IMG/VR virus record: IMGVR_UViG_3300010399_000031 | Location: 124,001-188,000 of that record | Direction: 5' to 3' (one strand) | Length of the DNA stretch: 64,000 nucleotides | The notes under the pieces: model-generated | Told to the model about the DNA's origin: nothing | The model's database searches: none | The model's input: the letters and a program-made list of their open reading frames with translations, nothing else | Translations under genes and position numbers: made by a program | In this document: positions 1 through 64,000 of the stretch, piece by piece | Numbering within the stretch: the first letter of the stretch is position 1 | Layout: each line of letters begins with the position of its first letter

Positions 1-1
1 T

Positions 2-1078
2 ATGCTTGCAATCTTGCAAGAGATTCACAGGCTGAGGGAGAACGTAGCCCCTTATGGGCAAGATTGGAACACGTATTTCACAAGCACTGTGTCACCAAAA
101 GCAACCCTGGTGACCGATCAAGCTGGGAAAAACCAAGCCTGGGTGATGGCTGAGTCTCAGATGCGAGTTCAAGGTTACTGGGATTTGGATGGAGCGGTGG
201 AAAAAGGTGGTCGAGGCGATGATGGTGGCGAGACCTGGCTTATTACCGCAGCGTATAAGTTTCGCTACCATAAGCCTGAAGTGTGCTGGATGCGCTATCC
301 ACTGATGATCCACAATCAGTTGCTCGATCAGAAGTTTCGACCTGAACATGGGCCTTATGAGATCGAGAAACAACAGCGAACCTACCAATGGAGTACGAAG
401 ACATTTAGCTCTTTTGAGAAGGGGCGGCTTATCACCCATTTGCAAAAACGAGACGGAGTTGAGCTACCTTCGTTTGATGAGTGGTATCCGAATGAAGTTT
501 GGCCGTGGACCAAGCGACTCGCATCGATCATGCTCTACATCGATACGAATAATCCGCGACTGATTACGAATCTTATCAGTGACATCAATCCCTACACGTT
601 TGAACCCGAAGTGTTGGTGTTTTTGCAAAGCGAAGCGCCATACATGACAAAACCTTTGGCTTCGCTCATTAGTTTGACGCTTTACCAAGGTAATTCACTC
701 ATGGATCCGTCCTCGATCACCGTGGATAGTAATCTAGACGTGACGACCACGTTTGATCCGGATCTGCGACAATCGTATCATATTCGTCTGGCGTTTTACA
801 GCAACTTAGCGGTTTTGACTCCGGCTGCACGAGAGCGCTTGCAGTCGAGCTGCGGAGCAGCTGTGAAGATCTTTGACTATTTGGATCCGACGTTAAAATT
901 GCGCAATCAACTCCCGACGTGTATTATACCGGGTAACTGGTTGCCTAAACCTGGATTACAACAAATCACAGATACTTTAAACGCTGGAACCATCTCCAAG
1001 GGTAACGGTCAAACCTACGGGACCATGAAAACCGTGTCGACCGCAATCTTGATCGCCCATCGCGCAGAGAGTAAATAA
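2..1078 (+). CDS. jumbo-phage virion structural protein (possibly 5'-truncated by window edge)
   Basis: 358-aa ORF at head of a tightly coupled run of long ORFs leading into the tail cluster; product inferred from context. Confidence 0.55.
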   Translation: MLAILQEIHRLRENVAPYGQDWNTYFTSTVSPKATLVTDQAGKNQAWVMAESQMRVQGYWDLDGAVEKGGRGDDGGETWLITAAYKFRYHKPEVCWMRYPLMIHNQLLDQKFRPEHGPYEIEKQQRTYQWSTKTFSSFEKGRLITHLQKRDGVELPSFDEWYPNEVWPWTKRLASIMLYIDTNNPRLITNLISDINPYTFEPEVLVFLQSEAPYMTKPLASLISLTLYQGNSLMDPSSITVDSNLDVTTTFDPDLRQSYHIRLAFYSNLAVLTPAARERLQSSCGAAVKIFDYLDPTLKLRNQLPTCIIPGNWLPKPGLQQITDTLNAGTISKGNGQTYGTMKTVSTAILIAHRAESK

Positions 1079-1079
1079 C

Positions 1080-2450
1080 ATGCCCGCAGTTCTTCAACCT
1101 GGTCCGAACACTCCGCCAACGGAGCAACCGCACCCCCCCAAGATCTACTCGGAACGCTACAAGGGTGTAACAGTTGACACCCGGTATATTCCGACCACGG
1201 CGTTACTCACTCACGTGGAAGGTTCACCATTGATGGTGAATTACTACGCACAAGTGGTGAGTCGTGATTCAGAAGTGGCGGGACAAAACGTGAATCGTTC
1301 CCCTACGATCCAACAGTATCAATTGATCAAGGGAATGGAGATCCGAGTTACGGAAGCATTAAAGTGGAGTCAAAACGACGAAACTAAACAGTTTACAGCG
1401 ACAGGTTCAGCCAACGTCTATCCGTTTTTGACACCGAATCTAGGTGACATGTTTTTGATGGATGTCGGTAGTGGTCGAGAAGGAATCATGCAGATAACCG
1501 ACACTCGGCGGTTATCTATTTTTGAAGAAGCGATTCACGAGATCGATTACACTTTCGTATCGTTTTCTGACCAGGATCAGTTGCGTTTAGCAGATCTTAA
1601 TACGAAGGTGGTGGAATCATACACCTACGCCAAAGACTTTTTGCAGTACGGACAAAATCCTGTACTGCTCGATCAAGATGCTGAAAACGTCGCGCAATTA
1701 AAGTACGCATATTCAGACATCGTTCGTCAGTATTTTAAGGAGTTTCTTTCCAATGAATACAAGACGTTGATTATCCCTGGTCAGGCGTGGGCGGTTTACG
1801 ATCACTTTCTTACCAAATTCATGCTGAAGTTTTGTACGACACTCAATTCTCCAGAAATTCAGTATTGCCGATTACTGAATGTCGATGGTGTGGACGATAT
1901 GAAAACTCCTACCTTCTGGGATATGTGTCTACAACGTAACGAAATGATCAAACGTATTCTCAACATGCGGATGAGTTTGACAGCGACTTTGTATTTTCCG
2001 TCCGATCCCATGATGGAGGGGATTCATCACTCGGGTATTCAATATGTTATCTACCCAAGTATCCCACGGCAATCGTGGGATGATGTACGCAAGATGAAAC
2101 CCCCTATTGCACTTGCTTACACCCTTACATCGGTACCATCTATTGCAGGTTCACTCGATGATCTGATCACCGATAGTTCACTTGCAGGATTACCCGATGC
2201 GGATTTACCCCTGATCAAAGACGTGCTGGTCGATGACTACTATGTTTTTAGTCAGGCGTTTTACGAGAAAGACCGACCCAATATGTCGCAGTTAGAAGCG
2301 GCCGTGTGGGATATGTTGGATCGAAACGCCGTGAGCTTGCAGTTGCTCGTCTTTTTGATCTCAACGTTGCAGACTTTCGGCGCTTTAGAGCGTTTCTACT
2401 ATACGCCCGTGATCCTCATGTTGATTCGATCACAAATCAAATCGCTGTAA
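1080..2450 (+). CDS. phiKZ-like virion structural protein
   Basis: 456 aa, starts 1 nt after previous stop; style resembles phiKZ-like baseplate-region proteins (inference). Confidence 0.55.
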   Translation: MPAVLQPGPNTPPTEQPHPPKIYSERYKGVTVDTRYIPTTALLTHVEGSPLMVNYYAQVVSRDSEVAGQNVNRSPTIQQYQLIKGMEIRVTEALKWSQNDETKQFTATGSANVYPFLTPNLGDMFLMDVGSGREGIMQITDTRRLSIFEEAIHEIDYTFVSFSDQDQLRLADLNTKVVESYTYAKDFLQYGQNPVLLDQDAENVAQLKYAYSDIVRQYFKEFLSNEYKTLIIPGQAWAVYDHFLTKFMLKFCTTLNSPEIQYCRLLNVDGVDDMKTPTFWDMCLQRNEMIKRILNMRMSLTATLYFPSDPMMEGIHHSGIQYVIYPSIPRQSWDDVRKMKPPIALAYTLTSVPSIAGSLDDLITDSSLAGLPDADLPLIKDVLVDDYYVFSQAFYEKDRPNMSQLEAAVWDMLDRNAVSLQLLVFLISTLQTFGALERFYYTPVILMLIRSQIKSL

Positions 2451-2474
2451 TCAATCAAATAGTTGGAGCTAATC

Positions 2475-3167
2475 ATGAGTCAACTGGGTCAATTTGAACC
2501 GCCTGAGTTCGTTCCGATGCAAGAATCAGGTCCCAATCCGTTCACCCCAACCAGTGGTAATACGGGTGGGACTTGGGTGCCCGAGGAACAACAAACGGCA
2601 ACATGGCGTATCTTTAACAAACTCTATAAGTGTCGTATTTCAGTTTTCCAGACACGCTCGCTCGATGACATTCAGTTTTTTGGAGTGTCTATTTCAGGCG
2701 ATCGAGAGTTTGATGCAACCATGCGAAGTGAAAACCGCCTGTATTACAAGACGGTGGCCCAGATGCTCATGTACTTCAAAAACGACGTAACGGTTGGTTT
2801 GTTCGATGTGCGTGATTCAAAGTTGATCTACGATGACTGTCGTGACCATATGGCTACATGGCAGCGGGTGCTTTTAAAGTCTCCGAACATTAAACCCTCG
2901 CAGGGTACGCTCGACCAACTTCAGCTACTGGATAAATTTGCAGCGACGGTTTATCCACATGCTGCACCGCTTTATACCCAAGAGTTCACTGAATCGGTTC
3001 TTTTGCGGCGCTTCAATGCGGTGGGTTTTGGTAATCTTGGGTTACCTTCGGCGGCGTCTATCCCTGAGGCACCTGAACCGGTGGTTGAGCAAGCCTATTC
3101 ACCACCGTCGCACGATTCGTTTGCAGACGTGTTTGCAAAAAAGCGCAATAATTGGCGGGGAGAATAA
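2475..3167 (+). CDS. conserved jumbo-phage protein in virion block
   Basis: ATG at 2475 after GGAG; stop abuts next gene. Confidence 0.55.
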   Translation: MSQLGQFEPPEFVPMQESGPNPFTPTSGNTGGTWVPEEQQTATWRIFNKLYKCRISVFQTRSLDDIQFFGVSISGDREFDATMRSENRLYYKTVAQMLMYFKNDVTVGLFDVRDSKLIYDDCRDHMATWQRVLLKSPNIKPSQGTLDQLQLLDKFAATVYPHAAPLYTQEFTESVLLRRFNAVGFGNLGLPSAASIPEAPEPVVEQAYSPPSHDSFADVFAKKRNNWRGE

Positions 3168-4562
3168 ATGGACATCCAAGATTCCGCACTGTATCGCGAG
3201 ATCAACGCTATCCTCAGTAGCGGGGTTAAGCCCGTACACTTCGCATGGGCGGCAACAGTGCACGCGAATGGGAAGAACATTCGGGCGATGAAGTTAAGAG
3301 AGATGGACATTCAGCGCGACTATGAAGTTAACTATTCGGATGACATCCATGTTCTATTGGTATTTCCAGCGGGGGATTTCTGGGCCGATATTTACCCGTA
3401 CCATGATAACCTGGAGGTGACGATCTATAAGTACCCTTTATCCGAGGTTGGAGATGCCGCTGATAATAGTTCACCGGTGCAAACTGAACGCTACAAAGCG
3501 ATCTTAAGTATCGGTGATAATGGTTCTCCTTTGTTGGAGAACACGGGCGCCAATAATGATACGCGCGATACGCTCAATTTGAAAGACTTCGTACCAGTGG
3601 AGTTTCAGCTGATTGATCGCTCTCTTTACCAGATGCGGATGATGGAAGTCGGTAATAACTTTCGCAACTGTACAGTCGAGCAAGCACTAAGAGCGATTAT
3701 GACCAGTGAGTCTCAGAAGGTCATCGTCGATCAACAGCGAGTCAATCAAGGGGTGGAGATGGTACCGGCTAATAACCAAACCGTCCGTTCCACTGTCAGT
3801 ATTCCGCAAGGTACAGCTCTGACCGATGTTCCCGCTTGGATTCATCAAAAGTGCGGGGGAGTTTATAGTGCAGGCTTTGGGTACTACCTTCAAAACAATC
3901 ATTGGTATATCTATCCGTGTTATGATCCTACGCGAGTCAATAAAACCGCACCGGCTCTCACGATCATCAATCTACCAAAAAACCGCTTTGTTGGAATAGA
4001 ACGCACTTATCGACTTGATGGAAGTAATTTGGTGGTCCTTGCCACAGGAGACGTTAAATTTCGCGATCGCTCCAATGCCATGCAGTTAAACCGTGGTAAC
4101 GGGGTGCGCTTTGTGGCGGCCGACGAGTTGATTGACAGCTGGGTGACGGTTAAAAACGGCATTCCCATTGCCTCTCGTGGTAAGGTGACAACGGAGGTGA
4201 TGACCACTGCGCGCCCTGACGGAATTAATAATGCACGTGTCAGCCCCCGTGCGATCAATGCTAATCCGTTTGTGGAATATTCGGATATGGCAGCCAGAAA
4301 TGGTTCGCCGTTTGCACTCACCTGGGAGAACTCAGACCCCAGTTTAATTACGCCAGGTATGCTGGCGGTGGTAGTGTATCAGGACGGTGAATCTATCTCG
4401 CAAGTGTATGGCGTAGTGTTAAAGTCCCATACTTTTGTACGAATGCAAGGCAGCGGGATGACTAGTTCTCGACACGCAACTGATACCGCCATCTCGATTT
4501 TTGTGCAACGACCCTTGGGTAACGGTGATAATACCGGCCAAGGAGTGATCACTCTATCGTGA
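3168..4562 (+). CDS. virion structural protein, possibly baseplate hub-like
   Basis: 464 aa, GGAG RBS, beta-rich; hub call is inference only. Confidence 0.5.
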   Translation: MDIQDSALYREINAILSSGVKPVHFAWAATVHANGKNIRAMKLREMDIQRDYEVNYSDDIHVLLVFPAGDFWADIYPYHDNLEVTIYKYPLSEVGDAADNSSPVQTERYKAILSIGDNGSPLLENTGANNDTRDTLNLKDFVPVEFQLIDRSLYQMRMMEVGNNFRNCTVEQALRAIMTSESQKVIVDQQRVNQGVEMVPANNQTVRSTVSIPQGTALTDVPAWIHQKCGGVYSAGFGYYLQNNHWYIYPCYDPTRVNKTAPALTIINLPKNRFVGIERTYRLDGSNLVVLATGDVKFRDRSNAMQLNRGNGVRFVAADELIDSWVTVKNGIPIASRGKVTTEVMTTARPDGINNARVSPRAINANPFVEYSDMAARNGSPFALTWENSDPSLITPGMLAVVVYQDGESISQVYGVVLKSHTFVRMQGSGMTSSRHATDTAISIFVQRPLGNGDNTGQGVITLS

Positions 4563-4572
4563 AAGGTGATGT

Positions 4573-5448
4573 ATGAAGTTCCATGAGAAAGTCCAAGAAT
4601 TGCACAGCATGATTAATTCATGGTATCTGGATGTCCGACATGAATTAAATATGTCGGAATTGCCGCCGAGTTTGCTGACTCATCTCATGGCTCCTTCCTC
4701 TGTTGTCAAAGTTAGGGATAACCAAAAAGTAAGAAATGGTTTTTACACTTCCATGGATGGAAGTGTGCAGGTAAATGTGCTTTCGCAAGATTTAAGCACA
4801 GGACTCATTGTGTTGGAGATGACGGGTGACGTATCAGAAAATACCGATGAGCGTTTTCAGACAATGAGTCCAGGGGTGTTTTTCACGCTATTTAAACCCA
4901 ACGATAGCGGAACGTATCAAAAAGAAGAAATGTTGACTTTGATCAACGAGTCGAAAGCTCAACCTGAAGCAACGCGCCGCCACCTTCAAAAAGAGCGTGA
5001 AGAGTCATTTAGTTGGAATGCCGTGATCACTTCGCACGGTAAGATGGCTGAACGCTATTCCGAACTATATGACTCTATTTTGAAAGAAAACAAAGAAACC
5101 GTTAAATCGGACTATTTGGAGTTTTTGTTTCTGACATTTATTCTAGGGGCACACCTAGGGTTCTCTCCCCGTCACCACTTTCATGCATTGTATTCTAGTT
5201 TGTTTGCTCTGACCGATAGCACGCTAGAGCAGTGTAAGCTCACGCAGAAATACTACGATGAGCAACTCGTCGAGACCACTTACGAGGAGTTTCGATTATA
5301 CGATCCGATTTTGGAGTTCGCTCCAGTAGTGTCGTATTTCGTGGTGATGTCCACCAAGGATCAGACGGGTTTGGATAAAGTATTTTATCCCAAGGGATGT
5401 TTCATGCCGTCTCACTCGGTGGTGAGTAATCTATTACAACGGGCCTAA
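4573..5448 (+). CDS. hypothetical protein
   Basis: 291-aa ORF after AAGGTG. Confidence 0.6.
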   Translation: MKFHEKVQELHSMINSWYLDVRHELNMSELPPSLLTHLMAPSSVVKVRDNQKVRNGFYTSMDGSVQVNVLSQDLSTGLIVLEMTGDVSENTDERFQTMSPGVFFTLFKPNDSGTYQKEEMLTLINESKAQPEATRRHLQKEREESFSWNAVITSHGKMAERYSELYDSILKENKETVKSDYLEFLFLTFILGAHLGFSPRHHFHALYSSLFALTDSTLEQCKLTQKYYDEQLVETTYEEFRLYDPILEFAPVVSYFVVMSTKDQTGLDKVFYPKGCFMPSHSVVSNLLQRA

Positions 5449-5491
5449 AGTCATTTCTATGATCTAGTTTTCATTTTTACGTGGAAATACC

Positions 5492-6025
5492 ATGGGCGAC
5501 AGTACCACTCCTTACGCTGGTTTGAGCGACCAGCGACTCACCGACCTCGTTAACCTGGATAATACCACGACATTGCGAGTGGGGGTGGACTTCACGTTTG
5601 GTCCTCCCCAACCGTATAGCGACGGTAGTGGTCGCAATACCCAGGTAACACTTTATCCTAAAGCGGGAAGTATCTGGTCGAAACCCGAGACCATCCACTA
5701 CACGCGGCTTTCATTGCAAGTGTTAAGAGAGTTGCCAAGTGGATGGGTGAACCCCGTACTAATTACTAGTGCGCCGTTCACGTTAAACGATGTACTCGAT
5801 TCGATCAATACCGCATTGGGACTTAACCTCACAACTGATGAAATCGTTAATGTTCAGTACGATGGCGTGCAACCCACGTATCGGCTTCCCATTAATGAAG
5901 AAGTATCATTGGGTTGGATAGATTCGGATTATGTTTTCCCTGCGATTTTCGCAGATATTGATATCCCCCTCGCCAGTGCTATCCAACAGACAGCACTGAG
6001 TGGGCTCACGTATATTCAGCCGTAA
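5492..6025 (+). CDS. tail/baseplate fibre paralog (shared N-terminal FGxP...NT...YxRxxL domain)
   Basis: FTFGPP...RNTQVTL...TIHYTRLSL; C-terminal LSGLTYIQP shared with next gene. Confidence 0.7.
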   Translation: MGDSTTPYAGLSDQRLTDLVNLDNTTTLRVGVDFTFGPPQPYSDGSGRNTQVTLYPKAGSIWSKPETIHYTRLSLQVLRELPSGWVNPVLITSAPFTLNDVLDSINTALGLNLTTDEIVNVQYDGVQPTYRLPINEEVSLGWIDSDYVFPAIFADIDIPLASAIQQTALSGLTYIQP

Positions 6026-6107
6026 TTTTCCCTGTTTCGTCTAAAATTTCAGTGCATTGTATGCATTGAGTTCTCGCAAAGTTCCCCTTTTCTCCCAGGG
6101 ATTAATC

Positions 6108-6659
6108 ATGGCAAACATCGTCACCGACTTCACTAAGTCGGCTCAGCAAATCATCATTGATTTGGTGAACAACGACAATTCGCTCGCACTTACGCCGGCG
6201 AAGGTCACGTTCGGCGCACCGACGGCTGCAACGGTCGGTGGCAGCGTTACGCGCGACACCGATTTGACTCTTACAGCCGTGTCGGGTTCAGGTTACAGCG
6301 GTAGTGCAACGATTCACTATAATCGAGTGGATCTGGCTTCGGTACCGGGTGCTCGTTCGACGATCTTCCCGATCGGTGCTGCCGTAAACATTTCTGATCT
6401 CATCGCCGAGATCAATGCAGCGTACGGGATCAATCTCTCGAATACGGCCGACACCGCGCACAAAGACTTTGTCGATGGCCCACTACCAACCTTTTCAGGT
6501 ACGGCCAACGAACAACATCAGTTTCAACTGGCCGCTGACGCCGACTCACTCGTCTGGGAAAACAGTGTACAACTCACCGTACAGGCCAACGATATTCCGC
6601 TTTCGACAGCGATCACGAACCCGACGTTGAACGGTTTGACTTACGTGCAACCGTCGTAA
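6108..6659 (+). CDS. tail/baseplate fibre paralog
   Basis: VTFGAP...DTDLTLTA...GYSGSATIHYNRVDL; ends LNGLTYVQPS. Confidence 0.7.
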   Translation: MANIVTDFTKSAQQIIIDLVNNDNSLALTPAKVTFGAPTAATVGGSVTRDTDLTLTAVSGSGYSGSATIHYNRVDLASVPGARSTIFPIGAAVNISDLIAEINAAYGINLSNTADTAHKDFVDGPLPTFSGTANEQHQFQLAADADSLVWENSVQLTVQANDIPLSTAITNPTLNGLTYVQPS

Positions 6660-6697
6660 CGGTTAATCCGGCGAAAAGCGACTTTCGACCTGGACGA

Positions 6698-6725
6698 GGG
6701 AGGGCTCCGTGCCCTCCCTTTTTAT
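6698..6725 (+). terminator. rho-independent terminator
   Basis: GGGAGGGC-tccgt-GCCCTCCC followed by T run. Confidence 0.75.
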
Positions 6726-6741
6726 TTGTTTAGGGGCACCT

Positions 6742-7542
6742 ATGTCATTGTTACCGGCGACACCAAAAGAGGTCGTGTTGTCGCTGATTGATCAGCAAAA
6801 CACACTACCGACTCCTTTGACTGAGGAGAACTTGTATTTTGGCGCAGCGCGACTCGATACCGATGGGGTGACGACAATACTACCTGTCACAGCGATGCTG
6901 GGCGGGCAGTATGTCGGGTATCGTAATCTCACGTACAAACGAATCAATCTGTCACAGATTTTCGATGTCGCACCGGTTGTTCAGGATGTGGGCGGCCCCA
7001 CCCTGTATTCGATGCTCGATGTCGTCAATAAGAATTTAGGGATGAATTTCACCACGGATGACGTGGTCGATACCAACATCGCCGACTTAAATGCCGGCGA
7101 GCAAGTGAACATCAACATGGTGGCCAAGGCTGGCTCAGCGGGATACATCGGTTCGTTTTTCTTCCGGTTTATCCGCCTGTTTGTCACCTTCTCAACCGTC
7201 ATCAAAAATACCACGCTTAATGCTCTGGTATATCCGGCACATCCGGATCTTGTCAACAGCAAGCGCAATATTGCGATGATGATGTGGGATCACGATTTTA
7301 GCGCTGACATCGCGTCGCTGGGTGTGCGTAACAATACGTGGGTCAATCAAACAGCCGTGGCCACTCTCATGCAGGATTTTGGCATCACAGATTGGCCTGC
7401 TCCCCAGGTCAATGGCGTGTCGGATTACGCGACTGCGAATTATCCGGGATCGAACACCAAGTTCCAGCGCGTAGTGGTGCAAAAGGGCGTGAGTGGTGTG
7501 GATTATGCGGGAGACGCGCTCTTCCACTACAACCCATCCTAA
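6742..7542 (+). CDS. tail fibre paralog with C-terminal ...FHYN domain
   Basis: LYFGAA...YVGYRNLTYKRINL; ends ALFHYNPS. Confidence 0.7.
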   Translation: MSLLPATPKEVVLSLIDQQNTLPTPLTEENLYFGAARLDTDGVTTILPVTAMLGGQYVGYRNLTYKRINLSQIFDVAPVVQDVGGPTLYSMLDVVNKNLGMNFTTDDVVDTNIADLNAGEQVNINMVAKAGSAGYIGSFFFRFIRLFVTFSTVIKNTTLNALVYPAHPDLVNSKRNIAMMMWDHDFSADIASLGVRNNTWVNQTAVATLMQDFGITDWPAPQVNGVSDYATANYPGSNTKFQRVVVQKGVSGVDYAGDALFHYNPS

Positions 7543-7551
7543 GGATTCGAA

Positions 7552-8409
7552 ATGGCGCTTTTTCCTGATCCGCTTACCAGTATTTTTGCGGCAATTGACA
7601 CGCAAAATGGGATTACGTTGGATCCAACACAGTACAGTGTCGGGACTCCAACACCCAACAATGATGCAACGGGGGTGACCAACACATCGCTTACGCTCAC
7701 CCCCAACACTTCGCAATGTCCGTACACGGGAGCCGTGACGGTGAATTATTTCCGCTGGCAGTTAACGGATTTAGCCAAACAACTCCCTTTGCCTTTGAAG
7801 TTCAATGGATTGTCATCTTCGCTTCAGATGGCGCTTAAGATGAACGACTACTACGGTACCAACTTTAGCGCTGCCGACATCATCGATAATGCGGTGACAG
7901 TCGCTGGAGATGGTAGCGGAACTTTGACTTTGACGGCGCAGTCGACCTCACTTGGTTGGGTTGGATCAGTGGATCTACCGTTTATCTTGGGTAACTTCGA
8001 TCTATCCACGATCATCACAACCGTTGCTTTGCCGGGTTTGGTTTATCCGGACCGCGATGCAACTCGTCCGTTCGCGGAGATGTACTCTTACTGGCGCGAT
8101 TTCAGCCCTCAGGAGAGCTTGCTGGTTAGTCACACGAGCGCTGATACGGATTTGACTGACATCGCCACAGCGCTCACGCAAAGTGCGAATAACGCACAAG
8201 TAACGTGGGTCACCAGCGGCGCCTCTCGTTATTCTTTGGCCAATGCAAGTATCACGTACAACGGGACAACTGCCGGTTATCCAACGTATTCCAACGGCGA
8301 CTCGCAGGTCAACCTCGATTACACCAACGTAATGGTCGTGCAACTCGATCCGACGGAAAATACCGGCTATTCGGGTAGTCTTTTCATGCACTACAATGTG
8401 CCGCTCTAG
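7552..8409 (+). CDS. tail fibre paralog
   Basis: VGTP...NTSLTLT...YTGAVTVNYFRWQL; ends LFMHYNVPL. Confidence 0.7.
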   Translation: MALFPDPLTSIFAAIDTQNGITLDPTQYSVGTPTPNNDATGVTNTSLTLTPNTSQCPYTGAVTVNYFRWQLTDLAKQLPLPLKFNGLSSSLQMALKMNDYYGTNFSAADIIDNAVTVAGDGSGTLTLTAQSTSLGWVGSVDLPFILGNFDLSTIITTVALPGLVYPDRDATRPFAEMYSYWRDFSPQESLLVSHTSADTDLTDIATALTQSANNAQVTWVTSGASRYSLANASITYNGTTAGYPTYSNGDSQVNLDYTNVMVVQLDPTENTGYSGSLFMHYNVPL

Positions 8410-8418
8410 GAGTGAGGT

Positions 8419-9258
8419 ATGACGAACGTCTTTACCCTCTCGGAGCAAAAGCTGACGGATTTGCTTAACATCAGCAATTTGCCGCCGAAATTGTTTGATA
8501 ATACGCGTCTCGTGTATGGTGCACCTCAATCGGTGGTGGGTAGTGGTTATGATACGCAGGTGGTGGCTACCGGTATTCCAGGTCGAGGGTATTACGGAGA
8601 CCAAACGATCAATTACACGCGCATCGATCTTTCGGTGTTGCAAAGTAAGGTGAGTTTATTTGATGTCAACCCCTTTACGGTTGCTTCGATTGTCGCCATG
8701 ATCAATGCGCAGTACGAGACGTTTTTGGAAGTCTCAGACTTGGTTCCACCTAGCATCCCAAGCCTCACCCAAGGTGGCGCTGCCGGCACAGTCACGCTCA
8801 CAGCTGAGTCAACTTCCATCGGCTGGCAAGGTACGGTGGATATCACCATCACGTATGGCAAACCACCTTTGACATCGGTAATTGGGAGTAAGACACTGAA
8901 CACGTTAAAGTGGGCAGACTACCCCTATCGTAACGGATTGGAGATGCTCTGGAATACGGACTTTACGTCCTATCGAGATGCGTTGGTTGTGAAATATTAC
9001 CAAGCCAGCCCGATCTACCTGTCGTTTAATGGTTTCACTGATTACGAGAAGATTTCGGATATCTGCATCCAACTGGGCATCCCGTGGTTTCCAGCGCCTG
9101 GTTGGAATCAACAGGTCTCGGATCACGCAACGGCAGACGTTCCTGGATCGAACACCGTATTTGATCGCGTGGTGGTGATGGCACCCGTTCAAGGGGGGTT
9201 TTTCCGTACCTACGACGGTGCACTCTATTTCCACTACAATAACTTTGACAAGGCTTGA
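8419..9258 (+). CDS. tail fibre paralog
   Basis: VYGAP...DTQVVAT...YYGDQTINYTRIDL; ends LYFHYNNFDKA. Confidence 0.7.
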   Translation: MTNVFTLSEQKLTDLLNISNLPPKLFDNTRLVYGAPQSVVGSGYDTQVVATGIPGRGYYGDQTINYTRIDLSVLQSKVSLFDVNPFTVASIVAMINAQYETFLEVSDLVPPSIPSLTQGGAAGTVTLTAESTSIGWQGTVDITITYGKPPLTSVIGSKTLNTLKWADYPYRNGLEMLWNTDFTSYRDALVVKYYQASPIYLSFNGFTDYEKISDICIQLGIPWFPAPGWNQQVSDHATADVPGSNTVFDRVVVMAPVQGGFFRTYDGALYFHYNNFDKA

Positions 9259-9260
9259 AA

Positions 9261-10232
9261 ATGGGTATCTACACCAAGACATCGCTGCAAATGGTGGTGG
9301 ACTTGCTCAATGCAAGTAACTCCGGTTTGCCGGTGCCCATCTCGCTATCGAACGTGAAGTTTGGCATCCCCACTGCAATCACTCCCGGTACTGGACAGAT
9401 TCAAGATACCCAAATCAAGGTAATTGCCCTTGCCTCGGGTCAGTATGTGGGCAATCAGTTGCTCACGTATCGTCGCTTAGATTCAACAGTACTCTTTCGC
9501 TCAGTACCGCTACGGGTTGATTTGTATTCAGCTGCGGCCGCCGTCGGGGTGTCACCCTACTCGATGAGTCAGTTGTTGCCGTACATCAACGCCAAGTACG
9601 GTTTGAATCTGCAAACGACTGACATCACCGATGTAGCGTTTGCTGGGTGTACGACCAACGCGCAACCGACCATTGGGTTGGTTGCGGGCTCACTTAACTC
9701 CACAGCACTACTGACCTTTACCACGACCAATACGGCCTGGAAAGGAAGTATCACGGTTTTCTGGGTGCAAGCGCCGCAAGACCTATCGACGCTTTTGGCA
9801 ACCGGTTCGCTGGAAACCGCACTGACATATCCGGGTAACCGCGACGTCGTGAACAACACGGTGTATGTGCCGAACCTGGATACGTACTACGTGGACTTCA
9901 CGGACTACTTGGGTACTGGTGGCAGCAATAGCACCTTGCCAGTTGCGATCGCTAATTCATCGATTACCAATACAGCAAATTACAACACACTCGTTGGTAT
10001 CATCAATACTCTCACGGGTAAGACGTACACCAACGGCGGGGGTGCAGCAGGTAGCACACTCATGGATTTGACGGGTGCAGCCATTTCAGCCGTGATCGAT
10101 CTGACCACAGGCGCGAACCAAGCGCTCTATCCGGAAGCAGATTATCGCTATTACAATCGTTTGCTCGTCATCACGCTTGCAGCGGGTAACACGTGGGGAG
10201 CGGGTCAAATGTTCCTCCACTATAACGTCTAA
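9261..10232 (+). CDS. tail fibre paralog
   Basis: VKFGIP...DTQIKV...YVGNQLLTYRRLD; ends MFLHYNV. Confidence 0.7.
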   Translation: MGIYTKTSLQMVVDLLNASNSGLPVPISLSNVKFGIPTAITPGTGQIQDTQIKVIALASGQYVGNQLLTYRRLDSTVLFRSVPLRVDLYSAAAAVGVSPYSMSQLLPYINAKYGLNLQTTDITDVAFAGCTTNAQPTIGLVAGSLNSTALLTFTTTNTAWKGSITVFWVQAPQDLSTLLATGSLETALTYPGNRDVVNNTVYVPNLDTYYVDFTDYLGTGGSNSTLPVAIANSSITNTANYNTLVGIINTLTGKTYTNGGGAAGSTLMDLTGAAISAVIDLTTGANQALYPEADYRYYNRLLVITLAAGNTWGAGQMFLHYNV

Positions 10233-10241
10233 AGGTGAAGC

Positions 10242-11150
10242 ATGTCCAAGTTTCAATGGCCTTCTGAAAGTGCCTTGTTGGCAGCGATCAATGCGGCCAA
10301 TGGTACCTCGCTGCAACAATCGGACGTGACTTTTTCTGACCCGAAAGTCATCACGGGTGGTACGTGGCAGGGTGTAGCCAGTGACCGTAACACTGCGATT
10401 CAGGTCACGGGTAACGGCACCACGTATAAAGGTAACAAAGTCATTCAGTACAACCGTCGCGACATTTCGCAGATCGTGAACCTGCCCTCGTTTAAGATGG
10501 CGGTCTATGGGATCAATACCGTCTGGGATTTGATTCCCTACTTTGCCTATTGGACCGGGATCAAATTCATCAATGGGGATTTGGTGAACGATGCCGTCAC
10601 GGGTTTGACCGATGGCGCGGGTTCGATCACGGTCAATGTTGACCCGAACTCACTCGGTTGGCAAGGATCCGTGACGATCAACGTCACACAAGGGGGTATC
10701 GGGTTGGATACGGCGGTGCAATCCACAGCACTGACGGGTCTTAACTACCCTGTCTCCGATGCGTCGGCGCCGCCAGCCACTGCCACACAAGGGCCGGTGT
10801 ATCTGTACCCATACGACTTCTCGGCCAATACCTCGACGTATCTGTCATGGACAACCGGGGTGATCACCCAAGCGCAAGCCGATACATTGGTGGCAGCCAT
10901 CAAGGCGGTCGATGTGGGGGCAGGTGCCGCGTTGTGGAACGATGACACCACGACTTCGAATTCGGATTACACGACATGGAACCTCTCGGGTGCCCAGATC
11001 ATCTCCAATGGTCTGAATAACCCGGTCACCATGCCGACCAACCCGAACTACAAGTATGTGATGCAATTGCGCTTGCGAAGCGATGTGACGATTCCGTCCG
11101 GTGACTTGTATTTGCACTACAACGACCCGTTCAATCCGGACACCTTCTAA
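10242..11150 (+). CDS. tail fibre paralog
   Basis: VTFSDP...NTAIQVT...YKGNKVIQYNRRDI; LYLHYND near C-terminus. Confidence 0.7.
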   Translation: MSKFQWPSESALLAAINAANGTSLQQSDVTFSDPKVITGGTWQGVASDRNTAIQVTGNGTTYKGNKVIQYNRRDISQIVNLPSFKMAVYGINTVWDLIPYFAYWTGIKFINGDLVNDAVTGLTDGAGSITVNVDPNSLGWQGSVTINVTQGGIGLDTAVQSTALTGLNYPVSDASAPPATATQGPVYLYPYDFSANTSTYLSWTTGVITQAQADTLVAAIKAVDVGAGAALWNDDTTTSNSDYTTWNLSGAQIISNGLNNPVTMPTNPNYKYVMQLRLRSDVTIPSGDLYLHYNDPFNPDTF

Positions 11151-11200
11151 ACGCCATTTCGGGTTGGGTAAAGTCCCAACCCGTTTAAACGAGGTGTTTA

Positions 11201-12082
11201 ATGTTTCCTTACCAAGCAGCACAGTACGACACCTTCATGGCGCTGGTGCAGGCATCCAATCCCGGATTGATCATTGCCGATCTAAGCGCTGCGCAGCTGC
11301 GTGCGTTGGTACCGTTAGTGATTGCACCTGATTCATTCGGACGAGACACGTCCGTGCGTTTGATGGTGCGCCCCAATAACGTCGAGTACTTCGGTGCTCA
11401 AACCGTCACGTATCGCCGGATTAATCTGGCCGGCTACTTTCGCAGTTTGACTTTGACGCTGGACGATTACATCGGCAGCACGACGATGACGTCGGCTCAG
11501 TTTTGCACTGCATTCAATAACAAATACGGCACCGCGTTGGTAGCAACGGATATCACCAACGCAAGTTTTACTTCGGGGGCGCAGAGCACGGTCACGATTG
11601 CTACGGGGTCGATCTGCTACGAAGGCTCTTTTAGCATCAAATGGACGCAGGGTAAGCAGTACATTAACCAGGTGGTTACTAACCCGGTTCTTGTGGGTCG
11701 ACTTTATCCGGGTGGCAATAACATGCCACCGAGCAAACCGGTAGCGGATTTTCTTACCTACAACCTCGATTGCTCTTCCATCAAAACAGCATTAGCTGCA
11801 TTGACCTCGGGTGCGGTCATCACACCCACTCAGTGGACAACCAATGGTTCAAACTACGCAACGATTCTGAATTTCTTGCAACAAAGTCGCACAGATTTGA
11901 ATTTAAGCGGTAGTGATTCAGCTACCACCGGTGGGTTGGGTAACTTGGTGGTTACACGCTACACGCTACCTTCGGCGAGCTTACCTGGCGCAAACAGTAG
12001 CAAATTTACCGCTGCGGTGACCATTGCTGCGGTAAGTGGTTCCTGGTTTTTGGGTATGTTCTATCTTCACTACACGGCTTAA
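11201..12082 (+). CDS. tail fibre paralog
   Basis: DTSVRL...YFGAQTVTYRRINL; ends FYLHYTA. Confidence 0.7.
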   Translation: MFPYQAAQYDTFMALVQASNPGLIIADLSAAQLRALVPLVIAPDSFGRDTSVRLMVRPNNVEYFGAQTVTYRRINLAGYFRSLTLTLDDYIGSTTMTSAQFCTAFNNKYGTALVATDITNASFTSGAQSTVTIATGSICYEGSFSIKWTQGKQYINQVVTNPVLVGRLYPGGNNMPPSKPVADFLTYNLDCSSIKTALAALTSGAVITPTQWTTNGSNYATILNFLQQSRTDLNLSGSDSATTGGLGNLVVTRYTLPSASLPGANSSKFTAAVTIAAVSGSWFLGMFYLHYTA

Positions 12083-12096
12083 TACGAGAGGGCGTC

Positions 12097-12603
12097 ATGA
12101 GTTTGTATCAAGCATCGCAAGACGACCTGTCGTTAATGCTATCGGTAGCGATAGGCCAAACCATTACCTCCGCGATGTACACAGTGCAAGGGGTGCGGGT
12201 TACTACCACCGCTGAACAAGCCGGGGTAGCGGGAGGTAAGAATAGTAAAGCGCGTATGTTGATGAGTTCGTCTGCGACGTATCGCGGGTATGTGGATGTC
12301 TACTACAACCGACTCGATTTGTCAGCACTATCGAACTACTCACCCATCAAAAGTTCGGTTGATATCGGTTTAGATTTGTATTCGAGCACCGTTATGAACG
12401 CGATCCGAGATATGTACGGGATCATCTTTACGAGTGCTGATTTTGTCGATGTCTCAACGGTCGATGACGGGACTGGTACGGCGCAACTAACTTTGACTGC
12501 TTTGTCGCAATCGCCTGGTTGGATTGGAAACGTGACAATTAGTTTTGCTTCTTTACCCAACATCTCCACCACCTTCAGTAGCGCGATCATGCCGGGCTTT
12601 TAA
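12097..12603 (+). CDS. tail fibre paralog, N-terminal domain only
   Basis: YRGYVDVYYNRLDL and GWIGNVTI motifs, no HYN C-domain. Confidence 0.65.
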   Translation: MSLYQASQDDLSLMLSVAIGQTITSAMYTVQGVRVTTTAEQAGVAGGKNSKARMLMSSSATYRGYVDVYYNRLDLSALSNYSPIKSSVDIGLDLYSSTVMNAIRDMYGIIFTSADFVDVSTVDDGTGTAQLTLTALSQSPGWIGNVTISFASLPNISTTFSSAIMPGF

Positions 12604-12618
12604 ACGAAAGGAACGATT

Positions 12619-12987
12619 ATGGCAGACAATCAGGTTTTCTGGCCCAACTATCTTTTTTTCTGTGATTTCACAGCTGAGAAAGATACGCTCGCAACCTTAC
12701 CACTGGGTCTCATCTCGCAAGCAAGCGCCACTACATTGGCCGCTATGCTTTCTGCGCATGACACAGGCGAAGGTCGTTCATTATGGGTTGACCAATCCAA
12801 TCCTGAATGGGGGTTGCTCGGTGCAGAAATTACCCACAATGGTCCGAATGAAACTGGTTTTTTGAGCAACGGTTTGTACGACACAGTGCTGATGATCCAG
12901 TTCCCTAATACACAAGTGTCCCCCCAGGGTTACGTTGCACTTCACTATAACACCGGGGCAAACGCGGCACCTGCCGCATCGGTTTGA
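12619..12987 (+). CDS. tail fibre paralog, C-terminal domain only
   Basis: CDFT...WGLLGAEITHNG...GYVALHYN matches C-domains of 7552 and 10242 genes. Confidence 0.65.
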   Translation: MADNQVFWPNYLFFCDFTAEKDTLATLPLGLISQASATTLAAMLSAHDTGEGRSLWVDQSNPEWGLLGAEITHNGPNETGFLSNGLYDTVLMIQFPNTQVSPQGYVALHYNTGANAAPAASV

Positions 12988-13069
12988 TGTGAAGTGTATT
13001 CTGGACGACTTTTGAAAGGGAAAGAGTCGTCTGGTATCCACTTCCGTTCTCGACCCAGTAGAGGCACTC

Positions 13070-14140
13070 ATGGCAATTCAGGACATGTGGACATTCGACC
13101 ATGCGCCGCAAGGCACAACCGATGTGTCTACGGGCTCGGGCGGCCCCGCCTACAGCGAAACAAGCCTGTATAATCAGTACACGGGCAATCCCGGTTACGC
13201 GTACAATAATGGTATCACCAATGCCATTCAAGTAACCACAGATGGCTACATGACCATGAATTCGAGTAGTACTTCGAATCCAGGTCTCGTTGTGAAAGCC
13301 AGTGAAGTTCAAGATTGGACCACCGCCACGCAATACTGGATCGGTTTTCGAACCAAAACTTCCAAACAAAATGCATCCACGGCCAATATTTTTGTAATGG
13401 CCAACACAGTGACGCAAAGTTCATACGCGGTGTTAATGACGGAGGCCGATCTTCCCAGTGCGACATTGAATCTGGATTACTACGTCGAGATCTTTATCGA
13501 CCGTGTGAACCTGATTTATCAGTTATGGATCAATAGCGCCTTTATCCGACAAGGGACATTGGCCTCGGTGGTGGTAGTTGCTGGCGGTGGTAGTTTCTAT
13601 TGGTTTGGTCCGTGGAATAGTGGTTTGATCGCCAATGCGTCGCGCGCCTTTAGGGATTTCTATTTCTTGAATGTTGATGCAACGACACCTGGACGACTCG
13701 GTTCGATTCGCTCTAACCTCACCACATTGACGGCAGTTTCTGCGCCGAACTACACGCTTAATGCAGGTTCAAGTGGTGTGGTTGACGCACTCAGTGCGTT
13801 CAACTACGCTTACCCCACCCCGCCGGCGGCGACTCCAAATGAAACCAGTGCAGTCAGTGACGATGCGCTGATTTCGACGTTTAGTACAACTCTTGCATCG
13901 AATGCGAAGATTATCGCAGTCGGTTATCGGTTCGCCGCGCAGTCAACCACAACGGCTAACTTGGGCGTAGGGTTACTCAATGGTGGTACGACGCAAAATC
14001 AGACACCCTACGCCTTTCCGGACACTAACAGCATGCAGTACGGTCGGCGCGCTGTATTGGCCACCAAGGCTACGGATGGTAGTAACTGGACACCTACTAA
14101 GGTCAATGCCACCCAGCTCGTTTTGACCCCGACTAACTAA
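13070..14140 (+). CDS. virion/tail protein, second paralog family
   Basis: MAIQDMWTFDHAPQ...RDFYFL...RLGSI motifs shared with next two genes. Confidence 0.65.
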   Translation: MAIQDMWTFDHAPQGTTDVSTGSGGPAYSETSLYNQYTGNPGYAYNNGITNAIQVTTDGYMTMNSSSTSNPGLVVKASEVQDWTTATQYWIGFRTKTSKQNASTANIFVMANTVTQSSYAVLMTEADLPSATLNLDYYVEIFIDRVNLIYQLWINSAFIRQGTLASVVVVAGGGSFYWFGPWNSGLIANASRAFRDFYFLNVDATTPGRLGSIRSNLTTLTAVSAPNYTLNAGSSGVVDALSAFNYAYPTPPAATPNETSAVSDDALISTFSTTLASNAKIIAVGYRFAAQSTTTANLGVGLLNGGTTQNQTPYAFPDTNSMQYGRRAVLATKATDGSNWTPTKVNATQLVLTPTN

Positions 14141-14161
14141 TGTTTTTTTTTTGAGGTAACC

Positions 14162-15844
14162 ATGGCGATCCACGACATGTGGTCGTATGACCATGCCCCA
14201 CAGTTAGGGACTGATATCTCCAGCGGCACTACGTTGAGTGCATATAGCGAGACCGGGACGTACAACCTTCAAACTGGTTTGCCAGGAATGTTGTACAAGA
14301 ATACAAACGCCACGGGGGTCATCGGAAGTGATGGTTTTTTGAAACTCACCACGGTCAGTGGTAGTAATTCAGCACTTTTGATTCAAGCCAAAGAAGTGCA
14401 GGATTGGAGTGTGGCGACCAAGTACTGGCTTGGTTTTCGCACCAAAACTACTTCGCAAAATGGTGCAGCTTGCAATGTCTTTTCGATTTCAGATTCACTC
14501 GCGGATACGAACTTTCAAGCGTTCATCCAAGAGTCGGATATGACGAGTGCGGGGGCAAACACCGCAAATGTGGAGTACTACGTCGAGGTGATGATTGATC
14601 GCACCAACTTACTCTACGAAGTGTGGATTAACAGTGTAAAAGTCAAAAATGGTTCGATCGCAGTAGCCGCTCTTCCCTCCAGTGGAAATGGTTACTATTG
14701 GTACGGGGCGTATAACTCGCTAAGTGGAGTAACGAACGGTTCAACCCGTTGCTTCAGAGATTTCTATTTCCTCGATGTTGATGTAACAACGCCAAGTCGT
14801 TTGGGTTCAATAAAGTCGAGTTTGCAATCGGTTGCGTCGGCCGCCGCGCCGAACTGGGTCGGAGAAACCGGTACTTTATTGGGAACTGCGGTGATTACCG
14901 CTGCACAATCGAAGTTTGGGGGCGCGTGCTTCACACCTGGTTCGACTGCATCCTCGGCGTTATCTATACCGGATGGTCCAAATGTGAAGTGTCTTAGTGG
15001 TGATTTTACCATTGAAACATTTTGCATGTCAACCAATAATGCGCAAATTGGTGTGTTATTTGGTAAAGACAATGGCTCTGCACCCTATGCGCACTTAACG
15101 TATAACAGCAATCAATGGCAATGGAGCGCCGACAGTTCAGGAGCAATCCTTCTTGCTAGTACAGGGGTTGCTGTCAATACATGGATGCACATCGCCATGG
15201 TGCTGCATAATGGCACTTGGACACTGTATCAAAATGGGGTATCATTGGGAACTGCATCGGGTACTACCTATGGTAATAACTCGTTACCATTTTTGATTGG
15301 TAACTACGGCCCACTTACTAATCAGTGGTTGGGTTACATTGATGAGTTTCGCACCAGTAACATTGCGCGTTATACGGGAGCCTTTACGCCACCGGCTGCA
15401 CCATTCACGGTTGATGCGAATACGCTAATGTTACTGCACTTTGACACCAATGTAAATGGTTTGGTAATAGATAGCGCTCTTTCTGCTTCTGCTGCATTTC
15501 AGCAAGCATACGGGACAGTCAGTGCCAACGTCGGTATCCCGCTTATGGCTAACGCACCGACCGATGACACCATGACGGTGGGGTTCTCCACTAGCTATTC
15601 GAGTAACAAGAACATCTTTGCTGTGGACTTTCGTCTTGCTGCAAAGACTCCCAATTCACCGGCGAGCCTCTCAAGCAGCATTCAGCAGGCAACTAACACC
15701 ACTTCGTTCGGTTCGTACTCGTTCTCGGACGGTAGCATGAACTACGGGCGCCGTTTAGGTCTGACCACCAAAGCCCCAGACGGCGGTGTTTGGACTCCCA
15801 GCAAGATTAGCAGCACGTCACTGCTGATTACCCCGACCAGTTAA
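14162..15844 (+). CDS. virion/tail protein with inserted LamG/ConA-like lectin domain
   Basis: paralog of 13070 plus KFGG...GDFTIE...WMHIAMV...YQNG...IDEFR...ARYT. Confidence 0.7.
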   Translation: MAIHDMWSYDHAPQLGTDISSGTTLSAYSETGTYNLQTGLPGMLYKNTNATGVIGSDGFLKLTTVSGSNSALLIQAKEVQDWSVATKYWLGFRTKTTSQNGAACNVFSISDSLADTNFQAFIQESDMTSAGANTANVEYYVEVMIDRTNLLYEVWINSVKVKNGSIAVAALPSSGNGYYWYGAYNSLSGVTNGSTRCFRDFYFLDVDVTTPSRLGSIKSSLQSVASAAAPNWVGETGTLLGTAVITAAQSKFGGACFTPGSTASSALSIPDGPNVKCLSGDFTIETFCMSTNNAQIGVLFGKDNGSAPYAHLTYNSNQWQWSADSSGAILLASTGVAVNTWMHIAMVLHNGTWTLYQNGVSLGTASGTTYGNNSLPFLIGNYGPLTNQWLGYIDEFRTSNIARYTGAFTPPAAPFTVDANTLMLLHFDTNVNGLVIDSALSASAAFQQAYGTVSANVGIPLMANAPTDDTMTVGFSTSYSSNKNIFAVDFRLAAKTPNSPASLSSSIQQATNTTSFGSYSFSDGSMNYGRRLGLTTKAPDGGVWTPSKISSTSLLITPTS

Positions 15845-15863
15845 GGATTTGAGTGAGTAAATC

Positions 15864-16910
15864 ATGACAAAACGAATGATGTATGCGTTCGACCATATCC
15901 CGGTCACTTTGAGTAGTACTGGTGGTAATGTGTCAGCGTATTGTGATTTTCCATTCACCTACGCACCTAGTGGCGGGCTAAACGCTACTACTGGCGGTAC
16001 CATGTCAGATAGTGACGGTGTATGGTTAGCGTCGAACGCTTATTACTACAACACCGTCACCTCAATGGGGCAGTGGTCACACCCCATCAGTAATGTCTTA
16101 GATATAACCAAAGCACGTAACTGGATCGGTTTTCGATTTAAACCAAGCAGCACCTACATTGGCAACCCTTTTGGTTGCACAGTCAATGGGGTCAACCTAG
16201 CGCTCCTTGCCATTTCGGACTTCAGTTGGACTTCTGGCCACAATTACTACATCGAAGTGATGATTGATCACGTCAATCAAACTCGTTCGGTTTGGGTGGA
16301 TGGCTCGCTAGTTGTAAATGCGCAAGCTGTTTCACTTGCTGGCCAAGTGTCTAGCGATAAGTTGATTTTCGGTTTTTCTGCTGGTATTACGGGTAACACA
16401 AGTTGTACGTATCAGTATAAGGATATGTATTTCATGGATGACCCCAATGATGGTTCTGTCTCGCGTTTAGGACCTATCATTTCCCGTCCAATCACCATCA
16501 ACACAGCCAGCGGTAATGGTTGGACACCATCGTCTGGTTCCATCATTGGAGCGCTTAATACGGCGATCAATACATCGACTCCGTCGACCCCGAATATTGC
16601 ATCGGCAAACGATGGTACACCCCTAGCAATGACACTAGCAAGTACGGTGGATCAAGGAGTAGCTGTGCACGGGGTACTTTTCGTGGCCTCTGGTGAACGC
16701 AATTCCGGCACCGGGACGATGTTGAGATCGACGCTTGCTGATCAAGCGACGCCGGCGAATCAATCAACACTCAACGCGTTGCAGTTTTCAAACACGGCAT
16801 TCCAATATGGTCGCACCATGGGTTTTACACCATTTGCACCAGATGGTAGTACATGGAATGCAACCAAGATTGCGGCGATGAATCTTTCAAGCGTTGCAAG
16901 TGCCACATAA
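15864..16910 (+). CDS. virion/tail protein, second paralog family
   Basis: YAFDHIP...WIGFRF...YYIEVMIDH...KDMYF...SRLGPI. Confidence 0.65.
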   Translation: MTKRMMYAFDHIPVTLSSTGGNVSAYCDFPFTYAPSGGLNATTGGTMSDSDGVWLASNAYYYNTVTSMGQWSHPISNVLDITKARNWIGFRFKPSSTYIGNPFGCTVNGVNLALLAISDFSWTSGHNYYIEVMIDHVNQTRSVWVDGSLVVNAQAVSLAGQVSSDKLIFGFSAGITGNTSCTYQYKDMYFMDDPNDGSVSRLGPIISRPITINTASGNGWTPSSGSIIGALNTAINTSTPSTPNIASANDGTPLAMTLASTVDQGVAVHGVLFVASGERNSGTGTMLRSTLADQATPANQSTLNALQFSNTAFQYGRTMGFTPFAPDGSTWNATKIAAMNLSSVASAT

Positions 16911-16925
16911 GTCGGGAGTGGATTG

Positions 16926-18251
16926 ATGTCAACTACTTTTCGAAAAACCTCAGCGGTTGTCTGGACGCAGGATCCCTCCCCGATTGCGGTTCGGAAAACT
17001 CACGCGTTGGCTTTTGCCAGTGATGTGGGGCTTACATTACGCAACATCCAAGGATTCGCTTTTGAAACCGTACCTCCGGGTATGACGCTACGCAATATTC
17101 AAGGGTTTGCCTTTGAGCGCGCACCACTGGCTATCCCGGTTAATGTTACGGGTGACTTGGCCCTTTACACACTCATCAATAACAATCGGAAACCAGGAGT
17201 ATCGATTACCTGGTCAGCCAGTAACAGCGCGTTAGGAACACCAGTCGCCGACAACACCTATGGTACGACCAATACCCGTATCTCACTTTCTGCCAAATCA
17301 AACAGCGGATACAACGGGTCAGTCAATTTGTTTTATACGCGCCGCTCGATTACTGACGCTGTCTTAGGTTCAGTATCGCTGGGGACGATCTCGTCGGCCA
17401 CGACAGTGGTATCGATGCTACCTACGATCAATTCGAAGTATGGATTGAATCTAACAGCACAGGACGTAGTTGATGGACCGGTAGCGGCTGGTGCGACGTT
17501 TATTACACTTACAATCGCATCATCAAGTTGGGTGTTTTTACCTGGTTCAGTTGTTGCTGTTGGGATCGTTACGAGTTTGGCATCGGCAACGCCCGTTGTG
17601 GATCTACTCGGTTTTGACAACGCGGCCGGGGTGGGGCCGTCGCCGTTTACGAAGGCATTGCTCCATTTCGATGGTAATTTTTCAGATGCTTCTGGCCGAA
17701 TTTGGACAGCAGCGGCCGGAGCAACAACTGAGTCTTCGACGGTTAAATTCGGCAGTGGTGCTTTCCAAAATACAGGGGTGGTTGGGAAATACATCAGCAC
17801 CCCAGACGCCAATGATCTGCATCTAACAGGTGACTTTACAGTCGAGGGGTTTATTAACCCAAATAACATCACTCAGAGTCAAGTTCTAATTATCAAGGGA
17901 TCGGCTTCACCCAACACTGGTGCGCGTTTGATTTTAAGTTCTGGTCAAATTTTCGCTTATGACGACGCTGTAAGTAACCAGATGAGTGGCGGGTCGATCT
18001 CGACAGGAAGTTGGTATCACGTGGCATTGGTTAAATACAACGGTACAGCGACGATCTATGTTGGTGGTAGTCCGGTAGCTAGTAGTACATCATTTGGTAC
18101 CTTCGGTAACAACAATTATCCGCTTTATGTGGGTACGGCGTCCGACGGCTCTTTCCCGATGTATACCACGATGGATGAACTACGTATCAGTGCCGAAGCT
18201 CGTTACAAATCCAGCTTCACACCACCTACGTCGTCGTTCGTGTTCGACTGA
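16926..18251 (+). CDS. tail fibre paralog with C-terminal LamG-like domain
   Basis: internal family-1 domain (LGTP...NTRISL...GYNGSVNLFYTR) then LLHFDG...GDFTVE...WYHVALV...MDELR. Confidence 0.7.
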   Translation: MSTTFRKTSAVVWTQDPSPIAVRKTHALAFASDVGLTLRNIQGFAFETVPPGMTLRNIQGFAFERAPLAIPVNVTGDLALYTLINNNRKPGVSITWSASNSALGTPVADNTYGTTNTRISLSAKSNSGYNGSVNLFYTRRSITDAVLGSVSLGTISSATTVVSMLPTINSKYGLNLTAQDVVDGPVAAGATFITLTIASSSWVFLPGSVVAVGIVTSLASATPVVDLLGFDNAAGVGPSPFTKALLHFDGNFSDASGRIWTAAAGATTESSTVKFGSGAFQNTGVVGKYISTPDANDLHLTGDFTVEGFINPNNITQSQVLIIKGSASPNTGARLILSSGQIFAYDDAVSNQMSGGSISTGSWYHVALVKYNGTATIYVGGSPVASSTSFGTFGNNNYPLYVGTASDGSFPMYTTMDELRISAEARYKSSFTPPTSSFVFD

Positions 18252-18354
18252 TTTTGAACATTTCATCTAAAAAAATAAGGCAATCCTATGCAGGCTGCCT
18301 ATTTAGCGGCCTCATTCCGAGGGCCCCCCCTCTCTTTCCTGATTGGAGTAATCC

Positions 18355-18885
18355 ATGTCAAAAATCGACTCAACCAAGTCAGCCATCGATAACGTGTTGG
18401 TGCTGGTCAATGCCGCTAACAGCACGTCCATTGTCAACACGCAAGTCACGGCTGGTACCCCGACGGCTCAAACCGCAGACGGCCAAGGACGCAACACACA
18501 ACTCACGCTCACAGCGGTAGGTGGACAAGGTTTCACTGGTTCGCAGACCTACACGTACGTGCGACGTGGGTTGAACGATTCGGTTTTGAGTCCAGTTGAC
18601 AGTTACACTGCCGCGCACGGTATCGATGCCACGGCGCTGCTCGACGCACTGTGCACACAACTTGGTCTCGTGAACACGGATGTGCACCTGGAAGATCCAG
18701 CCAATGCTGGAGTGGCACTGTCCGGATCGATCACAGCAGATCAAGCAACACTCGATCTCGTGGCAAACGCCAACTCGCTACTGTACGTGGATGCTTCGAG
18801 CCAGGCCATTACGATGACTTGGACGCACGACCTTGCTGCCGCAACGCCGACCACGGCGCTTACGGGTTTCGACGCAGCCAGTTAA
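18355..18885 (+). CDS. tail fibre paralog (short)
   Basis: AGTP...RNTQLTLT...GFTGSQTYTYVR. Confidence 0.7.
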   Translation: MSKIDSTKSAIDNVLVLVNAANSTSIVNTQVTAGTPTAQTADGQGRNTQLTLTAVGGQGFTGSQTYTYVRRGLNDSVLSPVDSYTAAHGIDATALLDALCTQLGLVNTDVHLEDPANAGVALSGSITADQATLDLVANANSLLYVDASSQAITMTWTHDLAAATPTTALTGFDAAS

Positions 18886-18976
18886 TTATTTGGCGTACTC
18901 AGCAGTTGGGGGATTCCCCCAACTGCTTTTATGCCCCAATCTAATGAAGTCCCTTATCTTTCACTTGGATGTTGAC

Positions 18977-20059
18977 ATGCAAATCGACCCTAGCAAAAGC
19001 GCCATGCAAAATTTGTTGAACTTGATTGACTCGGCCAGTGGTAATAGCGCTGGTCCAACCAATCCCAATCAAGTCACTTATCAAAACCTTCAGGCCGCTA
19101 CCTTAGAAGGCGACGCAGCGGCTAATACTTCGGTTGAACTCGTTGGTGTCACGGACAATGGCTTTACGGGTAATCAAACGTATTACTACGGACGACTTGA
19201 CCCCGCAGCCGAAGTAACTTCTCCAACAAGTCACGCAGTGGTACCGGCTGGCACCACCGATGCACCCACCATCTTGGGAATTGTGGCTAACCATTATGGT
19301 TTTATCGAATCGGAAATTAGTTGGGTGAGTACACCCACCAAACCGAGTACGATGTCCTCCGATCCTACGACTTCCACTCCAGTTGTACAAACAAGCAATT
19401 CGTTGATTTATTTGGATGGGCAAGCAAATATCAATTTGGATTGGCAAGCGTCAACGGTTGCACTGCTCCACTTTGATGGCGATGTTACCGATCAACGCGG
19501 GCACACTGCGACCAATGTGGGGAGTAATACCTGGGCATCCAGCAATAGTGGTCCGATTAAATTCGGCACAGACGCGCTAGGTATTGGAAGTGGTGGTTCG
19601 TGCGTGGAACTCGCCGATCCAGGTGATTTGACGTTCTTGAATAACTTCACAATCGAAAGTGAAGTGTATCTCGCCTCGCACGGGGGTTACCTGTGGGCAA
19701 AAAACGATGGTACAAATTCTTGCTATGCCTTCATGGATAGCACCACAAAAAACTTCAACGTTAAAACGGATACAGCAAGTGTGGTGACGGTTGGTAACTA
19801 TGGTTCAATCCAGAACCAATATAACCATATCGCACTTACCAAAAACGGTACGACTTGGACCGTATGGGTCAACGGGGTGGCTATCGGTACATTCACCAGT
19901 TCGGATAGTTTTGGCAACATCAGTACGTTTTGGACGATCGGTAACATGAACAACGCCAATAACCCGGTTGCCGCTAACCTCGATGAAACTCGCTTTAGCC
20001 GAGTATGTCGTTACACAAGCGCTTTTACCCAACCGAGTGCTGCGTTCACACTCGATTAA
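18977..20059 (+). CDS. tail fibre paralog with C-terminal LamG-like domain
   Basis: N-terminus nearly parallels 18355 gene; LLHFDG...FTIE...YNHIAL...LDETR. Confidence 0.7.
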   Translation: MQIDPSKSAMQNLLNLIDSASGNSAGPTNPNQVTYQNLQAATLEGDAAANTSVELVGVTDNGFTGNQTYYYGRLDPAAEVTSPTSHAVVPAGTTDAPTILGIVANHYGFIESEISWVSTPTKPSTMSSDPTTSTPVVQTSNSLIYLDGQANINLDWQASTVALLHFDGDVTDQRGHTATNVGSNTWASSNSGPIKFGTDALGIGSGGSCVELADPGDLTFLNNFTIESEVYLASHGGYLWAKNDGTNSCYAFMDSTTKNFNVKTDTASVVTVGNYGSIQNQYNHIALTKNGTTWTVWVNGVAIGTFTSSDSFGNISTFWTIGNMNNANNPVAANLDETRFSRVCRYTSAFTQPSAAFTLD

Positions 20060-20074
20060 ACTGTCGATTCAATT

Positions 20075-20104
20075 CCCCGCTCCCCGATAAGGAGCGGGGT
20101 TTAT
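20075..20104 (+). terminator. terminator ending virion block
   Basis: CCCCGCTCC-ccgataa-GGAGCGGGG-TTT. Confidence 0.75.
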
Positions 20105-20187
20105 GTCCTTAACTCCTTAAGCGAGATGTTAAATTTACATAATCCATTGATACTGTAGTGTGGGGGGGGGGCTGTTAATCTTGAATG

Positions 20188-20212
20188 TAGAATTTTTCAG
20201 ACATATATTCTT
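20188..20212 (+). promoter_or_regulatory. putative phage early promoter motif (copy 1)
   Basis: TAGAATTTTTCAGACATATATTCTT; aligns with 42204 and 54804; TATAT core recalls phiKZ early promoters (inference). Confidence 0.55.
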
Positions 20213-20280
20213 TTCGTGCGATGAGAACATCATCGATTTATTGTGACCTTATTCGAACAAATATTTCTCAGGAGTTTATC

Positions 20281-20460
20281 ATGATGGATGTTGCGATCAA
20301 GAACTATCATTCCGGCAAACAAACCATGAAGAACAAAGTCACCCGTTTTCTCGTCATCACCGCCACCTTCGCTGGTCTTGGTTTGTTGATCATCGCTGCG
20401 GATCAAGTCGGCCATTACCTGCAAACGCATCGCGCAGATTACGTAAGCGGCAACCGATAA
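20281..20460 (+). CDS. small membrane protein
   Basis: AGGAG RBS; one hydrophobic segment FLVITATFAGLGLLIIAA. Confidence 0.55.
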   Translation: MMDVAIKNYHSGKQTMKNKVTRFLVITATFAGLGLLIIAADQVGHYLQTHRADYVSGNR

Positions 20461-20481
20461 CCGACAGTTGAGGACCGGTAA

Positions 20482-20871
20482 ATGGAACAACGCCCAGATT
20501 GGATGGCGTTCTTGTCAACCTTTGTTGACGAATGCAAACACATGGGTCAGAAGTTCGAGAAGAAGGAAATGACCCAGCAAGATGTGTTGGATGTGGCGGG
20601 AGAGTACTTTATCCGTGCGCATGATTACCAAGAGCCTCGACTTCATGAAGCCATGCGTACAGCTTGGGTACACATCCAAGAGGCCATGTTCAAAATCGTG
20701 GCTGAGTGGAAAGGGGAGAATAAACTCACCAAGGACGAGCTTTTTCGCAAACACATGGGTGAGATCTTCCTTGAGTTGTGGAAGCTTAACGACGAGTGTA
20801 TCCCAATTCAGACGCGTGAGTATTTTCGTTTTGTTTACGAGCGCGAGGCGGCGATACCTTGGTTTCATTAA
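20482..20871 (+). CDS. hypothetical protein
   Basis: GAGGA RBS, 129 aa. Confidence 0.65.
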   Translation: MEQRPDWMAFLSTFVDECKHMGQKFEKKEMTQQDVLDVAGEYFIRAHDYQEPRLHEAMRTAWVHIQEAMFKIVAEWKGENKLTKDELFRKHMGEIFLELWKLNDECIPIQTREYFRFVYEREAAIPWFH

Positions 20872-20897
20872 CCTTTGAAGAATAAAGAGGAATTACA

Positions 20898-21089
20898 ATG
20901 TTCGAGATGATTGTCATCGACAACGACACGCAAGACATTTACGTGAACGGCAGAAAGTGGGAAAAGTCACCCGAGTCGTACATGCACTTGCGTGAAAACC
21001 ATGTCCACACAAAAGCTACCGTTATCAGGCAGTTGGAGGTGAATGAACTATCTGCGATCAAAATGTATCGGGCAGTTCAAGCGATGTAA
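20898..21089 (+). CDS. hypothetical protein
   Basis: GAGGA RBS, 63 aa. Confidence 0.55.
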   Translation: MFEMIVIDNDTQDIYVNGRKWEKSPESYMHLRENHVHTKATVIRQLEVNELSAIKMYRAVQAM

Positions 21090-21211
21090 GTTGGTAGTTC
21101 GTTAAAATACAAGAACAGCGACAATAAAACAAACCTTAGGCGATTCGCTCCTTTTTTCAGCGAATCAATCGTTCATTAGAAGAATAATAGAGAAAAGTAC
21201 AGGGAGTAACC

Positions 21212-21541
21212 ATGCGTAGCTTGTATAAGCGGCACATCAAGATTACGCTCTTGTCTGAAAGTGAGAAGGACCAAGCACATGGTTGGTTCACTACGAGGAA
21301 CAGAGACGATCAAGAAGTAGTTCATTATTTTAAAGGAGAACAAGCGCGTTTTATCGAAACCATTAAGCGTGAGAAGATCATCGGATTAAAGCTGGCTTTG
21401 GAGAAAATCGGCTACACCCCGACATCGATCACCATTCAATATTCACATAACACTTTTACCTTCAAAAACCTCTCGCGGGCTCCGCTCGATCCATTCGAGC
21501 AAGTAACGCAGCCGTTGTACGTGGTACGGGCAATGCAGTAA
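21212..21541 (+). CDS. hypothetical protein
   Basis: GGGAG RBS, 109 aa. Confidence 0.6.
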   Translation: MRSLYKRHIKITLLSESEKDQAHGWFTTRNRDDQEVVHYFKGEQARFIETIKREKIIGLKLALEKIGYTPTSITIQYSHNTFTFKNLSRAPLDPFEQVTQPLYVVRAMQ

Positions 21542-21646
21542 TATTGGTAGTTTCCCAAGGGATTTACCCACCGGGGGAGCTTCATCGAATCTCTTGGGCT
21601 TTTTTTCACCCAGTAATGTTGATAAGAAACTTTTTGGAGAATAAAC

Positions 21647-22753
21647 ATGAGCATCATTGCAAAGATCAAGGCAAAGCTGATTTCCCTGCTCGGTGGTTTA
21701 CCGCGCAATGCTTATAACGAAGTTGACATTCTCTTTTACAAGGATTGCCGACACGCGGGTCACCACGGTATGGTGGTGGTCTCTCACAAGAAACTTCGAC
21801 TTCAGCATGTGGCGGTTCCCTTTCTCTTTCCCGATTTGGCCACTCCTCCGGTTCTGACTGCTCGACTGATGCGAGATATTCAGTCGGCAGCGGAATCGCA
21901 AGGCTATATCTTCCATTATCTCGTCGCTCAGTCGTACGGGGTGGTGGATGATGTCGATTTGTCCGGCGGACAAGAAGCCACCGACGAATGGGACGATCTT
22001 AGCCAAGTTGGCAGCCACTACGCGTTCGATCAACGTAACCTCGAACACCGTATTCCGGCTGTCAATCGTCGCACTACGGTATCTCAACGAAGCCCCATCG
22101 TCGAGCGTCGGGAATCGCTGGGTCGGGCAGCGCGCGAAACACTCGGCGAGTACTCTCAAGAAGAGCGCCAACACGCCGCTCGCACGCACGTTGGTGTGAG
22201 TCACTCGGACATCGAAACCTACCTGGCTCGTTGGTGGTCCGAGAACAATACACGTATTGCGGTCCGCGCCAGTTTGACGATCGATCAAAACCAAGCTGTC
22301 TCGGAGATGATCGAGGTTCGCGTGGCGCACGGCTTCATGAAGCGCGATAAGGTTGGTGTCATCGACCACGATCTGGACGAGATCCTGAACACGTATCTGA
22401 AGGGAATCGGACGTACTGTCCAGAGTGTAAGCGGCAAACATCTGATGGGGGTACAATCGAAGTTGCCGATACCATTCTCCAAACTCAAGGAAGGTAGCAC
22501 GTTGGAACAAATCCAAGAGATGGAGCGCACCGTCGAGCAATTCTTCCCGCGCGGTGAGTACGACGCCTTAACGCAACAGCTGCAAGAGGAGATTCAGACG
22601 CGCGTGCTTATGTCGATCAACAACGACACGGCCCGGCAAAAAGAGCCGGCTGTCATTCGGACGAATGCTCAGCAGATCATCGATGAGTTCCGTCAAGTGC
22701 ATGTACCGGGGGCAGGTTCGCTTAAATTCACGCGGCAAAATACGCAGTCGTAA
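21647..22753 (+). CDS. hypothetical protein
   Basis: GGAG RBS, 368 aa. Confidence 0.7.
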   Translation: MSIIAKIKAKLISLLGGLPRNAYNEVDILFYKDCRHAGHHGMVVVSHKKLRLQHVAVPFLFPDLATPPVLTARLMRDIQSAAESQGYIFHYLVAQSYGVVDDVDLSGGQEATDEWDDLSQVGSHYAFDQRNLEHRIPAVNRRTTVSQRSPIVERRESLGRAARETLGEYSQEERQHAARTHVGVSHSDIETYLARWWSENNTRIAVRASLTIDQNQAVSEMIEVRVAHGFMKRDKVGVIDHDLDEILNTYLKGIGRTVQSVSGKHLMGVQSKLPIPFSKLKEGSTLEQIQEMERTVEQFFPRGEYDALTQQLQEEIQTRVLMSINNDTARQKEPAVIRTNAQQIIDEFRQVHVPGAGSLKFTRQNTQS

Positions 22754-22813
22754 CTCAGAGGCGGGAGGGGATTACTCCTCTCTCATTCAAAGAAATTACG
22801 AGGATGACCTATC

Positions 22814-23101
22814 ATGTTGGAAGCTCTGGGTTTTGTGGACCACACGGTCCAAGTAGTCGTGGTCGATTTTCCGATTCATCGCCACGGCGTGGCGTCGTTT
22901 CAGGGTCAAAGGGTTCCCTTTACCGTGGATCGTCCAGCCAAACTGACTCGACCGCACAAGAGTACAATCGTCAGTATCTTCGAGCAATTCAAAAAGCTGG
23001 AGATACCGGCGCAACTCATTGAATTATGCGTGGGTCGAAAGCGACGTGTGTATAAACTGGTGGATGGCCGGCCTGAACTGGTTCGTTCAGTCTCCGCCTA
23101 G
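22814..23101 (+). CDS. hypothetical protein
   Basis: GAGGA RBS, 95 aa. Confidence 0.55.
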   Translation: MLEALGFVDHTVQVVVVDFPIHRHGVASFQGQRVPFTVDRPAKLTRPHKSTIVSIFEQFKKLEIPAQLIELCVGRKRRVYKLVDGRPELVRSVSA

Positions 23102-23142
23102 CCAAGTAGCCGCAATACCCGTTAGCTAGGCGGTTTTTCAGG

Positions 23143-23180
23143 GGGAGTACACCGAGTCCAGTGTACTCCCTTCTTTTTTT
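23143..23180 (+). terminator. rho-independent terminator
   Basis: GGGAGTACAC...GTGTACTCCC + T run. Confidence 0.7.
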
Positions 23181-23197
23181 ATCGTCGTTGAGCCAAA

Positions 23198-23638
23198 ATG
23201 AAAAATAACCAAGGTATTATTACCACAAGTATGTTCGGGGAAAGCACAGTTGCAGCTTTTCGTCGGATACAGAAGGAAGTGAAAGAAGTTCAAACGCTAA
23301 CCGACCAATCGCTACATTCCATTTTGTTCAACGGCGATTTGATTCCCCACATTGGGTTTGGCAAGCTCTTTCGAATCTCACTGGGTCGACCTAGTGATAT
23401 ACTGGCTATCTCTACCCGGTATGGACCGGTGGTGATGAAGATAGCAGGTAAAGCTCAGGTGGAAGTGTTAGTCAATCGAGCGCTGGAGACATACTTGCTG
23501 TACAAACGTAGCGAGTTGAACTTGAGTTTACTTTCGACCCATAATGCTTTTGTTCAATTTGTTGGATATAAGAACAATCAGGTCGATTTTAAGAATATCG
23601 GGGAGATGGTGGAGTTAGCCCAAACCCATCAAATTTGA
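23198..23638 (+). CDS. conserved jumbo-phage hypothetical protein
   Basis: 146-aa ORF, STRYGPVV motif. Confidence 0.55.
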   Translation: MKNNQGIITTSMFGESTVAAFRRIQKEVKEVQTLTDQSLHSILFNGDLIPHIGFGKLFRISLGRPSDILAISTRYGPVVMKIAGKAQVEVLVNRALETYLLYKRSELNLSLLSTHNAFVQFVGYKNNQVDFKNIGEMVELAQTHQI

Positions 23639-23769
23639 ACTACATATCACCTTAATAGGCTGGTGTTAGCCAACAAACTTTCTCCAGCTTATTTCTCACC
23701 ATCAGCCACATTGCCACCTAGCAGCAAATATTGGGTTGCTAAGAAACCCGCTTAGAACTAAAGGAAAAC

Positions 23770-24432
23770 ATGATGTTGGAGAATAACAAGCATGGGGTTT
23801 TTGTCACATTGGAAGGCAGTGACGGCGCCGGTAAGACGTCCAATGTCTCATTCATCGCTGAGTGTTTGCGTGAGTACGGGTTTCGCATATTGACGACCCG
23901 TGAACCAGGTGGTACTCCCGTTGCTGAGCAACTGCGACATTTGGTACTCCATGAACACATGACAGATGACGCCGAGTTGTTGATCTTTGCAGCGGCCCGC
24001 GCTGACCACATCGCTACCGTCATTAAACCAGCGATGGCCGAAGGTACGGTTGTACTTTCTGATCGTTTCCACGACTCCACTATAGCGTATCAAGGTTGGG
24101 GTCGAAAGTTGCTTAGTAAGGTGCACGAACTAGATAAGTTCGTTCGGCAAGGGTTCGAGCCGGACCATACGCTTTTTTTCGATATTCCCTTTGAAGAGTG
24201 TTTGAATCGTTTATCCAAACGCAGCGACAAACAAGATCGAATCGATCAGGAAGCCATCGATTTCAAAAAGCGTGTTTGGGAAGGATACCAAAATTGCTTT
24301 AATTCCAATCGCCATCGAATGGTGCGGATTGATGCACTGAACGATCCTGAACATGTTCGTGAACAATTGCGTCGTTGGGTGCACGAGAAATTCACACCCA
24401 AGTACGAACATCTGCGCCATTTTCCGCGATAA
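23770..24432 (+). CDS. tmk: thymidylate (dTMP) kinase
   Basis: P-loop LEGSDGAGKTS, TREPGGT, LIFAAARADH, SDRF. Confidence 0.93.
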   Translation: MMLENNKHGVFVTLEGSDGAGKTSNVSFIAECLREYGFRILTTREPGGTPVAEQLRHLVLHEHMTDDAELLIFAAARADHIATVIKPAMAEGTVVLSDRFHDSTIAYQGWGRKLLSKVHELDKFVRQGFEPDHTLFFDIPFEECLNRLSKRSDKQDRIDQEAIDFKKRVWEGYQNCFNSNRHRMVRIDALNDPEHVREQLRRWVHEKFTPKYEHLRHFPR

Positions 24433-24443
24433 GGAGTTTAAAT

Positions 24444-25199
24444 ATGCAGTTCTTCCCACATTTGGTTGATGAAAGAGAAATCACTCGGGAACAGCGTATC
24501 GAGTTCATGACAGATCTCCAGAAATGGGGTATCATGGTCAATGGTACTCCCGCGCAACAAGAGCAAGCGCGCCAGTGGTTTAAAGAACACTACATCGGTA
24601 TTGCTGATGGTTCGGTGTGTTTTCGTATTGAACCGGAACAAGTAGAAAAGGTAGAGAAAACCGAGAAAGCAAAAGCCGAAGATATCCTGGCTTTCAACGA
24701 GCTTTTTAAGCATTACATCCATCTTGCAGAGGGCGGTGATCTCGGTTTGAAAGAAGTGTGTGAATGGATTGCCAATCGGTTTTGGTGTAAGGACATACAA
24801 ACTAGGGAAATGCTTTATATCGCCATTAAAGGACATGAGAGGTTCGACGGTTTTGCGCTCTCAGTTGCTAAAATGAACGAATGGCATCCTTTTACACTGG
24901 CGTTTGAGGCGCACCGAATAGGTAAAGACGGGTTGATTTCAGCCATGAATCAACCAGGAATGAACCATCAGTATAATGCTTACATGCGGCTGGTGGCGAT
25001 GTTTCTGATTTTGTGCCGACAGTATAAAGTTGTAATGCGATTCATGCAAAACTGTGTGTTTTACACAGTCCAGAAAGGTGACACCATGGATGTCATTGCC
25101 AGTAAGTTTAACACTTCGATCGGCAAACTACTGGAGTTGAACCAACTCCAAGCGGCTGATCGAATCTACGCGGGACAAAAGTTACGCGTCGTTATTTAG
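24444..25199 (+). CDS. protein with C-terminal LysM domain
   Basis: YTVQKGDTMDVIASKFNTSIGKLLELNQL...IYAGQKLRV; start moved to ATG after AAGGAG. Confidence 0.8.
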   Translation: MQFFPHLVDEREITREQRIEFMTDLQKWGIMVNGTPAQQEQARQWFKEHYIGIADGSVCFRIEPEQVEKVEKTEKAKAEDILAFNELFKHYIHLAEGGDLGLKEVCEWIANRFWCKDIQTREMLYIAIKGHERFDGFALSVAKMNEWHPFTLAFEAHRIGKDGLISAMNQPGMNHQYNAYMRLVAMFLILCRQYKVVMRFMQNCVFYTVQKGDTMDVIASKFNTSIGKLLELNQLQAADRIYAGQKLRVVI

Positions 25200-25209
25200 G
25201 AGTATTATC

Positions 25210-25500
25210 GTGAACATCCATCAATCGGATCAACTTCGTGAGCGCCTCGATCGCGAGCTTGCTCCGTTTCTTCGACTCGGCAAAAGTGAGGACATGGAGG
25301 ATTTTTACCAGGCAGTTGACTGGGTCCGGGAAAATTGCACTTTCACCGAGGATGGGAGCGTGATGTATCACGGTGGCACCAACGAGGCAATCCCGCTGCA
25401 CATGCAGGTCAAACGTGGTGATCGGTTCTATCGTCTACTGGAAGACGAAGCCGAGCGCAACAACAAACACTTGAACAAAGCGGCATTGGCGGCCGCCTAA
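25210..25500 (+). CDS. hypothetical protein
   Basis: GGAG RBS, GTG start, 96 aa. Confidence 0.6.
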   Translation: MNIHQSDQLRERLDRELAPFLRLGKSEDMEDFYQAVDWVRENCTFTEDGSVMYHGGTNEAIPLHMQVKRGDRFYRLLEDEAERNNKHLNKAALAAA

Positions 25501-25519
25501 AAGAGGAAGGGAAAATGAA

Positions 25520-26206
25520 ATGTATTCACTGGGAGGAATAAAGATTCCGAGAATCAAACTCTGTGGGGCATACACCATTACCCATGTCGCATCCGGTGGC
25601 GTCTACATTGGTAGTACCCAGGATCTCCGATTACGAGAGATGCAACACCGGTGGACATTGCGGAAAAATAGACATAGAAATCCGAAACTACAAGCCGCTT
25701 TCAATAGTGATCCGAGATTGGAATTTTTCCATGTCATCACGGAAACACGGGAAGAAGCGTATGATTTTGAACAACAGATGTTGAATCATCATAAAGACAA
25801 TCCGCTGTTGTTCAATGTCGCATTGGATGCAAGAAATCCGGCTTCTAATCCGACGTTATATAGCTCAGAATCACGTGAAAAACAACGTTTGAAGTTGCTT
25901 GGTAGAAAACCTTCTGCTGAAACAAGAGCAAAATGGGTAGCGCAACGTACCGGTTTAAAAGCCCGGCCAGAAACACGTGCAAAGATGTCCGCAGCTGGGA
26001 AAAAGGTAGATAAAACAATTTGTATTAACAATCTCCTGCGGTCGAGTTTGAAAAGAAGAAAACCTATTATTGCGGGTGGTGCTCAATATCCGTCAATCAA
26101 GGATGCTTGTCGCGCTTTTAATTTAACCATCTCTGCGGTCTTGAATAGATGCAGACACCAAACGAAGTATCAGGATTGGTATTTCATTAGCCCAGAAAAG
26201 GAATAA
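25520..26206 (+). CDS. free-standing GIY-YIG homing endonuclease
   Basis: GAY-10-YIG variant, R...H, FNV; NUMOD-like repeats and C-terminal HTH (YPSIKDACR). Confidence 0.85.
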   Translation: MYSLGGIKIPRIKLCGAYTITHVASGGVYIGSTQDLRLREMQHRWTLRKNRHRNPKLQAAFNSDPRLEFFHVITETREEAYDFEQQMLNHHKDNPLLFNVALDARNPASNPTLYSSESREKQRLKLLGRKPSAETRAKWVAQRTGLKARPETRAKMSAAGKKVDKTICINNLLRSSLKRRKPIIAGGAQYPSIKDACRAFNLTISAVLNRCRHQTKYQDWYFISPEKE

Positions 26207-26212
26207 ATCAAA

Positions 26213-27181
26213 ATGATTGAACTTGAACAAAAACGCCACGCCCAATGGATCATTGCGATCGATTTGGAATACTGCATGAAGTTCTTCAAGCCGGGGTTTA
26301 ACGCGGTTTCGCTGGAGGACTTCATCAAAGGGGTCCCGGCGCACCGACTTATCGAGAAGGGTGTGGAAGTGAAAACGATCCACTACCAGGACGATCTGGC
26401 CAGCCGCACGATGCTGCGTGAGCGCCATCGGTTGGAGTTCGATAAGAACTTCCTCCAACCGCTGAACTATCTCGTGCTCAAGCAGAGCTTGCTCACCCAG
26501 AAGCACGATATCTCGGGTTCGACGTGGGATGACTTCTTCTCCACGTACTACCGTAAGAAGGGTGTGGGTGAATCGCGACTCGAAGACAAGATGTCAATCG
26601 GCTGGGGTGGGCACACCGACTGGGACATGGTGGCGTGGGATAAGCATGACGCGGTCGATTACCTTCAGACGGCGCGCAATAACATGATGCTGGAGTTATC
26701 TCAAGAGTGTCGCTTTCGCTTCATCGATACGGATCGGGAGTACGAGTCGAACGATCTGATTGATAAGCACACCACGTTCAAGGGTTTCATCTGGGATCCG
26801 TCGGACGATGTCGGTCAGCACCACCTTGCACTTGTCTGGGAGGTGAAGGTGCCTGAATCGATCGCAATCGAGTCGCGTGAAGACGAGCATAAGCTCGGAG
26901 CGATGTGCAATCGCGATGAGTTGATGAAGCAAAAGAACTCTCGCGCCGACCTGTACGAGAACTGGTCGAATATCGTGATCGACGAGATCTGCAAAGACAG
27001 CTGGGACTACTTTGGCTCAGTCAGCGAGGTGCAAACTCATCCTTTCGCGAAGTACGACAGCAACCTTGTCGAACCCGCGATCGAGTGGCCGCAGCCCCAA
27101 GTCGATATCCAAGAAGAAGCGGTAAAGGCCGTGGATCCGCTCACCGAGTTGCAGTCTCAACTCGGACCGCGTATGCAGTAA
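26213..27181 (+). CDS. MutT/NUDIX-like phosphoesterase (COG4112/YmaB-like)
   Basis: SIGWGGH, degenerate Nudix box (LELSQE), GFIWDPSDDVGQHHL. Confidence 0.65.
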   Translation: MIELEQKRHAQWIIAIDLEYCMKFFKPGFNAVSLEDFIKGVPAHRLIEKGVEVKTIHYQDDLASRTMLRERHRLEFDKNFLQPLNYLVLKQSLLTQKHDISGSTWDDFFSTYYRKKGVGESRLEDKMSIGWGGHTDWDMVAWDKHDAVDYLQTARNNMMLELSQECRFRFIDTDREYESNDLIDKHTTFKGFIWDPSDDVGQHHLALVWEVKVPESIAIESREDEHKLGAMCNRDELMKQKNSRADLYENWSNIVIDEICKDSWDYFGSVSEVQTHPFAKYDSNLVEPAIEWPQPQVDIQEEAVKAVDPLTELQSQLGPRMQ

Positions 27182-27206
27182 ATACACGGTGTGTTTGTTG
27201 CCAAAA

Positions 27207-27234
27207 GGGAGTGGTTACAGCCACTCCCTTTTTA
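27207..27234 (+). terminator. rho-independent terminator
   Basis: GGGAGTGG...CCACTCCC + T6. Confidence 0.75.
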
Positions 27235-27256
27235 TTCCCTCGATCAATAAGGTGCA

Positions 27257-27703
27257 GTGATGACCAATATCATCTCAGGCGGTAAGGAATTGATTCCTCC
27301 GTTTAGTCGTTCCCCGATTGTGATGAAACCGGTATCTCCCATTGAATTTCTCGATATGTTGCGCGAGAAGGTGGCTAATAAGCAACTGATGCCGACTTCA
27401 GAAGGTTCGTCGCTTCACTCCAAACCCGAATACATTCAGGGTAGGGATTTGGAGCACTTTCACCATAAGTGTCTTTTCGAAGCATATCCAACGTACGCAT
27501 GCTGGGACGGTGCTTACGGCCACGCGTCTGAAACTTACGTTGTACTGCCTGTTGGCGATTTAGTTATTCTCGCTGCACTTAAGAGTCTGAATTTGTGGGT
27601 CGGTTTTCCAGGTAATGGTGAAGCCTGGATCTGGCCATGGCAGAATCAAGAACTTTGCATCGATCGCATTGAACTTGCAAACCAATTTAACCAATTAGGC
27701 TAA
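27257..27703 (+). CDS. hypothetical protein
   Basis: 148-aa ORF after AAGGTG. Confidence 0.55.
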   Translation: MMTNIISGGKELIPPFSRSPIVMKPVSPIEFLDMLREKVANKQLMPTSEGSSLHSKPEYIQGRDLEHFHHKCLFEAYPTYACWDGAYGHASETYVVLPVGDLVILAALKSLNLWVGFPGNGEAWIWPWQNQELCIDRIELANQFNQLG

Positions 27704-27715
27704 GGAGCCAAGAAC

Positions 27716-28897
27716 ATGCAAATCCTGAAGGGTCAAATCGAAATCTCGATGAACGCCGGTGTCATGATCACCGACATTCGCTCCGGCAATTTGCTTGTCG
27801 AGACGCGCGACATCGAAGGTAGCGCTCCGACGGATCGGGTGGTTGCGTTGAGTACGGTAGGAGTGAAGGACCAACTCGGCGAGTTCTTCTCGAACTGCAC
27901 GTTCAAAGAGCGCGAGATCGATAAGTACACCTTCGGCGACAATCTTTACGATCGACTGATCGAAATCAACATGGACCGGCAAACGATCGCCGGTATGCTC
28001 TATTGGTCGAGCGAGACGGGTGATTACAAAATGGTTCCGTCTACCATTTCGATGACCAGTGACTGGAAAGTGGTCTTGACGGTTATGCGTACGGGTGATG
28101 CGCAGGAAATCGTTCAGAAAGAACACGTCGACTGGGACAACATGAGTAAGATCGAGAAGTATGATTTCATCCTCTCGAAGTTTTCTCAACTACTCACCGA
28201 TGAACCCCTGACCGAACAAGAAGGGTTCGAGTTGGCCACCCATAAGCACTACAAGGGTGGGTTGTATCGTGAACTAGGTAAGATCCGTAACGCCGACGAT
28301 GGTTCGGACCGAGCGCTTTACTTGCATCTGCATCCGCACGAGCTTAGCGCTTGGCACCGTGATACCAACGAATTCAACGGTTTTCTCGAAGACAGCCGTC
28401 AGCGTTTTGCACCGATCGAGGATGAATTGCCATTCATCTTGAACGACGACGGAGTCTCAACGCAAGTACATGTTGTTTTGCGCAAGCTCTCGGACGAACC
28501 GATCTCTGGCATTAAGCTCTCGGTTGATGATACTCAAACGATGCTATCCAATCTGAACGAGCGGGCTAATACAACTGGTGTTCACGGTGAATTCGGTCAA
28601 CCAGCGGCTAACGCTGGCGATAATCGTTTTCAGAAGGTGGAAGAGTTCAACCAGTGTTGCAGCTTCACGAATTTCTCTATTCAGGAAGTGGTGACGCGCA
28701 AGAATAAGCGAGTATCTGCTTTGGCTGCGCGGGTTCAACCAAGTGGTTTGATGGCGATGGATTTTCTCGATTCAATGCGAAAGAACGGCGTCGGCTTTGC
28801 AATGCGGTGTTTTGGTGAATCGGTGATTACGAACGGTGGAAACTACCTTGTTCCGAAGCAGATCATCACGTTCGATTTCGTCGCCAAGAAAAAATAA
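27716..28897 (+). CDS. multidomain protein: DUF1653-like domain plus degenerate prohead-protease-like C-terminus
   Basis: HYKGGLY...ALY...WHRD..EF; C-term GEFGQP...GFAMR...ITFDFV. Confidence 0.55.
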   Translation: MQILKGQIEISMNAGVMITDIRSGNLLVETRDIEGSAPTDRVVALSTVGVKDQLGEFFSNCTFKEREIDKYTFGDNLYDRLIEINMDRQTIAGMLYWSSETGDYKMVPSTISMTSDWKVVLTVMRTGDAQEIVQKEHVDWDNMSKIEKYDFILSKFSQLLTDEPLTEQEGFELATHKHYKGGLYRELGKIRNADDGSDRALYLHLHPHELSAWHRDTNEFNGFLEDSRQRFAPIEDELPFILNDDGVSTQVHVVLRKLSDEPISGIKLSVDDTQTMLSNLNERANTTGVHGEFGQPAANAGDNRFQKVEEFNQCCSFTNFSIQEVVTRKNKRVSALAARVQPSGLMAMDFLDSMRKNGVGFAMRCFGESVITNGGNYLVPKQIITFDFVAKKK

Positions 28898-28952
28898 GAA
28901 AGATTGCGACGGAAGATAAAATTCTTCCGCCACTTTTAATGCGAGGTTTTCC

Positions 28953-29825
28953 ATGGGTCTCGACGTTTATCTCTACAAGTGCCCAAATTTAAAGTACGCC
29001 ATCAAGATGCAAGAAGCGTACCAAGCGGCGCTCGATCAGATTTACAAAGAGTGGGATGAACTGAGTAAAGCCGGTCCTCCCACTCAAGCAACTGAAGACG
29101 AGTTTAATAAGAAAAGAGCAGACGCGAAAGAGAAGTTCGAGATCGATGGATATAACCACAAGAGTCTCGAACATATCGAGTTCGATTCAAAGACGGAACC
29201 CGAGCATCTCTTTAAAATCGGGTACATGCGTTCCAGTTACAACGGAGCAGGAATCAACTCAGTGGCCAGGGTATTTGATCTGCCTGATTTGTACACGATC
29301 TTTGAGATCGATAACGATGAGTACTATCAGGAAATCGATTGGGATACGATTTACCTGAACGTGAATGATGCACTGGAGAAGTGGCAAGCACACGCCGATA
29401 GTCCAGCTGGTAAGTATTACGTGCAGACGTTTCGTCCGAACTTCAGCAACAAACTCAACTCTTCTGGCCGCTTGATCCCGGATGGTGTCACCAACGAACA
29501 TGAAGCCATCGAGCGACTGAATGAAAACTACCTAAAGAAAAAGGAAGAGATCGATAAAGACGAGTGGAAATCATCAGGATGGATTAGCCGTGAGGGTGCG
29601 TTTTATCCCAAACCGCTGAAAGTTGCCGCCATTATCGCAGGTGCTTGGAATCCTGAACAACCGCTTCATTTTCTCAATATGCCAGTGACCTATCTGGTGT
29701 GTGAGCGAGAAGACGGCAATTCCATTCAGTGGTACGTCACAGCGCTTCAGATCGTTCAAGAAATGGTTGAATGGATCTTGGAGCACCCGGATAAAAATCA
29801 GTTCTATCTGGGTTGGTCGGGCTAA
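28953..29825 (+). CDS. conserved phage hypothetical protein
   Basis: MGLDVYLY...FKIGYMRSSYN, GAGGT RBS. Confidence 0.7.
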   Translation: MGLDVYLYKCPNLKYAIKMQEAYQAALDQIYKEWDELSKAGPPTQATEDEFNKKRADAKEKFEIDGYNHKSLEHIEFDSKTEPEHLFKIGYMRSSYNGAGINSVARVFDLPDLYTIFEIDNDEYYQEIDWDTIYLNVNDALEKWQAHADSPAGKYYVQTFRPNFSNKLNSSGRLIPDGVTNEHEAIERLNENYLKKKEEIDKDEWKSSGWISREGAFYPKPLKVAAIIAGAWNPEQPLHFLNMPVTYLVCEREDGNSIQWYVTALQIVQEMVEWILEHPDKNQFYLGWSG

Positions 29826-29835
29826 GGAGAAGACG

Positions 29836-30096
29836 GTGGATATTGAAGAGCAACTAAAGAAATGGGAAGAAGGGCAGTCGCTCCACAACGAAGAACGCGG
29901 TGAATGTTGTCCTGACTTCTCCTGTTGTCAGCCGAACTTGCTCGCCCCTTCACACGAGAGGCAAGCTTTCGCTAAAGCTTATCGAGAAGAAGGTTCAGAT
30001 TCGCCGATTGTGCAATCGATGTTGATGGGTTTTCTGACCAGGATGATCGGCAATCAAACGTACGTTGCTGGAAATACATCCGATACGATCAATTAA
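29836..30096 (+). CDS. small Cys-containing hypothetical protein
   Basis: AAGGAG RBS, GTG start, CCPDFSCC. Confidence 0.6.
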   Translation: MDIEEQLKKWEEGQSLHNEERGECCPDFSCCQPNLLAPSHERQAFAKAYREEGSDSPIVQSMLMGFLTRMIGNQTYVAGNTSDTIN

Positions 30097-30106
30097 GAGA
30101 GGGCGA

Positions 30107-30343
30107 ATGAATACTGAAGACTTATCTTACGCGCTCGTTCAACGCTTGCGGTTAATTGACATCGTTTTAGAACACTCCAATGTGTTTAACCGCAAGATTC
30201 TGATGGATTATTTCGGTATCTCGATGCCTCAGGCGAGTACCGATTTGGCCAATTACATCAAACTCACGCCGGGTAACCTCATCTACGATAAGAGCAATAA
30301 AACCTATCGGCGTGCACCCACCTTTCAGCGAGTTTGGAAATGA
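30107..30343 (+). CDS. stand-alone CapW/BrxR-like winged-HTH (no WYL domain)
   Basis: QRLRLID...NRKILMDYFGISMPQASTDLANY...PGNLIYDKSNKTY matches N-terminus of WYL repressors. Confidence 0.7.
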   Translation: MNTEDLSYALVQRLRLIDIVLEHSNVFNRKILMDYFGISMPQASTDLANYIKLTPGNLIYDKSNKTYRRAPTFQRVWK

Positions 30344-30591
30344 AATTCATCTTCAACGATCACAATCAGTCGATTTGCCGTGTCCAGTCGATCAAATTCC
30401 TCACTGCCGGGGAAGACTTTGCTGATCCCCGCATCCTGATCTCGGCCTTCGGTACGAGTGCTGGTCGCATGGATCCACTCAAAGCAGCGATGCAGTGCAA
30501 ATTGGCGTACAAACATGTGCATCGTGCACCGATCGAAGCAATCACCCAGCAGATGTTTGCTGACCACCAAGCCATTGCGCAATGGGTTTAA
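30340..30591 (+). CDS. hypothetical protein
   Basis: ATGA overlap with upstream gene. Confidence 0.6.
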   Translation: MKFIFNDHNQSICRVQSIKFLTAGEDFADPRILISAFGTSAGRMDPLKAAMQCKLAYKHVHRAPIEAITQQMFADHQAIAQWV

Positions 30592-30600
30592 GGAGTATAA

Positions 30601-31152
30601 ATGGGTACGGATATGTGGTGTGTCGTCGGTCGGGTAAAACCGAATACCGGCGATAAGGAGCAGGGTACTGAACTCGCGGTGTTCGGCGACAAGAGAGTGT
30701 TGTTCGAGGATCTGGAGTTCTACTCCGGGAAGGAAACCAATCTGTCCCGCAACTACAAACTGTACTATTTCCTCGGGGACAATGATCATTGGTTAAACCC
30801 TGATAATCCTTCTCTATCCATCCTTCCCAATTTGACTGAGCGACAAATTGCAACCGAAGCGTTTATTGCTTGGGTCAATGGGGGGTACGAGAAGTCATCG
30901 ATCCAGTTCAAGAACGAATACGGCAACTACGGTCCGTTCATAGGTAACGATGTTGACGAATGTCTTCACTTCATCGGGGATCGTTGCCATACGTTGCATC
31001 GGGTCGAAGACCTAAGGAAATTTGATTACGATCAGCAAGAACCCATTGAAGGTAAAACGTATCGCGAACTCTTCCCGTCGTGGTGGTTCCAGTTTCTCGA
31101 TTGGTGTAAAGAACAGAAATGGGAGTTTGCGATCTTCGGATTTTCGTTCTAA
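30601..31152 (+). CDS. hypothetical protein
   Basis: AAGGAG RBS, 183 aa. Confidence 0.7.
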   Translation: MGTDMWCVVGRVKPNTGDKEQGTELAVFGDKRVLFEDLEFYSGKETNLSRNYKLYYFLGDNDHWLNPDNPSLSILPNLTERQIATEAFIAWVNGGYEKSSIQFKNEYGNYGPFIGNDVDECLHFIGDRCHTLHRVEDLRKFDYDQQEPIEGKTYRELFPSWWFQFLDWCKEQKWEFAIFGFSF

Positions 31153-31174
31153 CAAAGTTCAACAGGAGTAGAAC

Positions 31175-31570
31175 ATGCCTGCAAAGATCAAGATCGAAAC
31201 GCAAGATGCGGCACTCAGTGCCGCACTTCAGGTTGTCATCGCAGAAGCCATTCAGAGCGCTGGCTTCACCAATACCAAAGTCAAGATCGTCATGGTCTCT
31301 AATGGTGTGGAAGTTCCGGGGCAATTTGCTCGGGTCGCTGACATCAATATTCAAGCAGGCCATGAGCGGGCTTCACCGCGCCGCGAACCACCTGTCTTGG
31401 AAGATTTGCGGTTCGTTGTTCCGCATCCAGAAGGTGGTGCTAAGGAATTCATCAAACCCATGATCGAGAAAAATCCCGATCTCATGGATCGACCGATCGT
31501 ACTGGACGGCTATGCCGATGTTAGCGAAAAGTACGCGGAACAAGAAGTCGCTTTTCTTTACGGGAAATAA
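31175..31570 (+). CDS. hypothetical protein
   Basis: AGGAG RBS, 131 aa. Confidence 0.7.
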   Translation: MPAKIKIETQDAALSAALQVVIAEAIQSAGFTNTKVKIVMVSNGVEVPGQFARVADINIQAGHERASPRREPPVLEDLRFVVPHPEGGAKEFIKPMIEKNPDLMDRPIVLDGYADVSEKYAEQEVAFLYGK

Positions 31571-31579
31571 AGGAACATC

Positions 31580-32329
31580 ATGTCCGAACAAAACTATCTG
31601 AACACGATGCGCGATGTACTGGATAACGGTACATGGCAGAAGAACGACCGCACGGGCGAAATGTGTTGCATGCTCGACGGCGCGATGGCGCGCTTTGACA
31701 TCAGTCAAGCGTTCACGTGTGCGGTGACAACAAAGAAGCTCGCGTGGAAGTCGATCACCGGTGAGTTCTGTGGCTTTCTGCGCGGTGTAACGAGCGCTGC
31801 TGACTTCCGTGCGCTCGGTTCGAAGGTGTGGGACCAGAATGCTAACGAGAACGCCGCATGGCTCGCTAATACCTTCCGTAAAGGTCCTGATGATTTGGGC
31901 GATGTATACGGTGCGCAATGGCGTCGTTGGCCTGCATACAAACATCTCAAAATGGCTGAATTAAATACGACCGTTGCGATTCCGGGTGCTACAGCGCGTC
32001 TTGATGAAGCCTATCGTAATGGCTGGATGATTCTTACACAGCATAAAGTCAACCTTGCGTTTAAAGGTAAGACTGAAGACGGGTTGGATTTTGAGATCAA
32101 AGATGCAATGAATTTTGAACCCGGACAATATCTGGTTCTTACTAAGCAAATCGATCAACTCGGTGACTGCATTCGCAAGCTGATTCTCAATCCGTCTGAT
32201 CGACGAATTCTCTTCCACGGCTGGAACCCAGCCAAGCTCGACGAGATCGCGTTGCCAGCTTGCCACATTTTGTATCAGTTTCTGCCGAATCTTGCAACTC
32301 GTGAATTGAATCTCGCGATGTACATCCGT
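31580..32329 (+). CDS. thyA: thymidylate synthase, exon 1
   Basis: DRTG, VTTKKL, YGAQWR, RRI...WNP...ALPACH; breaks at MYIR. Confidence 0.93.
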
Positions 32330-33425
32330 TAAATCCATGAGCGGCTTCTGCGAGTAATCGCAGTCGAACAACTTCTCTAAAACGGGAAACCCTCATTCGT
32401 GAGACAATCCGTTGCTAACCTGTTACAAACTGCGATCGTCTAACCACTTGGTGTGGACGCCAAGGAAATTACGATGATTGGTGCGTATATCTTGACCCAT
32501 GTGAAATCGAAAATGTTTTATGTGGGTAGCTCGAAAGATGTTGATAAGCGCGTAAAGCTTCATTGGTATTTACTGATGAAGGGCAAACACATTTCAAAGA
32601 CTTTTCAAAAGCTTTGGGATGAATCGCCGAAATTTGATGTTCGGACCATTCGAGCAGAAAGTAGAGACGAAGCGTTTGCCGTTGAACAAGCTTTCATCAC
32701 GGAGAATGAAGATAATCCGAAGATGATAAACATCGGTCGTGGTGTTTATGGGGGCGATAACTTGACCCGCCATCCAGAACGTGCTGCGATTATTGAGAAA
32801 ATAACTTCGTCATGGAGAACACTCATTCGTGAGATGTCTCCGGAAGAACGAAAGATGCGATTTGGACGCGCAGGGGAATTGAATCCCATGTACGGTAAGA
32901 CGCATTCTGACGAAGTTAAAGCCATGCTTTCCGCTATCAATAAGGGAAATCGGTACGCACTTGGCGCAGTAAGAAGTATTGAACAAAGGAAAGCTATTTC
33001 AGATTTCGCAAAAACGAGAACTGGAAAAGCAAATTCGTTTTACGGTCGAACACATTCGGAAGAAACAAAGAGAAAGTTATCTGAGCAATTGAAAGGACGA
33101 CTTCCTCCTACTATCCGGGCTGTATCGATCAATGGTGTTACTTATCCGTCGGTTACAGAAGCTTCGCGAACTATCGGCGTTGTTCCTGCAACCATTCTTT
33201 TTCGGATAAAAAGTAACAATCCTAAGTTCAAAGATTACTTCTACGTAACAGCAATGCCCAACGACTAGCCGAAAGGCGTAGGGTTCAAGCGAACTCGAAA
33301 CGGGAAGGGCCTCAGAAATGAGGTCGTGATATAGTCTGATCTGCATGGCGACATGCAGCGGCTGACAGGTGCCTAAGACTGTCAGCGGGTTACGTCTAGC
33401 GAACGTAACTGAACGCCCCCACATG
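32330..33425 (+). mobile_element. group I intron (IA-like) in thyA
   Basis: exon ends in U and intron ends in G; P1 CCGU/GCGG with U.G; P10 CCATGA/TCATGG; P7 GACTA/TAGTC (CAACGACTAG...GATATAGTC); splicing restores MYIR-SWDTFLGGPFN. Confidence 0.92.
32474..33268 (+). CDS. intron-encoded GIY-YIG homing endonuclease
   Basis: GAY...FYVGSS...R...H; NUMOD3 repeats (MYGKTHSDEVK, FYGRTHSEETK); C-terminal INGVTYPSVTEASR. Confidence 0.9.
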   Translation: MIGAYILTHVKSKMFYVGSSKDVDKRVKLHWYLLMKGKHISKTFQKLWDESPKFDVRTIRAESRDEAFAVEQAFITENEDNPKMINIGRGVYGGDNLTRHPERAAIIEKITSSWRTLIREMSPEERKMRFGRAGELNPMYGKTHSDEVKAMLSAINKGNRYALGAVRSIEQRKAISDFAKTRTGKANSFYGRTHSEETKRKLSEQLKGRLPPTIRAVSINGVTYPSVTEASRTIGVVPATILFRIKSNNPKFKDYFYVTAMPND

Positions 33426-33839
33426 TCATGGGATACTTTTTTAGGTGGCCCCTTCAACATCGCGGAAGGTGGTTTACTGCTCGAACTGGTCTCGCGACTG
33501 ACAGGCTTTAAGCCCAAGCGAGTGACGATCTTCTCGGGCGATACCCACGTGTACGAAAATCATCTACCCATGGTCGAGGAACAGCTGAGTCGTACCCCGC
33601 TTGGTCCGCCTCAACTGGACATCAATGATCGTATTCCGTACTTCAACACTGCACTCACTCGCTTCAAAGACGAGCGCGGCGAAGAATTGCACGATCTCGA
33701 TCCGTTGGAATTTGACAAACGGGCGCGCGAACATGCAGTCTCGGTTGCAATTGATTGGCTCTCGATGGTCGAACCGACGGATTTCACGCTGGATGGATAT
33801 TTCCATCACCCCGAACTGAAGGCACCCATGGCTGTCTAA
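33426..33839 (+). CDS. thyA: thymidylate synthase, exon 2
   Basis: SWDTFLGGPFNIA, GDTHVYENH, C-terminal APMAV. Confidence 0.93.
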   Translation, partial: SWDTFLGGPFNIAEGGLLLELVSRLTGFKPKRVTIFSGDTHVYENHLPMVEEQLSRTPLGPPQLDINDRIPYFNTALTRFKDERGEELHDLDPLEFDKRAREHAVSVAIDWLSMVEPTDFTLDGYFHHPELKAPMAV

Positions 33840-33976
33840 TCAAGGAGAATATCATGGTCGTAATCGCAAGCGGTGTAAAGCAAGGTATTAAATAATCACT
33901 GCACAACCTATCGTGTGGAAGAGTTGCGTTTTCCACACGTAAAGAAACGTCTGTCAGGAAGTAATGCAAGGAGACC

Positions 33977-34228
33977 GTGATGTCAGCAGCCATAGCGGAT
34001 TATTCTGCTACTCTGTTGTTGGTTCACCAGAAGTTATTCAAGGGAATGTTTTCAGCAACCGAGCGTGCTAGTATATACTCGGATGCTAAAGAACTTCTCT
34101 TTAACAACAAGGTTCCACCCGTGGACTCCAAGCTTTGCGCAAAGACGCACGTTGAACTGGAATCGAGGTATCCGGAGCTTACCTCCTACCTCATCACTGG
34201 TAAGTTGACGTCAGTTCGTTGGTGTTAA
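33977..34228 (+). CDS. hypothetical protein
   Basis: AAGGAG RBS, 83 aa. Confidence 0.55.
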   Translation: MMSAAIADYSATLLLVHQKLFKGMFSATERASIYSDAKELLFNNKVPPVDSKLCAKTHVELESRYPELTSYLITGKLTSVRWC

Positions 34229-34240
34229 GTCACCCTTTGT

Positions 34241-34260
34241 GGGAGAGCTTCGGCTCTCCC
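34241..34260. terminator. GC hairpin GGGAGAGC-TTCG-GCTCTCCC (copy 1)
   Basis: 8-bp stem, UUCG loop; identical at 35808. Confidence 0.65.
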
Positions 34261-34393
34261 AAATATGTCACCATTAATTTTTTTTAGCCTATACAAGCAT
34301 CCTTTGGCGGGTAATCTAAAAACACGAAGCGTTTGAAAGCGAAACGACATCAAGGTAATTTCCGAGAAATAAACATCCTTAGAAAGTGATCCA

Positions 34394-34957
34394 ATGAAAC
34401 CGAAGATCGCCGTCATCGAAGCTAAGCAATCTCGCGCTAAGCAATCGCTCAATTACATTCGGGGTTACACAGAAGAACCCAATGAAGGAGTGCGTAAAGC
34501 TGTTCGATGCTTTTTAGAGAAACAACAAATCCTTAAGCGACGTATTCTGTTAAACGATACGTGGCCCACAAAGACAACGATTCGCACCCCTTTTAAGGGG
34601 ATGTTTAATCTGAATCATCATTTTTACTACGGTACTGCCGAGAACTTCATTCGTTGGAAGGACTTCTGTAGTAAAGAAGAGCGCATCATCGGGGTGGCGT
34701 GTCACGATGAGTTGGATAACCTCATCTGGTATTCACCCCCGCCTGCAAGACATGGAAACCTGGTGGCAATCATCAACGAGTACACTAGCGATCGATGGCA
34801 TAAAGCCAAAATCGTGCAAGGCTTTCTCACCTCGCACGGGCGCTTTCTTAATCGAGAGCAAGCCTTGATCGTTGCACTGCTGCAAAACCAACTCATTAGA
34901 AAAACACCACCTGAGAATCGACTCTTTTCTGAAGACCTATTTGTAGGGTGCATTTGA
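34394..34957 (+). CDS. phage protein with conserved RH...QGF.T..GRF..RE.A...LFSEDL domain
   Basis: widespread phage motif of unknown function in C-terminal half. Confidence 0.65.
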   Translation: MKPKIAVIEAKQSRAKQSLNYIRGYTEEPNEGVRKAVRCFLEKQQILKRRILLNDTWPTKTTIRTPFKGMFNLNHHFYYGTAENFIRWKDFCSKEERIIGVACHDELDNLIWYSPPPARHGNLVAIINEYTSDRWHKAKIVQGFLTSHGRFLNREQALIVALLQNQLIRKTPPENRLFSEDLFVGCI

Positions 34958-35034
34958 GCCTCATGGAAATTGATAGGTGGTAATGGTGTGTATCGTTGCC
35001 ACCTATTTGAACCACCCCCCTATTGAGGACACTC

Positions 35035-35358
35035 ATGAGCACACCGATCAACAACGAGACACTGGATCAGATGTATCAGGATGCAACCGCCCAGTGTCAG
35101 GCGGTATGGAAGGCGATTGACAATGCGCGCAAAGCGGGTTGTCAGATCTACGTGGAGATTCACCCCGACCGCGTGATCGTGCAGTCGCTTAAAGCCATGC
35201 AGCGGGTGTGGATTGACGCTGCATCAGCGGTGGACTATTCCAGCTGGATTCCTTCGACCGTACCGAGTGAAGGGGAGATCGATCCCGATAGCGGTGGCAC
35301 GCCGTTGCAATTGAATTTGGCCCGACCACGGATTGTGCCGACGGTCAATGACGACTAG
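35035..35358 (+). CDS. hypothetical protein
   Basis: GAGGA RBS. Confidence 0.65.
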   Translation: MSTPINNETLDQMYQDATAQCQAVWKAIDNARKAGCQIYVEIHPDRVIVQSLKAMQRVWIDAASAVDYSSWIPSTVPSEGEIDPDSGGTPLQLNLARPRIVPTVNDD

Positions 35359-35381
35359 CTTTTATGTACACGGAGTATTAG

Positions 35382-35738
35382 ATGACGACGGATAAAATCA
35401 CCGAGTTCGAAAAGATTGTAAAGCAGCAAAGCTTTGACCATTCGAATGATGTCTACAGAGCATTCGAAGTGTTACTGGAGAAAGCACAGAGTGCTGGATT
35501 TGCAGTCGATGTATTCGAAGATGCGGGTCAGACTTGTATTCGCGTGGTCAAACAAGGTGAAGTGCGCATCGCGGCTTCTTTGCCAGGTGTGACCAAGAGT
35601 TTACTTTTTGCACAACAGGTGGAAACGTACCTTAACAAACACATCGAAATTGCACGCCGACAAGGGTTCCCTATTACGTTTCGTGTTTTGGCCGATGGTA
35701 CAGCCGAAGCAGCAGTTTTGAAACTCGGATCAAATTAG
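35382..35738 (+). CDS. hypothetical protein
   Basis: GGAG RBS, 118 aa. Confidence 0.65.
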   Translation: MTTDKITEFEKIVKQQSFDHSNDVYRAFEVLLEKAQSAGFAVDVFEDAGQTCIRVVKQGEVRIAASLPGVTKSLLFAQQVETYLNKHIEIARRQGFPITFRVLADGTAEAAVLKLGSN

Positions 35739-35807
35739 GATGCTCCAATCCCCTACCTTGCATTGGGTCTCTTCTCATGCCTCGGAAAAAGGTAGGGGAT
35801 TTTTAGA

Positions 35808-35837
35808 GGGAGAGCTTCGGCTCTCCCTTATTTTTTC
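35808..35837 (+). terminator. terminator GGGAGAGC-TTCG-GCTCTCCC (copy 2)
   Basis: hairpin plus T-rich tail. Confidence 0.75.
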
Positions 35838-35861
35838 TCAATTAGAGTAAAAGGATAAAAC

Positions 35862-36596
35862 ATGAACGACATGAAAGTGCGTGAAATCGCTAAGAAGAAC
35901 TTCGAAGATGCTTTGAAGATGCTTCAAGAACAAGCCAAGCTCGCTGGCTTTCGTATCGAAGCGAGTGTGAACGACCCGATGGAAGACGCGGTTGCCGATG
36001 GCCCGATGCTCATCGACGCCAAAGCGATCTTACTTGACACCTTGCATGGCAACGTCATGTTGGCTCATTCGCTTGGCTATAACGTACGGGTCGATCATCG
36101 AATCGACCCTCTCTCACCGAGAGACCCGATCATCGGGATCGATGTGTGGGCCAAGCGTAACGAAGACGGTGGTTACGATGAAGATGTTCAAGAAGAAAAA
36201 GTGGTGAAGCCTGCCGTCCTCCCGATCGAGAACTACATGCCGGAGCGAGCCATCACGGAAGGTTTCCAGAAGATGAACTACGCTATTTCGGATTCCACCG
36301 ATACACAGGCGTTTTATCCGGCATGGCAGTTTGTCGATCCGGTTCCGAATCTGATCCCGGAAGTCATGAAGGTCTTCGCAAGTAACGAACATTACAAGTC
36401 TCGGATGCATGCTTTTTTCGTGACACAACTCGATCAACTGAACGAACTCAGTCCGGCTGAAGTTTTAGCGGGTATGGTATTCGCAACCCGTAAAGATATT
36501 CATTCTTCCCAGCAACGCTTCCTCGACTACCCGGTGGACACGCGTCTAAAGATAGTGATGCATCAGGCGAGGATGTTTGTCAATCCCGAGATGTGA
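35862..36596 (+). CDS. hypothetical protein
   Basis: AAGGA RBS, 244 aa. Confidence 0.7.
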   Translation: MNDMKVREIAKKNFEDALKMLQEQAKLAGFRIEASVNDPMEDAVADGPMLIDAKAILLDTLHGNVMLAHSLGYNVRVDHRIDPLSPRDPIIGIDVWAKRNEDGGYDEDVQEEKVVKPAVLPIENYMPERAITEGFQKMNYAISDSTDTQAFYPAWQFVDPVPNLIPEVMKVFASNEHYKSRMHAFFVTQLDQLNELSPAEVLAGMVFATRKDIHSSQQRFLDYPVDTRLKIVMHQARMFVNPEM

Positions 36597-36605
36597 GGAG
36601 AAGCG

Positions 36606-36794
36606 ATGCACTACCAAGATTCAGCCTACTTGATGGGAGCGAAAGCATTTCTAGAGGGTATTCCTAAGGCGGAGAACCCTTTTCCGCACACCAGCACAGT
36701 CTATTTACATTGGTCTTTAGGTTGGTGTGCGGCCAGGCGCTATCACAACCGATACGCGAATAGGTCGAATCAATGTTCCCACAATTCACTTTAG
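36606..36794 (+). CDS. small protein, Rmf-like aromatic motif
   Basis: AY..GA.AF..G.....NPF......W..GW. Confidence 0.4.
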   Translation: MHYQDSAYLMGAKAFLEGIPKAENPFPHTSTVYLHWSLGWCAARRYHNRYANRSNQCSHNSL

Positions 36795-36803
36795 GAGAAA
36801 CGC

Positions 36804-37337
36804 ATGCGTGTGGTCGGGAACGTCACAGCCTACTACTCCAAGCATGATTTTCCTAGTCATCATTTTCTGTGTGACTTTACCGTTCGAGGAGTGCACTTCA
36901 CCTCGATGGAGCAGATGATGATGTATAGCAAAGCGATGCTCTTTAAGGATAAGAAAAACGCTAAGCGCATCTTGGAGACAAACATCTGTCAAGCCCAGAA
37001 AATGATTGGCCGAGACGTCACTCCCTTTGTTCAACAAGAGTGGGATGAAAAGTGTGAGAACATCGTCTACATCGGTAACAAAGAGAAGTATCGGCAAAAT
37101 CCGACGCTGCTTAAGTTACTGATGATGACAGGTGAGACCATCTTAGCGGAGGCTACTAAGAGGGATTTGATCTGGGGATGTGGGGTCGATGAAGATGATG
37201 ATCGAGTCGCAGACCCATCACTTTGGACTGGGCAAAACAAACACGGTAAAGTCCAAATGCGAGTGCGTGAATACTTCCAGAACCACCCAGAGTTTGTTTT
37301 ACCGACCAAAACACTTGCCACATTCACCGGGGATTAG
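36804..37337 (+). CDS. NADAR (YbiA-like) hydrolase
   Basis: SMEQMMMYSKA.LF.D, QKMIGR, KYRQNP.L..LL..TG...LAEA...D.IWG.G, GQN..G. Confidence 0.9.
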   Translation: MRVVGNVTAYYSKHDFPSHHFLCDFTVRGVHFTSMEQMMMYSKAMLFKDKKNAKRILETNICQAQKMIGRDVTPFVQQEWDEKCENIVYIGNKEKYRQNPTLLKLLMMTGETILAEATKRDLIWGCGVDEDDDRVADPSLWTGQNKHGKVQMRVREYFQNHPEFVLPTKTLATFTGD

Positions 37338-37363
37338 GCAAGTTCATTTCAGAAGAAAAAACC

Positions 37364-37684
37364 ATGATCAGACCGTATGAAGTGGTCGAACAGTATTTGA
37401 CCAAGGTCTTCCCTAATCAACCAAGCTGCTCAGAGATTGCATCCAGTTTGGGCCGGGAGACCAAATGGGTTAGCATGCAACTTTTCGTGCTAAAGAAAAC
37501 GGGAGTGGCGCGGGTGAAGGGGCGTGCGCAATGGGCGAAGTGGAGATTGACGGGTCGCAACTACGAAGACAAAGATGCGTTTAATAAATCCAACTGCGAC
37601 GACCCTTCTGGTCCGTACGCTATTTTATCGGCCATGCAAACGGTGGCGCGTGATCGCTTACTGAACGGAACGTACCATGACTGA
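37364..37684 (+). CDS. winged-HTH DNA-binding protein
   Basis: SEIASSLG...VSMQLFVLKKTGVA. Confidence 0.55.
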   Translation: MIRPYEVVEQYLTKVFPNQPSCSEIASSLGRETKWVSMQLFVLKKTGVARVKGRAQWAKWRLTGRNYEDKDAFNKSNCDDPSGPYAILSAMQTVARDRLLNGTYHD

Positions 37685-38480
37685 AGAGACAAAACCAACG
37701 CGTCTTTATTGCAAGGGCTGTGCGACGATGCGTAAAGTCACCCCTTGCTTTAAATGCGGTAGCGAGTGCATCATTCCATGCGATGAGTGGGAGGAGCCCG
37801 CGCTGCCGGATGTAGAGATGATTCGCGCCGCAGCCAAAGAAATTGGCTACGCGCTTGCAGTGCATGGTTCACTTGAACGCGACTTGGATGTAGTAGCCAT
37901 CCCCTGGACACAAGAGGCGCTTAAGTACAACTATCGCGAGGTGATGGAGCATATCGCCAAAGCGATTAATGGGCGAATGATCGATGCGGAGTATAAACCC
38001 TTCGGTCGACGCGCCACCACTATCCAAGTGCACGGATGGTACAAAGATGTTGATCTATCGGTGTGTCCGATGGTGATCGATGAGAGGGCAAAGACACCGG
38101 GTAAGATCGAGCGGCTTTTCGAAGGCTTTCAGCGTCAAGTGATTTATTGGTTCACGACGTGCTTTTCGAAAGACGATCTCGACGATGGCGAGGAGCGCGG
38201 ACTAAGATTTGCCGAGGAAGCGATTGAGGCTTCTCAAGCAGGAGACGTCCCAGAAGAGAAGATGCACGAACTCGTACGACACGTCTACAGTCGCCCCAAG
38301 GGAGAGTTCAAACAAGAAGTCGGCGGGGTACTCACAACCCTAGCAGTGTGGTGTACCAATAAAAAGGTTGACCTTATCGAGTGCGGGTTCGATGAATTGG
38401 TCCGTATCTGGACTAAGATCCCGCTTATTCGAGAAAAACAAAAAGCCAAGATTCACGCAAGTAAAGAGGAATCCAAATGA
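37677..38480 (+). CDS. Zn-ribbon plus MazG-like NTP pyrophosphohydrolase domain protein
   Basis: CxxC...CxxC; ERGLRFAEEAIE...YSRPKGEFKQEVGGV. Confidence 0.55.
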   Translation: MTEETKPTRLYCKGCATMRKVTPCFKCGSECIIPCDEWEEPALPDVEMIRAAAKEIGYALAVHGSLERDLDVVAIPWTQEALKYNYREVMEHIAKAINGRMIDAEYKPFGRRATTIQVHGWYKDVDLSVCPMVIDERAKTPGKIERLFEGFQRQVIYWFTTCFSKDDLDDGEERGLRFAEEAIEASQAGDVPEEKMHELVRHVYSRPKGEFKQEVGGVLTTLAVWCTNKKVDLIECGFDELVRIWTKIPLIREKQKAKIHASKEESK

Positions 38481-39454
38481 ACGAACAGTATTTGATTTGC
38501 TTTCACACTTCATGCATCGACGGATTTGCATCGGCGTGGTGTGTCTATGATGCACTGAATAAGGAAGGAGTAAAAGACGAGGACATGGAGTTCATCCCGT
38601 GCGACTATGGCGACCCCATCCCCGATATGACGGGTAAGGTTGTCTACATTGCCGACTTCTCCTGGTACGACGTGGATGCGTTGTTGACTGAAGTGACCAA
38701 AGCCGAACGGGTGGTCATGATCGATCACCATATCGGTGCACAAAAGGTATGGGCAGAAGTCAAACTTCCGAAGAACATGCTTTACGTTTATTCAGATAAA
38801 GAATCAGGAATTGGCTTGACGTGGGATTATTTCCATTCTGGTCAACCCATGCCGCTTATTCTTTCCCACATCCAGGACCGAGATTTGTGGAAGTGGAGTA
38901 TCACTGGTTCACCCCAGGTACATGCAGTGCTCAAATCCGAAGGTTTTATGTCTCGCGAGAAGGATCAAAGAAAACTGCGAGAAAAGTTCCTCCGATTCTC
39001 AAAGTATGCATTCATGTGGAAAGACGAGGAAATCACGAGACTACTTGCTTTCGGTGTGGTGATCGAACGCGCGGAATCGGCTTTAATCGATTTGATTTTG
39101 GAGCGAACTTCAACTTTCGTGGATTTTCCGACGTATAAGGATGATCCCAATCACCCTGGCAATTATCTCCTCGATGCAACTTATCGAGTCCCGGTTGCAG
39201 AGGTACCGTACGACCTCGCATCAGAAGCAGGAGATAAACTTAACCAAGGCTATCCGTTCTCTGTAACTTATGAGACCCAGTGGGCATTGGGTCGGCGTAA
39301 GTTCTCGATTCGCAGTAATAAGGAGACAGGGATCGATGTGGTTGAGATTGCAAAACAACAAGGTGGCGCCGGCCACAAGCATGCCGCTGGGTGGATCGAA
39401 CCGATTATCGGGTCCGATGACTTCCCGTGGAACTTCGTCAAAAAATTCACCTAA
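38477..39454 (+). CDS. DHH/DHHA1 phosphoesterase
   Basis: H..C.DG, ADFS, IDHH, DRDLW, GAGHKHAAG. Confidence 0.85.
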   Translation: MNEQYLICFHTSCIDGFASAWCVYDALNKEGVKDEDMEFIPCDYGDPIPDMTGKVVYIADFSWYDVDALLTEVTKAERVVMIDHHIGAQKVWAEVKLPKNMLYVYSDKESGIGLTWDYFHSGQPMPLILSHIQDRDLWKWSITGSPQVHAVLKSEGFMSREKDQRKLREKFLRFSKYAFMWKDEEITRLLAFGVVIERAESALIDLILERTSTFVDFPTYKDDPNHPGNYLLDATYRVPVAEVPYDLASEAGDKLNQGYPFSVTYETQWALGRRKFSIRSNKETGIDVVEIAKQQGGAGHKHAAGWIEPIIGSDDFPWNFVKKFT

Positions 39455-39552
39455 GTGTTGCCAGTCTTGTGGGTATTGGGTCTTAAGAGGTGAGGAGTAC
39501 TGTGGAAGATGTGGTCGTCCTTTTCCACTAGGTCATCGCCACGAATAAAATC

Positions 39553-39577
39553 GGGGAGCCACTGGCTCCCCCCTTTA
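39553..39577 (+). terminator. rho-independent terminator
   Basis: GGGGAGCC-act-GGCTCCCC. Confidence 0.65.
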
Positions 39578-39591
39578 TATCGGCGCATTTT

Positions 39592-40332
39592 ATGACCAAC
39601 CCTTTTGGATATAAAATGAATCCATTAAGCGTGCTGGCCGCCGCCCAGCGTTGTAATGCGGCGTATGTCATGGACAAATCAGCAGTCGCCCAAGCATTCG
39701 CTGCACTTGGGATGATTTTTGTTGACCAGTACCGGAACGCCACGCATCAAGCGGTCTATTCCAAAGACCAACATGGATATCACTATCTGAGTATCTCGGG
39801 TACCCGTTTCTTTGAAGGGGATAATCTGGATTTGCTCGATGATATCTGGCTTGCTCCAGTGAAAGTGCAACGTGGTGGAGAAGTGGCTAGTGGCGTCTAT
39901 AGCGGAATGGATGATTTGTGGATGTGGATGAAATCCCACCTACCCACTAGTGCGACATTGAACATTGAAGGTCATTCGCTTGGTGCAGAGCGCGCGTTGC
40001 TCGCTCCTCTTTTTTTGCCCAAAGAGCAAATCGGAGACCTGCATGCGTTTGAAGCGCCGCAGACCGCCACGCAAGAATTCTGGGATGCTTATCGGGAAGA
40101 ACTCTCACGCGCGGTCCATACCGTCTGCGGGGCGGATATCTTCTATAATTGGCCGCCTAAACAAGGATACACCCACGATGCGCAGAGTGACGTGTTGTGG
40201 TTAAAAGCGAATTCTATTGAAGTCATCAGACCATCACAGTGGCCAATTGGAGCTAATGAAGGTGATCACGCCATTGAAAGGGTAATCGCATACATCCAAG
40301 CTGCAATCGTTAACGGCTACTTCCCGCACTGA
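39592..40332 (+). CDS. class 3 lipase-like alpha/beta hydrolase
   Basis: ISGT, nucleophile elbow IEGHSLGA, downstream D and terminal DH. Confidence 0.75.
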   Translation: MTNPFGYKMNPLSVLAAAQRCNAAYVMDKSAVAQAFAALGMIFVDQYRNATHQAVYSKDQHGYHYLSISGTRFFEGDNLDLLDDIWLAPVKVQRGGEVASGVYSGMDDLWMWMKSHLPTSATLNIEGHSLGAERALLAPLFLPKEQIGDLHAFEAPQTATQEFWDAYREELSRAVHTVCGADIFYNWPPKQGYTHDAQSDVLWLKANSIEVIRPSQWPIGANEGDHAIERVIAYIQAAIVNGYFPH

Positions 40333-40340
40333 GGTAAGAC

Positions 40341-41237
40341 ATGAGTAATACTGTTCAAGCTGCATTCACCGCCGTCAATAACGCTATCGGAGATACGAGT
40401 ACTGCCGTTACTGGAAAGATTCAAACGCTTGATGCGGAGGTCTCTCCACTTACCACTGTTCCATCTGCACTTGCCGCCAGTCGGTTTTATAACGGTCTGA
40501 AGATTTCCTGCACTACCGCGAACGCAGTTTCATTGACCATTGCCGCTAAGGGACTTTTACTCTCTGATGGTTCGGGCCATTACGAATTGTGTCAAAGTTT
40601 CTTAGGGGGTGCAAACCTAGGGATTGTTGGTGCTAATGGGTTGGATACCGGGGTACTTGCTGCCAATACGTTGTATGCACTCTGGGTAGTCGGAGATGGT
40701 AACAATAACTTCGACTCCCTCTTATCTTTGAGTGCGACTGCACCGGTAATGCCCAGTGGGTTTTCGTATAAAATTCGTGTTGGTTGGTTCAAAACTGATG
40801 CGAATAAGAATATCATGCCGTTTATTCAAAATGGCGCAGATTTCCATTTCACCCCTATTGCAGGTAGTGGTCTAACGGCTATCCCGCAGGTGGGCACCGG
40901 TGAAGCGGGTGACGTAACTGTTCCGACGTGGGTACCGATTGACCTCACGCCGTGGGTGCCGAGTACTGCTGTTGCCGTTACACTACAAGTCAGAGGGTTG
41001 GGTAACGCAGTGGTGATGGCGGCACCCAATAATGGTTACGGTGCCTACAACGATGCCGTCAATCCCCCGCCAGTAAGTTACATCGGACAGGGAAGTTATC
41101 AAGTAGGGTTGGAAAAGCTCCCGCTCGAATCCATGTCGATTTACTGGGCAAGTAATGCCGGTAACCCACCTCTCGCTTCCAACACTACTGGACCATTCGG
41201 AAGTCTGGGGGTATTTGGCTGGACCGATAGTCTCTAA
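40341..41237 (+). CDS. tail-fibre-like protein (prophage-type receptor domain)
   Basis: GANGLDTG.LAANT.YALWV...LSLSATAP.MPSGF....RVGW..TD. Confidence 0.6.
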   Translation: MSNTVQAAFTAVNNAIGDTSTAVTGKIQTLDAEVSPLTTVPSALAASRFYNGLKISCTTANAVSLTIAAKGLLLSDGSGHYELCQSFLGGANLGIVGANGLDTGVLAANTLYALWVVGDGNNNFDSLLSLSATAPVMPSGFSYKIRVGWFKTDANKNIMPFIQNGADFHFTPIAGSGLTAIPQVGTGEAGDVTVPTWVPIDLTPWVPSTAVAVTLQVRGLGNAVVMAAPNNGYGAYNDAVNPPPVSYIGQGSYQVGLEKLPLESMSIYWASNAGNPPLASNTTGPFGSLGVFGWTDSL

Positions 41238-41318
41238 AAGCTTTTAAATTTCTACGCTCGCAGTGGATGCTGTAGTGAGGAAAAACAGGCTGTGGATAAA
41301 ACCACAGACGCTTTTGAG

Positions 41319-41343
41319 CCCTCCCTACGGGGAGGGTTTTTTA
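41319..41343 (+). terminator. rho-independent terminator
   Basis: CCCTCCC-tacg-GGGAGGG + T6. Confidence 0.75.
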
Positions 41344-41360
41344 TTCCGTTGAGTGTTCAA

Positions 41361-41780
41361 ATGGTCATTCAAACTGTACCCGATTACGTGATTTTAGAGG
41401 TACCGTCTTTGGTTAAAGTGCGTGAGACGTTATACCGCTCTTACGAACATTTACCCGAGGCGTTGCCCGAAGGCCACATCGAGGAGGAGATAAATGACTC
41501 CATCACAGACATCGTCTCTTCTCTGGAAGAAAGAGACGTAGCGCAAGAAAATCTTCAGCACATGTGCGAAGCGCAGTGCATGCACGATGTGGAGTTTGAC
41601 CAAGGGCAATTTAAATACGCGCAGTGCTTGTTTGATTTTGGTCAAGAATTACTCACTCAGTTTCATCAGTTTAGAATGTACTACGGGGAAGAGTACTTAC
41701 CTTTCTTTTATAAGGAAAGTCTCAGTCATGATTGCATCATCTTGCAGCGCATCGGATACAGCGAACAAAGTGCACAGTGA
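41361..41780 (+). CDS. jumbo-phage paralog family protein
   Basis: PDYVILE...FGQEL..Q....Y....LP..Y pattern shared with 41770 and 51077. Confidence 0.6.
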   Translation: MVIQTVPDYVILEVPSLVKVRETLYRSYEHLPEALPEGHIEEEINDSITDIVSSLEERDVAQENLQHMCEAQCMHDVEFDQGQFKYAQCLFDFGQELLTQFHQFRMYYGEEYLPFFYKESLSHDCIILQRIGYSEQSAQ

Positions 41781-42174
41781 GTGGGAGTTTTACCAGCAGT
41801 TACCCGATTATGCACTTATCGAGATCACACCTGAGTTGCGTTTTCACTACGAGCAAAAATCTTGGTTGTTAAGGAGTGAATACGGGTTTGTTTTTGAAGA
41901 CCTCATTGACGATTGCTTGGCAAGAAGTCTGGTTAAAGAGAACGCAGAAGAAGAGCTTGAAAGTTGGTTTGATGATATCTGCGAAGAACTCTCCGCAAGC
42001 GATTGGATGAACGATAACTCGTTAGAATATCTGAATGCCATTGGAATGCTCTTCACCCATCTTCGTGAACAGATCAACCCCCTTTACACACCCACAGGGT
42101 ATCATCACTACGAATTCACCGGTTGGCTCGATAAACATACGGTGGTATTGACAAAAAGAAGATTTGTAGAGTAA
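41770..42174 (+). CDS. jumbo-phage paralog family protein
   Basis: PDYALIE...IG.LF...LY...G...YEF.GWL; start uncertain. Confidence 0.55.
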   Translation: MHSEWEFYQQLPDYALIEITPELRFHYEQKSWLLRSEYGFVFEDLIDDCLARSLVKENAEEELESWFDDICEELSASDWMNDNSLEYLNAIGMLFTHLREQINPLYTPTGYHHYEFTGWLDKHTVVLTKRRFVE

Positions 42175-42203
42175 AGGTGGTAGGGAGGTAAGAAACTGGA
42201 TTG

Positions 42204-42228
42204 TAGAAAATCTCAGTTATATATTCTT
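42204..42228 (+). promoter_or_regulatory. putative phage early promoter motif (copy 2)
   Basis: TAGAAAATCTCAGTTATATATTCTT. Confidence 0.55.
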
Positions 42229-42348
42229 CTCTTGAACTGGTAGCATTATCAACTGGTTTAACACCTTTCTTAAGCTTCATTGATCGGATATCCGGGGAGT
42301 TCGATCTCTTATTTCCCCCATCCCCTTTCTCTACAAGGAAATACGAAA

Positions 42349-43035
42349 ATGAAGAAGACCCACATCTCCCTGTTTGCAGCTGTTCTGATTTCCGCCGCTT
42401 TCGCCGTCCCCGCTTTCGCCGATGGTAGCCAAGCGCCGGGTACCAGCGTCACGGCTGCGGGCGGTGGAGTCGGTGTGGCCGGGGCAGTCGGCGCGGGTGT
42501 TTTCGGTATCAACAGTAACAGCAACAGCTCGGTGAACGGCGGCTTCGGCGCATCGCTGAATGCACCGGGTTCGGTGAACGGCGGCTACAGCGCCGGCAAC
42601 CAAAGCTATGCCAACACGTCGGTCGGTTTCGGCACGGTTACGGCCAACACCACGACGGCAAGCAACACGGTCACCACGGGTAATCCGGCCGGCACGTCGG
42701 TGTCGAGCGGCTTTCAACAATCGACGTCTTCGGGTCTGTCGGTCGTGAGCCAATCGGGTAGCGAAAACTACGGTACGGAAAACCTCACCACGGCAGGTGC
42801 GGGTAAGTCGGGTTTCGGTTCGTACGCGAGCGGTTCGGGCGACGCCAAAACCCAAGGTATCGCTGTGGTGGCCGGCACAGGTTTCGGTGGGTTCGGGGGT
42901 TTCGACAACAGCAATTCGTCGGCACCCGTTACGGTTCCGTCGACTAACACCGGTAGCCAAGGTGGTAACGGTGGTCAAGGCGGTGACAACGGTCAGGGTA
43001 ACAACGGTAACGACAACGGCCATCATCACGGCTAA
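42349..43035 (+). CDS. secreted Gly/Ser/Asn-rich low-complexity protein
   Basis: Sec signal MKKTHISLFAAVLISAAFAVPAFA; AAGGA RBS. Confidence 0.75.
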   Translation: MKKTHISLFAAVLISAAFAVPAFADGSQAPGTSVTAAGGGVGVAGAVGAGVFGINSNSNSSVNGGFGASLNAPGSVNGGYSAGNQSYANTSVGFGTVTANTTTASNTVTTGNPAGTSVSSGFQQSTSSGLSVVSQSGSENYGTENLTTAGAGKSGFGSYASGSGDAKTQGIAVVAGTGFGGFGGFDNSNSSAPVTVPSTNTGSQGGNGGQGGDNGQGNNGNDNGHHHG

Positions 43036-43158
43036 GTCGGTCAAGGGCCGATGCAGTAGAATCAAAGCACGCGTCATACGCGTGTCTCGTTAGAATCGCA
43101 CCGGTGGGAGCGATTCCACCGGTGCTCTTTCTCGAATGAAAAAGAACTAGGACCGGAA

Positions 43159-43779
43159 ATGAAAATCTATAAGCTCTTCGTCGCAGCGCTCTTCTCCCTG
43201 AGCGCTGCAACCTGTTTTGCGCAAGCCAACGGTACCATCACCAATGGCACGAATTCCAACGCACAACAGGCGGTGAATGTCCATAATACCGTGGACTTTC
43301 CGTCGGGTGGTCCCTCTGACGTGACGTACCATGGTAACTACACCGTGAAATCTGCACCGACTGTCTATGCGCCGTCGCTTACGGCATCCATTACCGAAAC
43401 CTGCTGGGGTTCGGTCTCGGGTGCTGTGTCGGCCGTGGGCTTCGGAATCACGGGTGCGGCAACCATCAAAGACTATGATTGCAATCGTCGTCTGACGGCG
43501 GCAGTAGCCGGTAAGATGGGTCGCATGGATATCGCTTTCAATCTGATGTGTCAGGACGATCAGTTCCGAGCAGCCGCAGCCATCACCGACAAGCCGTGTC
43601 CGTCGGGCGCGGTAGAAGGTAAGCAAGGCACTCAAATCGTTCCGGCAGCAAAAGATGCGAAGACAGCCGAGAAGAACGGTAACCTGAAAGCGGATAGCAT
43701 CGCATCGACACCCAAGACGGTGGTCGATCCGAAAACCGGCCAAGCAACATACAGCGTGGCCGATACGTCCGTCAAGTAA
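43159..43779 (+). CDS. secreted Cys-motif protein
   Basis: signal peptide MKIYKLFVAALFSLSAATCFA; APSL...TCWGS.SG...GFG...D..C. Confidence 0.75.
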   Translation: MKIYKLFVAALFSLSAATCFAQANGTITNGTNSNAQQAVNVHNTVDFPSGGPSDVTYHGNYTVKSAPTVYAPSLTASITETCWGSVSGAVSAVGFGITGAATIKDYDCNRRLTAAVAGKMGRMDIAFNLMCQDDQFRAAAAITDKPCPSGAVEGKQGTQIVPAAKDAKTAEKNGNLKADSIASTPKTVVDPKTGQATYSVADTSVK

Positions 43780-43800
43780 TGGCTTCGGTAGTACCGGCTT

Positions 43801-43835
43801 GGGTGTGGAATTGCTCCACACCCTTGCCATTTTAT
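43801..43835 (+). terminator. rho-independent terminator
   Basis: GGGTGTGGA...TCCACACCC then T-rich. Confidence 0.6.
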
Positions 43836-43879
43836 TTTTTATTCCCTCACAGAACCAATAACTAGGTGGGTACAAAGAG

Positions 43880-44206
43880 ATGAAACAGATTACATTGAAG
43901 GGGTTGATCCTTCGCATGATGTTGGCGTTTGTCGCCATCGCGATGGTACTCTATGTGTACCCGAGCTATGCCGGTGAAATGCAACCCTACGCCCAGGTCG
44001 ATGCGCTTGCACAAGCGCACGTAGCGCAACTGCCAGCTGCTCCCACACTAGAGGAACACAGACAAGCGCAAGAGCGTGTACTTCAGCTGCGTGCGCTGCA
44101 TCCGGTAGAACCTGACGCCATTGGTAGCATCAGACCGATGGTGCCGTATCGATCGCGGCTTCAGGCACCTGCTTTCGGTGAATGGAACGAACAAGGAAAG
44201 GAGTAA
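43880..44206 (+). CDS. exported/membrane-anchored protein
   Basis: N-terminal hydrophobic segment ending PSYA. Confidence 0.6.
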   Translation: MKQITLKGLILRMMLAFVAIAMVLYVYPSYAGEMQPYAQVDALAQAHVAQLPAAPTLEEHRQAQERVLQLRALHPVEPDAIGSIRPMVPYRSRLQAPAFGEWNEQGKE

Positions 44207-44210
44207 GATC

Positions 44211-44567
44211 ATGAGCGATGAATTCAATGTTTTTGGTGCTAAATCACTCGCGCCGCTTGAACCAATTGCCAAAGCTTTACACAGTTCGAGGGAGGCGGTG
44301 ATTGGTTGGGTCATCACCGCGCAGCAAGAAGGTAAAGCCACACTTTATCTGATCGACCTCGAACTCGCCGATGCGAATTATGCTTGGAGTATCAACGAGC
44401 AAGCTGCCATTCGCCACGATGATGTAGCAGCTGCCTCCAAGTATTACGAAGCGATCCTCGCTAACCCCAGACTCCCGGAGGGGTATAGCGAGGAGTGTGT
44501 TGAATTCAAGATTCGACCCCTCTTGCTCGGTCCGGGAGTAGAAATCAAACCACCACAACGAGGGTAA
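44211..44567 (+). CDS. hypothetical protein
   Basis: AAGGAG RBS. Confidence 0.65.
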   Translation: MSDEFNVFGAKSLAPLEPIAKALHSSREAVIGWVITAQQEGKATLYLIDLELADANYAWSINEQAAIRHDDVAAASKYYEAILANPRLPEGYSEECVEFKIRPLLLGPGVEIKPPQRG

Positions 44568-44570
44568 AAA

Positions 44571-44951
44571 GTGATCAGGCAGCTTGTTTCTATGGTAGGC
44601 GCGGCTCTGGTAGCGGTATCTGTATGTGCTCATGCGGCGTCACAAGTGATCGTGACGCAAAGCGTCGTAGGAGAAGCTGCCCAAAGCAAGATGGATCAGT
44701 GCAACCTTGCTGCCCAGTACGCGGTGGTAGCAGCTGAGATCCGCAGCACCAGCAACAATTACCACGCCTACGTGGTCGGAGTGGATGAGATCATTCAGCA
44801 CAACAGCGATCAGTTCAAAAACGCATGGGGTATTGCTAATGAGTCGGGTAAGTACGTCTTTCGAGACGGACACATCCAACCAGAGGTAGCTTATGCGGAG
44901 ATTTACAAGCGCTGTATGAAACACCCTGAGTACTTTGGGGTACGATACTAG
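44571..44951 (+). CDS. exported protein
   Basis: signal peptide ...AALVAVSVCAHA; two Cys. Confidence 0.6.
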   Translation: MIRQLVSMVGAALVAVSVCAHAASQVIVTQSVVGEAAQSKMDQCNLAAQYAVVAAEIRSTSNNYHAYVVGVDEIIQHNSDQFKNAWGIANESGKYVFRDGHIQPEVAYAEIYKRCMKHPEYFGVRY

Positions 44952-44961
44952 GGAGAGTGAG

Positions 44962-45360
44962 ATGTATTACGTGATCGTCGGGAAGGTCGAAGGTCAACCC
45001 GATATGTACTATTACGAACGTAGCAACCCGCCCGAAGCTTGGACGCAGGAGTTGAAATTCGCCAGCATTTATCGCGATGTGGCTGATGTGTACGGGGTGT
45101 TCGATCGGATTCGCCGCTCGATGGAGATTCACCTCGGTCGGGATTTGAAGACAGGTAAACCGATTCTCGATTCGATGACCAAGCAGCCGATCAAACGCAT
45201 CGATCTACCTTACCACATCTTTCAGTTGTTAGCGCTTAACTCCCTACCGGGACCAGATCGCAAGATGGAGGGTAAGGCCACGATCTTTATCTGCGAGTTA
45301 AAGATCGAGCCGACCGAACACTACATTGAGGTTGAGGGTCACCACCCGCAAGCAGGTTAA
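44962..45360 (+). CDS. hypothetical protein
   Basis: GGGAG RBS. Confidence 0.65.
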   Translation: MYYVIVGKVEGQPDMYYYERSNPPEAWTQELKFASIYRDVADVYGVFDRIRRSMEIHLGRDLKTGKPILDSMTKQPIKRIDLPYHIFQLLALNSLPGPDRKMEGKATIFICELKIEPTEHYIEVEGHHPQAG

Positions 45361-45380
45361 TTTAAAGAACAAGGAGAATC

Positions 45381-45668
45381 ATGGCGTTCATGATTGCAGC
45401 GTCCCCCAAAGCAGCTACCCACGATTGGTATTTGGATAGCAGTTGTATGGAGTGGACTTTGAAAGAAGAAGATGCATTTCAGACCGAGAGTTGGTCTGAG
45501 ATCGACCGGCTGTACAAGAAGTTCACCGATGAGCTTCACGAACACGATTCTCGGCGCAAGCCAGTCAGTGAATTGTTGAGAAAAGCATTCCCCACTTCAG
45601 CCGGTACTTTGCTGATCGTGGAGCGTGTCATCAAGCGGGTCGCCACCCGCGTGGTGGTGTTGCGTTAA
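45381..45668 (+). CDS. hypothetical protein
   Basis: AAGGAG RBS. Confidence 0.65.
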   Translation: MAFMIAASPKAATHDWYLDSSCMEWTLKEEDAFQTESWSEIDRLYKKFTDELHEHDSRRKPVSELLRKAFPTSAGTLLIVERVIKRVATRVVVLR

Positions 45669-45691
45669 GTGTTTCTTTGCTCTGCTTTTTG

Positions 45692-45717
45692 GAGGGACCG
45701 AAGTCCCTCTTTTTTTT
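45692..45717 (+). terminator. rho-independent terminator
   Basis: GAGGGAC-cgaa-GTCCCTC + T8. Confidence 0.75.
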
Positions 45718-45785
45718 GTTTCGTCGATCTTTTTTTGGTCTTCACTTTTGATATGTCAATTTCCTTAATTGAGTAGAGAAAACAA

Positions 45786-46388
45786 ATGAGCGACGCAAAC
45801 ACCAACGAAATCCGCCTTCACACGTACCAAAGTAGTCTCATCCCGGTTTATCAACCGGAAAGCAAACAGTATTTTTGTGAATTCACCCAACCGACCAAGA
45901 TCGAAGTCGACGGCGCGGCATTCGAGACGAATTACCTGAAACCGGATGTTCAATTCTCGCTACTTGGTCTGAGCCAATCGATCAGCTTGCTCGAAAGCGG
46001 TTTACTGGACGTGACCGATGCGATCGATCCGGACATGAGTCTCGCCGAGATCGCGATCACCTTCAAGCACAATGGCGAAGACCACGTCTGGTATCACAAG
46101 CTGGAAACGCCCGAAAGTGCCGATCCTCTTGGCGCATTCACCTATTCACCGCAAGGCGGTTATCACGTACTTCAGCTGAACTACGCCGGTGTCATCGTCA
46201 TGACCTCGAAAGCGAATGTCACGAACTCGATTGGCGTGAACGGCTTCGGAACCTGCAATTTGGAACTCGGCAACACCAAACTCAACTTCAAGATCACGAA
46301 CCGAGAAGACGCCGACTTCACCGACGTGCGCGTCGTCGGCTATAAGCTCAAAGCCAAACGCGTGAATTACAACCGTCGACCGGCATAA
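45786..46388 (+). CDS. hypothetical protein
   Basis: 200 aa, strong C-ending codon bias. Confidence 0.7.
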   Translation: MSDANTNEIRLHTYQSSLIPVYQPESKQYFCEFTQPTKIEVDGAAFETNYLKPDVQFSLLGLSQSISLLESGLLDVTDAIDPDMSLAEIAITFKHNGEDHVWYHKLETPESADPLGAFTYSPQGGYHVLQLNYAGVIVMTSKANVTNSIGVNGFGTCNLELGNTKLNFKITNREDADFTDVRVVGYKLKAKRVNYNRRPA

Positions 46389-46514
46389 ACTAAGATGGGG
46401 TACTCCAGTGAAAACTCACTGGAGCGCTCCCTCATATGCCGTAATGTAGTCATTTTCAATGATATATCATGTCAACGTGGATCAAGCAATCCCGCTCTTA
46501 ACTGGAGAAAGTAC

Positions 46515-47036
46515 ATGTCGATCAAGAAACAAGTAAATCAATCCCAATTGGCTTTGCTAAGGAGAAGACTGGTTGACCCTAAGCTTAGGGAGAATTATCC
46601 AGCAGAGTATCTGGCTGAAATTCGCCTAAGTGGTTGGAAAGAAATCAACTGGACGCGTTTTCGGGAAGACGCAGAACTCTATGATAAGTCGCGTCTTAAG
46701 CGTGACATTTTCGAGAGAATTGAATTACTCTCGGTCGAATATCGAGATTTTAAGATCCAGATCAACGGGGAAAGCGTTGAGACTGAATTCGAAGTCGTGG
46801 AACTCATCGAGAAGAAGTCGTTTGGTTTTCTTATTCGACGAAAATTCAAAGACACCTACGAATATTTGAAAGGTGACGAAACCATCGTGGGTTCTAAATT
46901 AGATGCGAAGTATTGGGAAACCAATCCTTTACTCGTTGATGTCTATAAGGCTGAAGCTAAGGATAGATTGCTGGAAAAACTCAAGCAGTGTTTTCCAGAT
47001 GAGCAATTTAGCAGTCAAGAACTCTTCTGTGAATAA
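46515..47036 (+). CDS. hypothetical protein
   Basis: GGAG RBS before MSIKKQ. Confidence 0.6.
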   Translation: MSIKKQVNQSQLALLRRRLVDPKLRENYPAEYLAEIRLSGWKEINWTRFREDAELYDKSRLKRDIFERIELLSVEYRDFKIQINGESVETEFEVVELIEKKSFGFLIRRKFKDTYEYLKGDETIVGSKLDAKYWETNPLLVDVYKAEAKDRLLEKLKQCFPDEQFSSQELFCE

Positions 47037-47063
47037 CGGGCACGAAGAGGACAAAAAAAATCC

Positions 47064-47423
47064 ATGAACAAGACAATTGAAGAAACAACAATGCAACAGA
47101 CGCAGACCAAGAACCTATGTCATTGGAAATGCACGTGCTTGATTGATGTGGGTTACTGCTCAGCCAAAACCGGCGTGGATAGTGGACACTTCCACGTGGT
47201 CAATCAACTTCATACAACCTTGATTCGTTTGCCTGCGTCACTTGGGGCGAGTGTGAATCAAGCAATCATCGAGCAGTGCAAAGAAATCATCGAGCAACGC
47301 TTTTTCTTACGCTTAGCTAAAAGCGATTGCAACTACAGCGTCGTCGGTTTGAAACGTTGGCACCCCGTGGTGATCAGTATCTCGGTAGTCAAGGTTGATC
47401 AGCCAGCTGACGAAGTCGAGTAG
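47064..47423 (+). CDS. hypothetical protein
   Basis: GAGGA RBS. Confidence 0.55.
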   Translation: MNKTIEETTMQQTQTKNLCHWKCTCLIDVGYCSAKTGVDSGHFHVVNQLHTTLIRLPASLGASVNQAIIEQCKEIIEQRFFLRLAKSDCNYSVVGLKRWHPVVISISVVKVDQPADEVE

Positions 47424-47427
47424 TGCC

Positions 47428-47703
47428 ATGGCGTTAAGTTTAAAGAAGCGATCGCCGAGATCGAAGGAAGTGTTACCTTCTGTACGTGAACGTGTGCTTG
47501 CACTGCGTAAAGAAGGTAAGAAACTAGAGCGCTTTATGGTGGTGTGGATTCGTGAATGCCGAATGCTTGATGAGCATCGAGCAATGATCGAGTCCCTCGA
47601 CCAATTCGGTGTAAGACGTCGCAAAGCTTTTGACGTCAGTGACGTCATCCTTGAAACAGTGGAAGAACTCTTTGGGGGTAATGATGGAAACGAATCAACC
47701 TGA
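47428..47703 (+). CDS. hypothetical basic protein
   Basis: coupled between neighbours. Confidence 0.55.
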   Translation: MALSLKKRSPRSKEVLPSVRERVLALRKEGKKLERFMVVWIRECRMLDEHRAMIESLDQFGVRRRKAFDVSDVILETVEELFGGNDGNEST

Positions 47704-48169
47704 GAAGACCAATGAATTTCCTGCCATCAATAAACCGGTTCGGTTTTTGACCGGGGTTTTGTTGAACGAACCCCCTTCGTTCAGTGTGGAATTGAACTTT
47801 ACTGCGCATGAACAAGAACCTCAGTTGCAGGCAGCGTCGTCTTCGCCTAATTTCATTTTACACGACGATCCTCTGGCGCTAAACGAGCGCAGTGTGGAGG
47901 AGTTCTTCGGCGAATGGCGCAAGTTCGTCGGCTTAGATCAACCTGTTGGCCGTAACTTCCCCTCTGTCGATCAGCGTGATCCACGAGCCATGTATGATGA
48001 TCGTGGAGTGATCATCGGAGTTAATGGCAACTTCACGCAAGAAGAAGTCAATTTCATCTTCGACGCGCTCGATGCTCGTACCAAAGCGCTTAGGCAAGAG
48101 CGCGAAGGCAGCAGCGAGTACCAAGCGCAGAATAACATCATCAAAGCGTTCGGCTATAAGGGGGAGTAA
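47681..48169 (+). CDS. hypothetical protein
   Basis: GGGGGT RBS before MMETNQ. Confidence 0.6.
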   Translation: MMETNQPEKTNEFPAINKPVRFLTGVLLNEPPSFSVELNFTAHEQEPQLQAASSSPNFILHDDPLALNERSVEEFFGEWRKFVGLDQPVGRNFPSVDQRDPRAMYDDRGVIIGVNGNFTQEEVNFIFDALDARTKALRQEREGSSEYQAQNNIIKAFGYKGE

Positions 48170-48372
48170 TGGAGGAGAAGGATTGTGAAGGGTGGAGAAC
48201 ACCTCTTCGGTGCGATAAGAAGGTAACAGATGGCGGGGTGAACAGTTCTGGTTTTTGCGAGGACTGTCACCGCTCGATTGACGACATCAGGAAATACCGA
48301 GAGTTGCGTCGGGAAGGCTACAGCCAGACGCAAGCTGCCCTTATGTCAGGACTGTCCGACCCATCGGAGTGA
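48169..48372 (+). CDS. small Cys-containing protein
   Basis: TAATG coupling, CxxC. Confidence 0.55.
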   Translation: MEEKDCEGWRTPLRCDKKVTDGGVNSSGFCEDCHRSIDDIRKYRELRREGYSQTQAALMSGLSDPSE

Positions 48373-48908
48373 TAATGGTTAGCATTCAAAACCCCGGTAT
48401 TCAAATGCGGGGCGGTCCCCAGGACCAAGCGTTTCTCACGAGTATCGCTCAAGCTGTGATGACCGATCTTCAGGCGCGTAATTTGCCAAGACTCTCAGTG
48501 CAGCTAATGTACAAGTACGCCTATACGGACCTGCCGTGTCCGTCCATTGCCACGAGCAATCCCGAGATTCATGCAGTTTTTATTGATCACAACGATAGTA
48601 CGGACACTGTCTTCATGGTGTTCCGAAAAGCCGGTGATCAAACGCTCTCGTACCAAGGGTTCTTCCCCTTTGGAGCTGATGAGCAAAACATCGTACTCAT
48701 GTCGTTTTACGTGGGGATGTACCTCACCCTTGAGTACGATCGTCAGTATCGTAACGAGTGGTCGATGCAAGCGATTCTGAAAGCGTATCCGGAATTGGAG
48801 GTTGACCCCACTCAGTTGGGCAATAGCCTTCAGCGTTTCGGAGTGGAAGTGCTCGGCTACGATCCTCGGATTTTCCAACCACCGTATAACATCGTACTCG
48901 CGACATGA
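48369..48908 (+). CDS. hypothetical protein
   Basis: 179 aa, overlap coupling. Confidence 0.65.
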   Translation: MIMVSIQNPGIQMRGGPQDQAFLTSIAQAVMTDLQARNLPRLSVQLMYKYAYTDLPCPSIATSNPEIHAVFIDHNDSTDTVFMVFRKAGDQTLSYQGFFPFGADEQNIVLMSFYVGMYLTLEYDRQYRNEWSMQAILKAYPELEVDPTQLGNSLQRFGVEVLGYDPRIFQPPYNIVLAT

Positions 48909-49084
48909 GTAAGACCGAAGAGCTTTACGAGAGGATGAGAGATTTAGCGAAGCAGTATGACATAGTCATCGTGACTCCTCATCAACCTAGGTCGCCTTAT
49001 AGGGGGATACCATGGCAGGATCCCCCCGAGATTATCTTCGTTGATTATCTCGATATCATCAAACCCAATAGGAGTGAATCTTGA
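48905..49084 (+). CDS. 59-aa protein (missed by ORF track)
   Basis: ATGA overlap at both ends; MSKTEELYERMRDLAKQYDIVIVTPHQ...IIFVDYLDII. Confidence 0.55.
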   Translation: MSKTEELYERMRDLAKQYDIVIVTPHQPRSPYRGIPWQDPPEIIFVDYLDIIKPNRSES

Positions 49085-50127
49085 CAACCGATTCGTACCA
49101 ACTTTCATCCGTATATCTGACTTATAAAGATGGAAAACCGATCATTTTCATGCATTATCCATTCATCGCCAAGGCAGGGCAAATACAGTATTACTACACG
49201 GGAATAGATGGAGTAAGCATCGATCAAAACGAAGCTATGCTTTTTGATGACCATACCGAAGCGATTGGTTTCTCGGAGGTACTTCGTATCGCACTTGCAC
49301 GATACTTGAAGTCTACAGATAAAGAATTCGCCGATCAACCCGTGATTGAAGAAAAGAAAGAAGTTGAGTCCAGTTTCGACTTCATGCTTTCAATCCAAGG
49401 CGGGGATGGATGGAGTGCGTATTCGCTTTATTTCGCCGAACACGCCGATGGTACTAAGTTTGCGACGCCGACAATCTCGTTGGCAAAACACTTCGACACA
49501 CCCATCGAAGCTGCCCAGTCCAAAGAAGAATTTCTGGCTCGTTTCAAAGACCAAGAAGCCAGTATCTTACCGCCTATCAGAATCTTACCGTTCGATAAGA
49601 ACGCGCTGATTCCCGTTTCACCCAATGAAGCAGCGCAGCATTTGGGGATACCGGCCAATCCTGATCCAAAACCTTCACGTGAGTCGTACTTCGTCATTCG
49701 TTTTGTTGATCCTACTCGGGAAAACGATACGACGGGTGAAATTACCACATCGAACTGGGTGCGTTACTATTGCGAGGCAGACACCGCAGACTTCATGGAG
49801 GCCGCTGAAGTATTCGACGATGTGACGAGTGCCACCAAAATCTTTAATCGTCTGCGAGAGGCCAGCATCGAAGATGGCCCGCTCATCGAGCTTGCCAAAG
49901 AAAGTATCATACTCAAGCTGCGCTTGCTCGGCCAGATCGAGCAAGAAATGGGGATGGATGGAGTGCGAATCCGTTTTAACGAGAACATGATCATTCAGGT
50001 GCTCTCGGTGATGGAGACAGAGACGGGTGAGTTGCAATGGAACATCATCGTGCAGGATGACTATCGATGGGTCTATACCGATCACAGTCAAGACGCTGAG
50101 GACGAGCAAGAAGAAGACGAAGACTAA
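49081..50127 (+). CDS. acidic protein with three small repeated domains
   Basis: 348 aa, GGAG RBS, TTG start. Confidence 0.65.
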   Translation: MTTDSYQLSSVYLTYKDGKPIIFMHYPFIAKAGQIQYYYTGIDGVSIDQNEAMLFDDHTEAIGFSEVLRIALARYLKSTDKEFADQPVIEEKKEVESSFDFMLSIQGGDGWSAYSLYFAEHADGTKFATPTISLAKHFDTPIEAAQSKEEFLARFKDQEASILPPIRILPFDKNALIPVSPNEAAQHLGIPANPDPKPSRESYFVIRFVDPTRENDTTGEITTSNWVRYYCEADTADFMEAAEVFDDVTSATKIFNRLREASIEDGPLIELAKESIILKLRLLGQIEQEMGMDGVRIRFNENMIIQVLSVMETETGELQWNIIVQDDYRWVYTDHSQDAEDEQEEDED

Positions 50128-50184
50128 GCAATTGTCCGGGGAGCCTAAGCTCCCCTGAATATTTCGAGAAAATAAGGTAAAGAC

Positions 50185-51066
50185 ATGAGTGCAAAGTTCA
50201 ATCCAGAGGAAGAACAATACGCTATCCGTTTCATGTGCTATCAGTGGTCATCGGATGAGTCTCCGGAAGCCATTCAGGATCGCTTTGGGTTGCCACCTAT
50301 AAAAGCGCCGCTGTATCTGGACTGCGAACCGCATGAGCCATGTTTTCTGACATCCGATCTTAATATCGTGACCCCTGTGAATCTTTACCGGGCGCGAGAT
50401 TATGTCAACAATTTCATGCGTGCAGGGTTACCGGCTAGACTTAGCGAAGCCAGTGTGTTCGAGAAATTCAAACTCACCGTTATGACAGGTGAGATCGGTA
50501 TTGACGAAGACGGCCAACTTAAGATTGAATGGCACGCTGGGAATCTTTTTATCGAGATCGTCATGCTTTATGACGAGCCTGCCACGTCGAAACAAATCTA
50601 CAGGGTTGGTAAGGTATTGGCACGCTATGAAGTCTTGGCCAAAGCAGCCGAGGAAGATTACTTCCCACCGTGGGAGATGGACGAAGACCACAAAAAGAAC
50701 AGAGAAGAAGCGCAGCGTATTATTCAAGACGAGGAACTCGTCAAACCTTTCTGCGATAGTCTTCGTTTGCGGGAACGGGTTGTTGCACTTTACAATACCT
50801 CCAATGGTGCGAAGCTCGAAGCGCAGCACTTTAAGATCTTCGGCATTTTACACGAATCAGGACAAATCACGGCGCGTGTGTGTTGCCAGCCGGGCGCGCC
50901 TTACTCGGGCGATCAAGTTATCTTGTTTAATCGCACAGATGACTTCGAAGACCTCACAAGACTCGGTCAACCGATGAAGTTGGGGGAATTTCGCCACTTT
51001 TTCGAGTCTAAAAAGGATCGGGTTTTCGACGATTTCGAAACATGGTTTAACAGTGTCAATCAATAG
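50185..51066 (+). CDS. hypothetical protein
   Basis: AAGGT RBS, 293 aa. Confidence 0.7.
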   Translation: MSAKFNPEEEQYAIRFMCYQWSSDESPEAIQDRFGLPPIKAPLYLDCEPHEPCFLTSDLNIVTPVNLYRARDYVNNFMRAGLPARLSEASVFEKFKLTVMTGEIGIDEDGQLKIEWHAGNLFIEIVMLYDEPATSKQIYRVGKVLARYEVLAKAAEEDYFPPWEMDEDHKKNREEAQRIIQDEELVKPFCDSLRLRERVVALYNTSNGAKLEAQHFKIFGILHESGQITARVCCQPGAPYSGDQVILFNRTDDFEDLTRLGQPMKLGEFRHFFESKKDRVFDDFETWFNSVNQ

Positions 51067-51076
51067 TTAAAAGAAG

Positions 51077-51448
51077 ATGATTCCAAAACTCGTCCTCCTT
51101 GAGCTTCCCGATGACGTGAAGTATCTGGACGACCTTTTGTACACGTTTAAATTTCCAGACTCTTACCTGGAAAAACTCATGTGCAACATTGTCCAGACTT
51201 TGCGTAAGAAGTCGGAAGCTTATATCAACCTTGGTGAGTATGTCGACGACATTCGCCTCAAGGAGGGCGAGCGAGTCGCCAAACACGTCGATAAAATCGG
51301 ACGTGAGATTTACCATCAGTTGTTAGACATCAAAGCGTACTTGCCTAGCGGCGTTACACCCTACGAGTACGCTGGTCGAGAAGAAAACAATTATCTCATC
51401 TTGGAGTTTGATGAGGCGTTCGAAGTAAAAGCAATGGGGTTGCGATGA
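51077..51448 (+). CDS. jumbo-phage paralog family protein
   Basis: PKLVLLELP...IG.EIY.QL...Y...G..PY.Y.G. Confidence 0.6.
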   Translation: MIPKLVLLELPDDVKYLDDLLYTFKFPDSYLEKLMCNIVQTLRKKSEAYINLGEYVDDIRLKEGERVAKHVDKIGREIYHQLLDIKAYLPSGVTPYEYAGREENNYLILEFDEAFEVKAMGLR

Positions 51449-51654
51449 TTATTCTGGGAAGTGATAGCCACAGTTGTGGTGAATTGGAGTGTCCGTTGAC
51501 ATTCTGTAATTGCTCGTGCCACCGTGGTACGGGTATGGTGCATTTCATGCAGTGCTGCTGGATGGAGACGTGCAACAAGTGCGGCAAGACGTTCAATAAC
51601 GTCACGGCTAATTTCGACCGCCTAAGGGGACGAAATGGCGAACAGACAACCTGA
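51445..51654 (+). CDS. Cys-rich small protein
   Basis: ATGA overlap; 9 Cys in 69 aa. Confidence 0.5.
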   Translation: MIILGSDSHSCGELECPLTFCNCSCHRGTGMVHFMQCCWMETCNKCGKTFNNVTANFDRLRGRNGEQTT

Positions 51655-52117
51655 TAAGTACATCATGAAGAAAAAATATCGGATTCAGATCGCCATTTGC
51701 GGGGAAAACCCACAAGCGTTGGGTACACGTGAACACGATCGTAAATTCTTCTTTTTCAAGATCCCGCCAAAGTTAGAGTGGGTTCCTTTTGGTGGCGATC
51801 GGAAAGCTAGAGTGCTTCAATTCGATCGCGATGAAGCAAAATACATTATCGCGCACATCCTGGGTGGTTCACACCGCGAGCGTCAATGGTGGGCCAATGA
51901 ATGGGACTACCTGAAAATGGCTGCGTGCATTCGTCATAGTCCGACGAATGTGGTAACGGAGAAAGTGGCTTATTCCGAACACTTGAAACGACACGTGAAG
52001 CTGATTCACGCGCTTTGGGTGAGCATTGAGCTAGTCGACACGAGTAAAGATGACTTTGTCGTGTACGAGCAGGAGCTTGACTTTTTCACTTCGCAGAACT
52101 TTACGCTGCAAGACTAA
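51635..52117 (+). CDS. hypothetical protein
   Basis: AAGGGG RBS, 160 aa. Confidence 0.6.
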   Translation: MANRQPDKYIMKKKYRIQIAICGENPQALGTREHDRKFFFFKIPPKLEWVPFGGDRKARVLQFDRDEAKYIIAHILGGSHRERQWWANEWDYLKMAACIRHSPTNVVTEKVAYSEHLKRHVKLIHALWVSIELVDTSKDDFVVYEQELDFFTSQNFTLQD

Positions 52118-52145
52118 AAACGTCTTTCAAAAAGGAACAAAAGAA

Positions 52146-52205
52146 ATGAGCATCAAATCAGATCGCTGGATTCGACGCCAATGTATCCCTCCCGATGGTA
52201 CGTGA
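52146..52205 (+). pseudogene. dcd: 5' remnant of dCTP deaminase gene
   Basis: AAGGA RBS then MSIKSDRWIRRQCIPPDGT*, matching betaproteobacterial Dcd N-terminus MSIKSDKWIRR. Confidence 0.5.
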
Positions 52206-52303
52206 TGTCTAAGTCGTTTAACTTCAACCCACAGGTAATTGTTCTGATCCTGATGGCGATTGACGTACTTGTTCGTGTCGCTCTGTGGTTCTTTAACCAT
52301 TGA
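52205..52303 (+). CDS. 32-aa membrane peptide (missed by ORF track)
   Basis: TGATG coupling on both sides; VIVLILMAIDVLVRVALWFF. Confidence 0.5.
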   Translation: MSKSFNFNPQVIVLILMAIDVLVRVALWFFNH

Positions 52304-52632
52304 TGTTGGTGCGAACTATTGGAGAAGTCATGAGAATCGATTCGGTTATAAAGGAATTGGACGGAGCCAACGAGAATGTGGGTCGTGCATTGGCTCTTAA
52401 TCGAATAGCTTTTTGGTTATGTGCAGTGGTAACACTAATCGTTGTGTTCTTTGCCGCAGGACTCTTCTTCCACTGGGCTGCTTCTATTTGGATACTCGAT
52501 GGACAGCAGTACAAGTTCTGCCTTCAACATGGTTTCACGGATTCAGTAACAGTCAGTCTTGGCGATAAGCAATTTTATTGCACTACTGTTGTTCAGACGG
52601 TTCCGGCTCAAGCACTCGGTTGGAAAAACTAA
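52303..52632 (+). CDS. membrane protein
   Basis: TGATG coupling; TM IAFWLCAVVTLIVVFFAAGLFF. Confidence 0.6.
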   Translation: MLVRTIGEVMRIDSVIKELDGANENVGRALALNRIAFWLCAVVTLIVVFFAAGLFFHWAASIWILDGQQYKFCLQHGFTDSVTVSLGDKQFYCTTVVQTVPAQALGWKN

Positions 52633-52721
52633 ATTCAACAACAAGATGATTGGGGAGGGATATAATACGAGGTGGATGCTTCATCTCGTATACATTCCAT
52701 GTTTTGATTGGGGGCCTTAAA

Positions 52722-52877
52722 GTGAGTGAGACCGCGAGAGATTTGATTTTGACTCGTTCAGACATGCAACGCATGGTCGATGTTGAGTTGAAGAAACAGT
52801 TGAAAGAAGAGCTGCGTAAGATGGCTCGCAACATCATTGCACCGGGTGTACGCCAGCAATGTAAAGAAGGCTGTTAA
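52722..52877 (+). CDS. small hypothetical protein
   Basis: GGGGG RBS-like, GTG start; start uncertain. Confidence 0.4.
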   Translation: MSETARDLILTRSDMQRMVDVELKKQLKEELRKMARNIIAPGVRQQCKEGC

Positions 52878-52980
52878 GTTTGCCACGGGGCCGGGGAGGA
52901 AACTCTCCGGCTTTATGCCCTAGGGTATTGTGTTTTTACTGGTTCGATCGATTTTGTGGATATAGATTGGAGAACAAAAA

Positions 52981-53340
52981 ATGCCTAAGTATTACGTGGT
53001 TGACGCTGATGCGCTACATCATCTCTTGAACGCAATCAGTGGACCTGGACACCACATACGGGAGTTACAAGTTACGCGCAATCTACCGCTTCTACCGGGT
53101 CAGTCGCCTAACCCGATTGATGTGATCGAAAAGCAAGTCAAGATGCAGTATCATCTTCCGACTGAAGAAATCATCAGGGAGATGAAGTTTGAGCCAGATG
53201 ATGCGCAAACGCTCAAATTCACCATCAATGCACGCACACTTTTGCATAATCCCGATGCAGCTGGGTTGGCATTGAAGGAGTTGGAACCACACTACTGTAA
53301 GAACGGTGGTTGGAAGTTACCTGAGAAGAAAGAAAGTTAA
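52981..53340 (+). CDS. hypothetical protein
   Basis: GGAG RBS, 119 aa. Confidence 0.65.
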   Translation: MPKYYVVDADALHHLLNAISGPGHHIRELQVTRNLPLLPGQSPNPIDVIEKQVKMQYHLPTEEIIREMKFEPDDAQTLKFTINARTLLHNPDAAGLALKELEPHYCKNGGWKLPEKKES

Positions 53341-53361
53341 ACACACTCAAAGAGGAACCAA

Positions 53362-54060
53362 ATGACGACTTCATCAGTTGAAACTACACTTCAGTCGCTT
53401 ATGGATGCGATTGTCTCCGGGGAATTCGAATACGGCGTGCCGCCGCAAGACGTGTTGGCGTTGCGCTACAATGTCAGTCGGACCGTGCTGCGCGAAGCGA
53501 TTGCCAAGTTGGAAGCCAACAACGTCTTGGACTCGCGCCCCAAGATCGGCACCAAGGTCAAACCGCGTAGCGAGTGGCTCTTGATCAACCAGATCATCTC
53601 GCAAAACTACTTCAAGAACAATTCCAGCAAGCAGCAGTTGGGTGATACGTTGGACTTGTTCTACACGGCGGGGTCTCACGCCGCGTACCTGACGAGCGGG
53701 CGCATCGAATCCGTGCTCGAAATCTTTCCACCATTTGAGTTCGATGTTCAAGGTGTTGCCGAGATGCACCGGTGGATCTTCGAGAAATGCGGTAACGCCA
53801 TCTACGCACAGATGGGTACTCTCATGGAGGAGTTCATCTTGGCAACTGCGGATGCGGCTGGACTGGAGAACCCGAAGTCCACGAATCTGTACTACCACCG
53901 CAACATCTACTCGATACTCGCAGGAGAGAAGCACCCCAAGACCATGGAGTTTTTACGCCAAGCGTATTCGAATCTTTACCACTCGATGTATCAGTGCATT
54001 TTCTCCGAGTCCACTAAACCGGTCTTCCGAGATACACCGAAAGAAGAGAAGGTGTCTTAA
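53362..54060 (+). CDS. GntR (FadR-type) transcriptional regulator
   Basis: IVSGEF...LALRYNVSRTVLREAI..LEA...L.SRPKIGT.V.PRSEW. Confidence 0.85.
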   Translation: MTTSSVETTLQSLMDAIVSGEFEYGVPPQDVLALRYNVSRTVLREAIAKLEANNVLDSRPKIGTKVKPRSEWLLINQIISQNYFKNNSSKQQLGDTLDLFYTAGSHAAYLTSGRIESVLEIFPPFEFDVQGVAEMHRWIFEKCGNAIYAQMGTLMEEFILATADAAGLENPKSTNLYYHRNIYSILAGEKHPKTMEFLRQAYSNLYHSMYQCIFSESTKPVFRDTPKEEKVS

Positions 54061-54119
54061 GCGACAGCATAATCCGGGAGGAGAATCTCCTCCCGTGTTT
54101 AACCATTTAGAGGTGGACA

Positions 54120-54746
54120 ATGAGAATCCCGATCGATAGTGTTTCAAAGAAACCGGTGTGGTGGGCGTGGGGAGATGGCGGTCACAAAGTTGTGAGTGAC
54201 TTCGCGGGTAAGAGGATTGTAGCGGTTCAGCCTAAGGTGCCGGGTCAATTGAATAATCCGCTCCCGCAATGGTCAACAAATATGGAAGAGCTTACAGCGA
54301 TGCCGAAGAATTACTCCGGCTGGGTGTTGAAGCATCATGAGAGAAAACAAACGATCGAGGAGTTCAACCAAGGAATAGCGGTAGTCGAGTACGACTATGC
54401 TTACTTCTTCCTGCGTCGTCTCGAAGATGTAACTGAAAATCGCATCGTTATCAAGCTCAACAACGTACAGCTTTACGAGATGCGCAGCGCCCGTAAGAGT
54501 TTTCTTGAATTGACTGACAAGGAAGACGATGAATTGGTCAAACCGATGCTCACCTCAGAGGTTGCACTTTACGATGAAGATTTGAAATTCATCGGAAGTA
54601 TCAATCCTTTTTATTCTATCAATAGCGGTGGGTTCGATTCGATAGAAATCTTGATCGATACTCGCAGCGCCGAGCAGATTGCAGCAAGCGATGCTGCGTG
54701 GGAGCGTAGTGAGCGCGAGCGGGTAGCGCGCGGTGCGTTGATGTAA
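54120..54746 (+). CDS. hypothetical protein
   Basis: GAGGTG RBS, 208 aa. Confidence 0.65.
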   Translation: MRIPIDSVSKKPVWWAWGDGGHKVVSDFAGKRIVAVQPKVPGQLNNPLPQWSTNMEELTAMPKNYSGWVLKHHERKQTIEEFNQGIAVVEYDYAYFFLRRLEDVTENRIVIKLNNVQLYEMRSARKSFLELTDKEDDELVKPMLTSEVALYDEDLKFIGSINPFYSINSGGFDSIEILIDTRSAEQIAASDAAWERSERERVARGALM

Positions 54747-54764
54747 AACGATTGACAGCATATT

Positions 54765-54795
54765 GGGAGGAAATACTCCTCCCTCTTTTTTTTTT
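54765..54795 (+). terminator. terminator insulating the array operon
   Basis: GGGAGGA...TCCTCCC + T10. Confidence 0.75.
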
Positions 54796-54803
54796 GTCTA
54801 TTC

Positions 54804-54828
54804 TAGAAAATTTGAGACATATATAACT
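54804..54828 (+). promoter_or_regulatory. putative phage early promoter motif (copy 3), array leader
   Basis: TAGAAAATTTGAGACATATATAACT, about 20 nt before first array unit. Confidence 0.55.
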
Positions 54829-54846
54829 TACTGGATTAGACTAGGT

Positions 54847-55755
54847 ATTTAATCAAACTCCAACAAACACCCAATAAGTATTAGTGTATCAAATTGCCGT
54901 AATCATCCATTGTTGGACAGTGTATCATTGAAAGAATAATCACTCATTAGCCATTAGTGTATCAATCGCATATATTCACCCAGGTGACGTAAGTGTATCA
55001 ATCAGCCCCATTCACCCATTGGAATAAAGTGTATCAATGTCCAATAACCACCCACTGCTTACTAGTGTATCACAGTGAACTAGACACCCAATCGAGAATA
55101 GTGTACCACGTTACGGTATTCACCCAATGGATGCGAGTGTATCAATGCAAGCCATACATCCAAACAAAGAAAGTGCGTCAAGATACCAGAACCACACAGT
55201 ACGAGGTAACGCATCAAACAAGGCAAAACATCCATCGTGAAAGAGTGTATCAGTCGACCCAATCACCCATTGAAGGAAAATGAGACGTATCGGATTAGAC
55301 AACCCGTGATGGCCATCGAATCAAGGACCTCAATTCATCCAGAAAAGGAAAGTGCATCAATGGAACGAAGTCGCCCAAGAGAGTAAAATGTATCAGAAGA
55401 GGTGAATCGCCCGTGGTTATTCAATGTATCAAACGGCCACAGTCACCCAGTATAGCGGAGTGCATCAATAGCAGACATTCACACAAGGTGGGTCAGTGTA
55501 TCATGGAAAGTTAATTACCCATGGCATGAGAGTGTATTAGAGGATCAAAGACATCCAATCCCAAGCAATGTATCATAGTAGGGAATTCACCCAGTTGGAA
55601 CAAATGTATCAAAATGTCGTATTCACCCATTCTTTGAAAATGCACCATCACCCCTTATTCATCCACCAAAAGGAAGTGTATCAAGAAGCACAACTCACCC
55701 ATTGGGTTGTAGTGTATCAACAGCAGCAATTCACCCAATGCGATACAGTGTCGCC
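54847..55755 (+). ncRNA. TIGR-like dual-repeat guide RNA array (25 x ~36-bp units plus partial terminal repeat)
   Basis: period 36 nt: ARTGYATCA - 9-nt spacer - A(T/A/G)TCACCCA - 9-nt spacer; repeat A starts at 54883, 54919, 54956, 54992 ... 55675, 55711, 55747; reading frames interrupted by stops; directly 5' of Nop-domain gene. Confidence 0.88.
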
Positions 55756-55812
55756 CACCACGACACACTAAGAAACCATTTTTATTCGAACTAAAGAAAG
55801 GAATAGAGCACC

Positions 55813-57066
55813 ATGAGCCAAGAAACGATTATCCCCACATACAACCCGAACATCTCCGTGATTCGCACGATGGTGCGCTCAGCTTACGACATGCAACTGT
55901 TGCGCATCCAGATGGGCAACCGCGTGACCGCCAGCTTCAAAGTCAAGCTCGGCCTTCGCCAAGACGGCATGAGTGAGAAGGACCTCGAAAAGCAAGAAAA
56001 GGGTCTACTCGATCAGCTACGTGCTTCTTACGCCCGCATCACCGACGGCATCATCGAAGAGCATGGTGAAGACATCAAGGTCAAGAAGTTGCCGACTGAA
56101 AAGAAGTTCGTCGGCGATGAGCTGATTACCCACTACAGCGAATTGTTGCTCGTAGATAACTACCTGGCTACGCTCAGGAATGAAGAGCGACATTTCAAGG
56201 ACATGGAGAAGATCCTAAAGAAGATCCCGGTCTACACCGAGTTCCTCGAAAACGTTCGTGGTATTGGTCCAGCCATGGCGGGCGTGATCATCTCCGAGAT
56301 TGACATCTACAAGGCGCAGTATCCGTCTAGCCTTTGGATGTTGGCAGGGCTCGATGTCGTTCACGTCGGTAAGTACACCGACGATAAAGGGGTCGAGCGC
56401 ACAGTGCGGGGTTGGGAGATCGACCAATGGTACTCCAACGACCAGAACATCGATAAGGAGTTCCTCGCTGAAGGCAAGTACCCGGTTCACTTCGAAGCCC
56501 ATGGTCGTTCGCGTAAAGAGTTTTGTCTCGTGCGACGCACCTACGTCAACAAAGCGGGTGAGCAAAGTGAGCGTGACTCAATCACGTTCAATCCGTTTCT
56601 GAAGACGAAGTTGGTCGGGGTGCTCGGCACGTCTTTCTTGCGTGCTGGTATCGCAACGGTTGATGGTAAGAAGACCGGTGGTGCGGCTCGCTTGGCACTT
56701 GCCAAGGCAGAAGGGTTCGATCCGAAGGATTACGTTGAGATGGACGAAGATCAAGCAGTGATCGTCTACCTACGTGCTAAGGGTCACGAGGTTGTGGTGG
56801 AGCCGAGCCCTTACTCGGTGATTTACAACAACTACAAGAACCGTCTGAACAACGATCCGCGTCACATCGAGAAGAGCGCGCTTCACAAGCACAACATGGC
56901 CATTCGCTACATGGTCAAGCGTTTTCTGGTTGACCTCTATAACCACTGGCGTAAGCTGGAAGGTTTGGTTGTCGCCCCGGAGTATTCGGAAGGGGTACTC
57001 GGCAAAGTACACGGTGAAGCTAAGGAAGCTGGTTGGCAACATCCGCGCTATCGTAGGTCCGCTTAA
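55813..57066 (+). CDS. TasA-like Nop-domain RNA-guided protein (IS110 C-terminal/Nop56-58-related), no RuvC or HNH
   Basis: coiled N-terminus (YDMQ.LRI..GNR), L..VRGIGP..AG.IISEID...PSSLW..AGL, FNPFLKTKL, H..A.R..VK.FL.DLY..WR.LEG; 57 nt after array. Confidence 0.82.
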   Translation: MSQETIIPTYNPNISVIRTMVRSAYDMQLLRIQMGNRVTASFKVKLGLRQDGMSEKDLEKQEKGLLDQLRASYARITDGIIEEHGEDIKVKKLPTEKKFVGDELITHYSELLLVDNYLATLRNEERHFKDMEKILKKIPVYTEFLENVRGIGPAMAGVIISEIDIYKAQYPSSLWMLAGLDVVHVGKYTDDKGVERTVRGWEIDQWYSNDQNIDKEFLAEGKYPVHFEAHGRSRKEFCLVRRTYVNKAGEQSERDSITFNPFLKTKLVGVLGTSFLRAGIATVDGKKTGGAARLALAKAEGFDPKDYVEMDEDQAVIVYLRAKGHEVVVEPSPYSVIYNNYKNRLNNDPRHIEKSALHKHNMAIRYMVKRFLVDLYNHWRKLEGLVVAPEYSEGVLGKVHGEAKEAGWQHPRYRRSA

Positions 57067-57093
57067 ATCCAGTCATTCAGAGAGGAATTTACC

Positions 57094-57468
57094 ATGAGCA
57101 TCAAAGAACTTCTGGAACCGTTTCAAGTCGACGCTGAACAGCAACCGATTACACCCGAAGTGTTTTTTGCACGAAGCTTTCAAGTCGCATTGAGGGACCT
57201 GAATATCACTTCGGTGAAATGGGACGAACTGATGTCGGCGTATCTGGAGAAACACTTCGCTGCACAAGGGGTGGTGGCAACTCGTGCAGATATTAAATCT
57301 GCACGAGCAAACCTCTCGAAGCAACTGTGCGAACTGAACATGTCGTGGAAAGTCTATCTGAAGGGCATGGAAATGCTCGGCTTCGATATGGTCAATATCC
57401 GACTTGCTGGCGTCAAGCAGGAAGAGGTCCAGACTACCTTGGGATTAGCGGTTAAGCTTCCTCAATAA
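57094..57468 (+). CDS. conserved jumbo-phage hypothetical protein
   Basis: GAGGA RBS; ANL.KQL...NMSWKVY.KG motif. Confidence 0.65.
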   Translation: MSIKELLEPFQVDAEQQPITPEVFFARSFQVALRDLNITSVKWDELMSAYLEKHFAAQGVVATRADIKSARANLSKQLCELNMSWKVYLKGMEMLGFDMVNIRLAGVKQEEVQTTLGLAVKLPQ

Positions 57469-57490
57469 ACAAAAAGGATGGAATAGAAAC

Positions 57491-57520
57491 GAGAGCTTCG
57501 GCTCTCCCTTTTCTTTTTTT
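57491..57520 (+). terminator. terminator GAGAGC-TTCG-GCTCTC (copy 3) closing array/tas operon
   Basis: hairpin plus T run. Confidence 0.75.
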
Positions 57521-57582
57521 CCCGAAATACCAGAAATCGAACCCCTCAACAAGCTACAGTAAGAAAATATAAGGGAAACAAA

Positions 57583-57924
57583 ATGAGTGAGAGAAAGTTG
57601 TTTGGAATCGGTCAACGTGTGACCCACTTCGACGGGGGTCCAGGTACGCATGGTAAAGGTACGATCGTCGCTTATAACGGTGTGAAGCCAGATAGCTATG
57701 CGGCTAAGAATCCCGCTAAGGCAGCTGAATTAGTGGCTGGGTGTTTTACTGACCCGAAACTGAAAGAAGCGATGGCGGGCGCTTTGGTCAACAGCTTCTA
57801 CGATGGTGATCGATATCCCTACGTCGTACAGTGGGATCCGCGTGTCGACGATAGCGACATCGCGCGGAAATACCCGAATGGGTACAAAGACGTCTACGGT
57901 GACGAACTCAAACCCATCGAGTGA
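57583..57924 (+). CDS. hypothetical protein
   Basis: AAGGGA RBS, 113 aa. Confidence 0.7.
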   Translation: MSERKLFGIGQRVTHFDGGPGTHGKGTIVAYNGVKPDSYAAKNPAKAAELVAGCFTDPKLKEAMAGALVNSFYDGDRYPYVVQWDPRVDDSDIARKYPNGYKDVYGDELKPIE

Positions 57925-57950
57925 AAAAATCTTCGATTGACGACATAAGT

Positions 57951-57972
57951 GGGGACTCCGTAAGGAGTCCCC
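57951..57972. terminator. bidirectional hairpin between convergent genes
   Basis: GGGGACTCC-gtaa-GGAGTCCCC. Confidence 0.7.
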
Positions 57973-57977
57973 AAACG

Positions 57978-58727
57978 TTACTCTATCGACGTAACGCTCC
58001 AGAAGTCTTCAGCCAGATCTGGCGAAAGGACATAGTCGAAGGGCAGGTAGAAGTAACCATTTTCACCCCAGCCCGATCCCCAGCTATTCCTAATAATGAA
58101 GAGACGCTTGATGCGATCGTAACCGACGATCAACACGGCGTGACCACCCAAGCATTGTTCCTTGTTCACATCGGGCATGGGTACCAAACCGCTGGCTGCC
58201 ACTTCGTCCGATTCGAGCGAATCGTAGACGTAGATGCCAAAGGCGATCGGGTAACCCGATGCAAGCGCGTGCAAAAGGTCGTCTTCGGTTTGATTCACAC
58301 GGCGGTACGCAATCGCTTTGTGTTTCAAAGCGTCGTTGTACGCTTCGAGCGAGGGCTTCAGTTTGAAGTTTTCCTCGACGTACGGACACAGCGTTTCGTT
58401 GCAGGTACCCAGCTGTGCGATCACTTTGATGCCGTCGCGGATCTCGGCACCCGAGTCTTCCGTGAGTGTGCCTTCGAGACCGCGCTCGCCGTAGTAGACG
58501 AAAAGGCGCGAGAGACGAATCGGTTGCTCACGCTGTTTGTTCTCGTCGTACTCCAGCGCCCCGACGATGGCGTGGGCCGTGCACGAACCCAACTCACCTT
58601 GGTCTTCGACCGGGGAGCAGCCAGGGCGCAAATCGATCTGGTCGGGAATATCGATCGGTGCAGCTGCCGAGTATTTGTGGTCACGCGGATCGTGTTTGTC
58701 TTTGACACGATTGTACAGTCGCTTCAT
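57978..58727 (-). CDS. papain-family (C1A) cysteine peptidase
   Basis: DQGELGSCTAHA (catalytic Cys), GGHAVLIVGY (His), IRNSWG..WGENGY (Asn). Confidence 0.92.
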   Translation of the reverse strand: MKRLYNRVKDKHDPRDHKYSAAAPIDIPDQIDLRPGCSPVEDQGELGSCTAHAIVGALEYDENKQREQPIRLSRLFVYYGERGLEGTLTEDSGAEIRDGIKVIAQLGTCNETLCPYVEENFKLKPSLEAYNDALKHKAIAYRRVNQTEDDLLHALASGYPIAFGIYVYDSLESDEVAASGLVPMPDVNKEQCLGGHAVLIVGYDRIKRLFIIRNSWGSGWGENGYFYLPFDYVLSPDLAEDFWSVTSIE

Positions 58728-58805
58728 GTTTCACCTTAAGCGTAGCGTTGAAGTGGGATACTTCATACGATCGCATTAACTTTTTATATCGAGAAGGAAC
58801 AAATC

Positions 58806-59261
58806 ATGAGCGAGCATCAAACTCAGAATGTAGGTGAATCTTCCAGGACACGCGATGTTGTTCTGGCAATGAAGTCTGGAATGAAAGATGAATCGATTTG
58901 GGAGAAATTTAAAGATTGGGGAGAACAAGCTGAAAATCAGATGTATCGGCAGGCTGATGTCGATCTTCAAATCCCGAAAGAAAATTCACCCTACTCCTGC
59001 GACATCTGCATGGTTGCGATGCCGCATATTTTCCAAAGGAAGACAGACGAGTCTTGGGTGGTTGGATATCGGTTTATCATCGATCACATCTATTTTGATG
59101 GTGAAGAAAAAGAAGTCAAGCGCTATCAAGACTACTGCTTTTTAGTGTTAGCTGAAGGTAGCAGTTTTGCTGGAGTAGGACTCGGTAAAGACACCTTCAT
59201 CGGTGAATTCATTCTTAAAGAAGACATCGAGAAATTCCAGTCGATGATCAAGACTCACTAA
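58806..59261 (+). CDS. hypothetical protein
   Basis: AAGGA RBS. Confidence 0.65.
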   Translation: MSEHQTQNVGESSRTRDVVLAMKSGMKDESIWEKFKDWGEQAENQMYRQADVDLQIPKENSPYSCDICMVAMPHIFQRKTDESWVVGYRFIIDHIYFDGEEKEVKRYQDYCFLVLAEGSSFAGVGLGKDTFIGEFILKEDIEKFQSMIKTH

Positions 59262-59272
59262 AAATAAACGAG

Positions 59273-59638
59273 GTGTTTCAAATGCATGCAATCAAAGCAG
59301 ATACTCCGGAGATTCTGATCGACTGGATTCGAGACCACTGTGTCTCGGTCGAAGTGTTTCGGGAGATCAAAGACTGGACCATTCAAAAGCTCCAGCAAAG
59401 TTTGGATAATAACCCTCACGCCCATGATCAAATTTCTTACCTGATTTCACCGGTAAGAGCCACCCCAGCTGTGGGTGAGACGTTCGATGGATATTCGTTT
59501 GAAATCATCATCGAGCATCCGAACGCCGATCCGGAGATGGCCATTACCTTCTTTCGCGCTGACACCATGGGGCGTATCGTCGGTACCCTGAGTCGCAAAG
59601 GAGTGCTCTCCTGGGTGACGGCTCAAGACGAGGAGTAA
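59273..59638 (+). CDS. hypothetical protein
   Basis: GAGGT RBS. Confidence 0.65.
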   Translation: MFQMHAIKADTPEILIDWIRDHCVSVEVFREIKDWTIQKLQQSLDNNPHAHDQISYLISPVRATPAVGETFDGYSFEIIIEHPNADPEMAITFFRADTMGRIVGTLSRKGVLSWVTAQDEE

Positions 59639-59641
59639 GCT

Positions 59642-60214
59642 TTGAAGATCATTCGCAACCCCTATTGGCGCGATGAAGAGTTAATGATGCTCACCATCAA
59701 AGACTTGGAACGCCGCCGACTACCCAGCATCGGAGTATTCGAGTGTAATCAATTGACTCGGGCAACACAAAAGGGTAGTAAGTTAAGATCGCCGATCACC
59801 TCGCTCTCTATCCTACCCGAGGATCTCCACGCATGTGTCACCATTGTGAGTGATCCAGAAGACGAGGGAAAGGAGATCGTCAGTATTCGGTTTTATCAAA
59901 AAGTGAAAGAATCACCTGATCTTGTTGTCTTAGAAGACTGGTGTATCTATATCCCTAAAGGGTTGACCCATCTTACGGAGATAGCGCACCGCGTTTCAAG
60001 TCGCTTTGCTCAATTCTTTTTCTATTACCGCGATGCATTTGATGACCCAGTATTCGTTAGAGATTGGGATCGTGTGATTTACGGTTCTTTTAGCGATACA
60101 TCGGATAGTTTAGCTGTATTTTTGAAACACAAGCAAGAAGAGGAGCAGCAAAATGATCAAGAAGATAGCACCAGTGACGGGAGTGCTGGGAGGGATGGTT
60201 CTGGAGCAACTTAA
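59642..60214 (+). CDS. hypothetical protein
   Basis: GAGGAG RBS, TTG start. Confidence 0.6.
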   Translation: MKIIRNPYWRDEELMMLTIKDLERRRLPSIGVFECNQLTRATQKGSKLRSPITSLSILPEDLHACVTIVSDPEDEGKEIVSIRFYQKVKESPDLVVLEDWCIYIPKGLTHLTEIAHRVSSRFAQFFFYYRDAFDDPVFVRDWDRVIYGSFSDTSDSLAVFLKHKQEEEQQNDQEDSTSDGSAGRDGSGAT

Positions 60215-60371
60215 GACGCGACTCGGTTTGATGACGAGCGATGAAGCGAAAGCCAAGGCTTCGCACTACGATGCGTGCATGCAGGCGCTTGCTCCGGATG
60301 ATCCGATGCATGTGGATTACTCGATCAAATACTACGACTACGCGCTGTACGCGGATCTACTTGCCGCTTAA
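60153..60371 (+). CDS. small hypothetical protein
   Basis: GAGGAG RBS; overlaps 3' end of previous ORF. Confidence 0.55.
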   Translation: MIKKIAPVTGVLGGMVLEQLKTRLGLMTSDEAKAKASHYDACMQALAPDDPMHVDYSIKYYDYALYADLLAA

Positions 60372-60377
60372 AAGGAG

Positions 60378-60758
60378 GTGGTCGTGAAAGCTGGCAAATT
60401 CATCTTAGGGCTTCAGGCGTTGGAAGTGGTGGCTTCACATGCCAAAGACGTGCAGAACGCCAAGCTCTTTTTGGCATCCATTGCCATTGCCAAGACCAAG
60501 CAACGCCAAGCTGAACTCGGGGTGCCGTGTGGTTCAACTTATCGGGCTCGGTTTGTAGAAGGGATCGAAAACATTGAGTTTGCCGGTTCAATCTCAATGG
60601 ATGGTTTTCTCATCGAGTACAAGATCGGACCCAATCCACCGGTTGAGGACAGGTCGAAGTACGTTTATCTGCATTACTTCGGCCAAGTGGATGAGCAAAA
60701 AATGCTTGTGCAGTTTTACAAGATCGACAATTTCCCAGAACTGGACGATTCAGAATGA
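60378..60758 (+). CDS. hypothetical protein
   Basis: AAGGAGG RBS. Confidence 0.65.
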   Translation: MVVKAGKFILGLQALEVVASHAKDVQNAKLFLASIAIAKTKQRQAELGVPCGSTYRARFVEGIENIEFAGSISMDGFLIEYKIGPNPPVEDRSKYVYLHYFGQVDEQKMLVQFYKIDNFPELDDSE

Positions 60759-61348
60759 AGATCAAGAACTTTGGTTTTGACGCGCCGCGTGAGACACAGA
60801 CCATGCAGCGCATTTTGAGTGACATCGAAAAGCGCGCGCCACTGCCGCAACTGAACCTCGTGTATCAGACTTCGTCATTACGTCTACCAACTGAGACGGG
60901 CGGACAACGCATGATTCCTTGTATTTCGTGCACCGTCAACAACGAGAGCAAGGAAGCGTTTCATGCCGCAGTGGTCGATACCGATCCAACCAATGAAGAG
61001 TTGACTGTACTGCTCACCCACACGAACGGTGGGTCGGTTGGTTTTCGCACAATCTACACGTTCAAACCCCAGGCGGCGGTTTTTATCTCGTTCGACATTT
61101 TGAAGTTCTTCTACGAACGCGTGCCGACGCTTGAAGCGCTCGATGAGGAAGGTAACACCTTGCCTAACCCACTTTTTCACAAACCGCTTGAAGTGGAAAA
61201 CGCACTGAAAGCGGCGTACAAGGATCTTCCGGAGAGCTACACCTGGAAGCTCAATGTCGAGGCACGCAAGCCCGATAACAAGCCAATTATCGTGTGGCAC
61301 GCCGAGAAAGACGAAGATTCGCAATCGCCCACGGAGAGCGAGCAATGA
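60755..61348 (+). CDS. hypothetical protein
   Basis: ATGA coupling. Confidence 0.65.
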   Translation: MKIKNFGFDAPRETQTMQRILSDIEKRAPLPQLNLVYQTSSLRLPTETGGQRMIPCISCTVNNESKEAFHAAVVDTDPTNEELTVLLTHTNGGSVGFRTIYTFKPQAAVFISFDILKFFYERVPTLEALDEEGNTLPNPLFHKPLEVENALKAAYKDLPESYTWKLNVEARKPDNKPIIVWHAEKDEDSQSPTESEQ

Positions 61349-61761
61349 CGCATGAGTGTATCGAGTTAAATGGTCCGGAAGTAATTCACTTCATCCAAGA
61401 GAATCAGATCAATCCTCAGCTATTGGAGGACTTGGCTCAAAGCGTGATGCGATTTGAAACTCGCTACAGCGGCGAGATGAACCAAGTGATCTCCTCCAGC
61501 ACCGATCTGCGCGCCGTTACCGTTCGCACCGACGAAGGTGAGCATGACGGGTACATGGTCACGGTTCATTACTACAAACAAGCCGATCCGAAAGACCCAT
61601 CGGGCTGGCACACCCGACTTTGGTTCTTGACCAAAACCGAAGAAGACAAGATCAACGGCATCTGGGAGTTGGGTGAAAACATCGAACAGGCGGATCTTAA
61701 TGAATCCGCACTCAAGATGACCAAGTACGACGTACCCTTATTCGTGCCGAAGGCTGATTAG
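61345..61761 (+). CDS. hypothetical protein
   Basis: ATGA coupling. Confidence 0.65.
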   Translation: MTHECIELNGPEVIHFIQENQINPQLLEDLAQSVMRFETRYSGEMNQVISSSTDLRAVTVRTDEGEHDGYMVTVHYYKQADPKDPSGWHTRLWFLTKTEEDKINGIWELGENIEQADLNESALKMTKYDVPLFVPKAD

Positions 61762-61843
61762 AAACAATAAAAAACAATAAAAGGTATGAAGGGGTTGACC
61801 TTCCCTTCATTCTTAACCTTTACTGGAAGACCGAGAACCAAAC

Positions 61844-62281
61844 ATGAGCAGAGCGAAAAAGCTGTTCAGTGCCCTGATCGATGAATTCCAACGCATCGAT
61901 ATTCCGGGACTAAAGGACGCGATCAAAGAAGGGGCACTGCATCGCAACGGGGTAAGCGAGAAGACCATCGAAATCGCGTCGGCCCACATCGCGATCCACA
62001 CAGAGCCATCGGGGGTGACCAATGTTACCGTATTTGATCGCCCGCAGGGCTATCCGTACAAACCCGGCGTTGGCATCACGTTCTTTCTTGAAGAAAGTGA
62101 CGAGGTGCATGATCCAGCGCGCGTTGCACGCGATGTCCTGTACTGGATGAGCTTGCATGCAACTATATTCCGACAGCGATTTGATCTACATCGGATTGTG
62201 GAAGTTTTCAAAGAACTCGATTCGCCGACTTTACGTCACGAGTATTGGCGAACCCAGCGTAAAATTCCAGCCTACACGTAA
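61844..62281 (+). CDS. hypothetical protein
   Basis: 145-aa ORF. Confidence 0.65.
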   Translation: MSRAKKLFSALIDEFQRIDIPGLKDAIKEGALHRNGVSEKTIEIASAHIAIHTEPSGVTNVTVFDRPQGYPYKPGVGITFFLEESDEVHDPARVARDVLYWMSLHATIFRQRFDLHRIVEVFKELDSPTLRHEYWRTQRKIPAYT

Positions 62282-62334
62282 AAGTGATGCTATGACACTG
62301 GGCAATATAGCCTAGGTCTAGCGGAGGAAGACCG

Positions 62335-62535
62335 ATGAATATGAGTCATTTAATCGCGGCTCTGGTGGTGTTGTGGGTGGTCGGGGTATTGGGGTGGATG
62401 TGGTTTTCAATGGTAAAAGGTGCTTCTAATCCGAATAGTTTGCAAGTTATTCGAGTTCGAATCGCAGTGGTCATCGGTGGCGTGGTTTCAATCTTGCTAC
62501 TATATGGCAACGCCATGCTCACAAGTACGCCGTAA
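62335..62535 (+). CDS. two-TM small membrane protein
   Basis: GGAGG RBS; two hydrophobic helices. Confidence 0.6.
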   Translation: MNMSHLIAALVVLWVVGVLGWMWFSMVKGASNPNSLQVIRVRIAVVIGGVVSILLLYGNAMLTSTP

Positions 62536-62542
62536 GGATACG

Positions 62543-62566
62543 GGGGTTCCAAAAGGAACCCCTTTT
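62543..62566 (+). terminator. rho-independent terminator
   Basis: GGGGTTCC-aaaa-GGAACCCC-TTTT. Confidence 0.7.
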
Positions 62567-62743
62567 ATGCCCACGGTTAATCAAGTCAGTTCATGGCACA
62601 AAAGTTGTTTTATACGTCGTCAGTAGATCATCTGGGTACGGGGGTTTAGTTGTTTAGTTGAGTAGTTGATAATCATTAGTCTAAAGACAGGATGAAACGC
62701 TGTTGTTTTTGTTTTCACTTTTTTAACATAAAGCGGAGATAAG

Positions 62744-63169
62744 ATGCGAATCAGAAAATCTAGACTACTGATGACCTTCGAGGCACTCTGTCATGAGTTA
62801 GAAAAAAGGTCACGCCGAGACATTGATGTGTGTGCTTTTCATACCCGATTAACGGGTAAAACAGCGTACGCACTTTCGATCTCAAAACACGGTCTCTTCG
62901 TGGTGTTATCCCACCCAGAGCAAGCCAAGTATATTCAACTTACCACCATGAAACTGACTGGTGGTGAGACGCGTTATTGTGCCCAAATCCATACCGTCGA
63001 AGAAAATAACGTTATGAAAATGGCGTACCTCACGATGGAATTCTTCTACGAGAGGTTATTTAATGGTAACCTGGGAGAGCTTCGTGACGCGTTTCCTGAT
63101 TTAAACCGACACCAGGAAATTGTGACCATTCAATCCCAAGAATTGGACTTGACTGAGTTTCCGACCTGA
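62744..63169 (+). CDS. hypothetical protein
   Basis: GGAG RBS. Confidence 0.6.
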   Translation: MRIRKSRLLMTFEALCHELEKRSRRDIDVCAFHTRLTGKTAYALSISKHGLFVVLSHPEQAKYIQLTTMKLTGGETRYCAQIHTVEENNVMKMAYLTMEFFYERLFNGNLGELRDAFPDLNRHQEIVTIQSQELDLTEFPT

Positions 63170-63198
63170 GTGTACGGTCAAACGGGGAGATAAGAAAA

Positions 63199-63621
63199 AT
63201 GAAGACGAACACAGCTTTAAACGTAGGAACGGATAACTTCTGGCAATATGTTTCTCGTAGCGATTACAAAATGGAAACATTTGATCGTGATCGCGCGATG
63301 GAGTATATCCGAAGAAATTGCTTTAATGCGCGCGTCTTTAAATTAGTACTGTTGGGGGCCAACATCGCGTTTAATCAGGTACGTAAAACGGATAAGGAAG
63401 TATTGGGCTTTTTTGCTGACTTCCATCTAGAACTGGACCATCCTGAAATAGATCACCCAGTTAATCATCGAATCATGATGAAGATGGAAATTCGCCGAGA
63501 AGTCAAAGATTCTAAGGGAAAACTCCCTCCGGTATTTTACGAGATGGCACTCCTGATCAACCACGACGGAATAATCGTCGACGTCGATTATCAGCCATTG
63601 GAACGTCAACTAGCGAAATAG
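63199..63621 (+). CDS. hypothetical protein
   Basis: GGGGAG RBS. Confidence 0.6.
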   Translation: MKTNTALNVGTDNFWQYVSRSDYKMETFDRDRAMEYIRRNCFNARVFKLVLLGANIAFNQVRKTDKEVLGFFADFHLELDHPEIDHPVNHRIMMKMEIRREVKDSKGKLPPVFYEMALLINHDGIIVDVDYQPLERQLAK

Positions 63622-63652
63622 TCTTCTCGACTACTCCAATAGGGTACCCAAA

Positions 63653-64000
63653 ATGCTAGGTTTAATGCGACAAAGAAAACGTAAATTAAATGACACCGAT
63701 CCGCCGCCTAAGCCTCGGTGTATTCCAGAAAACGTTTATATGTGGGGTGGATCATTTTGGGATCCATGGAGAAGTATCTCGACCCCATATGCGCAGCAGC
63801 AAATGGACGAAGTGATTGCTCAATTTAAGCGTTCCACAAAAACCGCGTCACTGCGTTTCATTCGTTACGGTAGTACCTTAATTGCCGATGCAGGTCAGCG
63901 CAGCTTGCATCTGGAATTCGTTTGGGAAGGCGAACAAGTCGTTGAGATTATCAGTCGCTCACGTCGCTACCCAACGAATAACCAAGGCGATTATCGCACA
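63653..64000 (+). CDS. hypothetical protein, runs off window end
   Basis: 116 open codons from ATG 63653 (MLGLMRQRKR...). Confidence 0.45.
   Translation, partial: MLGLMRQRKRKLNDTDPPPKPRCIPENVYMWGGSFWDPWRSISTPYAQQQMDEVIAQFKRSTKTASLRFIRYGSTLIADAGQRSLHLEFVWEGEQVVEIISRSRRYPTNNQGDYRT

What the first reader, a model, noticed from the sequence alone, without database searches (positions are those of the whole stretch)
30107..30343. Sensor-less CapW/BrxR-type repressor: candidate silencer of host defence operons
Seen: a 78-aa ORF closely resembling only the N-terminal wHTH of WYL repressors (RL..ID...NR..LMD.FGIS..QAS.DL..Y....P.N..YDKS.K.Y), ending where the WYL domain would start. Known: CapW and BrxR repress CBASS and BREX operons and are released when the WYL domain senses nucleic acid. 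Inference: a phage copy with no sensor could be a non-inducible repressor or a dominant-negative decoy, i.e. a transcription-level anti-defence mechanism.
Basis: partly seen in the sequence, partly recalled or inferred. Interest (0 to 1): 0.72.

Follow-up and report, generated by a model that had tools for sequence, protein, structure and literature searches.

The report
Phage stand-alone CapW-type DNA-binding domain
A soil jumbo phage carries a small, well-conserved gene that is only the DNA-binding head of the bacterial regulators that switch anti-phage defence operons on, and it belongs to a phage-only family that may keep those operons shut, although this has not been tested.

Summary
[quoted passage not shown] No linker, WYL or WCX sequence is found anywhere in the 243-kb phage genome.

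It is not a chance truncation.
- dN/dS is 0.08.
- It belongs to a family of about 60 clusters (50% identity) of stand-alone wHTH proteins, found in unrelated phages with no shared neighbour gene.
- The four residues shown by mutation to bind DNA in CapW are kept. The recognition helix is identical to that of full-length CapW-like regulators lying beside CBASS and other defence genes.
- The helix 1/helix 2 face is remodelled from charged to hydrophobic residues and is predicted to form a homodimer (ipSAE 0.78, best control 0.00).
- A motif (CGCGTATA) shared upstream of those capW-like genes is not enriched in the phage genome.

Best reading (0.4): a ligand-blind dimeric repressor that occupies CapW-type operators of host or rival mobile elements. 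Main rival (0.3): a regulator of the phage's own genes. The decoy version is disfavoured. No function has been tested, and four literature searches found no description of such a protein.

The parts
30095..30103 (+). Ribosome-binding site (AAGAGAGGG) of the wHTH gene, directly after the stop (30094-30096) of the preceding 86-aa ORF
   Evidence: Read from the sequence. No sigma-70-like promoter or terminator was found on the + strand between 28962 and 32000, so the gene lies inside a polycistronic unit.
30107..30343 (+). CDS of the 78-aa stand-alone CapW/BrxR-type winged-helix protein (stop included)
   Evidence: ORF list and sequence. PDB phmmer E 2.9e-11 to CapW. PF26109. AF2 pLDDT 96.1. Foldseek rmsd 0.8 A to 7tb6. 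dN/dS 0.078 against the orthologue in L022.
30128..30178 (+). Helix 1 (residues 8-24). It carries the clade-specific substitutions Y8, A9, R15, L/V/I20, no W at 23 and Y24 (the window protein itself has S at 24), and forms most of the predicted homodimer interface.
   Evidence: DSSP of the model. Interface residues 15-16, 19-20 and 22-28. Column comparison of 64 stand-alone rows with 81 full-length or fragment rows. Enrichment p 0.011 and 1e-4.
30191..30214 (+). Helix 2 (residues 29-36). It includes R29, the equivalent of CapW Arg32, and interface residues 30-31 and 34-35.
   Evidence: The R32A mutation abolishes DNA binding in Sm CapW (PMC9122588). The residue equivalence comes from the alignment (offset +3).
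30224..30265 (+). Helix 3, the recognition helix (residues 40-53). The reading head I38-Y50 reads ISMPQASTDLANY, and S39, Q42 and S44 equal CapW Ser42, Gln45 and Ser47.
   Evidence: The SQS-AAA triple mutant abolishes DNA binding (PMC9122588). The head matches L012 CapW-like over ISMPQASTDL and L013 over ISMPQASTD.
30278..30313 (+). Beta-hairpin wing (residues 58-69) with conserved Y60, D61, K65 and Y67
   Evidence: These residues are conserved in both the stand-alone and the full-length proteins.

Best explanation
The gene encodes a ligand-blind, self-dimerising copy of the DNA-reading head of CapW-type defence regulators. Shown: the fold, the retained DNA-contact residues, the absence of linker, WYL and WCX, purifying selection, and membership of a stand-alone family found in phage and phage-like contexts in every search made here. 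Inferred: two copies pair through a hydrophobic helix 1/helix 2 face that the stand-alone clade evolved in place of the linker, WYL and WCX scaffold. The dimer would then bind the imperfect palindromes that CapW-type regulators recognise over the -10 region of defence-operon promoters in the host or in rival mobile elements. Because it has no ssDNA-sensing WYL domain, DNA damage or infection cannot release it. It would therefore hold those promoters shut when the resident regulator lets go, blunting the induced rise in CBASS, BREX-type and other defences.
For: Homology and fold. The DNA-binding residues R32, S42, Q45 and S47 of Sm CapW (PMC9122588) correspond to R29, S39, Q42 and S44 here; R29 is kept in 97% and S39, Q42 and S44 in 62-86% of 64 stand-alone rows. 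The recognition helix is identical over 9-10 residues to full-length CapW-like proteins L012 and L013. The ten closest full-length relatives all carry WYL and lie beside CBASS type II (E1-E2/JAB, 4 loci), CBASS type III (HORMA/TRIP13/NucC, 3 loci), LmuA/DRT-like matches with NACHT, and BrxL. CGCGTATA occurs upstream of 9 of 17 such capW-like genes from two phyla. In the 243-kb phage genome it occurs once, inside a gene, against about 4 expected, and looser versions occur at chance level. No recurrent palindromic operator is present in the phage genome. No sensor remnant: tblastn of 29 full-length proteins finds only the wHTH gene. It is functional: dN/dS 0.078. Family: 70 of the 154 best representatives end with the wHTH. 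All 7 IMG/VR hits are short, whereas all 10 genome hits and 38 of 41 Burkholderiales hits are full-length. Atlas clusters containing only PF26109 are 65-83% viral. The gene moves alone, with no shared neighbour among unrelated phages. It is absent from Sonora's relatives, in a hypervariable region. Predicted homodimer: ipSAE 0.78, best of 3 controls 0.00. In the tool's calibration that mark was reached by 20 of 30 proteins solved as pairs and 1 of 23 solved as single chains, and the counts hold only roughly because my own alignment was used. The columns that differ most from full-length proteins concentrate in that interface and turn hydrophobic. CapW-dependent induction is known to matter for blocking lambda prophage induction (PMC11662680) and for primed immunity (10.1101/2025.11.13.688357).
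Against: Nothing has been measured: no DNA binding, no target and no phenotype. The host is unknown (soil and rhizosphere metagenomes). All the known dimerisation elements of the parent family are missing (crossover helix, linker, WYL and WCX; PMC9122601, PMC9122589), so dimerisation rests on one prediction, which may draw on memory of CapW structures. CGCGTATA is only a conserved upstream motif. It has not been shown to be the operator, and five of the nine loci that carry it are related Acidobacteria. Basal defence expression often suffices, and CapW-dependent induction was not needed for CBASS protection in the first study (PMC9122588), so the benefit to a lytic jumbo phage is uncertain. 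Within the jumbo-phage lineage the gene is syntenic and conserved, as a core regulator would be.
Confidence: 0.4

Rival explanations
1. It regulates the phage's own genes, as Aca or Cro-type proteins do. The stand-alone wHTH would bind a site in the phage genome, for example the promoter of its own early or accessory operon, and tune phage transcription. Its homology to CapW/BrxR would then reflect only a shared DNA-binding domain.
For: Small HTH proteins that sit after variable small genes in unrelated phages are the hallmark of Aca-type autoregulators (my own knowledge). The same pattern is seen here, including an AcrVA2-like gene two genes away in L027. The gene is syntenic and conserved in the jumbo-phage lineage. 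In Sonora the nearest upstream intergenic gap has GATCCGTATACTT over a -10-like TATACT, one base off the CapW-type core. Reading heads vary among sub-clades, as expected if each phage has its own site.
Against: There is no promoter-like gap or AT-rich inverted repeat next to the gene in the window. The nearest upstream gaps hold GC-rich terminator-type hairpins. No repeated palindrome other than terminator hairpins occurs in the 243-kb genome. The CapW-type core motif is at or below chance in the phage genome and in Sonora. The recognition helix is identical to that of defence-linked CapW-like proteins.
Confidence: 0.3
2. It is a host-takeover or general DNA-binding protein unrelated to defence. 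It would bind other host promoters or DNA structures, for example to redirect host transcription, or act in phage DNA metabolism.
For: wHTH-WYL-WCX regulators also control DNA-damage responses (PafBC, DriD; PMC9122588, PMC11662680), so promoters with related operators are not limited to defence. The gene lies among nucleotide-metabolism genes (thyA downstream; thymidylate kinase upstream in relatives).
Against: The nearest full-length relatives are the repressor-type CapW proteins next to defence genes, not the activator type. R29, the equivalent of Arg32, is described as CapW-specific.
Confidence: 0.15
3. It is a dominant-negative decoy. The free wHTH would bind the host CapW/BrxR protein itself, taking the place of its wHTH against the WYL domain or linker, and so disturb its regulation.
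For: [quoted passage not shown]
Against: Residues that are strongly conserved and mostly charged in full-length proteins (E15, R20, W23, E/D24, D/E31) are replaced in the stand-alone clade by R, L, H/Q, Y and A/V/I. A decoy should keep them. Displacing the host wHTH would derepress the defence operon, which would harm the phage. The same face is predicted to self-pair.
Confidence: 0.05
4. It is an inert remnant of a capW/brxR gene captured and truncated by the phage.
For: Independent truncations do exist: a 101-aa BrxR-like remnant in a bacterial genome (L038 8118-8423) and L011, which has a full-length-type signature.
Against: dN/dS is 0.078. The protein always ends 0-3 residues after the wHTH across about 60 diverged clusters. 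A clade-specific signature is present in 60 of 78 stand-alone rows and 0 of 82 full-length or fragment rows. There is no downstream remnant.
Confidence: 0.02

Closest known systems
CapW (CBASS-associated wHTH-WYL-WCX repressor; S. maltophilia 7TB6, P. aeruginosa 7TB5, R. leguminosarum 9C5G)
   Same: Same wHTH fold (rmsd 0.7-0.8 A, 38-41% identity). Same DNA-contact residues, including the CapW-typical Arg32 equivalent. Recognition helix identical to some CapW-like proteins.
   Different: Lacks the linker helices, the ssDNA-binding WYL domain and the WCX dimerisation domain. Encoded inside a phage operon rather than divergently from a defence operon. The helix 1/helix 2 surface is replaced by hydrophobic residues.
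BrxR (BREX-associated regulator; E. fergusonii 7QFZ, Acinetobacter 7T8K/7T8L)
   Same: Same wHTH domain family, PF26109. Some members of the stand-alone clade (P0042) have BrxR-like reading heads and match 7QFZ best.
   Different: The window protein is nearer to CapW than to BrxR (E 3e-11 against 2e-6). It has no crossover helix, WYL or C-terminal dimerisation domain.
Stenotrophomonas phage Sonora CPT_Sonora_088 (QYW02189.1, annotated as a hypothetical protein)
   Same: A 75-aa member of the same stand-alone clade in a cultured phage (54% identity). About 46% identical to the wHTH of CapW from its host species (E 3.7e-13).
   Different: It sits in a different phage family (a 64-kb siphovirus, Mesyanzhinovviridae) with different neighbours, and it has not been characterised.
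Aca proteins (anti-CRISPR-associated HTH autoregulators)
   Same: Small stand-alone HTH proteins scattered among unrelated phages next to variable small genes. They work as ligand-independent repressors (my own knowledge).
   Different: Aca proteins bind inverted repeats in their own operon's promoter. No such site was found here. They have no sequence relation to CapW/BrxR.
PafBC / DriD (WYL-domain transcription activators of the DNA-damage response)
   Same: They share the wider wHTH-WYL-WCX architecture family.
   Different: They are activators that bind DNA only with ssDNA bound, and they are not the closest relatives. The phage protein lacks the domains that define them.

Membership tests
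CapW/BrxR family (wHTH-WYL-WCX repressors) | N-terminal winged helix of the WHD_BrxR type (PF26109) | tested here: met
   phmmer E 2.9e-11 to 7tb5. Precomputed PF26109. Foldseek top 15 matches are all CapW or BrxR, rmsd 0.8 A.
CapW/BrxR family (wHTH-WYL-WCX repressors) | DNA-contact residues of the wHTH (Sm CapW R32, S42, Q45, S47) | tested here: met
   R29, S39, Q42 and S44 by the alignment. The mutational evidence is in PMC9122588. Conservation is shown.
CapW/BrxR family (wHTH-WYL-WCX repressors) | Linker domain (two helices) that crosses over to give the domain-swapped dimer | tested here: not met
   The protein ends at residue 78, the last residue of the wHTH. There is no match to positions beyond 90 of 29 full-length proteins near the gene or elsewhere in the genome.
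CapW/BrxR family (wHTH-WYL-WCX repressors) | WYL domain that binds ssDNA (RWHVR motif) | tested here: not met
   No Pfam WYL hit on this ORF or the next ones. tblastn found no remnant.
CapW/BrxR family (wHTH-WYL-WCX repressors) | WCX / BrxR C-terminal dimerisation domain | tested here: not met
CapW/BrxR family (wHTH-WYL-WCX repressors) | Encoded next to, and usually divergently from, the defence operon it represses | tested here: not met
   The gene is inside a co-directional phage gene array, and PADLOC finds nothing in the neighbours. By contrast the full-length relatives lie beside CBASS, LmuA-like or BrxL genes.
CapW/BrxR family (wHTH-WYL-WCX repressors) | Homodimer that binds an imperfect palindrome over the promoter | tested here: inconclusive
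   A homodimer is predicted (ipSAE 0.78, best of 3 controls 0.00; in calibration the mark was reached by 20 of 30 pairs and 1 of 23 single chains). DNA binding cannot be tested with these tools.
Stand-alone WHD_BrxR proteins of phages (the clade defined here) | Protein ends 0-12 residues after the wHTH; length about 65-120 aa | tested here: met
   C-terminal tail of 0 residues. The same holds in Sonora and the IMG/VR loci.
Stand-alone WHD_BrxR proteins of phages (the clade defined here) | Signature states Y/F8, R/K15, hydrophobic 20, no W at 23, Y/F24, hydrophobic 31, R/K75 (at least 5 of 7) | tested here: met
   The window protein has 6 of the 7 states (Y8, R15, V20, H23, I31, R75; it has S at 24). 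Short-type in 53 of 70 short rows and 7 of 8 viral rows, and in 0 of 82 full-length or fragment rows. The positions were chosen from the same data.
Stand-alone WHD_BrxR proteins of phages (the clade defined here) | Groups with other stand-alone proteins, apart from full-length regulators, in a tree of the wHTH | tested here: inconclusive
   A clade free of full-length rows was recovered in all three trees, but support is uneven: SH-aLRT 87 and 93, but UFBoot 24 / SH-aLRT 30 in the careful search. Only 78 columns are available.
Stand-alone WHD_BrxR proteins of phages (the clade defined here) | Carried by phages | tested here: met
   The window is a virus record. All 7 IMG/VR hits are short. The contexts examined are arrays of small co-directional ORFs. 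Atlas clusters are 65-83% viral.
Anti-defence proteins | Lowers the activity or expression of a defence system and raises phage success on hosts that carry it | not testable with these tools
   Only circumstantial evidence: patchy distribution in hypervariable regions and occasional anti-restriction-type neighbours (AcrVA2-like; Mom-like and a weak Lar match).
Aca-type autoregulators | Inverted-repeat operator in the promoter of its own operon | tested here: not met
   No promoter-like gap with an AT-rich inverted repeat lies upstream. The gaps hold terminator-type hairpins. No recurrent palindrome occurs in the genome. A weak lead exists in Sonora only.

The most novel reading that the evidence does not exclude
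Phages carry a dedicated family of sensor-less 'super-repressors'. These would be the DNA-reading head of CapW/BrxR regulators, rebuilt to dimerise on its own, sitting on the operators of CBASS, BREX and other WYL-controlled defence operons so that infection or DNA damage cannot induce them. Reading heads within the one phage clade resemble both CapW-type and BrxR-type heads, as if they track the regulators of their hosts. This would be anti-defence by regulator mimicry at the level of transcription.
Probability: 0.3. Interest if true: 0.85.

Novelty: new variant of a known kind. Interest (0 to 1): 0.62.

Why it matters
WYL-domain repressors control many defence systems, and recent work shows that releasing them primes survivors against later phage attack and blocks prophage induction. 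No phage counter-measure aimed at this regulatory layer turned up in four searches of the held literature. A phage-restricted family that keeps the DNA-reading head but drops the sensor would be such a counter-measure. It would give a sequence-searchable marker for it, and a ready test pair exists: phage Sonora and S. maltophilia, whose CapW and operator are already characterised. If the protein instead regulates phage genes, it is still an example of phages re-using the DNA-binding module of a defence regulator with a newly evolved dimer interface.

Tried and rejected
- Local Pfam, PHROGs, NCBIfam and PADLOC scans of the ORF gave nothing. The local Pfam copy returns neither PF26109 nor PF26125, which other tools report for these proteins, so I took these blanks as library gaps rather than evidence.
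- Megablast of the region against GenBank phages found no match.
- The downstream 83-aa ORF is not a split-off WYL part. It has no WYL or WCX similarity and is absent from the relative L022.
- A conserved partner gene was rejected. All-against-all BLAST of neighbours in 10 loci shares only the wHTH gene. A family screen of 140 neighbouring ORFs shows no recurrent family.
- Recent capture from a host was rejected: the best full-length relatives are only 43-48% identical.
- Alignment A3 was too diverse for the search for related loci, so A1 was used instead.
- The CapW-type motif and looser palindromes were searched in the phage genome and in Sonora and occur at chance level.
- A de novo search for repeated palindromes found only terminator hairpins.
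- No RNA sequencing run was listed, so there is no expression evidence.
- BFVD gave one distant cultured-phage relative only, Pantoea phage LIET2, 23% identity.
- Four literature searches found no paper describing phage-encoded wHTH-only CapW/BrxR homologues.
- The geometry of the predicted dimer relative to DNA could not be inspected, because no coordinates are returned.

Full report
**What is there**

Window 30107-30343 (+) is a 78-aa ORF with a purine-rich ribosome-binding site. It starts 10 nt after the stop of the preceding 86-aa ORF, and its stop overlaps the ATG of the next ORF (ATGA). No sigma-70-like promoter or terminator lies next to it on its strand, so it sits inside a longer transcription unit.

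The window is bases 124001-188000 of a 243,403-bp IMG/VR virus record. It carries head-tail joining proteins, a Peptidase_S80-like match and Laminin_G_3-domain proteins whose nearest relatives are annotated baseplate or structural proteins. Its nearest cultured relative is distant: Burkholderia jumbo phage FLC9, 39% identity over one protein. The same DNA is held by soil and rhizosphere metagenome runs. The host is unknown.

**Check of the observation**

- The protein matches only the N-terminal ~80 residues of solved CapW and BrxR structures: 7tb5 E 2.9e-11, 7tb6 1.5e-10, 7qfz 1.7e-6, 7t8k 6e-4.
- The local Pfam, PHROGs, NCBIfam and PADLOC scans found nothing. The precomputed Pfam label is PF26109 WHD_BrxR, so I read the blanks as a library gap.
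- An AF2 model built on 57 homologues has pLDDT 96.1, with three helices (8-24, 29-36, 40-53) and a two-strand wing (58-61, 66-69).
- All 15 Foldseek PDB matches at E <= 1e-3 are CapW or BrxR chains. The best is S. maltophilia CapW: TMq 0.92, rmsd 0.8 A, 38% identity.

The one correction is that the protein ends at the end of the wHTH, where the ~65-residue linker starts, not where the WYL domain starts (domain limits from PMC11662680).

**It is not a broken gene**

- tblastn of 29 full-length relatives against the whole phage genome hits only this gene. Nothing matches their linker, WYL or WCX parts.
- Against the orthologue in a 229.5-kb relative (L022), dN/dS is 0.078.
- In that relative the gene lies directly upstream of an intact thyA. 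The three small ORFs that follow it in the window are therefore dispensable neighbours, not partners.

**A family, not a single case**

An exhaustive profile search found 1348 proteins at E <= 1e-3. The best ~35 are nearly all short proteins whose match ends at their C-terminus. Of the 154 proteins in hand:
- 70 end within 12 residues of the wHTH.
- 30 are full-length (260 aa or more).
- 54 are intermediate, probably cut at contig ends.

Other searches agree:
- A scan of IMG/VR gave seven relatives in contigs of 42-239 kb. Six stop 1-10 residues after the F-[KQ]-R-x-[WY] motif that closes the wHTH. The seventh (L011) carries a ~40-aa tail and has the full-length-type signature.
- The cultured Stenotrophomonas phage Sonora has a 75-aa member.
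- A pattern scan of 185,579 species genomes gave ten hits, all ~290-aa WYL proteins.
- A profile search of 301 genomes of one order gave 41 matches, 38 of them in full-length frames. Two exceptions lie at contig ends and one is a truncated remnant that still keeps the start of the linker.
- ESM Atlas clusters made only of PF26109 are 65-83% viral, with one at 52% bacterial.
- The contexts I looked at are arrays of small co-directional ORFs.
- Unrelated phages share no neighbouring gene.
- Sonora's relatives lack the gene, and the region around it is hypervariable.

**One clade?**

Trees of the 78-column domain always recover a group of 64-67 stand-alone proteins with no full-length protein inside. 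Support is uneven:
- SH-aLRT 87 in the first quick tree.
- SH-aLRT 93 after adding 21 BrxR-type domains from Burkholderiales.
- Only UFBoot 24 / SH-aLRT 30 in the careful search.

Independent support comes from a seven-position signature: Y8, R15, hydrophobic 20, no W at 23, Y24, hydrophobic 31, R75. It is present in 60 of 78 stand-alone rows and in 0 of 82 full-length or fragment rows. The positions were picked from the same data, so this describes the split rather than testing it.

**What was kept and what was changed**

Kept:
- The four residues whose mutation abolishes DNA binding in S. maltophilia CapW are R32, S42, Q45 and S47 (PMC9122588). They align to R29, S39, Q42 and S44 here.
- Along with D46, Y50, K65 and Y67, these positions are conserved in both groups. 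R29, D46 and Y50 are near-invariant, while S39, Q42 and S44 vary in some stand-alone sub-clades (62-86%).
- Arg32 is described as typical of CapW rather than BrxR.

Changed:
- The columns that differ most are 8, 9, 15, 20, 23, 24, 31 and 75.
- Full-length proteins have E15, R20, W23, E/D24 and D/E31. The stand-alone proteins have R, L, H/Q, Y and A/V/I.
- A complex prediction for two copies gave ipSAE 0.78 in all three runs, against 0.00 for the best of three controls. In the tool's calibration that mark was reached by 20 of 30 proteins solved as pairs and 1 of 23 solved as single chains. Those counts hold only roughly, because my own alignment was used.
- The predicted interface is residues 15-16, 19-20, 22-28, 30-31, 34-35, 66 and 78.
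- Five of the eight most divergent columns fall in that interface (hypergeometric p 0.011; rank test p 1e-4).

In the parent family, dimerisation comes from the crossover helix, the linker, the WYL domain and the C-terminal domain. In one BrxR structure the two wHTH domains are about 25 A apart (PMC9122601; PMC9122589). The simplest reading is that the stand-alone clade replaced the lost scaffold with a hydrophobic self-pairing face. That is inference from a prediction, and the prediction could lean on memory of the solved dimers.

**What might it bind?**

- The window's reading head (ISMPQASTDLANY) is identical over ten residues to that of a full-length CapW-like protein in L012 and over nine to L013.
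- All ten closest full-length relatives carry a WYL domain. They lie beside CBASS type II genes (E1-E2 and JAB, four loci), CBASS type III genes (HORMA, TRIP13, NucC, three loci), LmuA/DRT-like matches with NACHT proteins, or BrxL.
- The 8-mer CGCGTATA, usually as ATCGCGTATA and often inside a longer imperfect palindrome, occurs in 9 of 17 regions upstream of such capW-like genes from Acidobacteriota and Burkholiales-order genomes. About 0.1 would be expected by chance.
- This fits the published finding that CapW sites are imperfect palindromes over the -10 element. It has not been shown to be the operator, and five of the nine loci are related.
- The phage genome has one copy of the 8-mer, inside a gene, against about four expected. 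Looser versions occur at chance level.
- The only recurrent inverted repeats in the phage genome are GC-rich terminator-type hairpins.

If the shared reading head means shared specificity, the target is not on the phage genome.

**Mechanism proposed and its rivals**

Best reading (0.4): a ligand-blind dimer occupies CapW-type operators of the host or of rival mobile elements. It cannot be released by ssDNA, the signal that releases CapW (PMC11662680). That release is known to matter for blocking lambda prophage induction and for priming survivors of a failed infection (10.1101/2025.11.13.688357).

Against it:
- Nothing has been measured.
- Basal expression sufficed for CBASS protection in the first CapW study.
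- The gene is stably syntenic in the jumbo-phage lineage.

Rivals:
- Regulator of the phage's own operon, Aca or Cro-like (0.3). The scattered distribution next to variable small genes fits. So do an AcrVA2-like gene near one member and a near-match to the core motif over a -10-like element upstream of Sonora's operon. No operator-like site is seen in the window.
- Another host-directed DNA-binding role (0.15).
- Protein decoy (0.05). This is disfavoured because the face that would have to mimic the host wHTH is the one that changed.
- Inert remnant (0.02). This is contradicted by the conservation.

**Reading heads within the clade**

Some stand-alone members have heads of the form ..ATATRDF..Y. 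They match BrxR 7QFZ better than CapW, yet they stay inside the stand-alone clade when BrxR-type full-length domains with A[AG]ATRD heads are added. This could mean that heads within the phage clade track different host regulators. It could also mean only that few residue choices are open in this helix. I could not tell these apart.

**Novelty**

The domain family is catalogued, and automatic names already call such proteins 'BrxR/CapW wHTH domain-containing'. Four full-text searches found no paper that describes phage-encoded wHTH-only homologues or a phage counter-measure aimed at WYL regulators. I rate it a new variant of a known kind. The anti-defence function is a hypothesis with a ready test system: Sonora gp088 is about 46% identical to the wHTH of CapW from its host species.

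Noticed in passing
window 31580-33839: Thymidylate synthase is split into 31580-32332 and 33369-33839 by an insert that carries a GIY-YIG/NUMOD3/I-TevI-type homing endonuclease ORF (32453-33268). Relatives (L022 and the P0002 contig) have an intact 365-366-aa ThyA. This is probably a group I intron like that of T4 td, but the Rfam gathering-threshold scan found none.
   Followed up: partly
whole genome G000 (window = genome minus 124000), e.g. genome 158797 and 176909 (window 34797 and 52909): The repeated motifs GACGGCATAAA and AAGGGCATAAA occur five times each, and GGCATAAAGCC six times. Repeated hairpins GGGAGAGCC-N4-GGCTCTCCC also occur. These are candidate phage promoter and terminator signals.
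   Followed up: no
window 30340-30591, 30601-31152, 31175-31570: Three small ORFs lie between the wHTH gene and thyA. They are absent from relative L022, where the wHTH gene abuts thyA, and in the P0002 contig the first is replaced by a 203-aa gene. They have no family assignment apart from a weak PHROG 2613 match for the first. This is a local hot spot of gene turnover.
   Followed up: partly
L027 2163-3131: An AcrVA2-like gene (PF26125) lies two genes downstream of a stand-alone wHTH in a metagenomic phage-like contig. A Mom-like protein, a weak Lar match, NinX, a DGR reverse transcriptase with Avd, and an integrase each occur once near other members.
   Followed up: partly
P0037: A 3058-aa protein has 14 separate partial matches to positions 12-47 of the wHTH profile. 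It is an odd giant repeat protein.
   Followed up: no
L038 8118-8423 (G106:C2): A 101-aa BrxR-like remnant in a bacterial genome keeps the start of the linker. It lies next to a Bro-N-like gene on the other strand. This is an independent truncation and not a member of the phage clade.
   Followed up: partly
L011 1166-1495: An IMG/VR contig has a wHTH followed by a ~40-aa tail. It carries the full-length-type signature and falls outside the stand-alone clade, so it may be a second, separate origin of a short form.
   Followed up: no
L012-L013, genes at 2683-3930(-)/388-2667(-) and 2670-3860(-)/394-2670(-): The two CapW-like regulators with the same recognition helix as the phage protein are each divergently paired with a ~400-aa and ~760-aa gene pair. 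The ~400-aa proteins are 55% identical to each other, and the L012 one has weak LmuA and DRT-type matches. DUF6602 and NACHT matches also occur among these ten loci but were not assigned to particular genes. This may be a poorly described defence system.
   Followed up: no
window 27203-27232 and 28908-28931: GC-rich hairpins followed by T-runs lie in the two intergenic gaps upstream of the wHTH-containing gene block. The second is conserved in position in L022 and is followed in both by ATGCGAGGTTT. These are likely terminators that bound transcription units.
   Followed up: partly

Follow-up and report, generated by a model that had tools for sequence, protein, structure and literature searches.

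A probable early promoter of a phiKZ-like jumbo phage lies directly upstream of a TIGR array

Jumbo phages that encode their own RNA polymerases all carry, before their early operons, a findable AT-rich motif of ~10 nt located near -10. Wherever it has been tested, this motif proved to be the early promoter, and middle and late promoters are unpredictable from sequence (PMC7598289). In AR9, the early promoter corresponds to AAATATATATTAT-(6N)-G+1, and the transcription starts of phiKZ and phiR1-37 also lie 6 nt past the element (PMC5312081). The early core of phiKZ is TATATTAC (PMC7058600); the early consensus predicted for OBP, N1M2, and 201phi2-1 is TTTCARRYAKATATTAT-(6N)-G (PMC7058600, Table 2), and the form found in OBP and N1M2 reads ...AWWWWWTTTCARRYAKATATTAT-YWAAGT-G (PMC7058600). 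As for the TIGR systems, their arrays are defined by alternating edge and loop repeats with two 9-nt spacers, at a period of 36 nt and beside a gene for a Nop-domain Tas protein (Faure et al. 2025, PMC12045711), and these arrays are typically closed by a terminator (PMC12045711). Whether a TIGR locus is co-transcribed is a question that sequence alone cannot settle (bioRxiv 2026.09.09.750476). In the literature that we searched, no native promoter is defined for any TIGR array, and no link is made between TIGR-Tas and jumbo phages or early promoters.

We analysed a window of 64,000 nt (i.e., the whole stretch of DNA considered here), which spans positions 124001-188000 within a virus record of 243,403 bp, the completeness of which is estimated at 81%. 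Judged by its predicted gene content, the source is an uncultivated phiKZ-like, nucleus-forming jumbo phage that possesses its own transcription machinery. One of its virion proteins is 38% identical to the counterparts of Burkholderia phage FLC9 and of Ralstonia phages RP12/RP31, and a search with this protein matched 266 phiKZ-like records; at the DNA level, the region gives only a short 69% match to cultured phages, namely to FLC9. The genome encodes chimallin (phrog_4795) and the PhuZ tubulin (phrog_4733), as well as an RNA polymerase beta/beta' cluster (phrog_2987, 3295, and 3015; Pfam Rpb1_2 and Rpb2_6). The beta'/beta polymerase genes are located at genome positions 76007-77491 and 87694-93171, with a beta'-type subunit directly after chimallin, an order which is presumably that of phiKZ gp54/gp55. 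Apart from these genes, the phage encodes a beta-type subunit of 1110 aa (phrog_3148), whose homologue in phage N1M2 bears the annotation "virion-associated". Two multisubunit RNA polymerase sets (virion and non-virion) are encoded, some subunits only being identified. The non-virion beta-type gene (G000:C1:87694-91144; L079 494-3944) is split by a 305-aa ORF (L079 1697-2614), an arrangement that we take to resemble phiKZ gp71/72/73 with their intervening endonuclease gene. The intergenic DNA of the + strand also contains 24 phiKZ-style terminators, i.e., GC-rich hairpins directly followed by TTATG(C/T)C (for the phiKZ terminator motif, see PMC10914365). In the window, such terminators are found for instance at 18929, 20101, 52913, and 62565, and 5 of the 24 have a promoter of the family described below located 28-102 nt downstream.

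The first-pass annotation of the window had noticed a 25-nt motif at 20188, 42204, and 54804, which would head new gene blocks and whose first and third copies would follow terminators. All of this is borne out. A degenerate 25-mer pattern gives exact matches at the three places (Table 1), all of them intergenic and on the + strand. The hairpins end 88 nt upstream of copy 1 (20075-20099, with a TTTATG tail) and 20 nt upstream of copy 3 (54765-54783), and copy 2 is preceded by a stop codon, without a terminator. The blocks are short terminator-bounded units of ~0.9-2.9 kb, extending from 20218 to 23141-23172, from 42234 to 43098-43125, and from 54834 to 57491-57506. The annotation had also proposed a genome-wide scan; once run, it added two copies at genome 53289 and 96157, with 1-2 mismatches, so that the genome holds five copies in total, 5/5 on the + strand and 5/5 intergenic. 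On the - strand of the 243,403-bp genome, no 25-mer was found, and the reversed-pattern control gave none either. Two side observations concern these units. Between the terminator and copy 1, the window displays a run of eleven Gs (20162-20172), which could be liable to length variation or to assembly error. Behind copy 2, the unit is reduced to promoter, gene, and terminator (43098-43125) and looks moron-like; the product of 42349-43035 has a signal-peptide-like N-terminus and is rich in Gly/Ser/Asn, that of 43159-43779 has a signal-peptide-like N-terminus too, and Pfam gave no match for either protein.

Table 1. Positions, in the window, of the motif copies and of the elements of the TIGR locus
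Feature	Position	Strand	Description
Motif copy 1	20188..20212	+	Predicted start G20218; heads a small-ORF unit (20281 onwards) with terminator 23141-23172
Weaker family member, core ACATATCAC	23627..23651	+	Upstream of thymidylate kinase (23770-24432); genome 147642
Motif copy 2	42204..42228	+	Predicted start G42234; one-gene unit 42349-43035, terminator 43098-43125
Weaker family member, core ATATATCAT	46447..46471	+	Predicted start G46477; hairpin with ATATGCCGT tail upstream; gene from 46515 downstream
Intrinsic terminator closing the upstream unit	54765..54796	+	7-bp GC-rich stem-loop 54765-54783, then T-run (terminator scan)
Motif copy 3	54804..54828	+	TAGA 54804-54807; T-rich stretch and GAG 54811-54816; AT-rich core ATATATAAC 54819-54827
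Predicted transcription start (G)	54834	+	6 nt past motif copy 3; next base A
Predicted 5'-terminal transcript hairpin	54834..54854	+	7-bp stem GAUUAGA/UUUAAUC; 3' arm overlaps the truncated first edge repeat
TIGR array	54849..55766	+	~24 units of 36 nt; 20 regular, few degenerate
Array-end hairpin GUGUCG...CGACAC, 6 bp	55748..55766	+	78-nt segment, -12 kcal/mol, z -2.6
tas, TIGR-associated protein, 417 aa	55813..57066	+	TasR 9mty E 2.9e-8; TasH E 4e-6 (PDB sequence); PHROG 4285
124-aa ORF	57094..57468	+	Function-unknown PHROGs 4910 and 7801; between tas and terminator
Intrinsic terminator, predicted unit end	57491..57520	+	Stem GAGAGC-TTCG-GCTCTC (57491-57506) and T-run (terminator scan)

The pattern had been derived from the three window copies, and the 25-mer gave 0 matches in 100 dinucleotide shuffles, even at 3 mismatches. 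Since a shuffle test on a pattern written from the tested copies is circular, three independent checks were made, the first being the genome-wide scan given above. For the second, a weight matrix was trained exclusively on instances of other phages (30, taken from five records); it scores the five copies at 36-46 bits, whereas 15.3 bits is the highest value reached in 20 shuffled genomes, and it also picks two weaker sites of the genome, again intergenic and on the + strand. Thirdly, the hexamer ATATAT occurs at 22 genome loci, 18 of which fall within the 14% called non-coding (P ~1.6e-12), this 14% being our own call, obtained outside the window with a crude in-house gene caller. The motif is also conserved across phages. 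The exact 25-mer pattern is found in ten stretches of IMG/VR, distributed in seven other contigs. With up to 3 mismatches allowed, each of five other large phage records contains the motif 5-7 times, in every case on a single strand, the reversed-pattern control giving 0 in these five records. In four TIGR-bearing relatives, the core TATAT-N-AC-(6N)-GA is present 8-9 times on one strand and 0-1 times on the other, and in the cultured phage FLC9, one strand carries 14 copies of TTTNAGNNATATATNAY-(6N)-G and the opposite strand a single one. Altogether, at least ten related jumbo-phage records contain the promoter family in several copies and in a strand-specific manner. The element (A)TATATCAC-(6N)-G stands before the chimallin genes of four other records (G006, G002, G009, and G007) and of FLC9 (5/5).

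In the genome under study, an iterative matrix scan delivered 20 hits, with a strand ratio of 19:1 in favour of the + strand and 18/20 in intergenic DNA. Around 16 of them are good sites, with the consensus a.Tg.Ag..aaTtT.AG..AtATAT.Ac-(6N)-G, and the 25-nt motif represents the best-conserved subset of these ~16 sites with an ATATAT-NAY core. Two weaker members of the family, both in the window, had been overlooked by the first reading (Table 1). Downstream of the thymidylate kinase gene, the unit also contains a homing-endonuclease-like ORF (25520-26206; phrog_314, GIY-YIG type).

The bases that follow the motif carry a signature of their own. For the start-site counts, we used 35 non-redundant instances, in which the positions +5, +6, and +7 after the motif were outside the search pattern. 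Position +6 is a G in 35/35 instances, position +7 an A in 32/35, and position +5 a pyrimidine in 34/35; relative to the conserved G, the ATATAT-W-M-Y core extends from -15 to -7 and is (nearly) invariant. In these 35 instances, the segment from +1 to +30 is more strongly folded than its shuffled counterparts (mean z -1.35, t -5.2), while a control segment located further downstream of the predicted starts gives a mean folding z of +0.26. A 5' hairpin begins exactly at the conserved G in 14/35 instances. More generally, this hairpin tends to begin at most 3 nt from the predicted first base (e.g., 54834-54854, 20219-20235, and 42232-42261), and its stem varies in sequence between the motif copies. 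Taken one by one, the 5' hairpins have no significance, only the family-wide trend being significant. The base conservation and the folding fit a transcript 5' end at the conserved G, and the hairpins may act as stabilisers of the 5' ends of early transcripts. On the basis of this comparative evidence, we consider it probable that the 25-nt motif is a near-consensus early promoter of the phage, of the class read by the virion multisubunit RNA polymerase.

Copy 3 lies in front of a TIGR array, each unit of which comprises an edge repeat AGTGTATCA, a 9-nt spacer A, a loop repeat AnnCACCCA, and a 9-nt spacer B. Only ~15 nt separate the predicted start, G54834, from the truncated edge repeat that comes first. 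The promoter evidently serves the array, whose orientation we infer from the promoter, the terminators, and the strand of tas. The array closes with a truncated repeat and with a hairpin that was not called by the terminator scan; the nearest U-run being 15 nt further, this hairpin would be at best a weak terminator or an attenuator between the array and tas. Next to similar arrays, 30 relatives of Tas are found in viral contigs. The alignment of the present Tas with the solved TasR/TasH is confined to residues 122-194 and 356-409; its sequence gave no sign of a RuvC or HNH nuclease region, and the protein may be nuclease-free. A Pfam search gave no match for Tas, for the 124-aa ORF, or for six neighbouring proteins, and an Rfam search gave no family within the window. 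Among the 30 Tas loci of relatives, none contains a homologue of the 124-aa ORF, which, for this reason, gives no support for a conserved tas operon. On either side of the locus, five relatives lack a homologue of the upstream gene (54120-54746), and the downstream one (57921-58739) keeps its synteny with tas in G002. The nearest relative, G006, lacks the TIGR cassette, and no array was found in the 1.5 kb upstream of its 57921-58739 homologue. As a side observation, the 22 nt of the closing terminator (GAGAGCTTCGGCTCTC, 57491-57512) occur three times in the genome, also at window 34243 and 35810, and the same 22 nt, including the tail, are found upstream of the array promoter in the relative L007 (1787-1808).

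The position of the promoter before the array is shared by three relatives (L011, L012, and L007), in which a terminator, an early-type promoter, and an array follow each other in that order. In L011 (Tas 58% identical), a terminator is followed by ...CCATATATAACT-actat-G, the array, a second terminator, a second promoter copy, and tas, after which come a further terminator and a third promoter copy. The region 3380-5400 of this contig can be read as P-array-T-P-tas-T-P-gene, the array, tas, and the next gene each having their own promoter. In L012 (Tas 48% identical), a hairpin with TTTATGCCGT precedes ...CCATATATCACA-gttgt-G and the array, and a hairpin with a U-run is present between the array and tas. 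In L007 (Tas 78% identical), the order is terminator, TATATTAC-tacttt-G, and array, and the strand concerned carries nine such cores, the array promoter included, over a genome of 285 kb. On the contrary, in the closest Tas relatives (L006/L008, L009, and L010; 78-79%), a hairpin precedes the array and no promoter core is found there, the nearest one lying ~24 kb away. The early-type promoter before the array is therefore recurrent, and not universal.

How far transcription extends beyond the array is less clear-cut. The first-pass annotation had placed the array, tas, and the ORF at 57094 on one transcript ending at the 57491 terminator, and several observations go in this direction. Indeed, the matrix scan finds no family promoter between 54850 and 57500, the only clear terminator downstream of the array promoter is the one at 57491, and in L006 and L007 the array continues straight into tas, without a hairpin. 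However, the motif could well be a promoter while the array and tas form separate units, with an array transcript ending near the hairpin 55748-55766. We hold this for a serious possibility, if somewhat short of an even chance, and we give comparable credit to its corollary, i.e., that tas and the 124-aa ORF would be expressed from another promoter, for instance a middle or late one. Middle and late promoters would escape a sequence scan (PMC7598289), TIGR arrays usually end in a terminator (PMC12045711) and the present array ends in a hairpin, and L011 displays a terminator and a second early-type promoter between its array and tas, a place taken in L012 by a hairpin and its U-run. Against this separation, the window hairpin is short (6 bp), its U-run does not follow directly, and the terminator scan did not call it, to which are added the lack of an internal family promoter, the single clear terminator at 57491, and the uninterrupted arrays of L006 and L007. 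Weighing the array-end hairpin, the terminators of L011 and L012, and the unconserved ORF against these points, we regard the co-transcription of the array, tas, and the 124-aa ORF as plausible but uncertain. We give transcription through tas about an even chance, and partial read-through is the form that we favour. Hence, the initial reading is partly supported: the phiKZ-type early promoter has good support from comparative evidence, and the single transcript is only plausible.

The genes located downstream of the family sites inform on the polymerase that would read the early promoter. A family site at genome 73896 lies 74 nt upstream of chimallin and the beta' subunit, and other sites are found at 87564 before the beta cluster, at 59651 before the PhuZ block, and at 213934 before a polymerase block. 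A DNA polymerase is among the genes preceded by family sites, as are small ORFs of unknown function. Conversely, in the genome-wide matrix scan, the virion-gene blocks, including window 1-20059, have no family site, and the annotated - strand genes (tail sheath, virion proteins) no good one. Since the genes of the non-virion polymerase have to be transcribed before this enzyme exists, and since phiKZ-type phages do without the host enzyme (PMC10914365, PMC7598289), the family would be read by the injected virion polymerase. One could also imagine that the motif belongs to the middle or late class and serves the non-virion RNA polymerase, or that the two phage polymerases both use it, all the more so as continuously expressed genes of AR9 have both promoter types (PMC5312081). 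We consider this unlikely: the family precedes the genes of the non-virion polymerase and chimallin and is absent from the virion-gene blocks, and the middle and late promoters (TATG in phiKZ; AACA-(6N)-TA/G in AR9) differ from the motif and are not extended AT-rich elements (PMC5312081, PMC7598289). Within the family, the five TAGA...CAG copies can be told apart from the chimallin and polymerase promoters, the latter having the core ATATATCAC and an upstream GAAAgAAA, and from their sequence the five copies could conceivably form a sub-class with a different timing.

The host enzyme has also to be considered, i.e., the motif could be a sigma-70-type promoter used by the bacterial RNA polymerase right after injection. 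A sigma-70 promoter is made of a -35 box (TTGACA) and a -10 box (TATAAT), 16-18 nt apart, in which the key -10 positions are retained. The core of the motif holds TATATT or TATATA, copy 1 combines TTGAAT, a 17-nt spacer, and TATATT (a 9/12 score), and the predicted start would lie at a similar distance. However, phiKZ-type phages are described as transcribing without the host polymerase (PMC10914365, PMC7598289). Moreover, copy 1 alone passes a loose scan, copies 2 and 3 failing it, and the hexamer ends in A in 3/5 copies. The most conserved bases (TAGA and CAG) would be in a non-specific spacer, no -35 box is conserved in the 35 instances, and the architecture is kept across phages of different hosts. 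Taken together, these points make a reading by the host polymerase highly improbable. It is just as improbable that the repeat is not primarily a promoter, but a protein-binding or regulatory site or a module-shuffling recombination cassette, like the PeSL cassettes of T4-type phages: the terminator, motif, and hairpin do recur at the borders of variable, moron-like units, and the nearest relative does lack the TIGR cassette, but the strict strand and gene orientation, the fixed YGA at +5..+7, the sites before essential early genes, and the match to the experimentally verified early promoters of AR9 and phiKZ argue against it, and a recombination role would be additional to the promoter function, not an alternative to it.

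With the motif read as an early promoter of the virion polymerase, the expression of the locus could proceed as follows. The injected polymerase would recognise both the ATATAT-W-M-Y core, which is AT-rich and has its centre near -11, and the upstream T-rich/CAG and TAGA elements, and would initiate at the conserved G 6 nt downstream (window 54834). The transcript would first form a short 5' hairpin and, after ~15 nt, enter the TIGR array. The resulting pre-tigRNA of ~0.9 kb would be cut into 36-nt guides, as in other TIGR systems, and transcription would probably proceed, at least partly, via tas and the 124-aa ORF to the 57491 terminator. With such a promoter, guide RNA production would likely coincide with the onset of infection; the more precise "within minutes of injection" of the first-pass annotation draws entirely on an analogy with phiKZ and AR9.

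One guide of the array attracted our attention. Guide 2 (array unit 2, window 54919-54955) matches the phage's own chimallin early promoter (G000:C1:73878-73897), with 9/9 positions for spacer A (TTGAAAGAA) and 7/9 for spacer B (TTAGCCATT), the two being separated by a 2-nt gap. TasR tolerates a gap of such kind, and we infer that the mismatches of spacer B, at positions 1 and 8, lie outside the seed. Over the genome, the near-matches of the guides are at chance level (2 vs 1.7 expected; 24 vs 23.4 expected). Among 30 sets of shuffled spacers, any promoter match was found in 0/30 at up to 2 mismatches and in 2/30 at up to 3, and the arrays of L007 and L012 have no such match on their own chimallin loci. 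Given the chance level of the genome near-matches and the lack of a match in these two relatives, we treated guide self-targeting as a coincidence. We judge very unlikely the broader idea that TIGR-Tas is an immediate-early function, expressed via the injected polymerase, which would act on early promoters, including the chimallin promoter by guide 2. If it held, Tas, which has no nuclease domain detected by sequence, could repress the expression of the shell protein through the guide 2 match. Such a repression would amount to self-timing, or to a block on superinfecting kin before they build their nucleus.

The promoter in itself is ordinary, in that it extends the known phiKZ-like early-promoter pattern to an uncultivated clade. 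Its type is already known, and its association with a TIGR array is not described in the literature that we searched. If the array shares the promoter class of chimallin and of the non-virion polymerase, its guides, and possibly Tas, would be made at the earliest stage of infection, and guide production would take place before or while the phage builds its nucleus. An early expression would point to host takeover or to competition between phages, not to late functions. Burkholderia phage FLC9, a cultured relative with the same promoter family, allows a concrete test.

Compared with the TIGR-Tas systems of Faure et al. 2025 (PMC12045711), the locus has in common a truncated edge repeat at the start of the array and an adjoining Tas gene. 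It differs by its ~24 units, against the usual 5-15, by the location of the array upstream of tas, and by a recognisable phage-specific promoter ~15 nt before the array. On the side of the promoters, the mapped early promoters of phiKZ and AR9 also have an extended AT-rich element near -10, their start lies 6 nt downstream (a G in AR9), at the offset predicted for our motif, their sites are also strand-specific and placed before early genes, and these phages also carry two multisubunit RNA polymerases. However, they count 32 sites in phiKZ and 41 in AR9, against ~16 in the present record, which is incomplete as estimated above, and the DNA of AR9 contains uracil. The PeSL (promoter-early stem-loop) cassettes of T4-type phages associate an early promoter with stem-loops at the borders of variable modules; they share with our motif this recurrence at variable-module borders, and differ in their polymerase and in their consensus. 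Another likeness is with OBP, N1M2, and 201phi2-1, whose consensus motifs are themselves bioinformatic predictions. The elements have the same order and spacing: a T-rich stretch is followed by CAR/CAG, two bases, the AT-rich core, and, after 6 nt, a G. The copies, in tens or fewer, likewise lie upstream of early operons. The core is AKATATTAT in these phages and ATATATWMY here, where an extra conserved TAGA is found ~30 nt upstream of the predicted start. Our motif aligns base for base with the form of OBP and N1M2, and the C of CAG is separated from the G by the same 20 nt; the promoter thus belongs to an already known kind.

What the first reader, a model, noticed from the sequence alone, without database searches (positions are those of the whole stretch)
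54847..57066. RNA-guided TIGR-Tas-type system in a jumbo phage: 25-unit dual-repeat array plus Nop-domain effector
Seen: a strict ~36-nt period over 900 bp made of two alternating 9-nt repeats (ARTGYATCA and A(T/A/G)TCACCCA, nearly all ending YCA) separated by two unique 9-nt spacers. Example: 54992 AGTGTATCA-atcagcccc-ATTCACCCA-ttggaataa. It gives about 50 distinct spacers and is followed 57 nt later by a Nop/IS110-C-terminal-like gene. Known: TIGR arrays (Faure et al., Science 2025) have this 36-nt dual-spacer layout and guide Nop-domain Tas proteins to dsDNA, with the two spacers pairing to opposite strands. Inference: this phage carries a programmable DNA-targeting system aimed at competitor phages, mobile elements or host loci. 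A phiKZ-like context and the targets may be undescribed.
Basis: partly seen in the sequence, partly recalled or inferred. Interest (0 to 1): 0.96.

Follow-up and report, generated by a model that had tools for sequence, protein, structure and literature searches.

The report
TIGR guide array with TasA, jumbo phage
A 243-kb phiKZ-like phage carries a genuine TIGR-Tas system, with 25 short dual-spacer guide RNAs next to a nuclease-less Nop-fold protein, which is a new example of a kind described in 2025 rather than a new kind, and its targets remain unknown.

Summary
Window 54847-55746 (+) holds 25 head-to-tail units, 23 of them exactly 36 nt. Each unit is an edge repeat (AGTGTATCA), a 9-nt spacer, a loop repeat (ATTCACCCA) and a second 9-nt spacer, giving 50 distinct spacers. 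The region is non-coding and ends in a truncated edge repeat.

The 417-aa gene at 55813-57066 models with confidence. Its ten best PDB fold matches are all TasH or TasR structures, followed by Nop5 and IS621. It nearly reaches NCBI's TIGR-Tas model (93 bits against a cut-off of 100). It keeps the tyrosine and histidine used for guide processing. It has no HNH or RuvC domain, so it is a TasA.

Of 31 related viral loci, 28 carry a 36-nt array next to the gene, and so does the cultured jumbo phage phiRSL1.

The most likely mechanism is RNA-guided DNA binding or repression, not cutting.

I found no targets in the window, in related loci, or in phiRSL1's whole genome for its own guides. Self-regulation is therefore unlikely, and the aim of the guides stays open.

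This is a new member of a known kind, of moderate interest. Distinctive points are two insertions in the Nop domain, the long array, complete spacer turnover between relatives, and a cultured relative in which function could be tested.

The parts
54765..54783 (+). Intrinsic terminator of the upstream gene (54120-54746), marking the 5' boundary of the TIGR transcription unit
   Evidence: GGGAGGAAATACTCCTCCC followed by T10: 7 pairs, 5 of them G-C.
54804..54824 (+). Candidate phage promoter motif TAGAAwwTnTsAGnnATATAT, 23 nt upstream of the first unit
   Evidence: Three + strand intergenic copies in the window (20188, 42204, 54804) against 0.09 expected by chance, aligned. This is inference; no transcription data are available.
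54847..55746 (+). [quoted passage not shown]
   Evidence: Non-coding. Identical in three further metagenome assemblies that could be compared base for base; a fourth has a 1-bp length difference at the array's upstream flank and was not compared. The transcript is less structured than shuffled sequence, z = +2.8.
55747..55768 (+). 3'-truncated terminal edge repeat (AGTGT) running into a 6-bp hairpin, GUGUCG/CGACAC
   Evidence: whole 55740-55812 fragment, which holds a second stem as well: -11.9 kcal/mol, z = -3.0. No adjacent U-run, and the terminator scan did not call it. Relatives lack the hairpin, and their arrays run straight into the tas ribosome-binding site.
55813..57066 (+). tasA: a 417-aa Nop-domain TIGR-associated protein without a nuclease domain. 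It has N-terminal coiled-coil helices (12-46, 55-78, 108-135), two clade-specific insertions (about 186-225 and 279-331) and the C-terminal Tyr391/His400 loop
   Evidence: AF2 pLDDT 85. Foldseek top 10 are TasH/TasR, probability 1.0. phmmer and hmmsearch against PDB hit 9mty and TasH. NCBIfam NF052498 gives 93.4 bits. Alignments.
57094..57468 (+). 124-aa ORF of unknown function between tasA and the next terminator. It is probably co-transcribed but is not a conserved partner
   Evidence: PHROG families of unknown function only. No homolog next to tas in related loci.
57491..57506 (+). Terminator-like hairpin that probably ends the array-tasA transcription unit
   Evidence: GAGAGCTTCGGCTCTC followed by a T-rich tail.

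Best explanation
This is a TIGR-TasA system of a phiKZ-like jumbo phage.

Inferred steps:
- The 0.9-kb array is transcribed on the + strand from just upstream of 54847, probably together with tasA.
- TasA dimers bind the edge and loop repeats of the precursor.
- The conserved Tyr391/His400 loop cuts within each edge repeat. This releases about 25 different 36-nt tigRNAs, each carrying two 9-nt spacers.
- Because the protein has no HNH or RuvC domain, the outcome is stable binding, such as a block to transcription or replication, and not cleavage.
- The targets lie outside the phage's own genome: host, plasmid, prophage or rival phage DNA.

Shown here: the array architecture, the Tas fold, the absence of a nuclease domain, conservation of the Tyr/His loop, and the recurrent linkage of gene and array.

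Taken from published work on other Tas proteins and not tested here: expression, processing, DNA binding and repression.
For: Array anatomy matches the published definition of two alternating 8-12 nt repeats, 9-nt spacers and a 36-nt unit. Both repeats end in YCA/CCA, the position of the box C motif. The array ends in a 3'-truncated edge repeat, as described for TIGR arrays.

Protein evidence:
- Foldseek top 10 are all TasH or TasR complexes, then Nop5, IS621 and Prp31.
- A profile search against PDB gives 9mty at 3e-21 and TasH at 4e-14.
- NCBIfam TIGR_Tas_endo gives E = 2e-26.
- SpTasH catalytic Y289 aligns with Y391. H400 lies two residues after the position aligned to H296. Y391 is at least 90% conserved and H400 is invariant in 40-41 homologs.
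- The N-terminus starts directly at the coiled coil, so there is no nuclease domain. The insertions carry no conserved acidic or histidine constellation.

Linkage: 28 of 31 IMG/VR relatives, two further 217-246 kb contigs and phage phiRSL1 all have a co-oriented array of about 36-nt period beside the gene.

The array RNA is depleted in secondary structure. TasA proteins have been shown experimentally to bind 36-nt tigRNAs and to act as RNA-guided repressors.
Against: There are no expression or processing data for this locus, and no target was found for any guide.

The 5' ends of the two repeats differ (AGUG against AUUC), so a covarying box D motif as in TasR arrays (UG) is not evident.

The NCBIfam score is just below the curated cut-off. 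His400 is offset by two residues from SpTasH His296 in the pairwise alignment.

Five units have degenerate repeats and may be non-functional.

The two Nop-domain insertions have no assigned role, so an added activity cannot be excluded.
Confidence: 0.82

Rival explanations
1. It is a TIGR-Tas system that destroys its targets. The TasA RNP would recruit or activate a separate nuclease, or one of the two Nop-domain insertions would supply a cryptic catalytic activity.
For: TasH and TasR relatives are nucleases. This clade carries about 95 extra residues of unknown role.
Against: There is no HNH or RuvC domain by Pfam, NCBIfam or fold. The insertions are poorly conserved and have no invariant Asp, Glu or His residues. 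No conserved neighbouring gene accompanies tas.
Confidence: 0.08
2. It regulates the phage itself. The guides would bind sites in the phage's own genome to time gene expression or to help DNA transactions.
For: TasA represses transcription when targeted to a gene. The authors list regulation of the viral life cycle as one possibility.
Against: None of the 25 guides has a composite match with 1 mismatch or fewer in the 64 kb in hand, which is 26% of the genome. The best matches are indistinguishable from shuffled-pair controls. If targets were spread evenly over the genome, about 6 would be expected, and the chance of seeing none is about 5e-4. The 36 guides of phiRSL1 have no self-target in its complete 231-kb genome.
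Confidence: 0.05
3. It is a decaying relic. The array and gene are inherited but no longer work.
For: Five of the 25 units have degenerate repeats, and two units are off-length.
Against: The ORF is intact, and the Tyr/His loop and more than 50 nearly invariant residues are kept. The array is identical in three further samples that could be compared. Repeats are conserved while spacers vary. Relatives keep arrays of 20-55 units.
Confidence: 0.04
4. It is a DNA-level repeat, such as iterons or binding sites for a phage protein like the nearby GntR regulator, or a repetitive coding sequence. The Nop gene would then be an IS110-type transposase remnant.
For: PHROGs and the GenBank record of phiRSL1 call the homolog a transposase. 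A GntR gene lies 0.8 kb upstream.
Against: There is no DEDD/RuvC or Tnp domain, and the IS110 model scores only 17.9 bits against a cut-off of 140. The array has stops in all frames and frame-breaking 35- and 37-nt units. The repeats are strand-asymmetric and always co-oriented with tas. GntR is not linked to tas in relatives.
Confidence: 0.01

Closest known systems
FpTasA / TIGR-TasA (Flavonifractor plautii; Faure et al. 2025, PMC12045711) and MbTasA (Xu et al. 2026 preprint)
   Same: A solo Nop-domain Tas protein with no nuclease, next to a dual-repeat array of 36-nt units. The N-terminal coiled-coil motif has the same type, IxxxVxGxYDxQxLRIxxGNR. TasA binds 36-nt tigRNAs and represses transcription.
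   Different: This protein has 417 aa, against about 280 aa in the minimal relatives, because of two insertions in the Nop domain. The array lies upstream and is long, 25 units against the reported mode of 5-15. The host is a 243-kb phiKZ-like phage. I made no direct sequence comparison with FpTasA.
SpTasH (Salicola phage CGphi29; PDB 9w03, 9w04, 21kl)
   Same: It is the best structural match, with Foldseek E = 3e-7 and probability 1.0. It is phage-encoded, has a dual-repeat array, and has the C-terminal Tyr/His guide-processing loop.
   Different: SpTasH has an N-terminal HNH nuclease and cuts DNA. This protein has none. Sequence identity is about 15%.
TaTasR (PDB 9mty)
   Same: Nop fold, coiled-coil dimer architecture and 36-nt tigRNA. 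It is the best sequence hit in the PDB, at 3e-21 with the profile.
   Different: TasR carries a RuvC nuclease. Its repeats start with UG and end with CCA, whereas here the edge repeat is AGUGUAUCA and the loop repeat is AUUCACCCA.
Ralstonia phage phiRSL1 ORF034 (NC_010811, annotated 'transposase')
   Same: A homolog with 30% identity over 94% of the length, in a cultured 231-kb jumbo phage. An unannotated array of about 37 units lies at 14258-15571.
   Different: The phage lineage is different (Mieseafarmvirus, not phiKZ-like). The array lies downstream of the gene. Repeats are 8 nt with 10-nt spacers. The protein has 345 aa and lacks the two insertions.
IS110/IS621 bridge-RNA recombinases and archaeal box C/D Nop5
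   Same: They share the Nop RNA-binding fold. They appear as weaker Foldseek matches (E = 0.3-1, probability 0.5-0.9).
   Different: Here there is no DEDD/RuvC or Tnp catalytic domain, no single bridge RNA, no fibrillarin or L7Ae partners, and no K-turn guide.

Membership tests
TIGR-Tas system | Array of two distinct alternating 8-12 nt repeats separated by spacers of about 9 nt, with a unit of about 36 nt | tested here: met
   25 units, 23 of them 36 nt. Two 9-nt repeats and spacers of 9 nt (range 8-10). Definition.
TIGR-Tas system | Adjacent gene for a Nop-domain Tas protein | tested here: met
   AF2 model with pLDDT 85. Foldseek top 10 are TasH/TasR, then Nop5, IS621 and Prp31. PDB profile hits. 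NCBIfam NF052498 gives E = 2e-26 and 93.4 bits, just under the cut-off of 100.
TIGR-Tas system | Box C (CCA) and box D (UG) motifs flank the spacers and covary between edge and loop repeats | tested here: inconclusive
   Both repeats end in YCA (edge UCA in 22/25 units, loop CCA in 22/25) and start with an invariant A. The same holds across related arrays. The 5' parts differ (AGUG against AUUC), so no common UG-type box D is seen.
TIGR-Tas system | [quoted passage not shown] | tested here: met
   AGTGT at 55747-55751, followed by a short hairpin. The hairpin is not a canonical terminator, and read-through into tasA is likely.
TIGR-Tas system | Tyr/His dyad on the C-terminal loop for autonomous pre-tigRNA processing (dual-repeat systems) | tested here: met
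   SpTasH Y289 aligns with Y391. An invariant H400 lies two residues after the position aligned to H296.
TIGR-Tas system | Array transcribed and processed into 36-nt tigRNAs bound by the Tas protein | not testable with these tools
   This needs small-RNA sequencing and a pull-down. Indirect support only: co-orientation, an upstream promoter-like motif, and a transcript poor in structure.
TIGR-Tas system | Tandem-spacer recognition of both DNA strands at an 18-bp target | not testable with these tools
   No natural target was found. 18-mers are too short for searches across whole databases, and two scans of IMG/VR gave hits at chance level.
TasA subtype | No N-terminal HNH or RuvC nuclease domain | tested here: met
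   The alignment starts at the coiled coil at residue 12. No nuclease family appears in Pfam or NCBIfam.
TasH / TasR subtypes | N-terminal HNH or RuvC nuclease fused to the Nop domain | tested here: not met
   As in the TasA row above. The matches to TasH and TasR cover only their coiled-coil and Nop parts.
IS110-family transposase | DEDD/RuvC-like N-terminal domain, C-terminal Tnp domain and a single bridge RNA | tested here: not met
   NF033542 scores 17.9 bits against a cut-off of 140 and matches only the RNA-binding region. Pfam PF01548 and PF02371 are not detected.
CRISPR-Cas | Direct repeats of 25-40 nt with spacers of similar size, plus cas genes | tested here: not met
   Repeats are 9 nt and of two kinds. 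There are no cas genes nearby and no PADLOC hit.

The most novel reading that the evidence does not exclude
A lineage of phiKZ-like jumbo phages uses an enlarged TasA, carrying two insertions in its Nop domain, together with long and rapidly changing guide arrays of 25-55 guides. These would act as an offensive RNA-guided silencing repertoire against host or rival-element DNA. The phage's own genome would be spared because it holds no matching sites, and possibly because it is physically sequestered. Guide sets would be replaced by an unknown mechanism of unit gain and loss that acts all along the array.
Probability: 0.15. Interest if true: 0.75.

Novelty: new member of a known kind. Interest (0 to 1): 0.45.

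Why it matters
The natural function of TIGR-Tas systems, and of nuclease-less TasA in particular, is still open. Most loci sit on short metagenomic contigs with no host or target.

This case adds three things:
- a complete 243-kb phage context;
- a clade of TasA-bearing jumbo-phage contigs;
- a cultured relative, phiRSL1, whose annotated 'transposase' sits beside an unannotated array of about 37 guides.

The self-target tests came out negative, and guide sets are fully replaced between phages whose TasA is about 80% identical. Together these point to external, fast-changing targets.

For annotation, 'transposase' labels on such genes (PHROG 4285, phiRSL1 ORF034) are misleading, and the arrays go unannotated.

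Tried and rejected
- **Similarity and family scans.** Megablast of the locus against cultured phages gave no match. Rfam gave no family. Pfam gave nothing significant for the protein, and PADLOC gave nothing.
- **Self-targeting in the window.** I tested both strand orders and gaps of 0-2 nt. The best matches were 13-16 of 18, the same as shuffled-pair controls.
- **Cross-targeting.** 106 guides from relatives were scanned against the window, and the window's guides against 493 kb of other phage loci. Both gave chance level.
- **Self-targeting in phiRSL1.** The complete genome was fetched and scanned. No target was found.
- **The one guide conserved in L007-L011.** Two IMG/VR scans gave 3 + 3 gapped hits on unrelated contigs. 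This is the chance level, as expected for 18-mers. I therefore spent no further collection scans on window guides, and I did not use the metagenome or genome scans. About 17 chance hits per pattern are expected in 596 Gb.
- **Conserved accessory genes.** I looked for a ParB-like partner or similar. None was found, and the neighbours are not conserved with tas.
- **A sigma-70 promoter.** Nothing above shuffled expectation. The 8-mer TATATAAC alone is not significant.
- **A solitary edge+loop-like match at 42096.** It lies inside an ORF and is at chance level.
- **Faure et al. supplement.** A search for this contig or for phiRSL1 found nothing, but the stored table is truncated, so this is inconclusive.
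Full report
**Observation**

Reading 54600-57300 and registering the repeats shows 25 complete head-to-tail units between 54847 and 55746 on the + strand. Each unit has four parts:
- a 9-nt edge repeat, consensus AGTGTATCA;
- spacer A;
- a 9-nt loop repeat, consensus ATTCACCCA;
- spacer B.

Twenty-three units are exactly 36 nt. Unit 3 is 37 nt and unit 12 is 35 nt. Conserved repeat positions carry 1.4-2.0 bits, while spacer positions carry 0.02-0.55 bits. All 50 spacers differ.

The lag-36 self-match fraction reaches 0.61 against a background of 0.27 +/- 0.04, and no other region of the window shows this. The region has 10-22 stop codons in every frame, and gene callers left it empty on four public contigs. 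After the last unit comes a truncated edge repeat (AGTGT), then a 6-bp hairpin, then the ribosome-binding site and ATG of a 417-aa ORF at 55813-57066.

**Context**

The same sequence lies on contigs of 243-244 kb from four independent metagenomes, plus one 17.7-kb fragment. It is also IMG/VR entry IMGVR_UViG_3300010399_000031. The array is identical in the three fetched copies that could be compared base for base. L004 has a 1-bp length difference at the array's upstream flank and was not compared.

Virion genes in the window match PHROG and Pfam families of phiKZ-like phages. Their best relatives are Burkholderia phage FLC9 and Ralstonia phages RP12, RP31 and RSL2, at 33-39% identity. I did not test whether the phage forms a nucleus-like compartment.

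**The protein**

Pfam gives nothing significant, and PHROGs calls it a 'transposase'. The following evidence identifies it as a Tas protein:
- phmmer against PDB sequences finds only TasR (9mty, 3e-8) and TasH (4e-6).
- A 41-sequence profile raises these to 3e-21 and 4e-14.
- An AlphaFold2 model built on 40 homologs has mean pLDDT 85.
- The ten best Foldseek matches to that model in the PDB are all TasH or TasR complexes (probability 1.0). Archaeal Nop5, the IS621 bridge-RNA recombinase and Prp31 follow.
- NCBIfam NF052498, 'TIGR-Tas system RNA-guided endonuclease', matches at E = 2e-26 with 93.4 bits. This is just under the cut-off of 100 because the match is split by insertions.

The chain begins directly with the coiled-coil helices. 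There is no HNH or RuvC domain, so the protein is a TasA.

Compared with relatives of about 283 aa, it has two insertions, at about 186-225 and 279-331. These are weakly conserved and carry no catalytic-looking constellation.

The residues that process the guide precursor in SpTasH are Y289 and H296 (PMC13421893). They correspond to Y391 and to an invariant H400 two positions further along the same loop.

**Linkage of gene and array**

- Of 31 IMG/VR loci that encode a relative, 28 show a 36-nt periodic array directly upstream or downstream of the gene. In those where a repeat consensus could be read it lies on the tas strand, with edge repeats of the form A-R-Y-G-..-Y-C-A and loop repeats ending in CCA.
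- Two more distant members, on contigs of 246 and 217 kb, do the same.
- The only hit among 50,697 cultured phage records is Ralstonia jumbo phage phiRSL1 ORF034 (30% identity, annotated 'transposase'). A 1.4-kb stretch with no annotated gene follows it and holds 74 alternating 8-nt boxes, about 37 units.
- The family is large: 1,827 clusters at 50% identity with E <= 1e-3, and 435 with E <= 1e-30. Thirteen of the best 120 hits lie on contigs of 205-285 kb.

**Transcription unit (inference)**

A strong terminator at 54765-54783 closes the upstream gene. A 21-nt motif at 54804-54824 recurs at two other + strand intergenic sites, giving 3 matches against 0.09 expected. It is a candidate phage promoter.

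The hairpin after the array lacks a U-run, and relatives have none there. The array and tasA are therefore probably one transcript, ending at the hairpin at 57491-57506.

The 941-nt array transcript folds less stably than every one of 20 shuffles (z = +2.8). This fits a precursor that must stay accessible.

**Targets**

From the published geometry, spacer A pairs with one strand and spacer B with the adjacent stretch of the other, and gaps of 0-2 bp are tolerated. I built both possible orders and scanned with shuffled-pair controls:
- In the window, the best matches are 13-16 of 18, the same as the controls. The window is 26% of the genome. If the guides targeted the phage's own genome evenly, about 6 hits would be expected, and the chance of none is about 5e-4.
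- The 106 distinct guides of close relatives do not hit the window above control.
- The window's guides do not hit 493 kb of other phage loci.
- The 36 guides of phiRSL1 have no self-target in its complete genome.
- The one guide that is identical in all five close relatives gave only chance-level hits in IMG/VR.

Searches of whole databases with 18-mers are uninformative. The published authors report the same difficulty.

**Array evolution**

Relatives whose TasA is 78-80% identical (L007-L011) use the same repeats but share no guide with the window. Among themselves they share 10-14 guides in collinear order, interleaved with unshared units along the whole array. Shared guides differ by 0-3 substitutions. 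Units are therefore gained and lost at internal positions, and not only at one end.

The array-tasA module also sits on the other side of a conserved neighbouring gene (orf113) in those relatives, and no accessory gene travels with it.

**Comparison with what is known**

The locus meets the structural definition of a dual-repeat TIGR-Tas system of the TasA subtype (PMC12045711). By analogy with FpTasA and MbTasA, it should act as an RNA-guided DNA binder and repressor (preprint 10.64898/2026.09.09.750476).

It differs in four ways: the two insertions in the Nop domain, the array length, the upstream position of the array, and the jumbo-phage host. The covarying UG box D motif described for TasR arrays is not evident here.

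No paper in the searchable library links TIGR-Tas to jumbo or phiKZ-like phages. Even so, TIGR arrays are known to be predominantly viral, and this contig is in the databases that were mined.

**Verdict**

It is a new member of a known kind. The effector is a binder, not a cutter, and the targets are unknown and probably external to the phage. Interest is moderate. Its main value is as a full-genome, partly culturable setting in which the native role of TasA can be tested.

Noticed in passing
L001:4950-6400 (= NC_010811.2 14258-15571): Ralstonia jumbo phage phiRSL1 ORF034, annotated 'transposase', is a TasA homolog. The 1.4-kb gene-free stretch after it is an unannotated TIGR array of about 37 units, with 8-nt boxes (AGYG..CC and AGWC..CC) and 10-nt spacers. 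This gives a cultured system for the family.
   Followed up: yes
window 20188-20208, 42204-42224, 54804-54824 (+): The motif TAGAAwwTnTsAGnnATATAT recurs at three + strand intergenic sites, each just after a G-rich or terminator-like stretch (3 matches against 0.09 expected). It is a candidate phage-specific promoter and is absent from the related loci.
   Followed up: partly
window 45786-46388 (+): A 200-aa ORF matches only positions 141-255 of the 635-position PhiKZ_MCP profile. The 2 kb upstream holds several short + strand ORFs in different frames. No full-length major capsid gene is apparent in the window, so this could be a fragment, a paralog or a split gene.
   Followed up: no
window 53362-54060 (+) and 57978-58727 (-): A phage-encoded GntR-family HTH regulator lies two genes upstream of the array. 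A papain-like (Peptidase_C1) cysteine protease lies on the opposite strand, in a block that is otherwise + strand. Neither is linked to tas in relatives.
   Followed up: partly
L007, L008, L010, L011 (arrays at about 2000-4000): One guide (spacers ATCTGCTCC and TTGTGATAG) is identical in all the close relatives. This includes L008, which shares only 1-2 guides with each of the others. The pattern suggests selection for a conserved target, but none was found.
   Followed up: partly
window 57583-57924 (+); L007:1998-2297, L010:1774-2085, L011:1575-1886: The 113-aa ORF downstream of tasA in the window has 61-64% identical homologs that lie upstream of the array in the relatives. The array-tasA module therefore occupies a different position relative to this gene.
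   Followed up: partly
L038:20117-21160: A TnpB-like gene (OrfB_IS605 / Cas12f1-like_TNB) lies about 9 kb downstream of tas on a 217-kb phage-like contig. That genome would hold a second RNA-guided family.
   Followed up: no
window 14162-20059 (+): Three of four consecutive ORFs (560, 442 and 408 aa; the 348-aa ORF between the first two does not) share a C-terminal domain that matches PHROG 3545 and baseplate-wedge or virion-protein families. They look like paralogous tail or baseplate proteins.
   Followed up: no
L015:2906-3609 and 6168-6929: A related locus carries two arrays of an 18-nt tandem repeat (AGGTAT.TGGTAATGCT) on either side of its tas gene and TIGR array. Their nature is unknown.
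   Followed up: no
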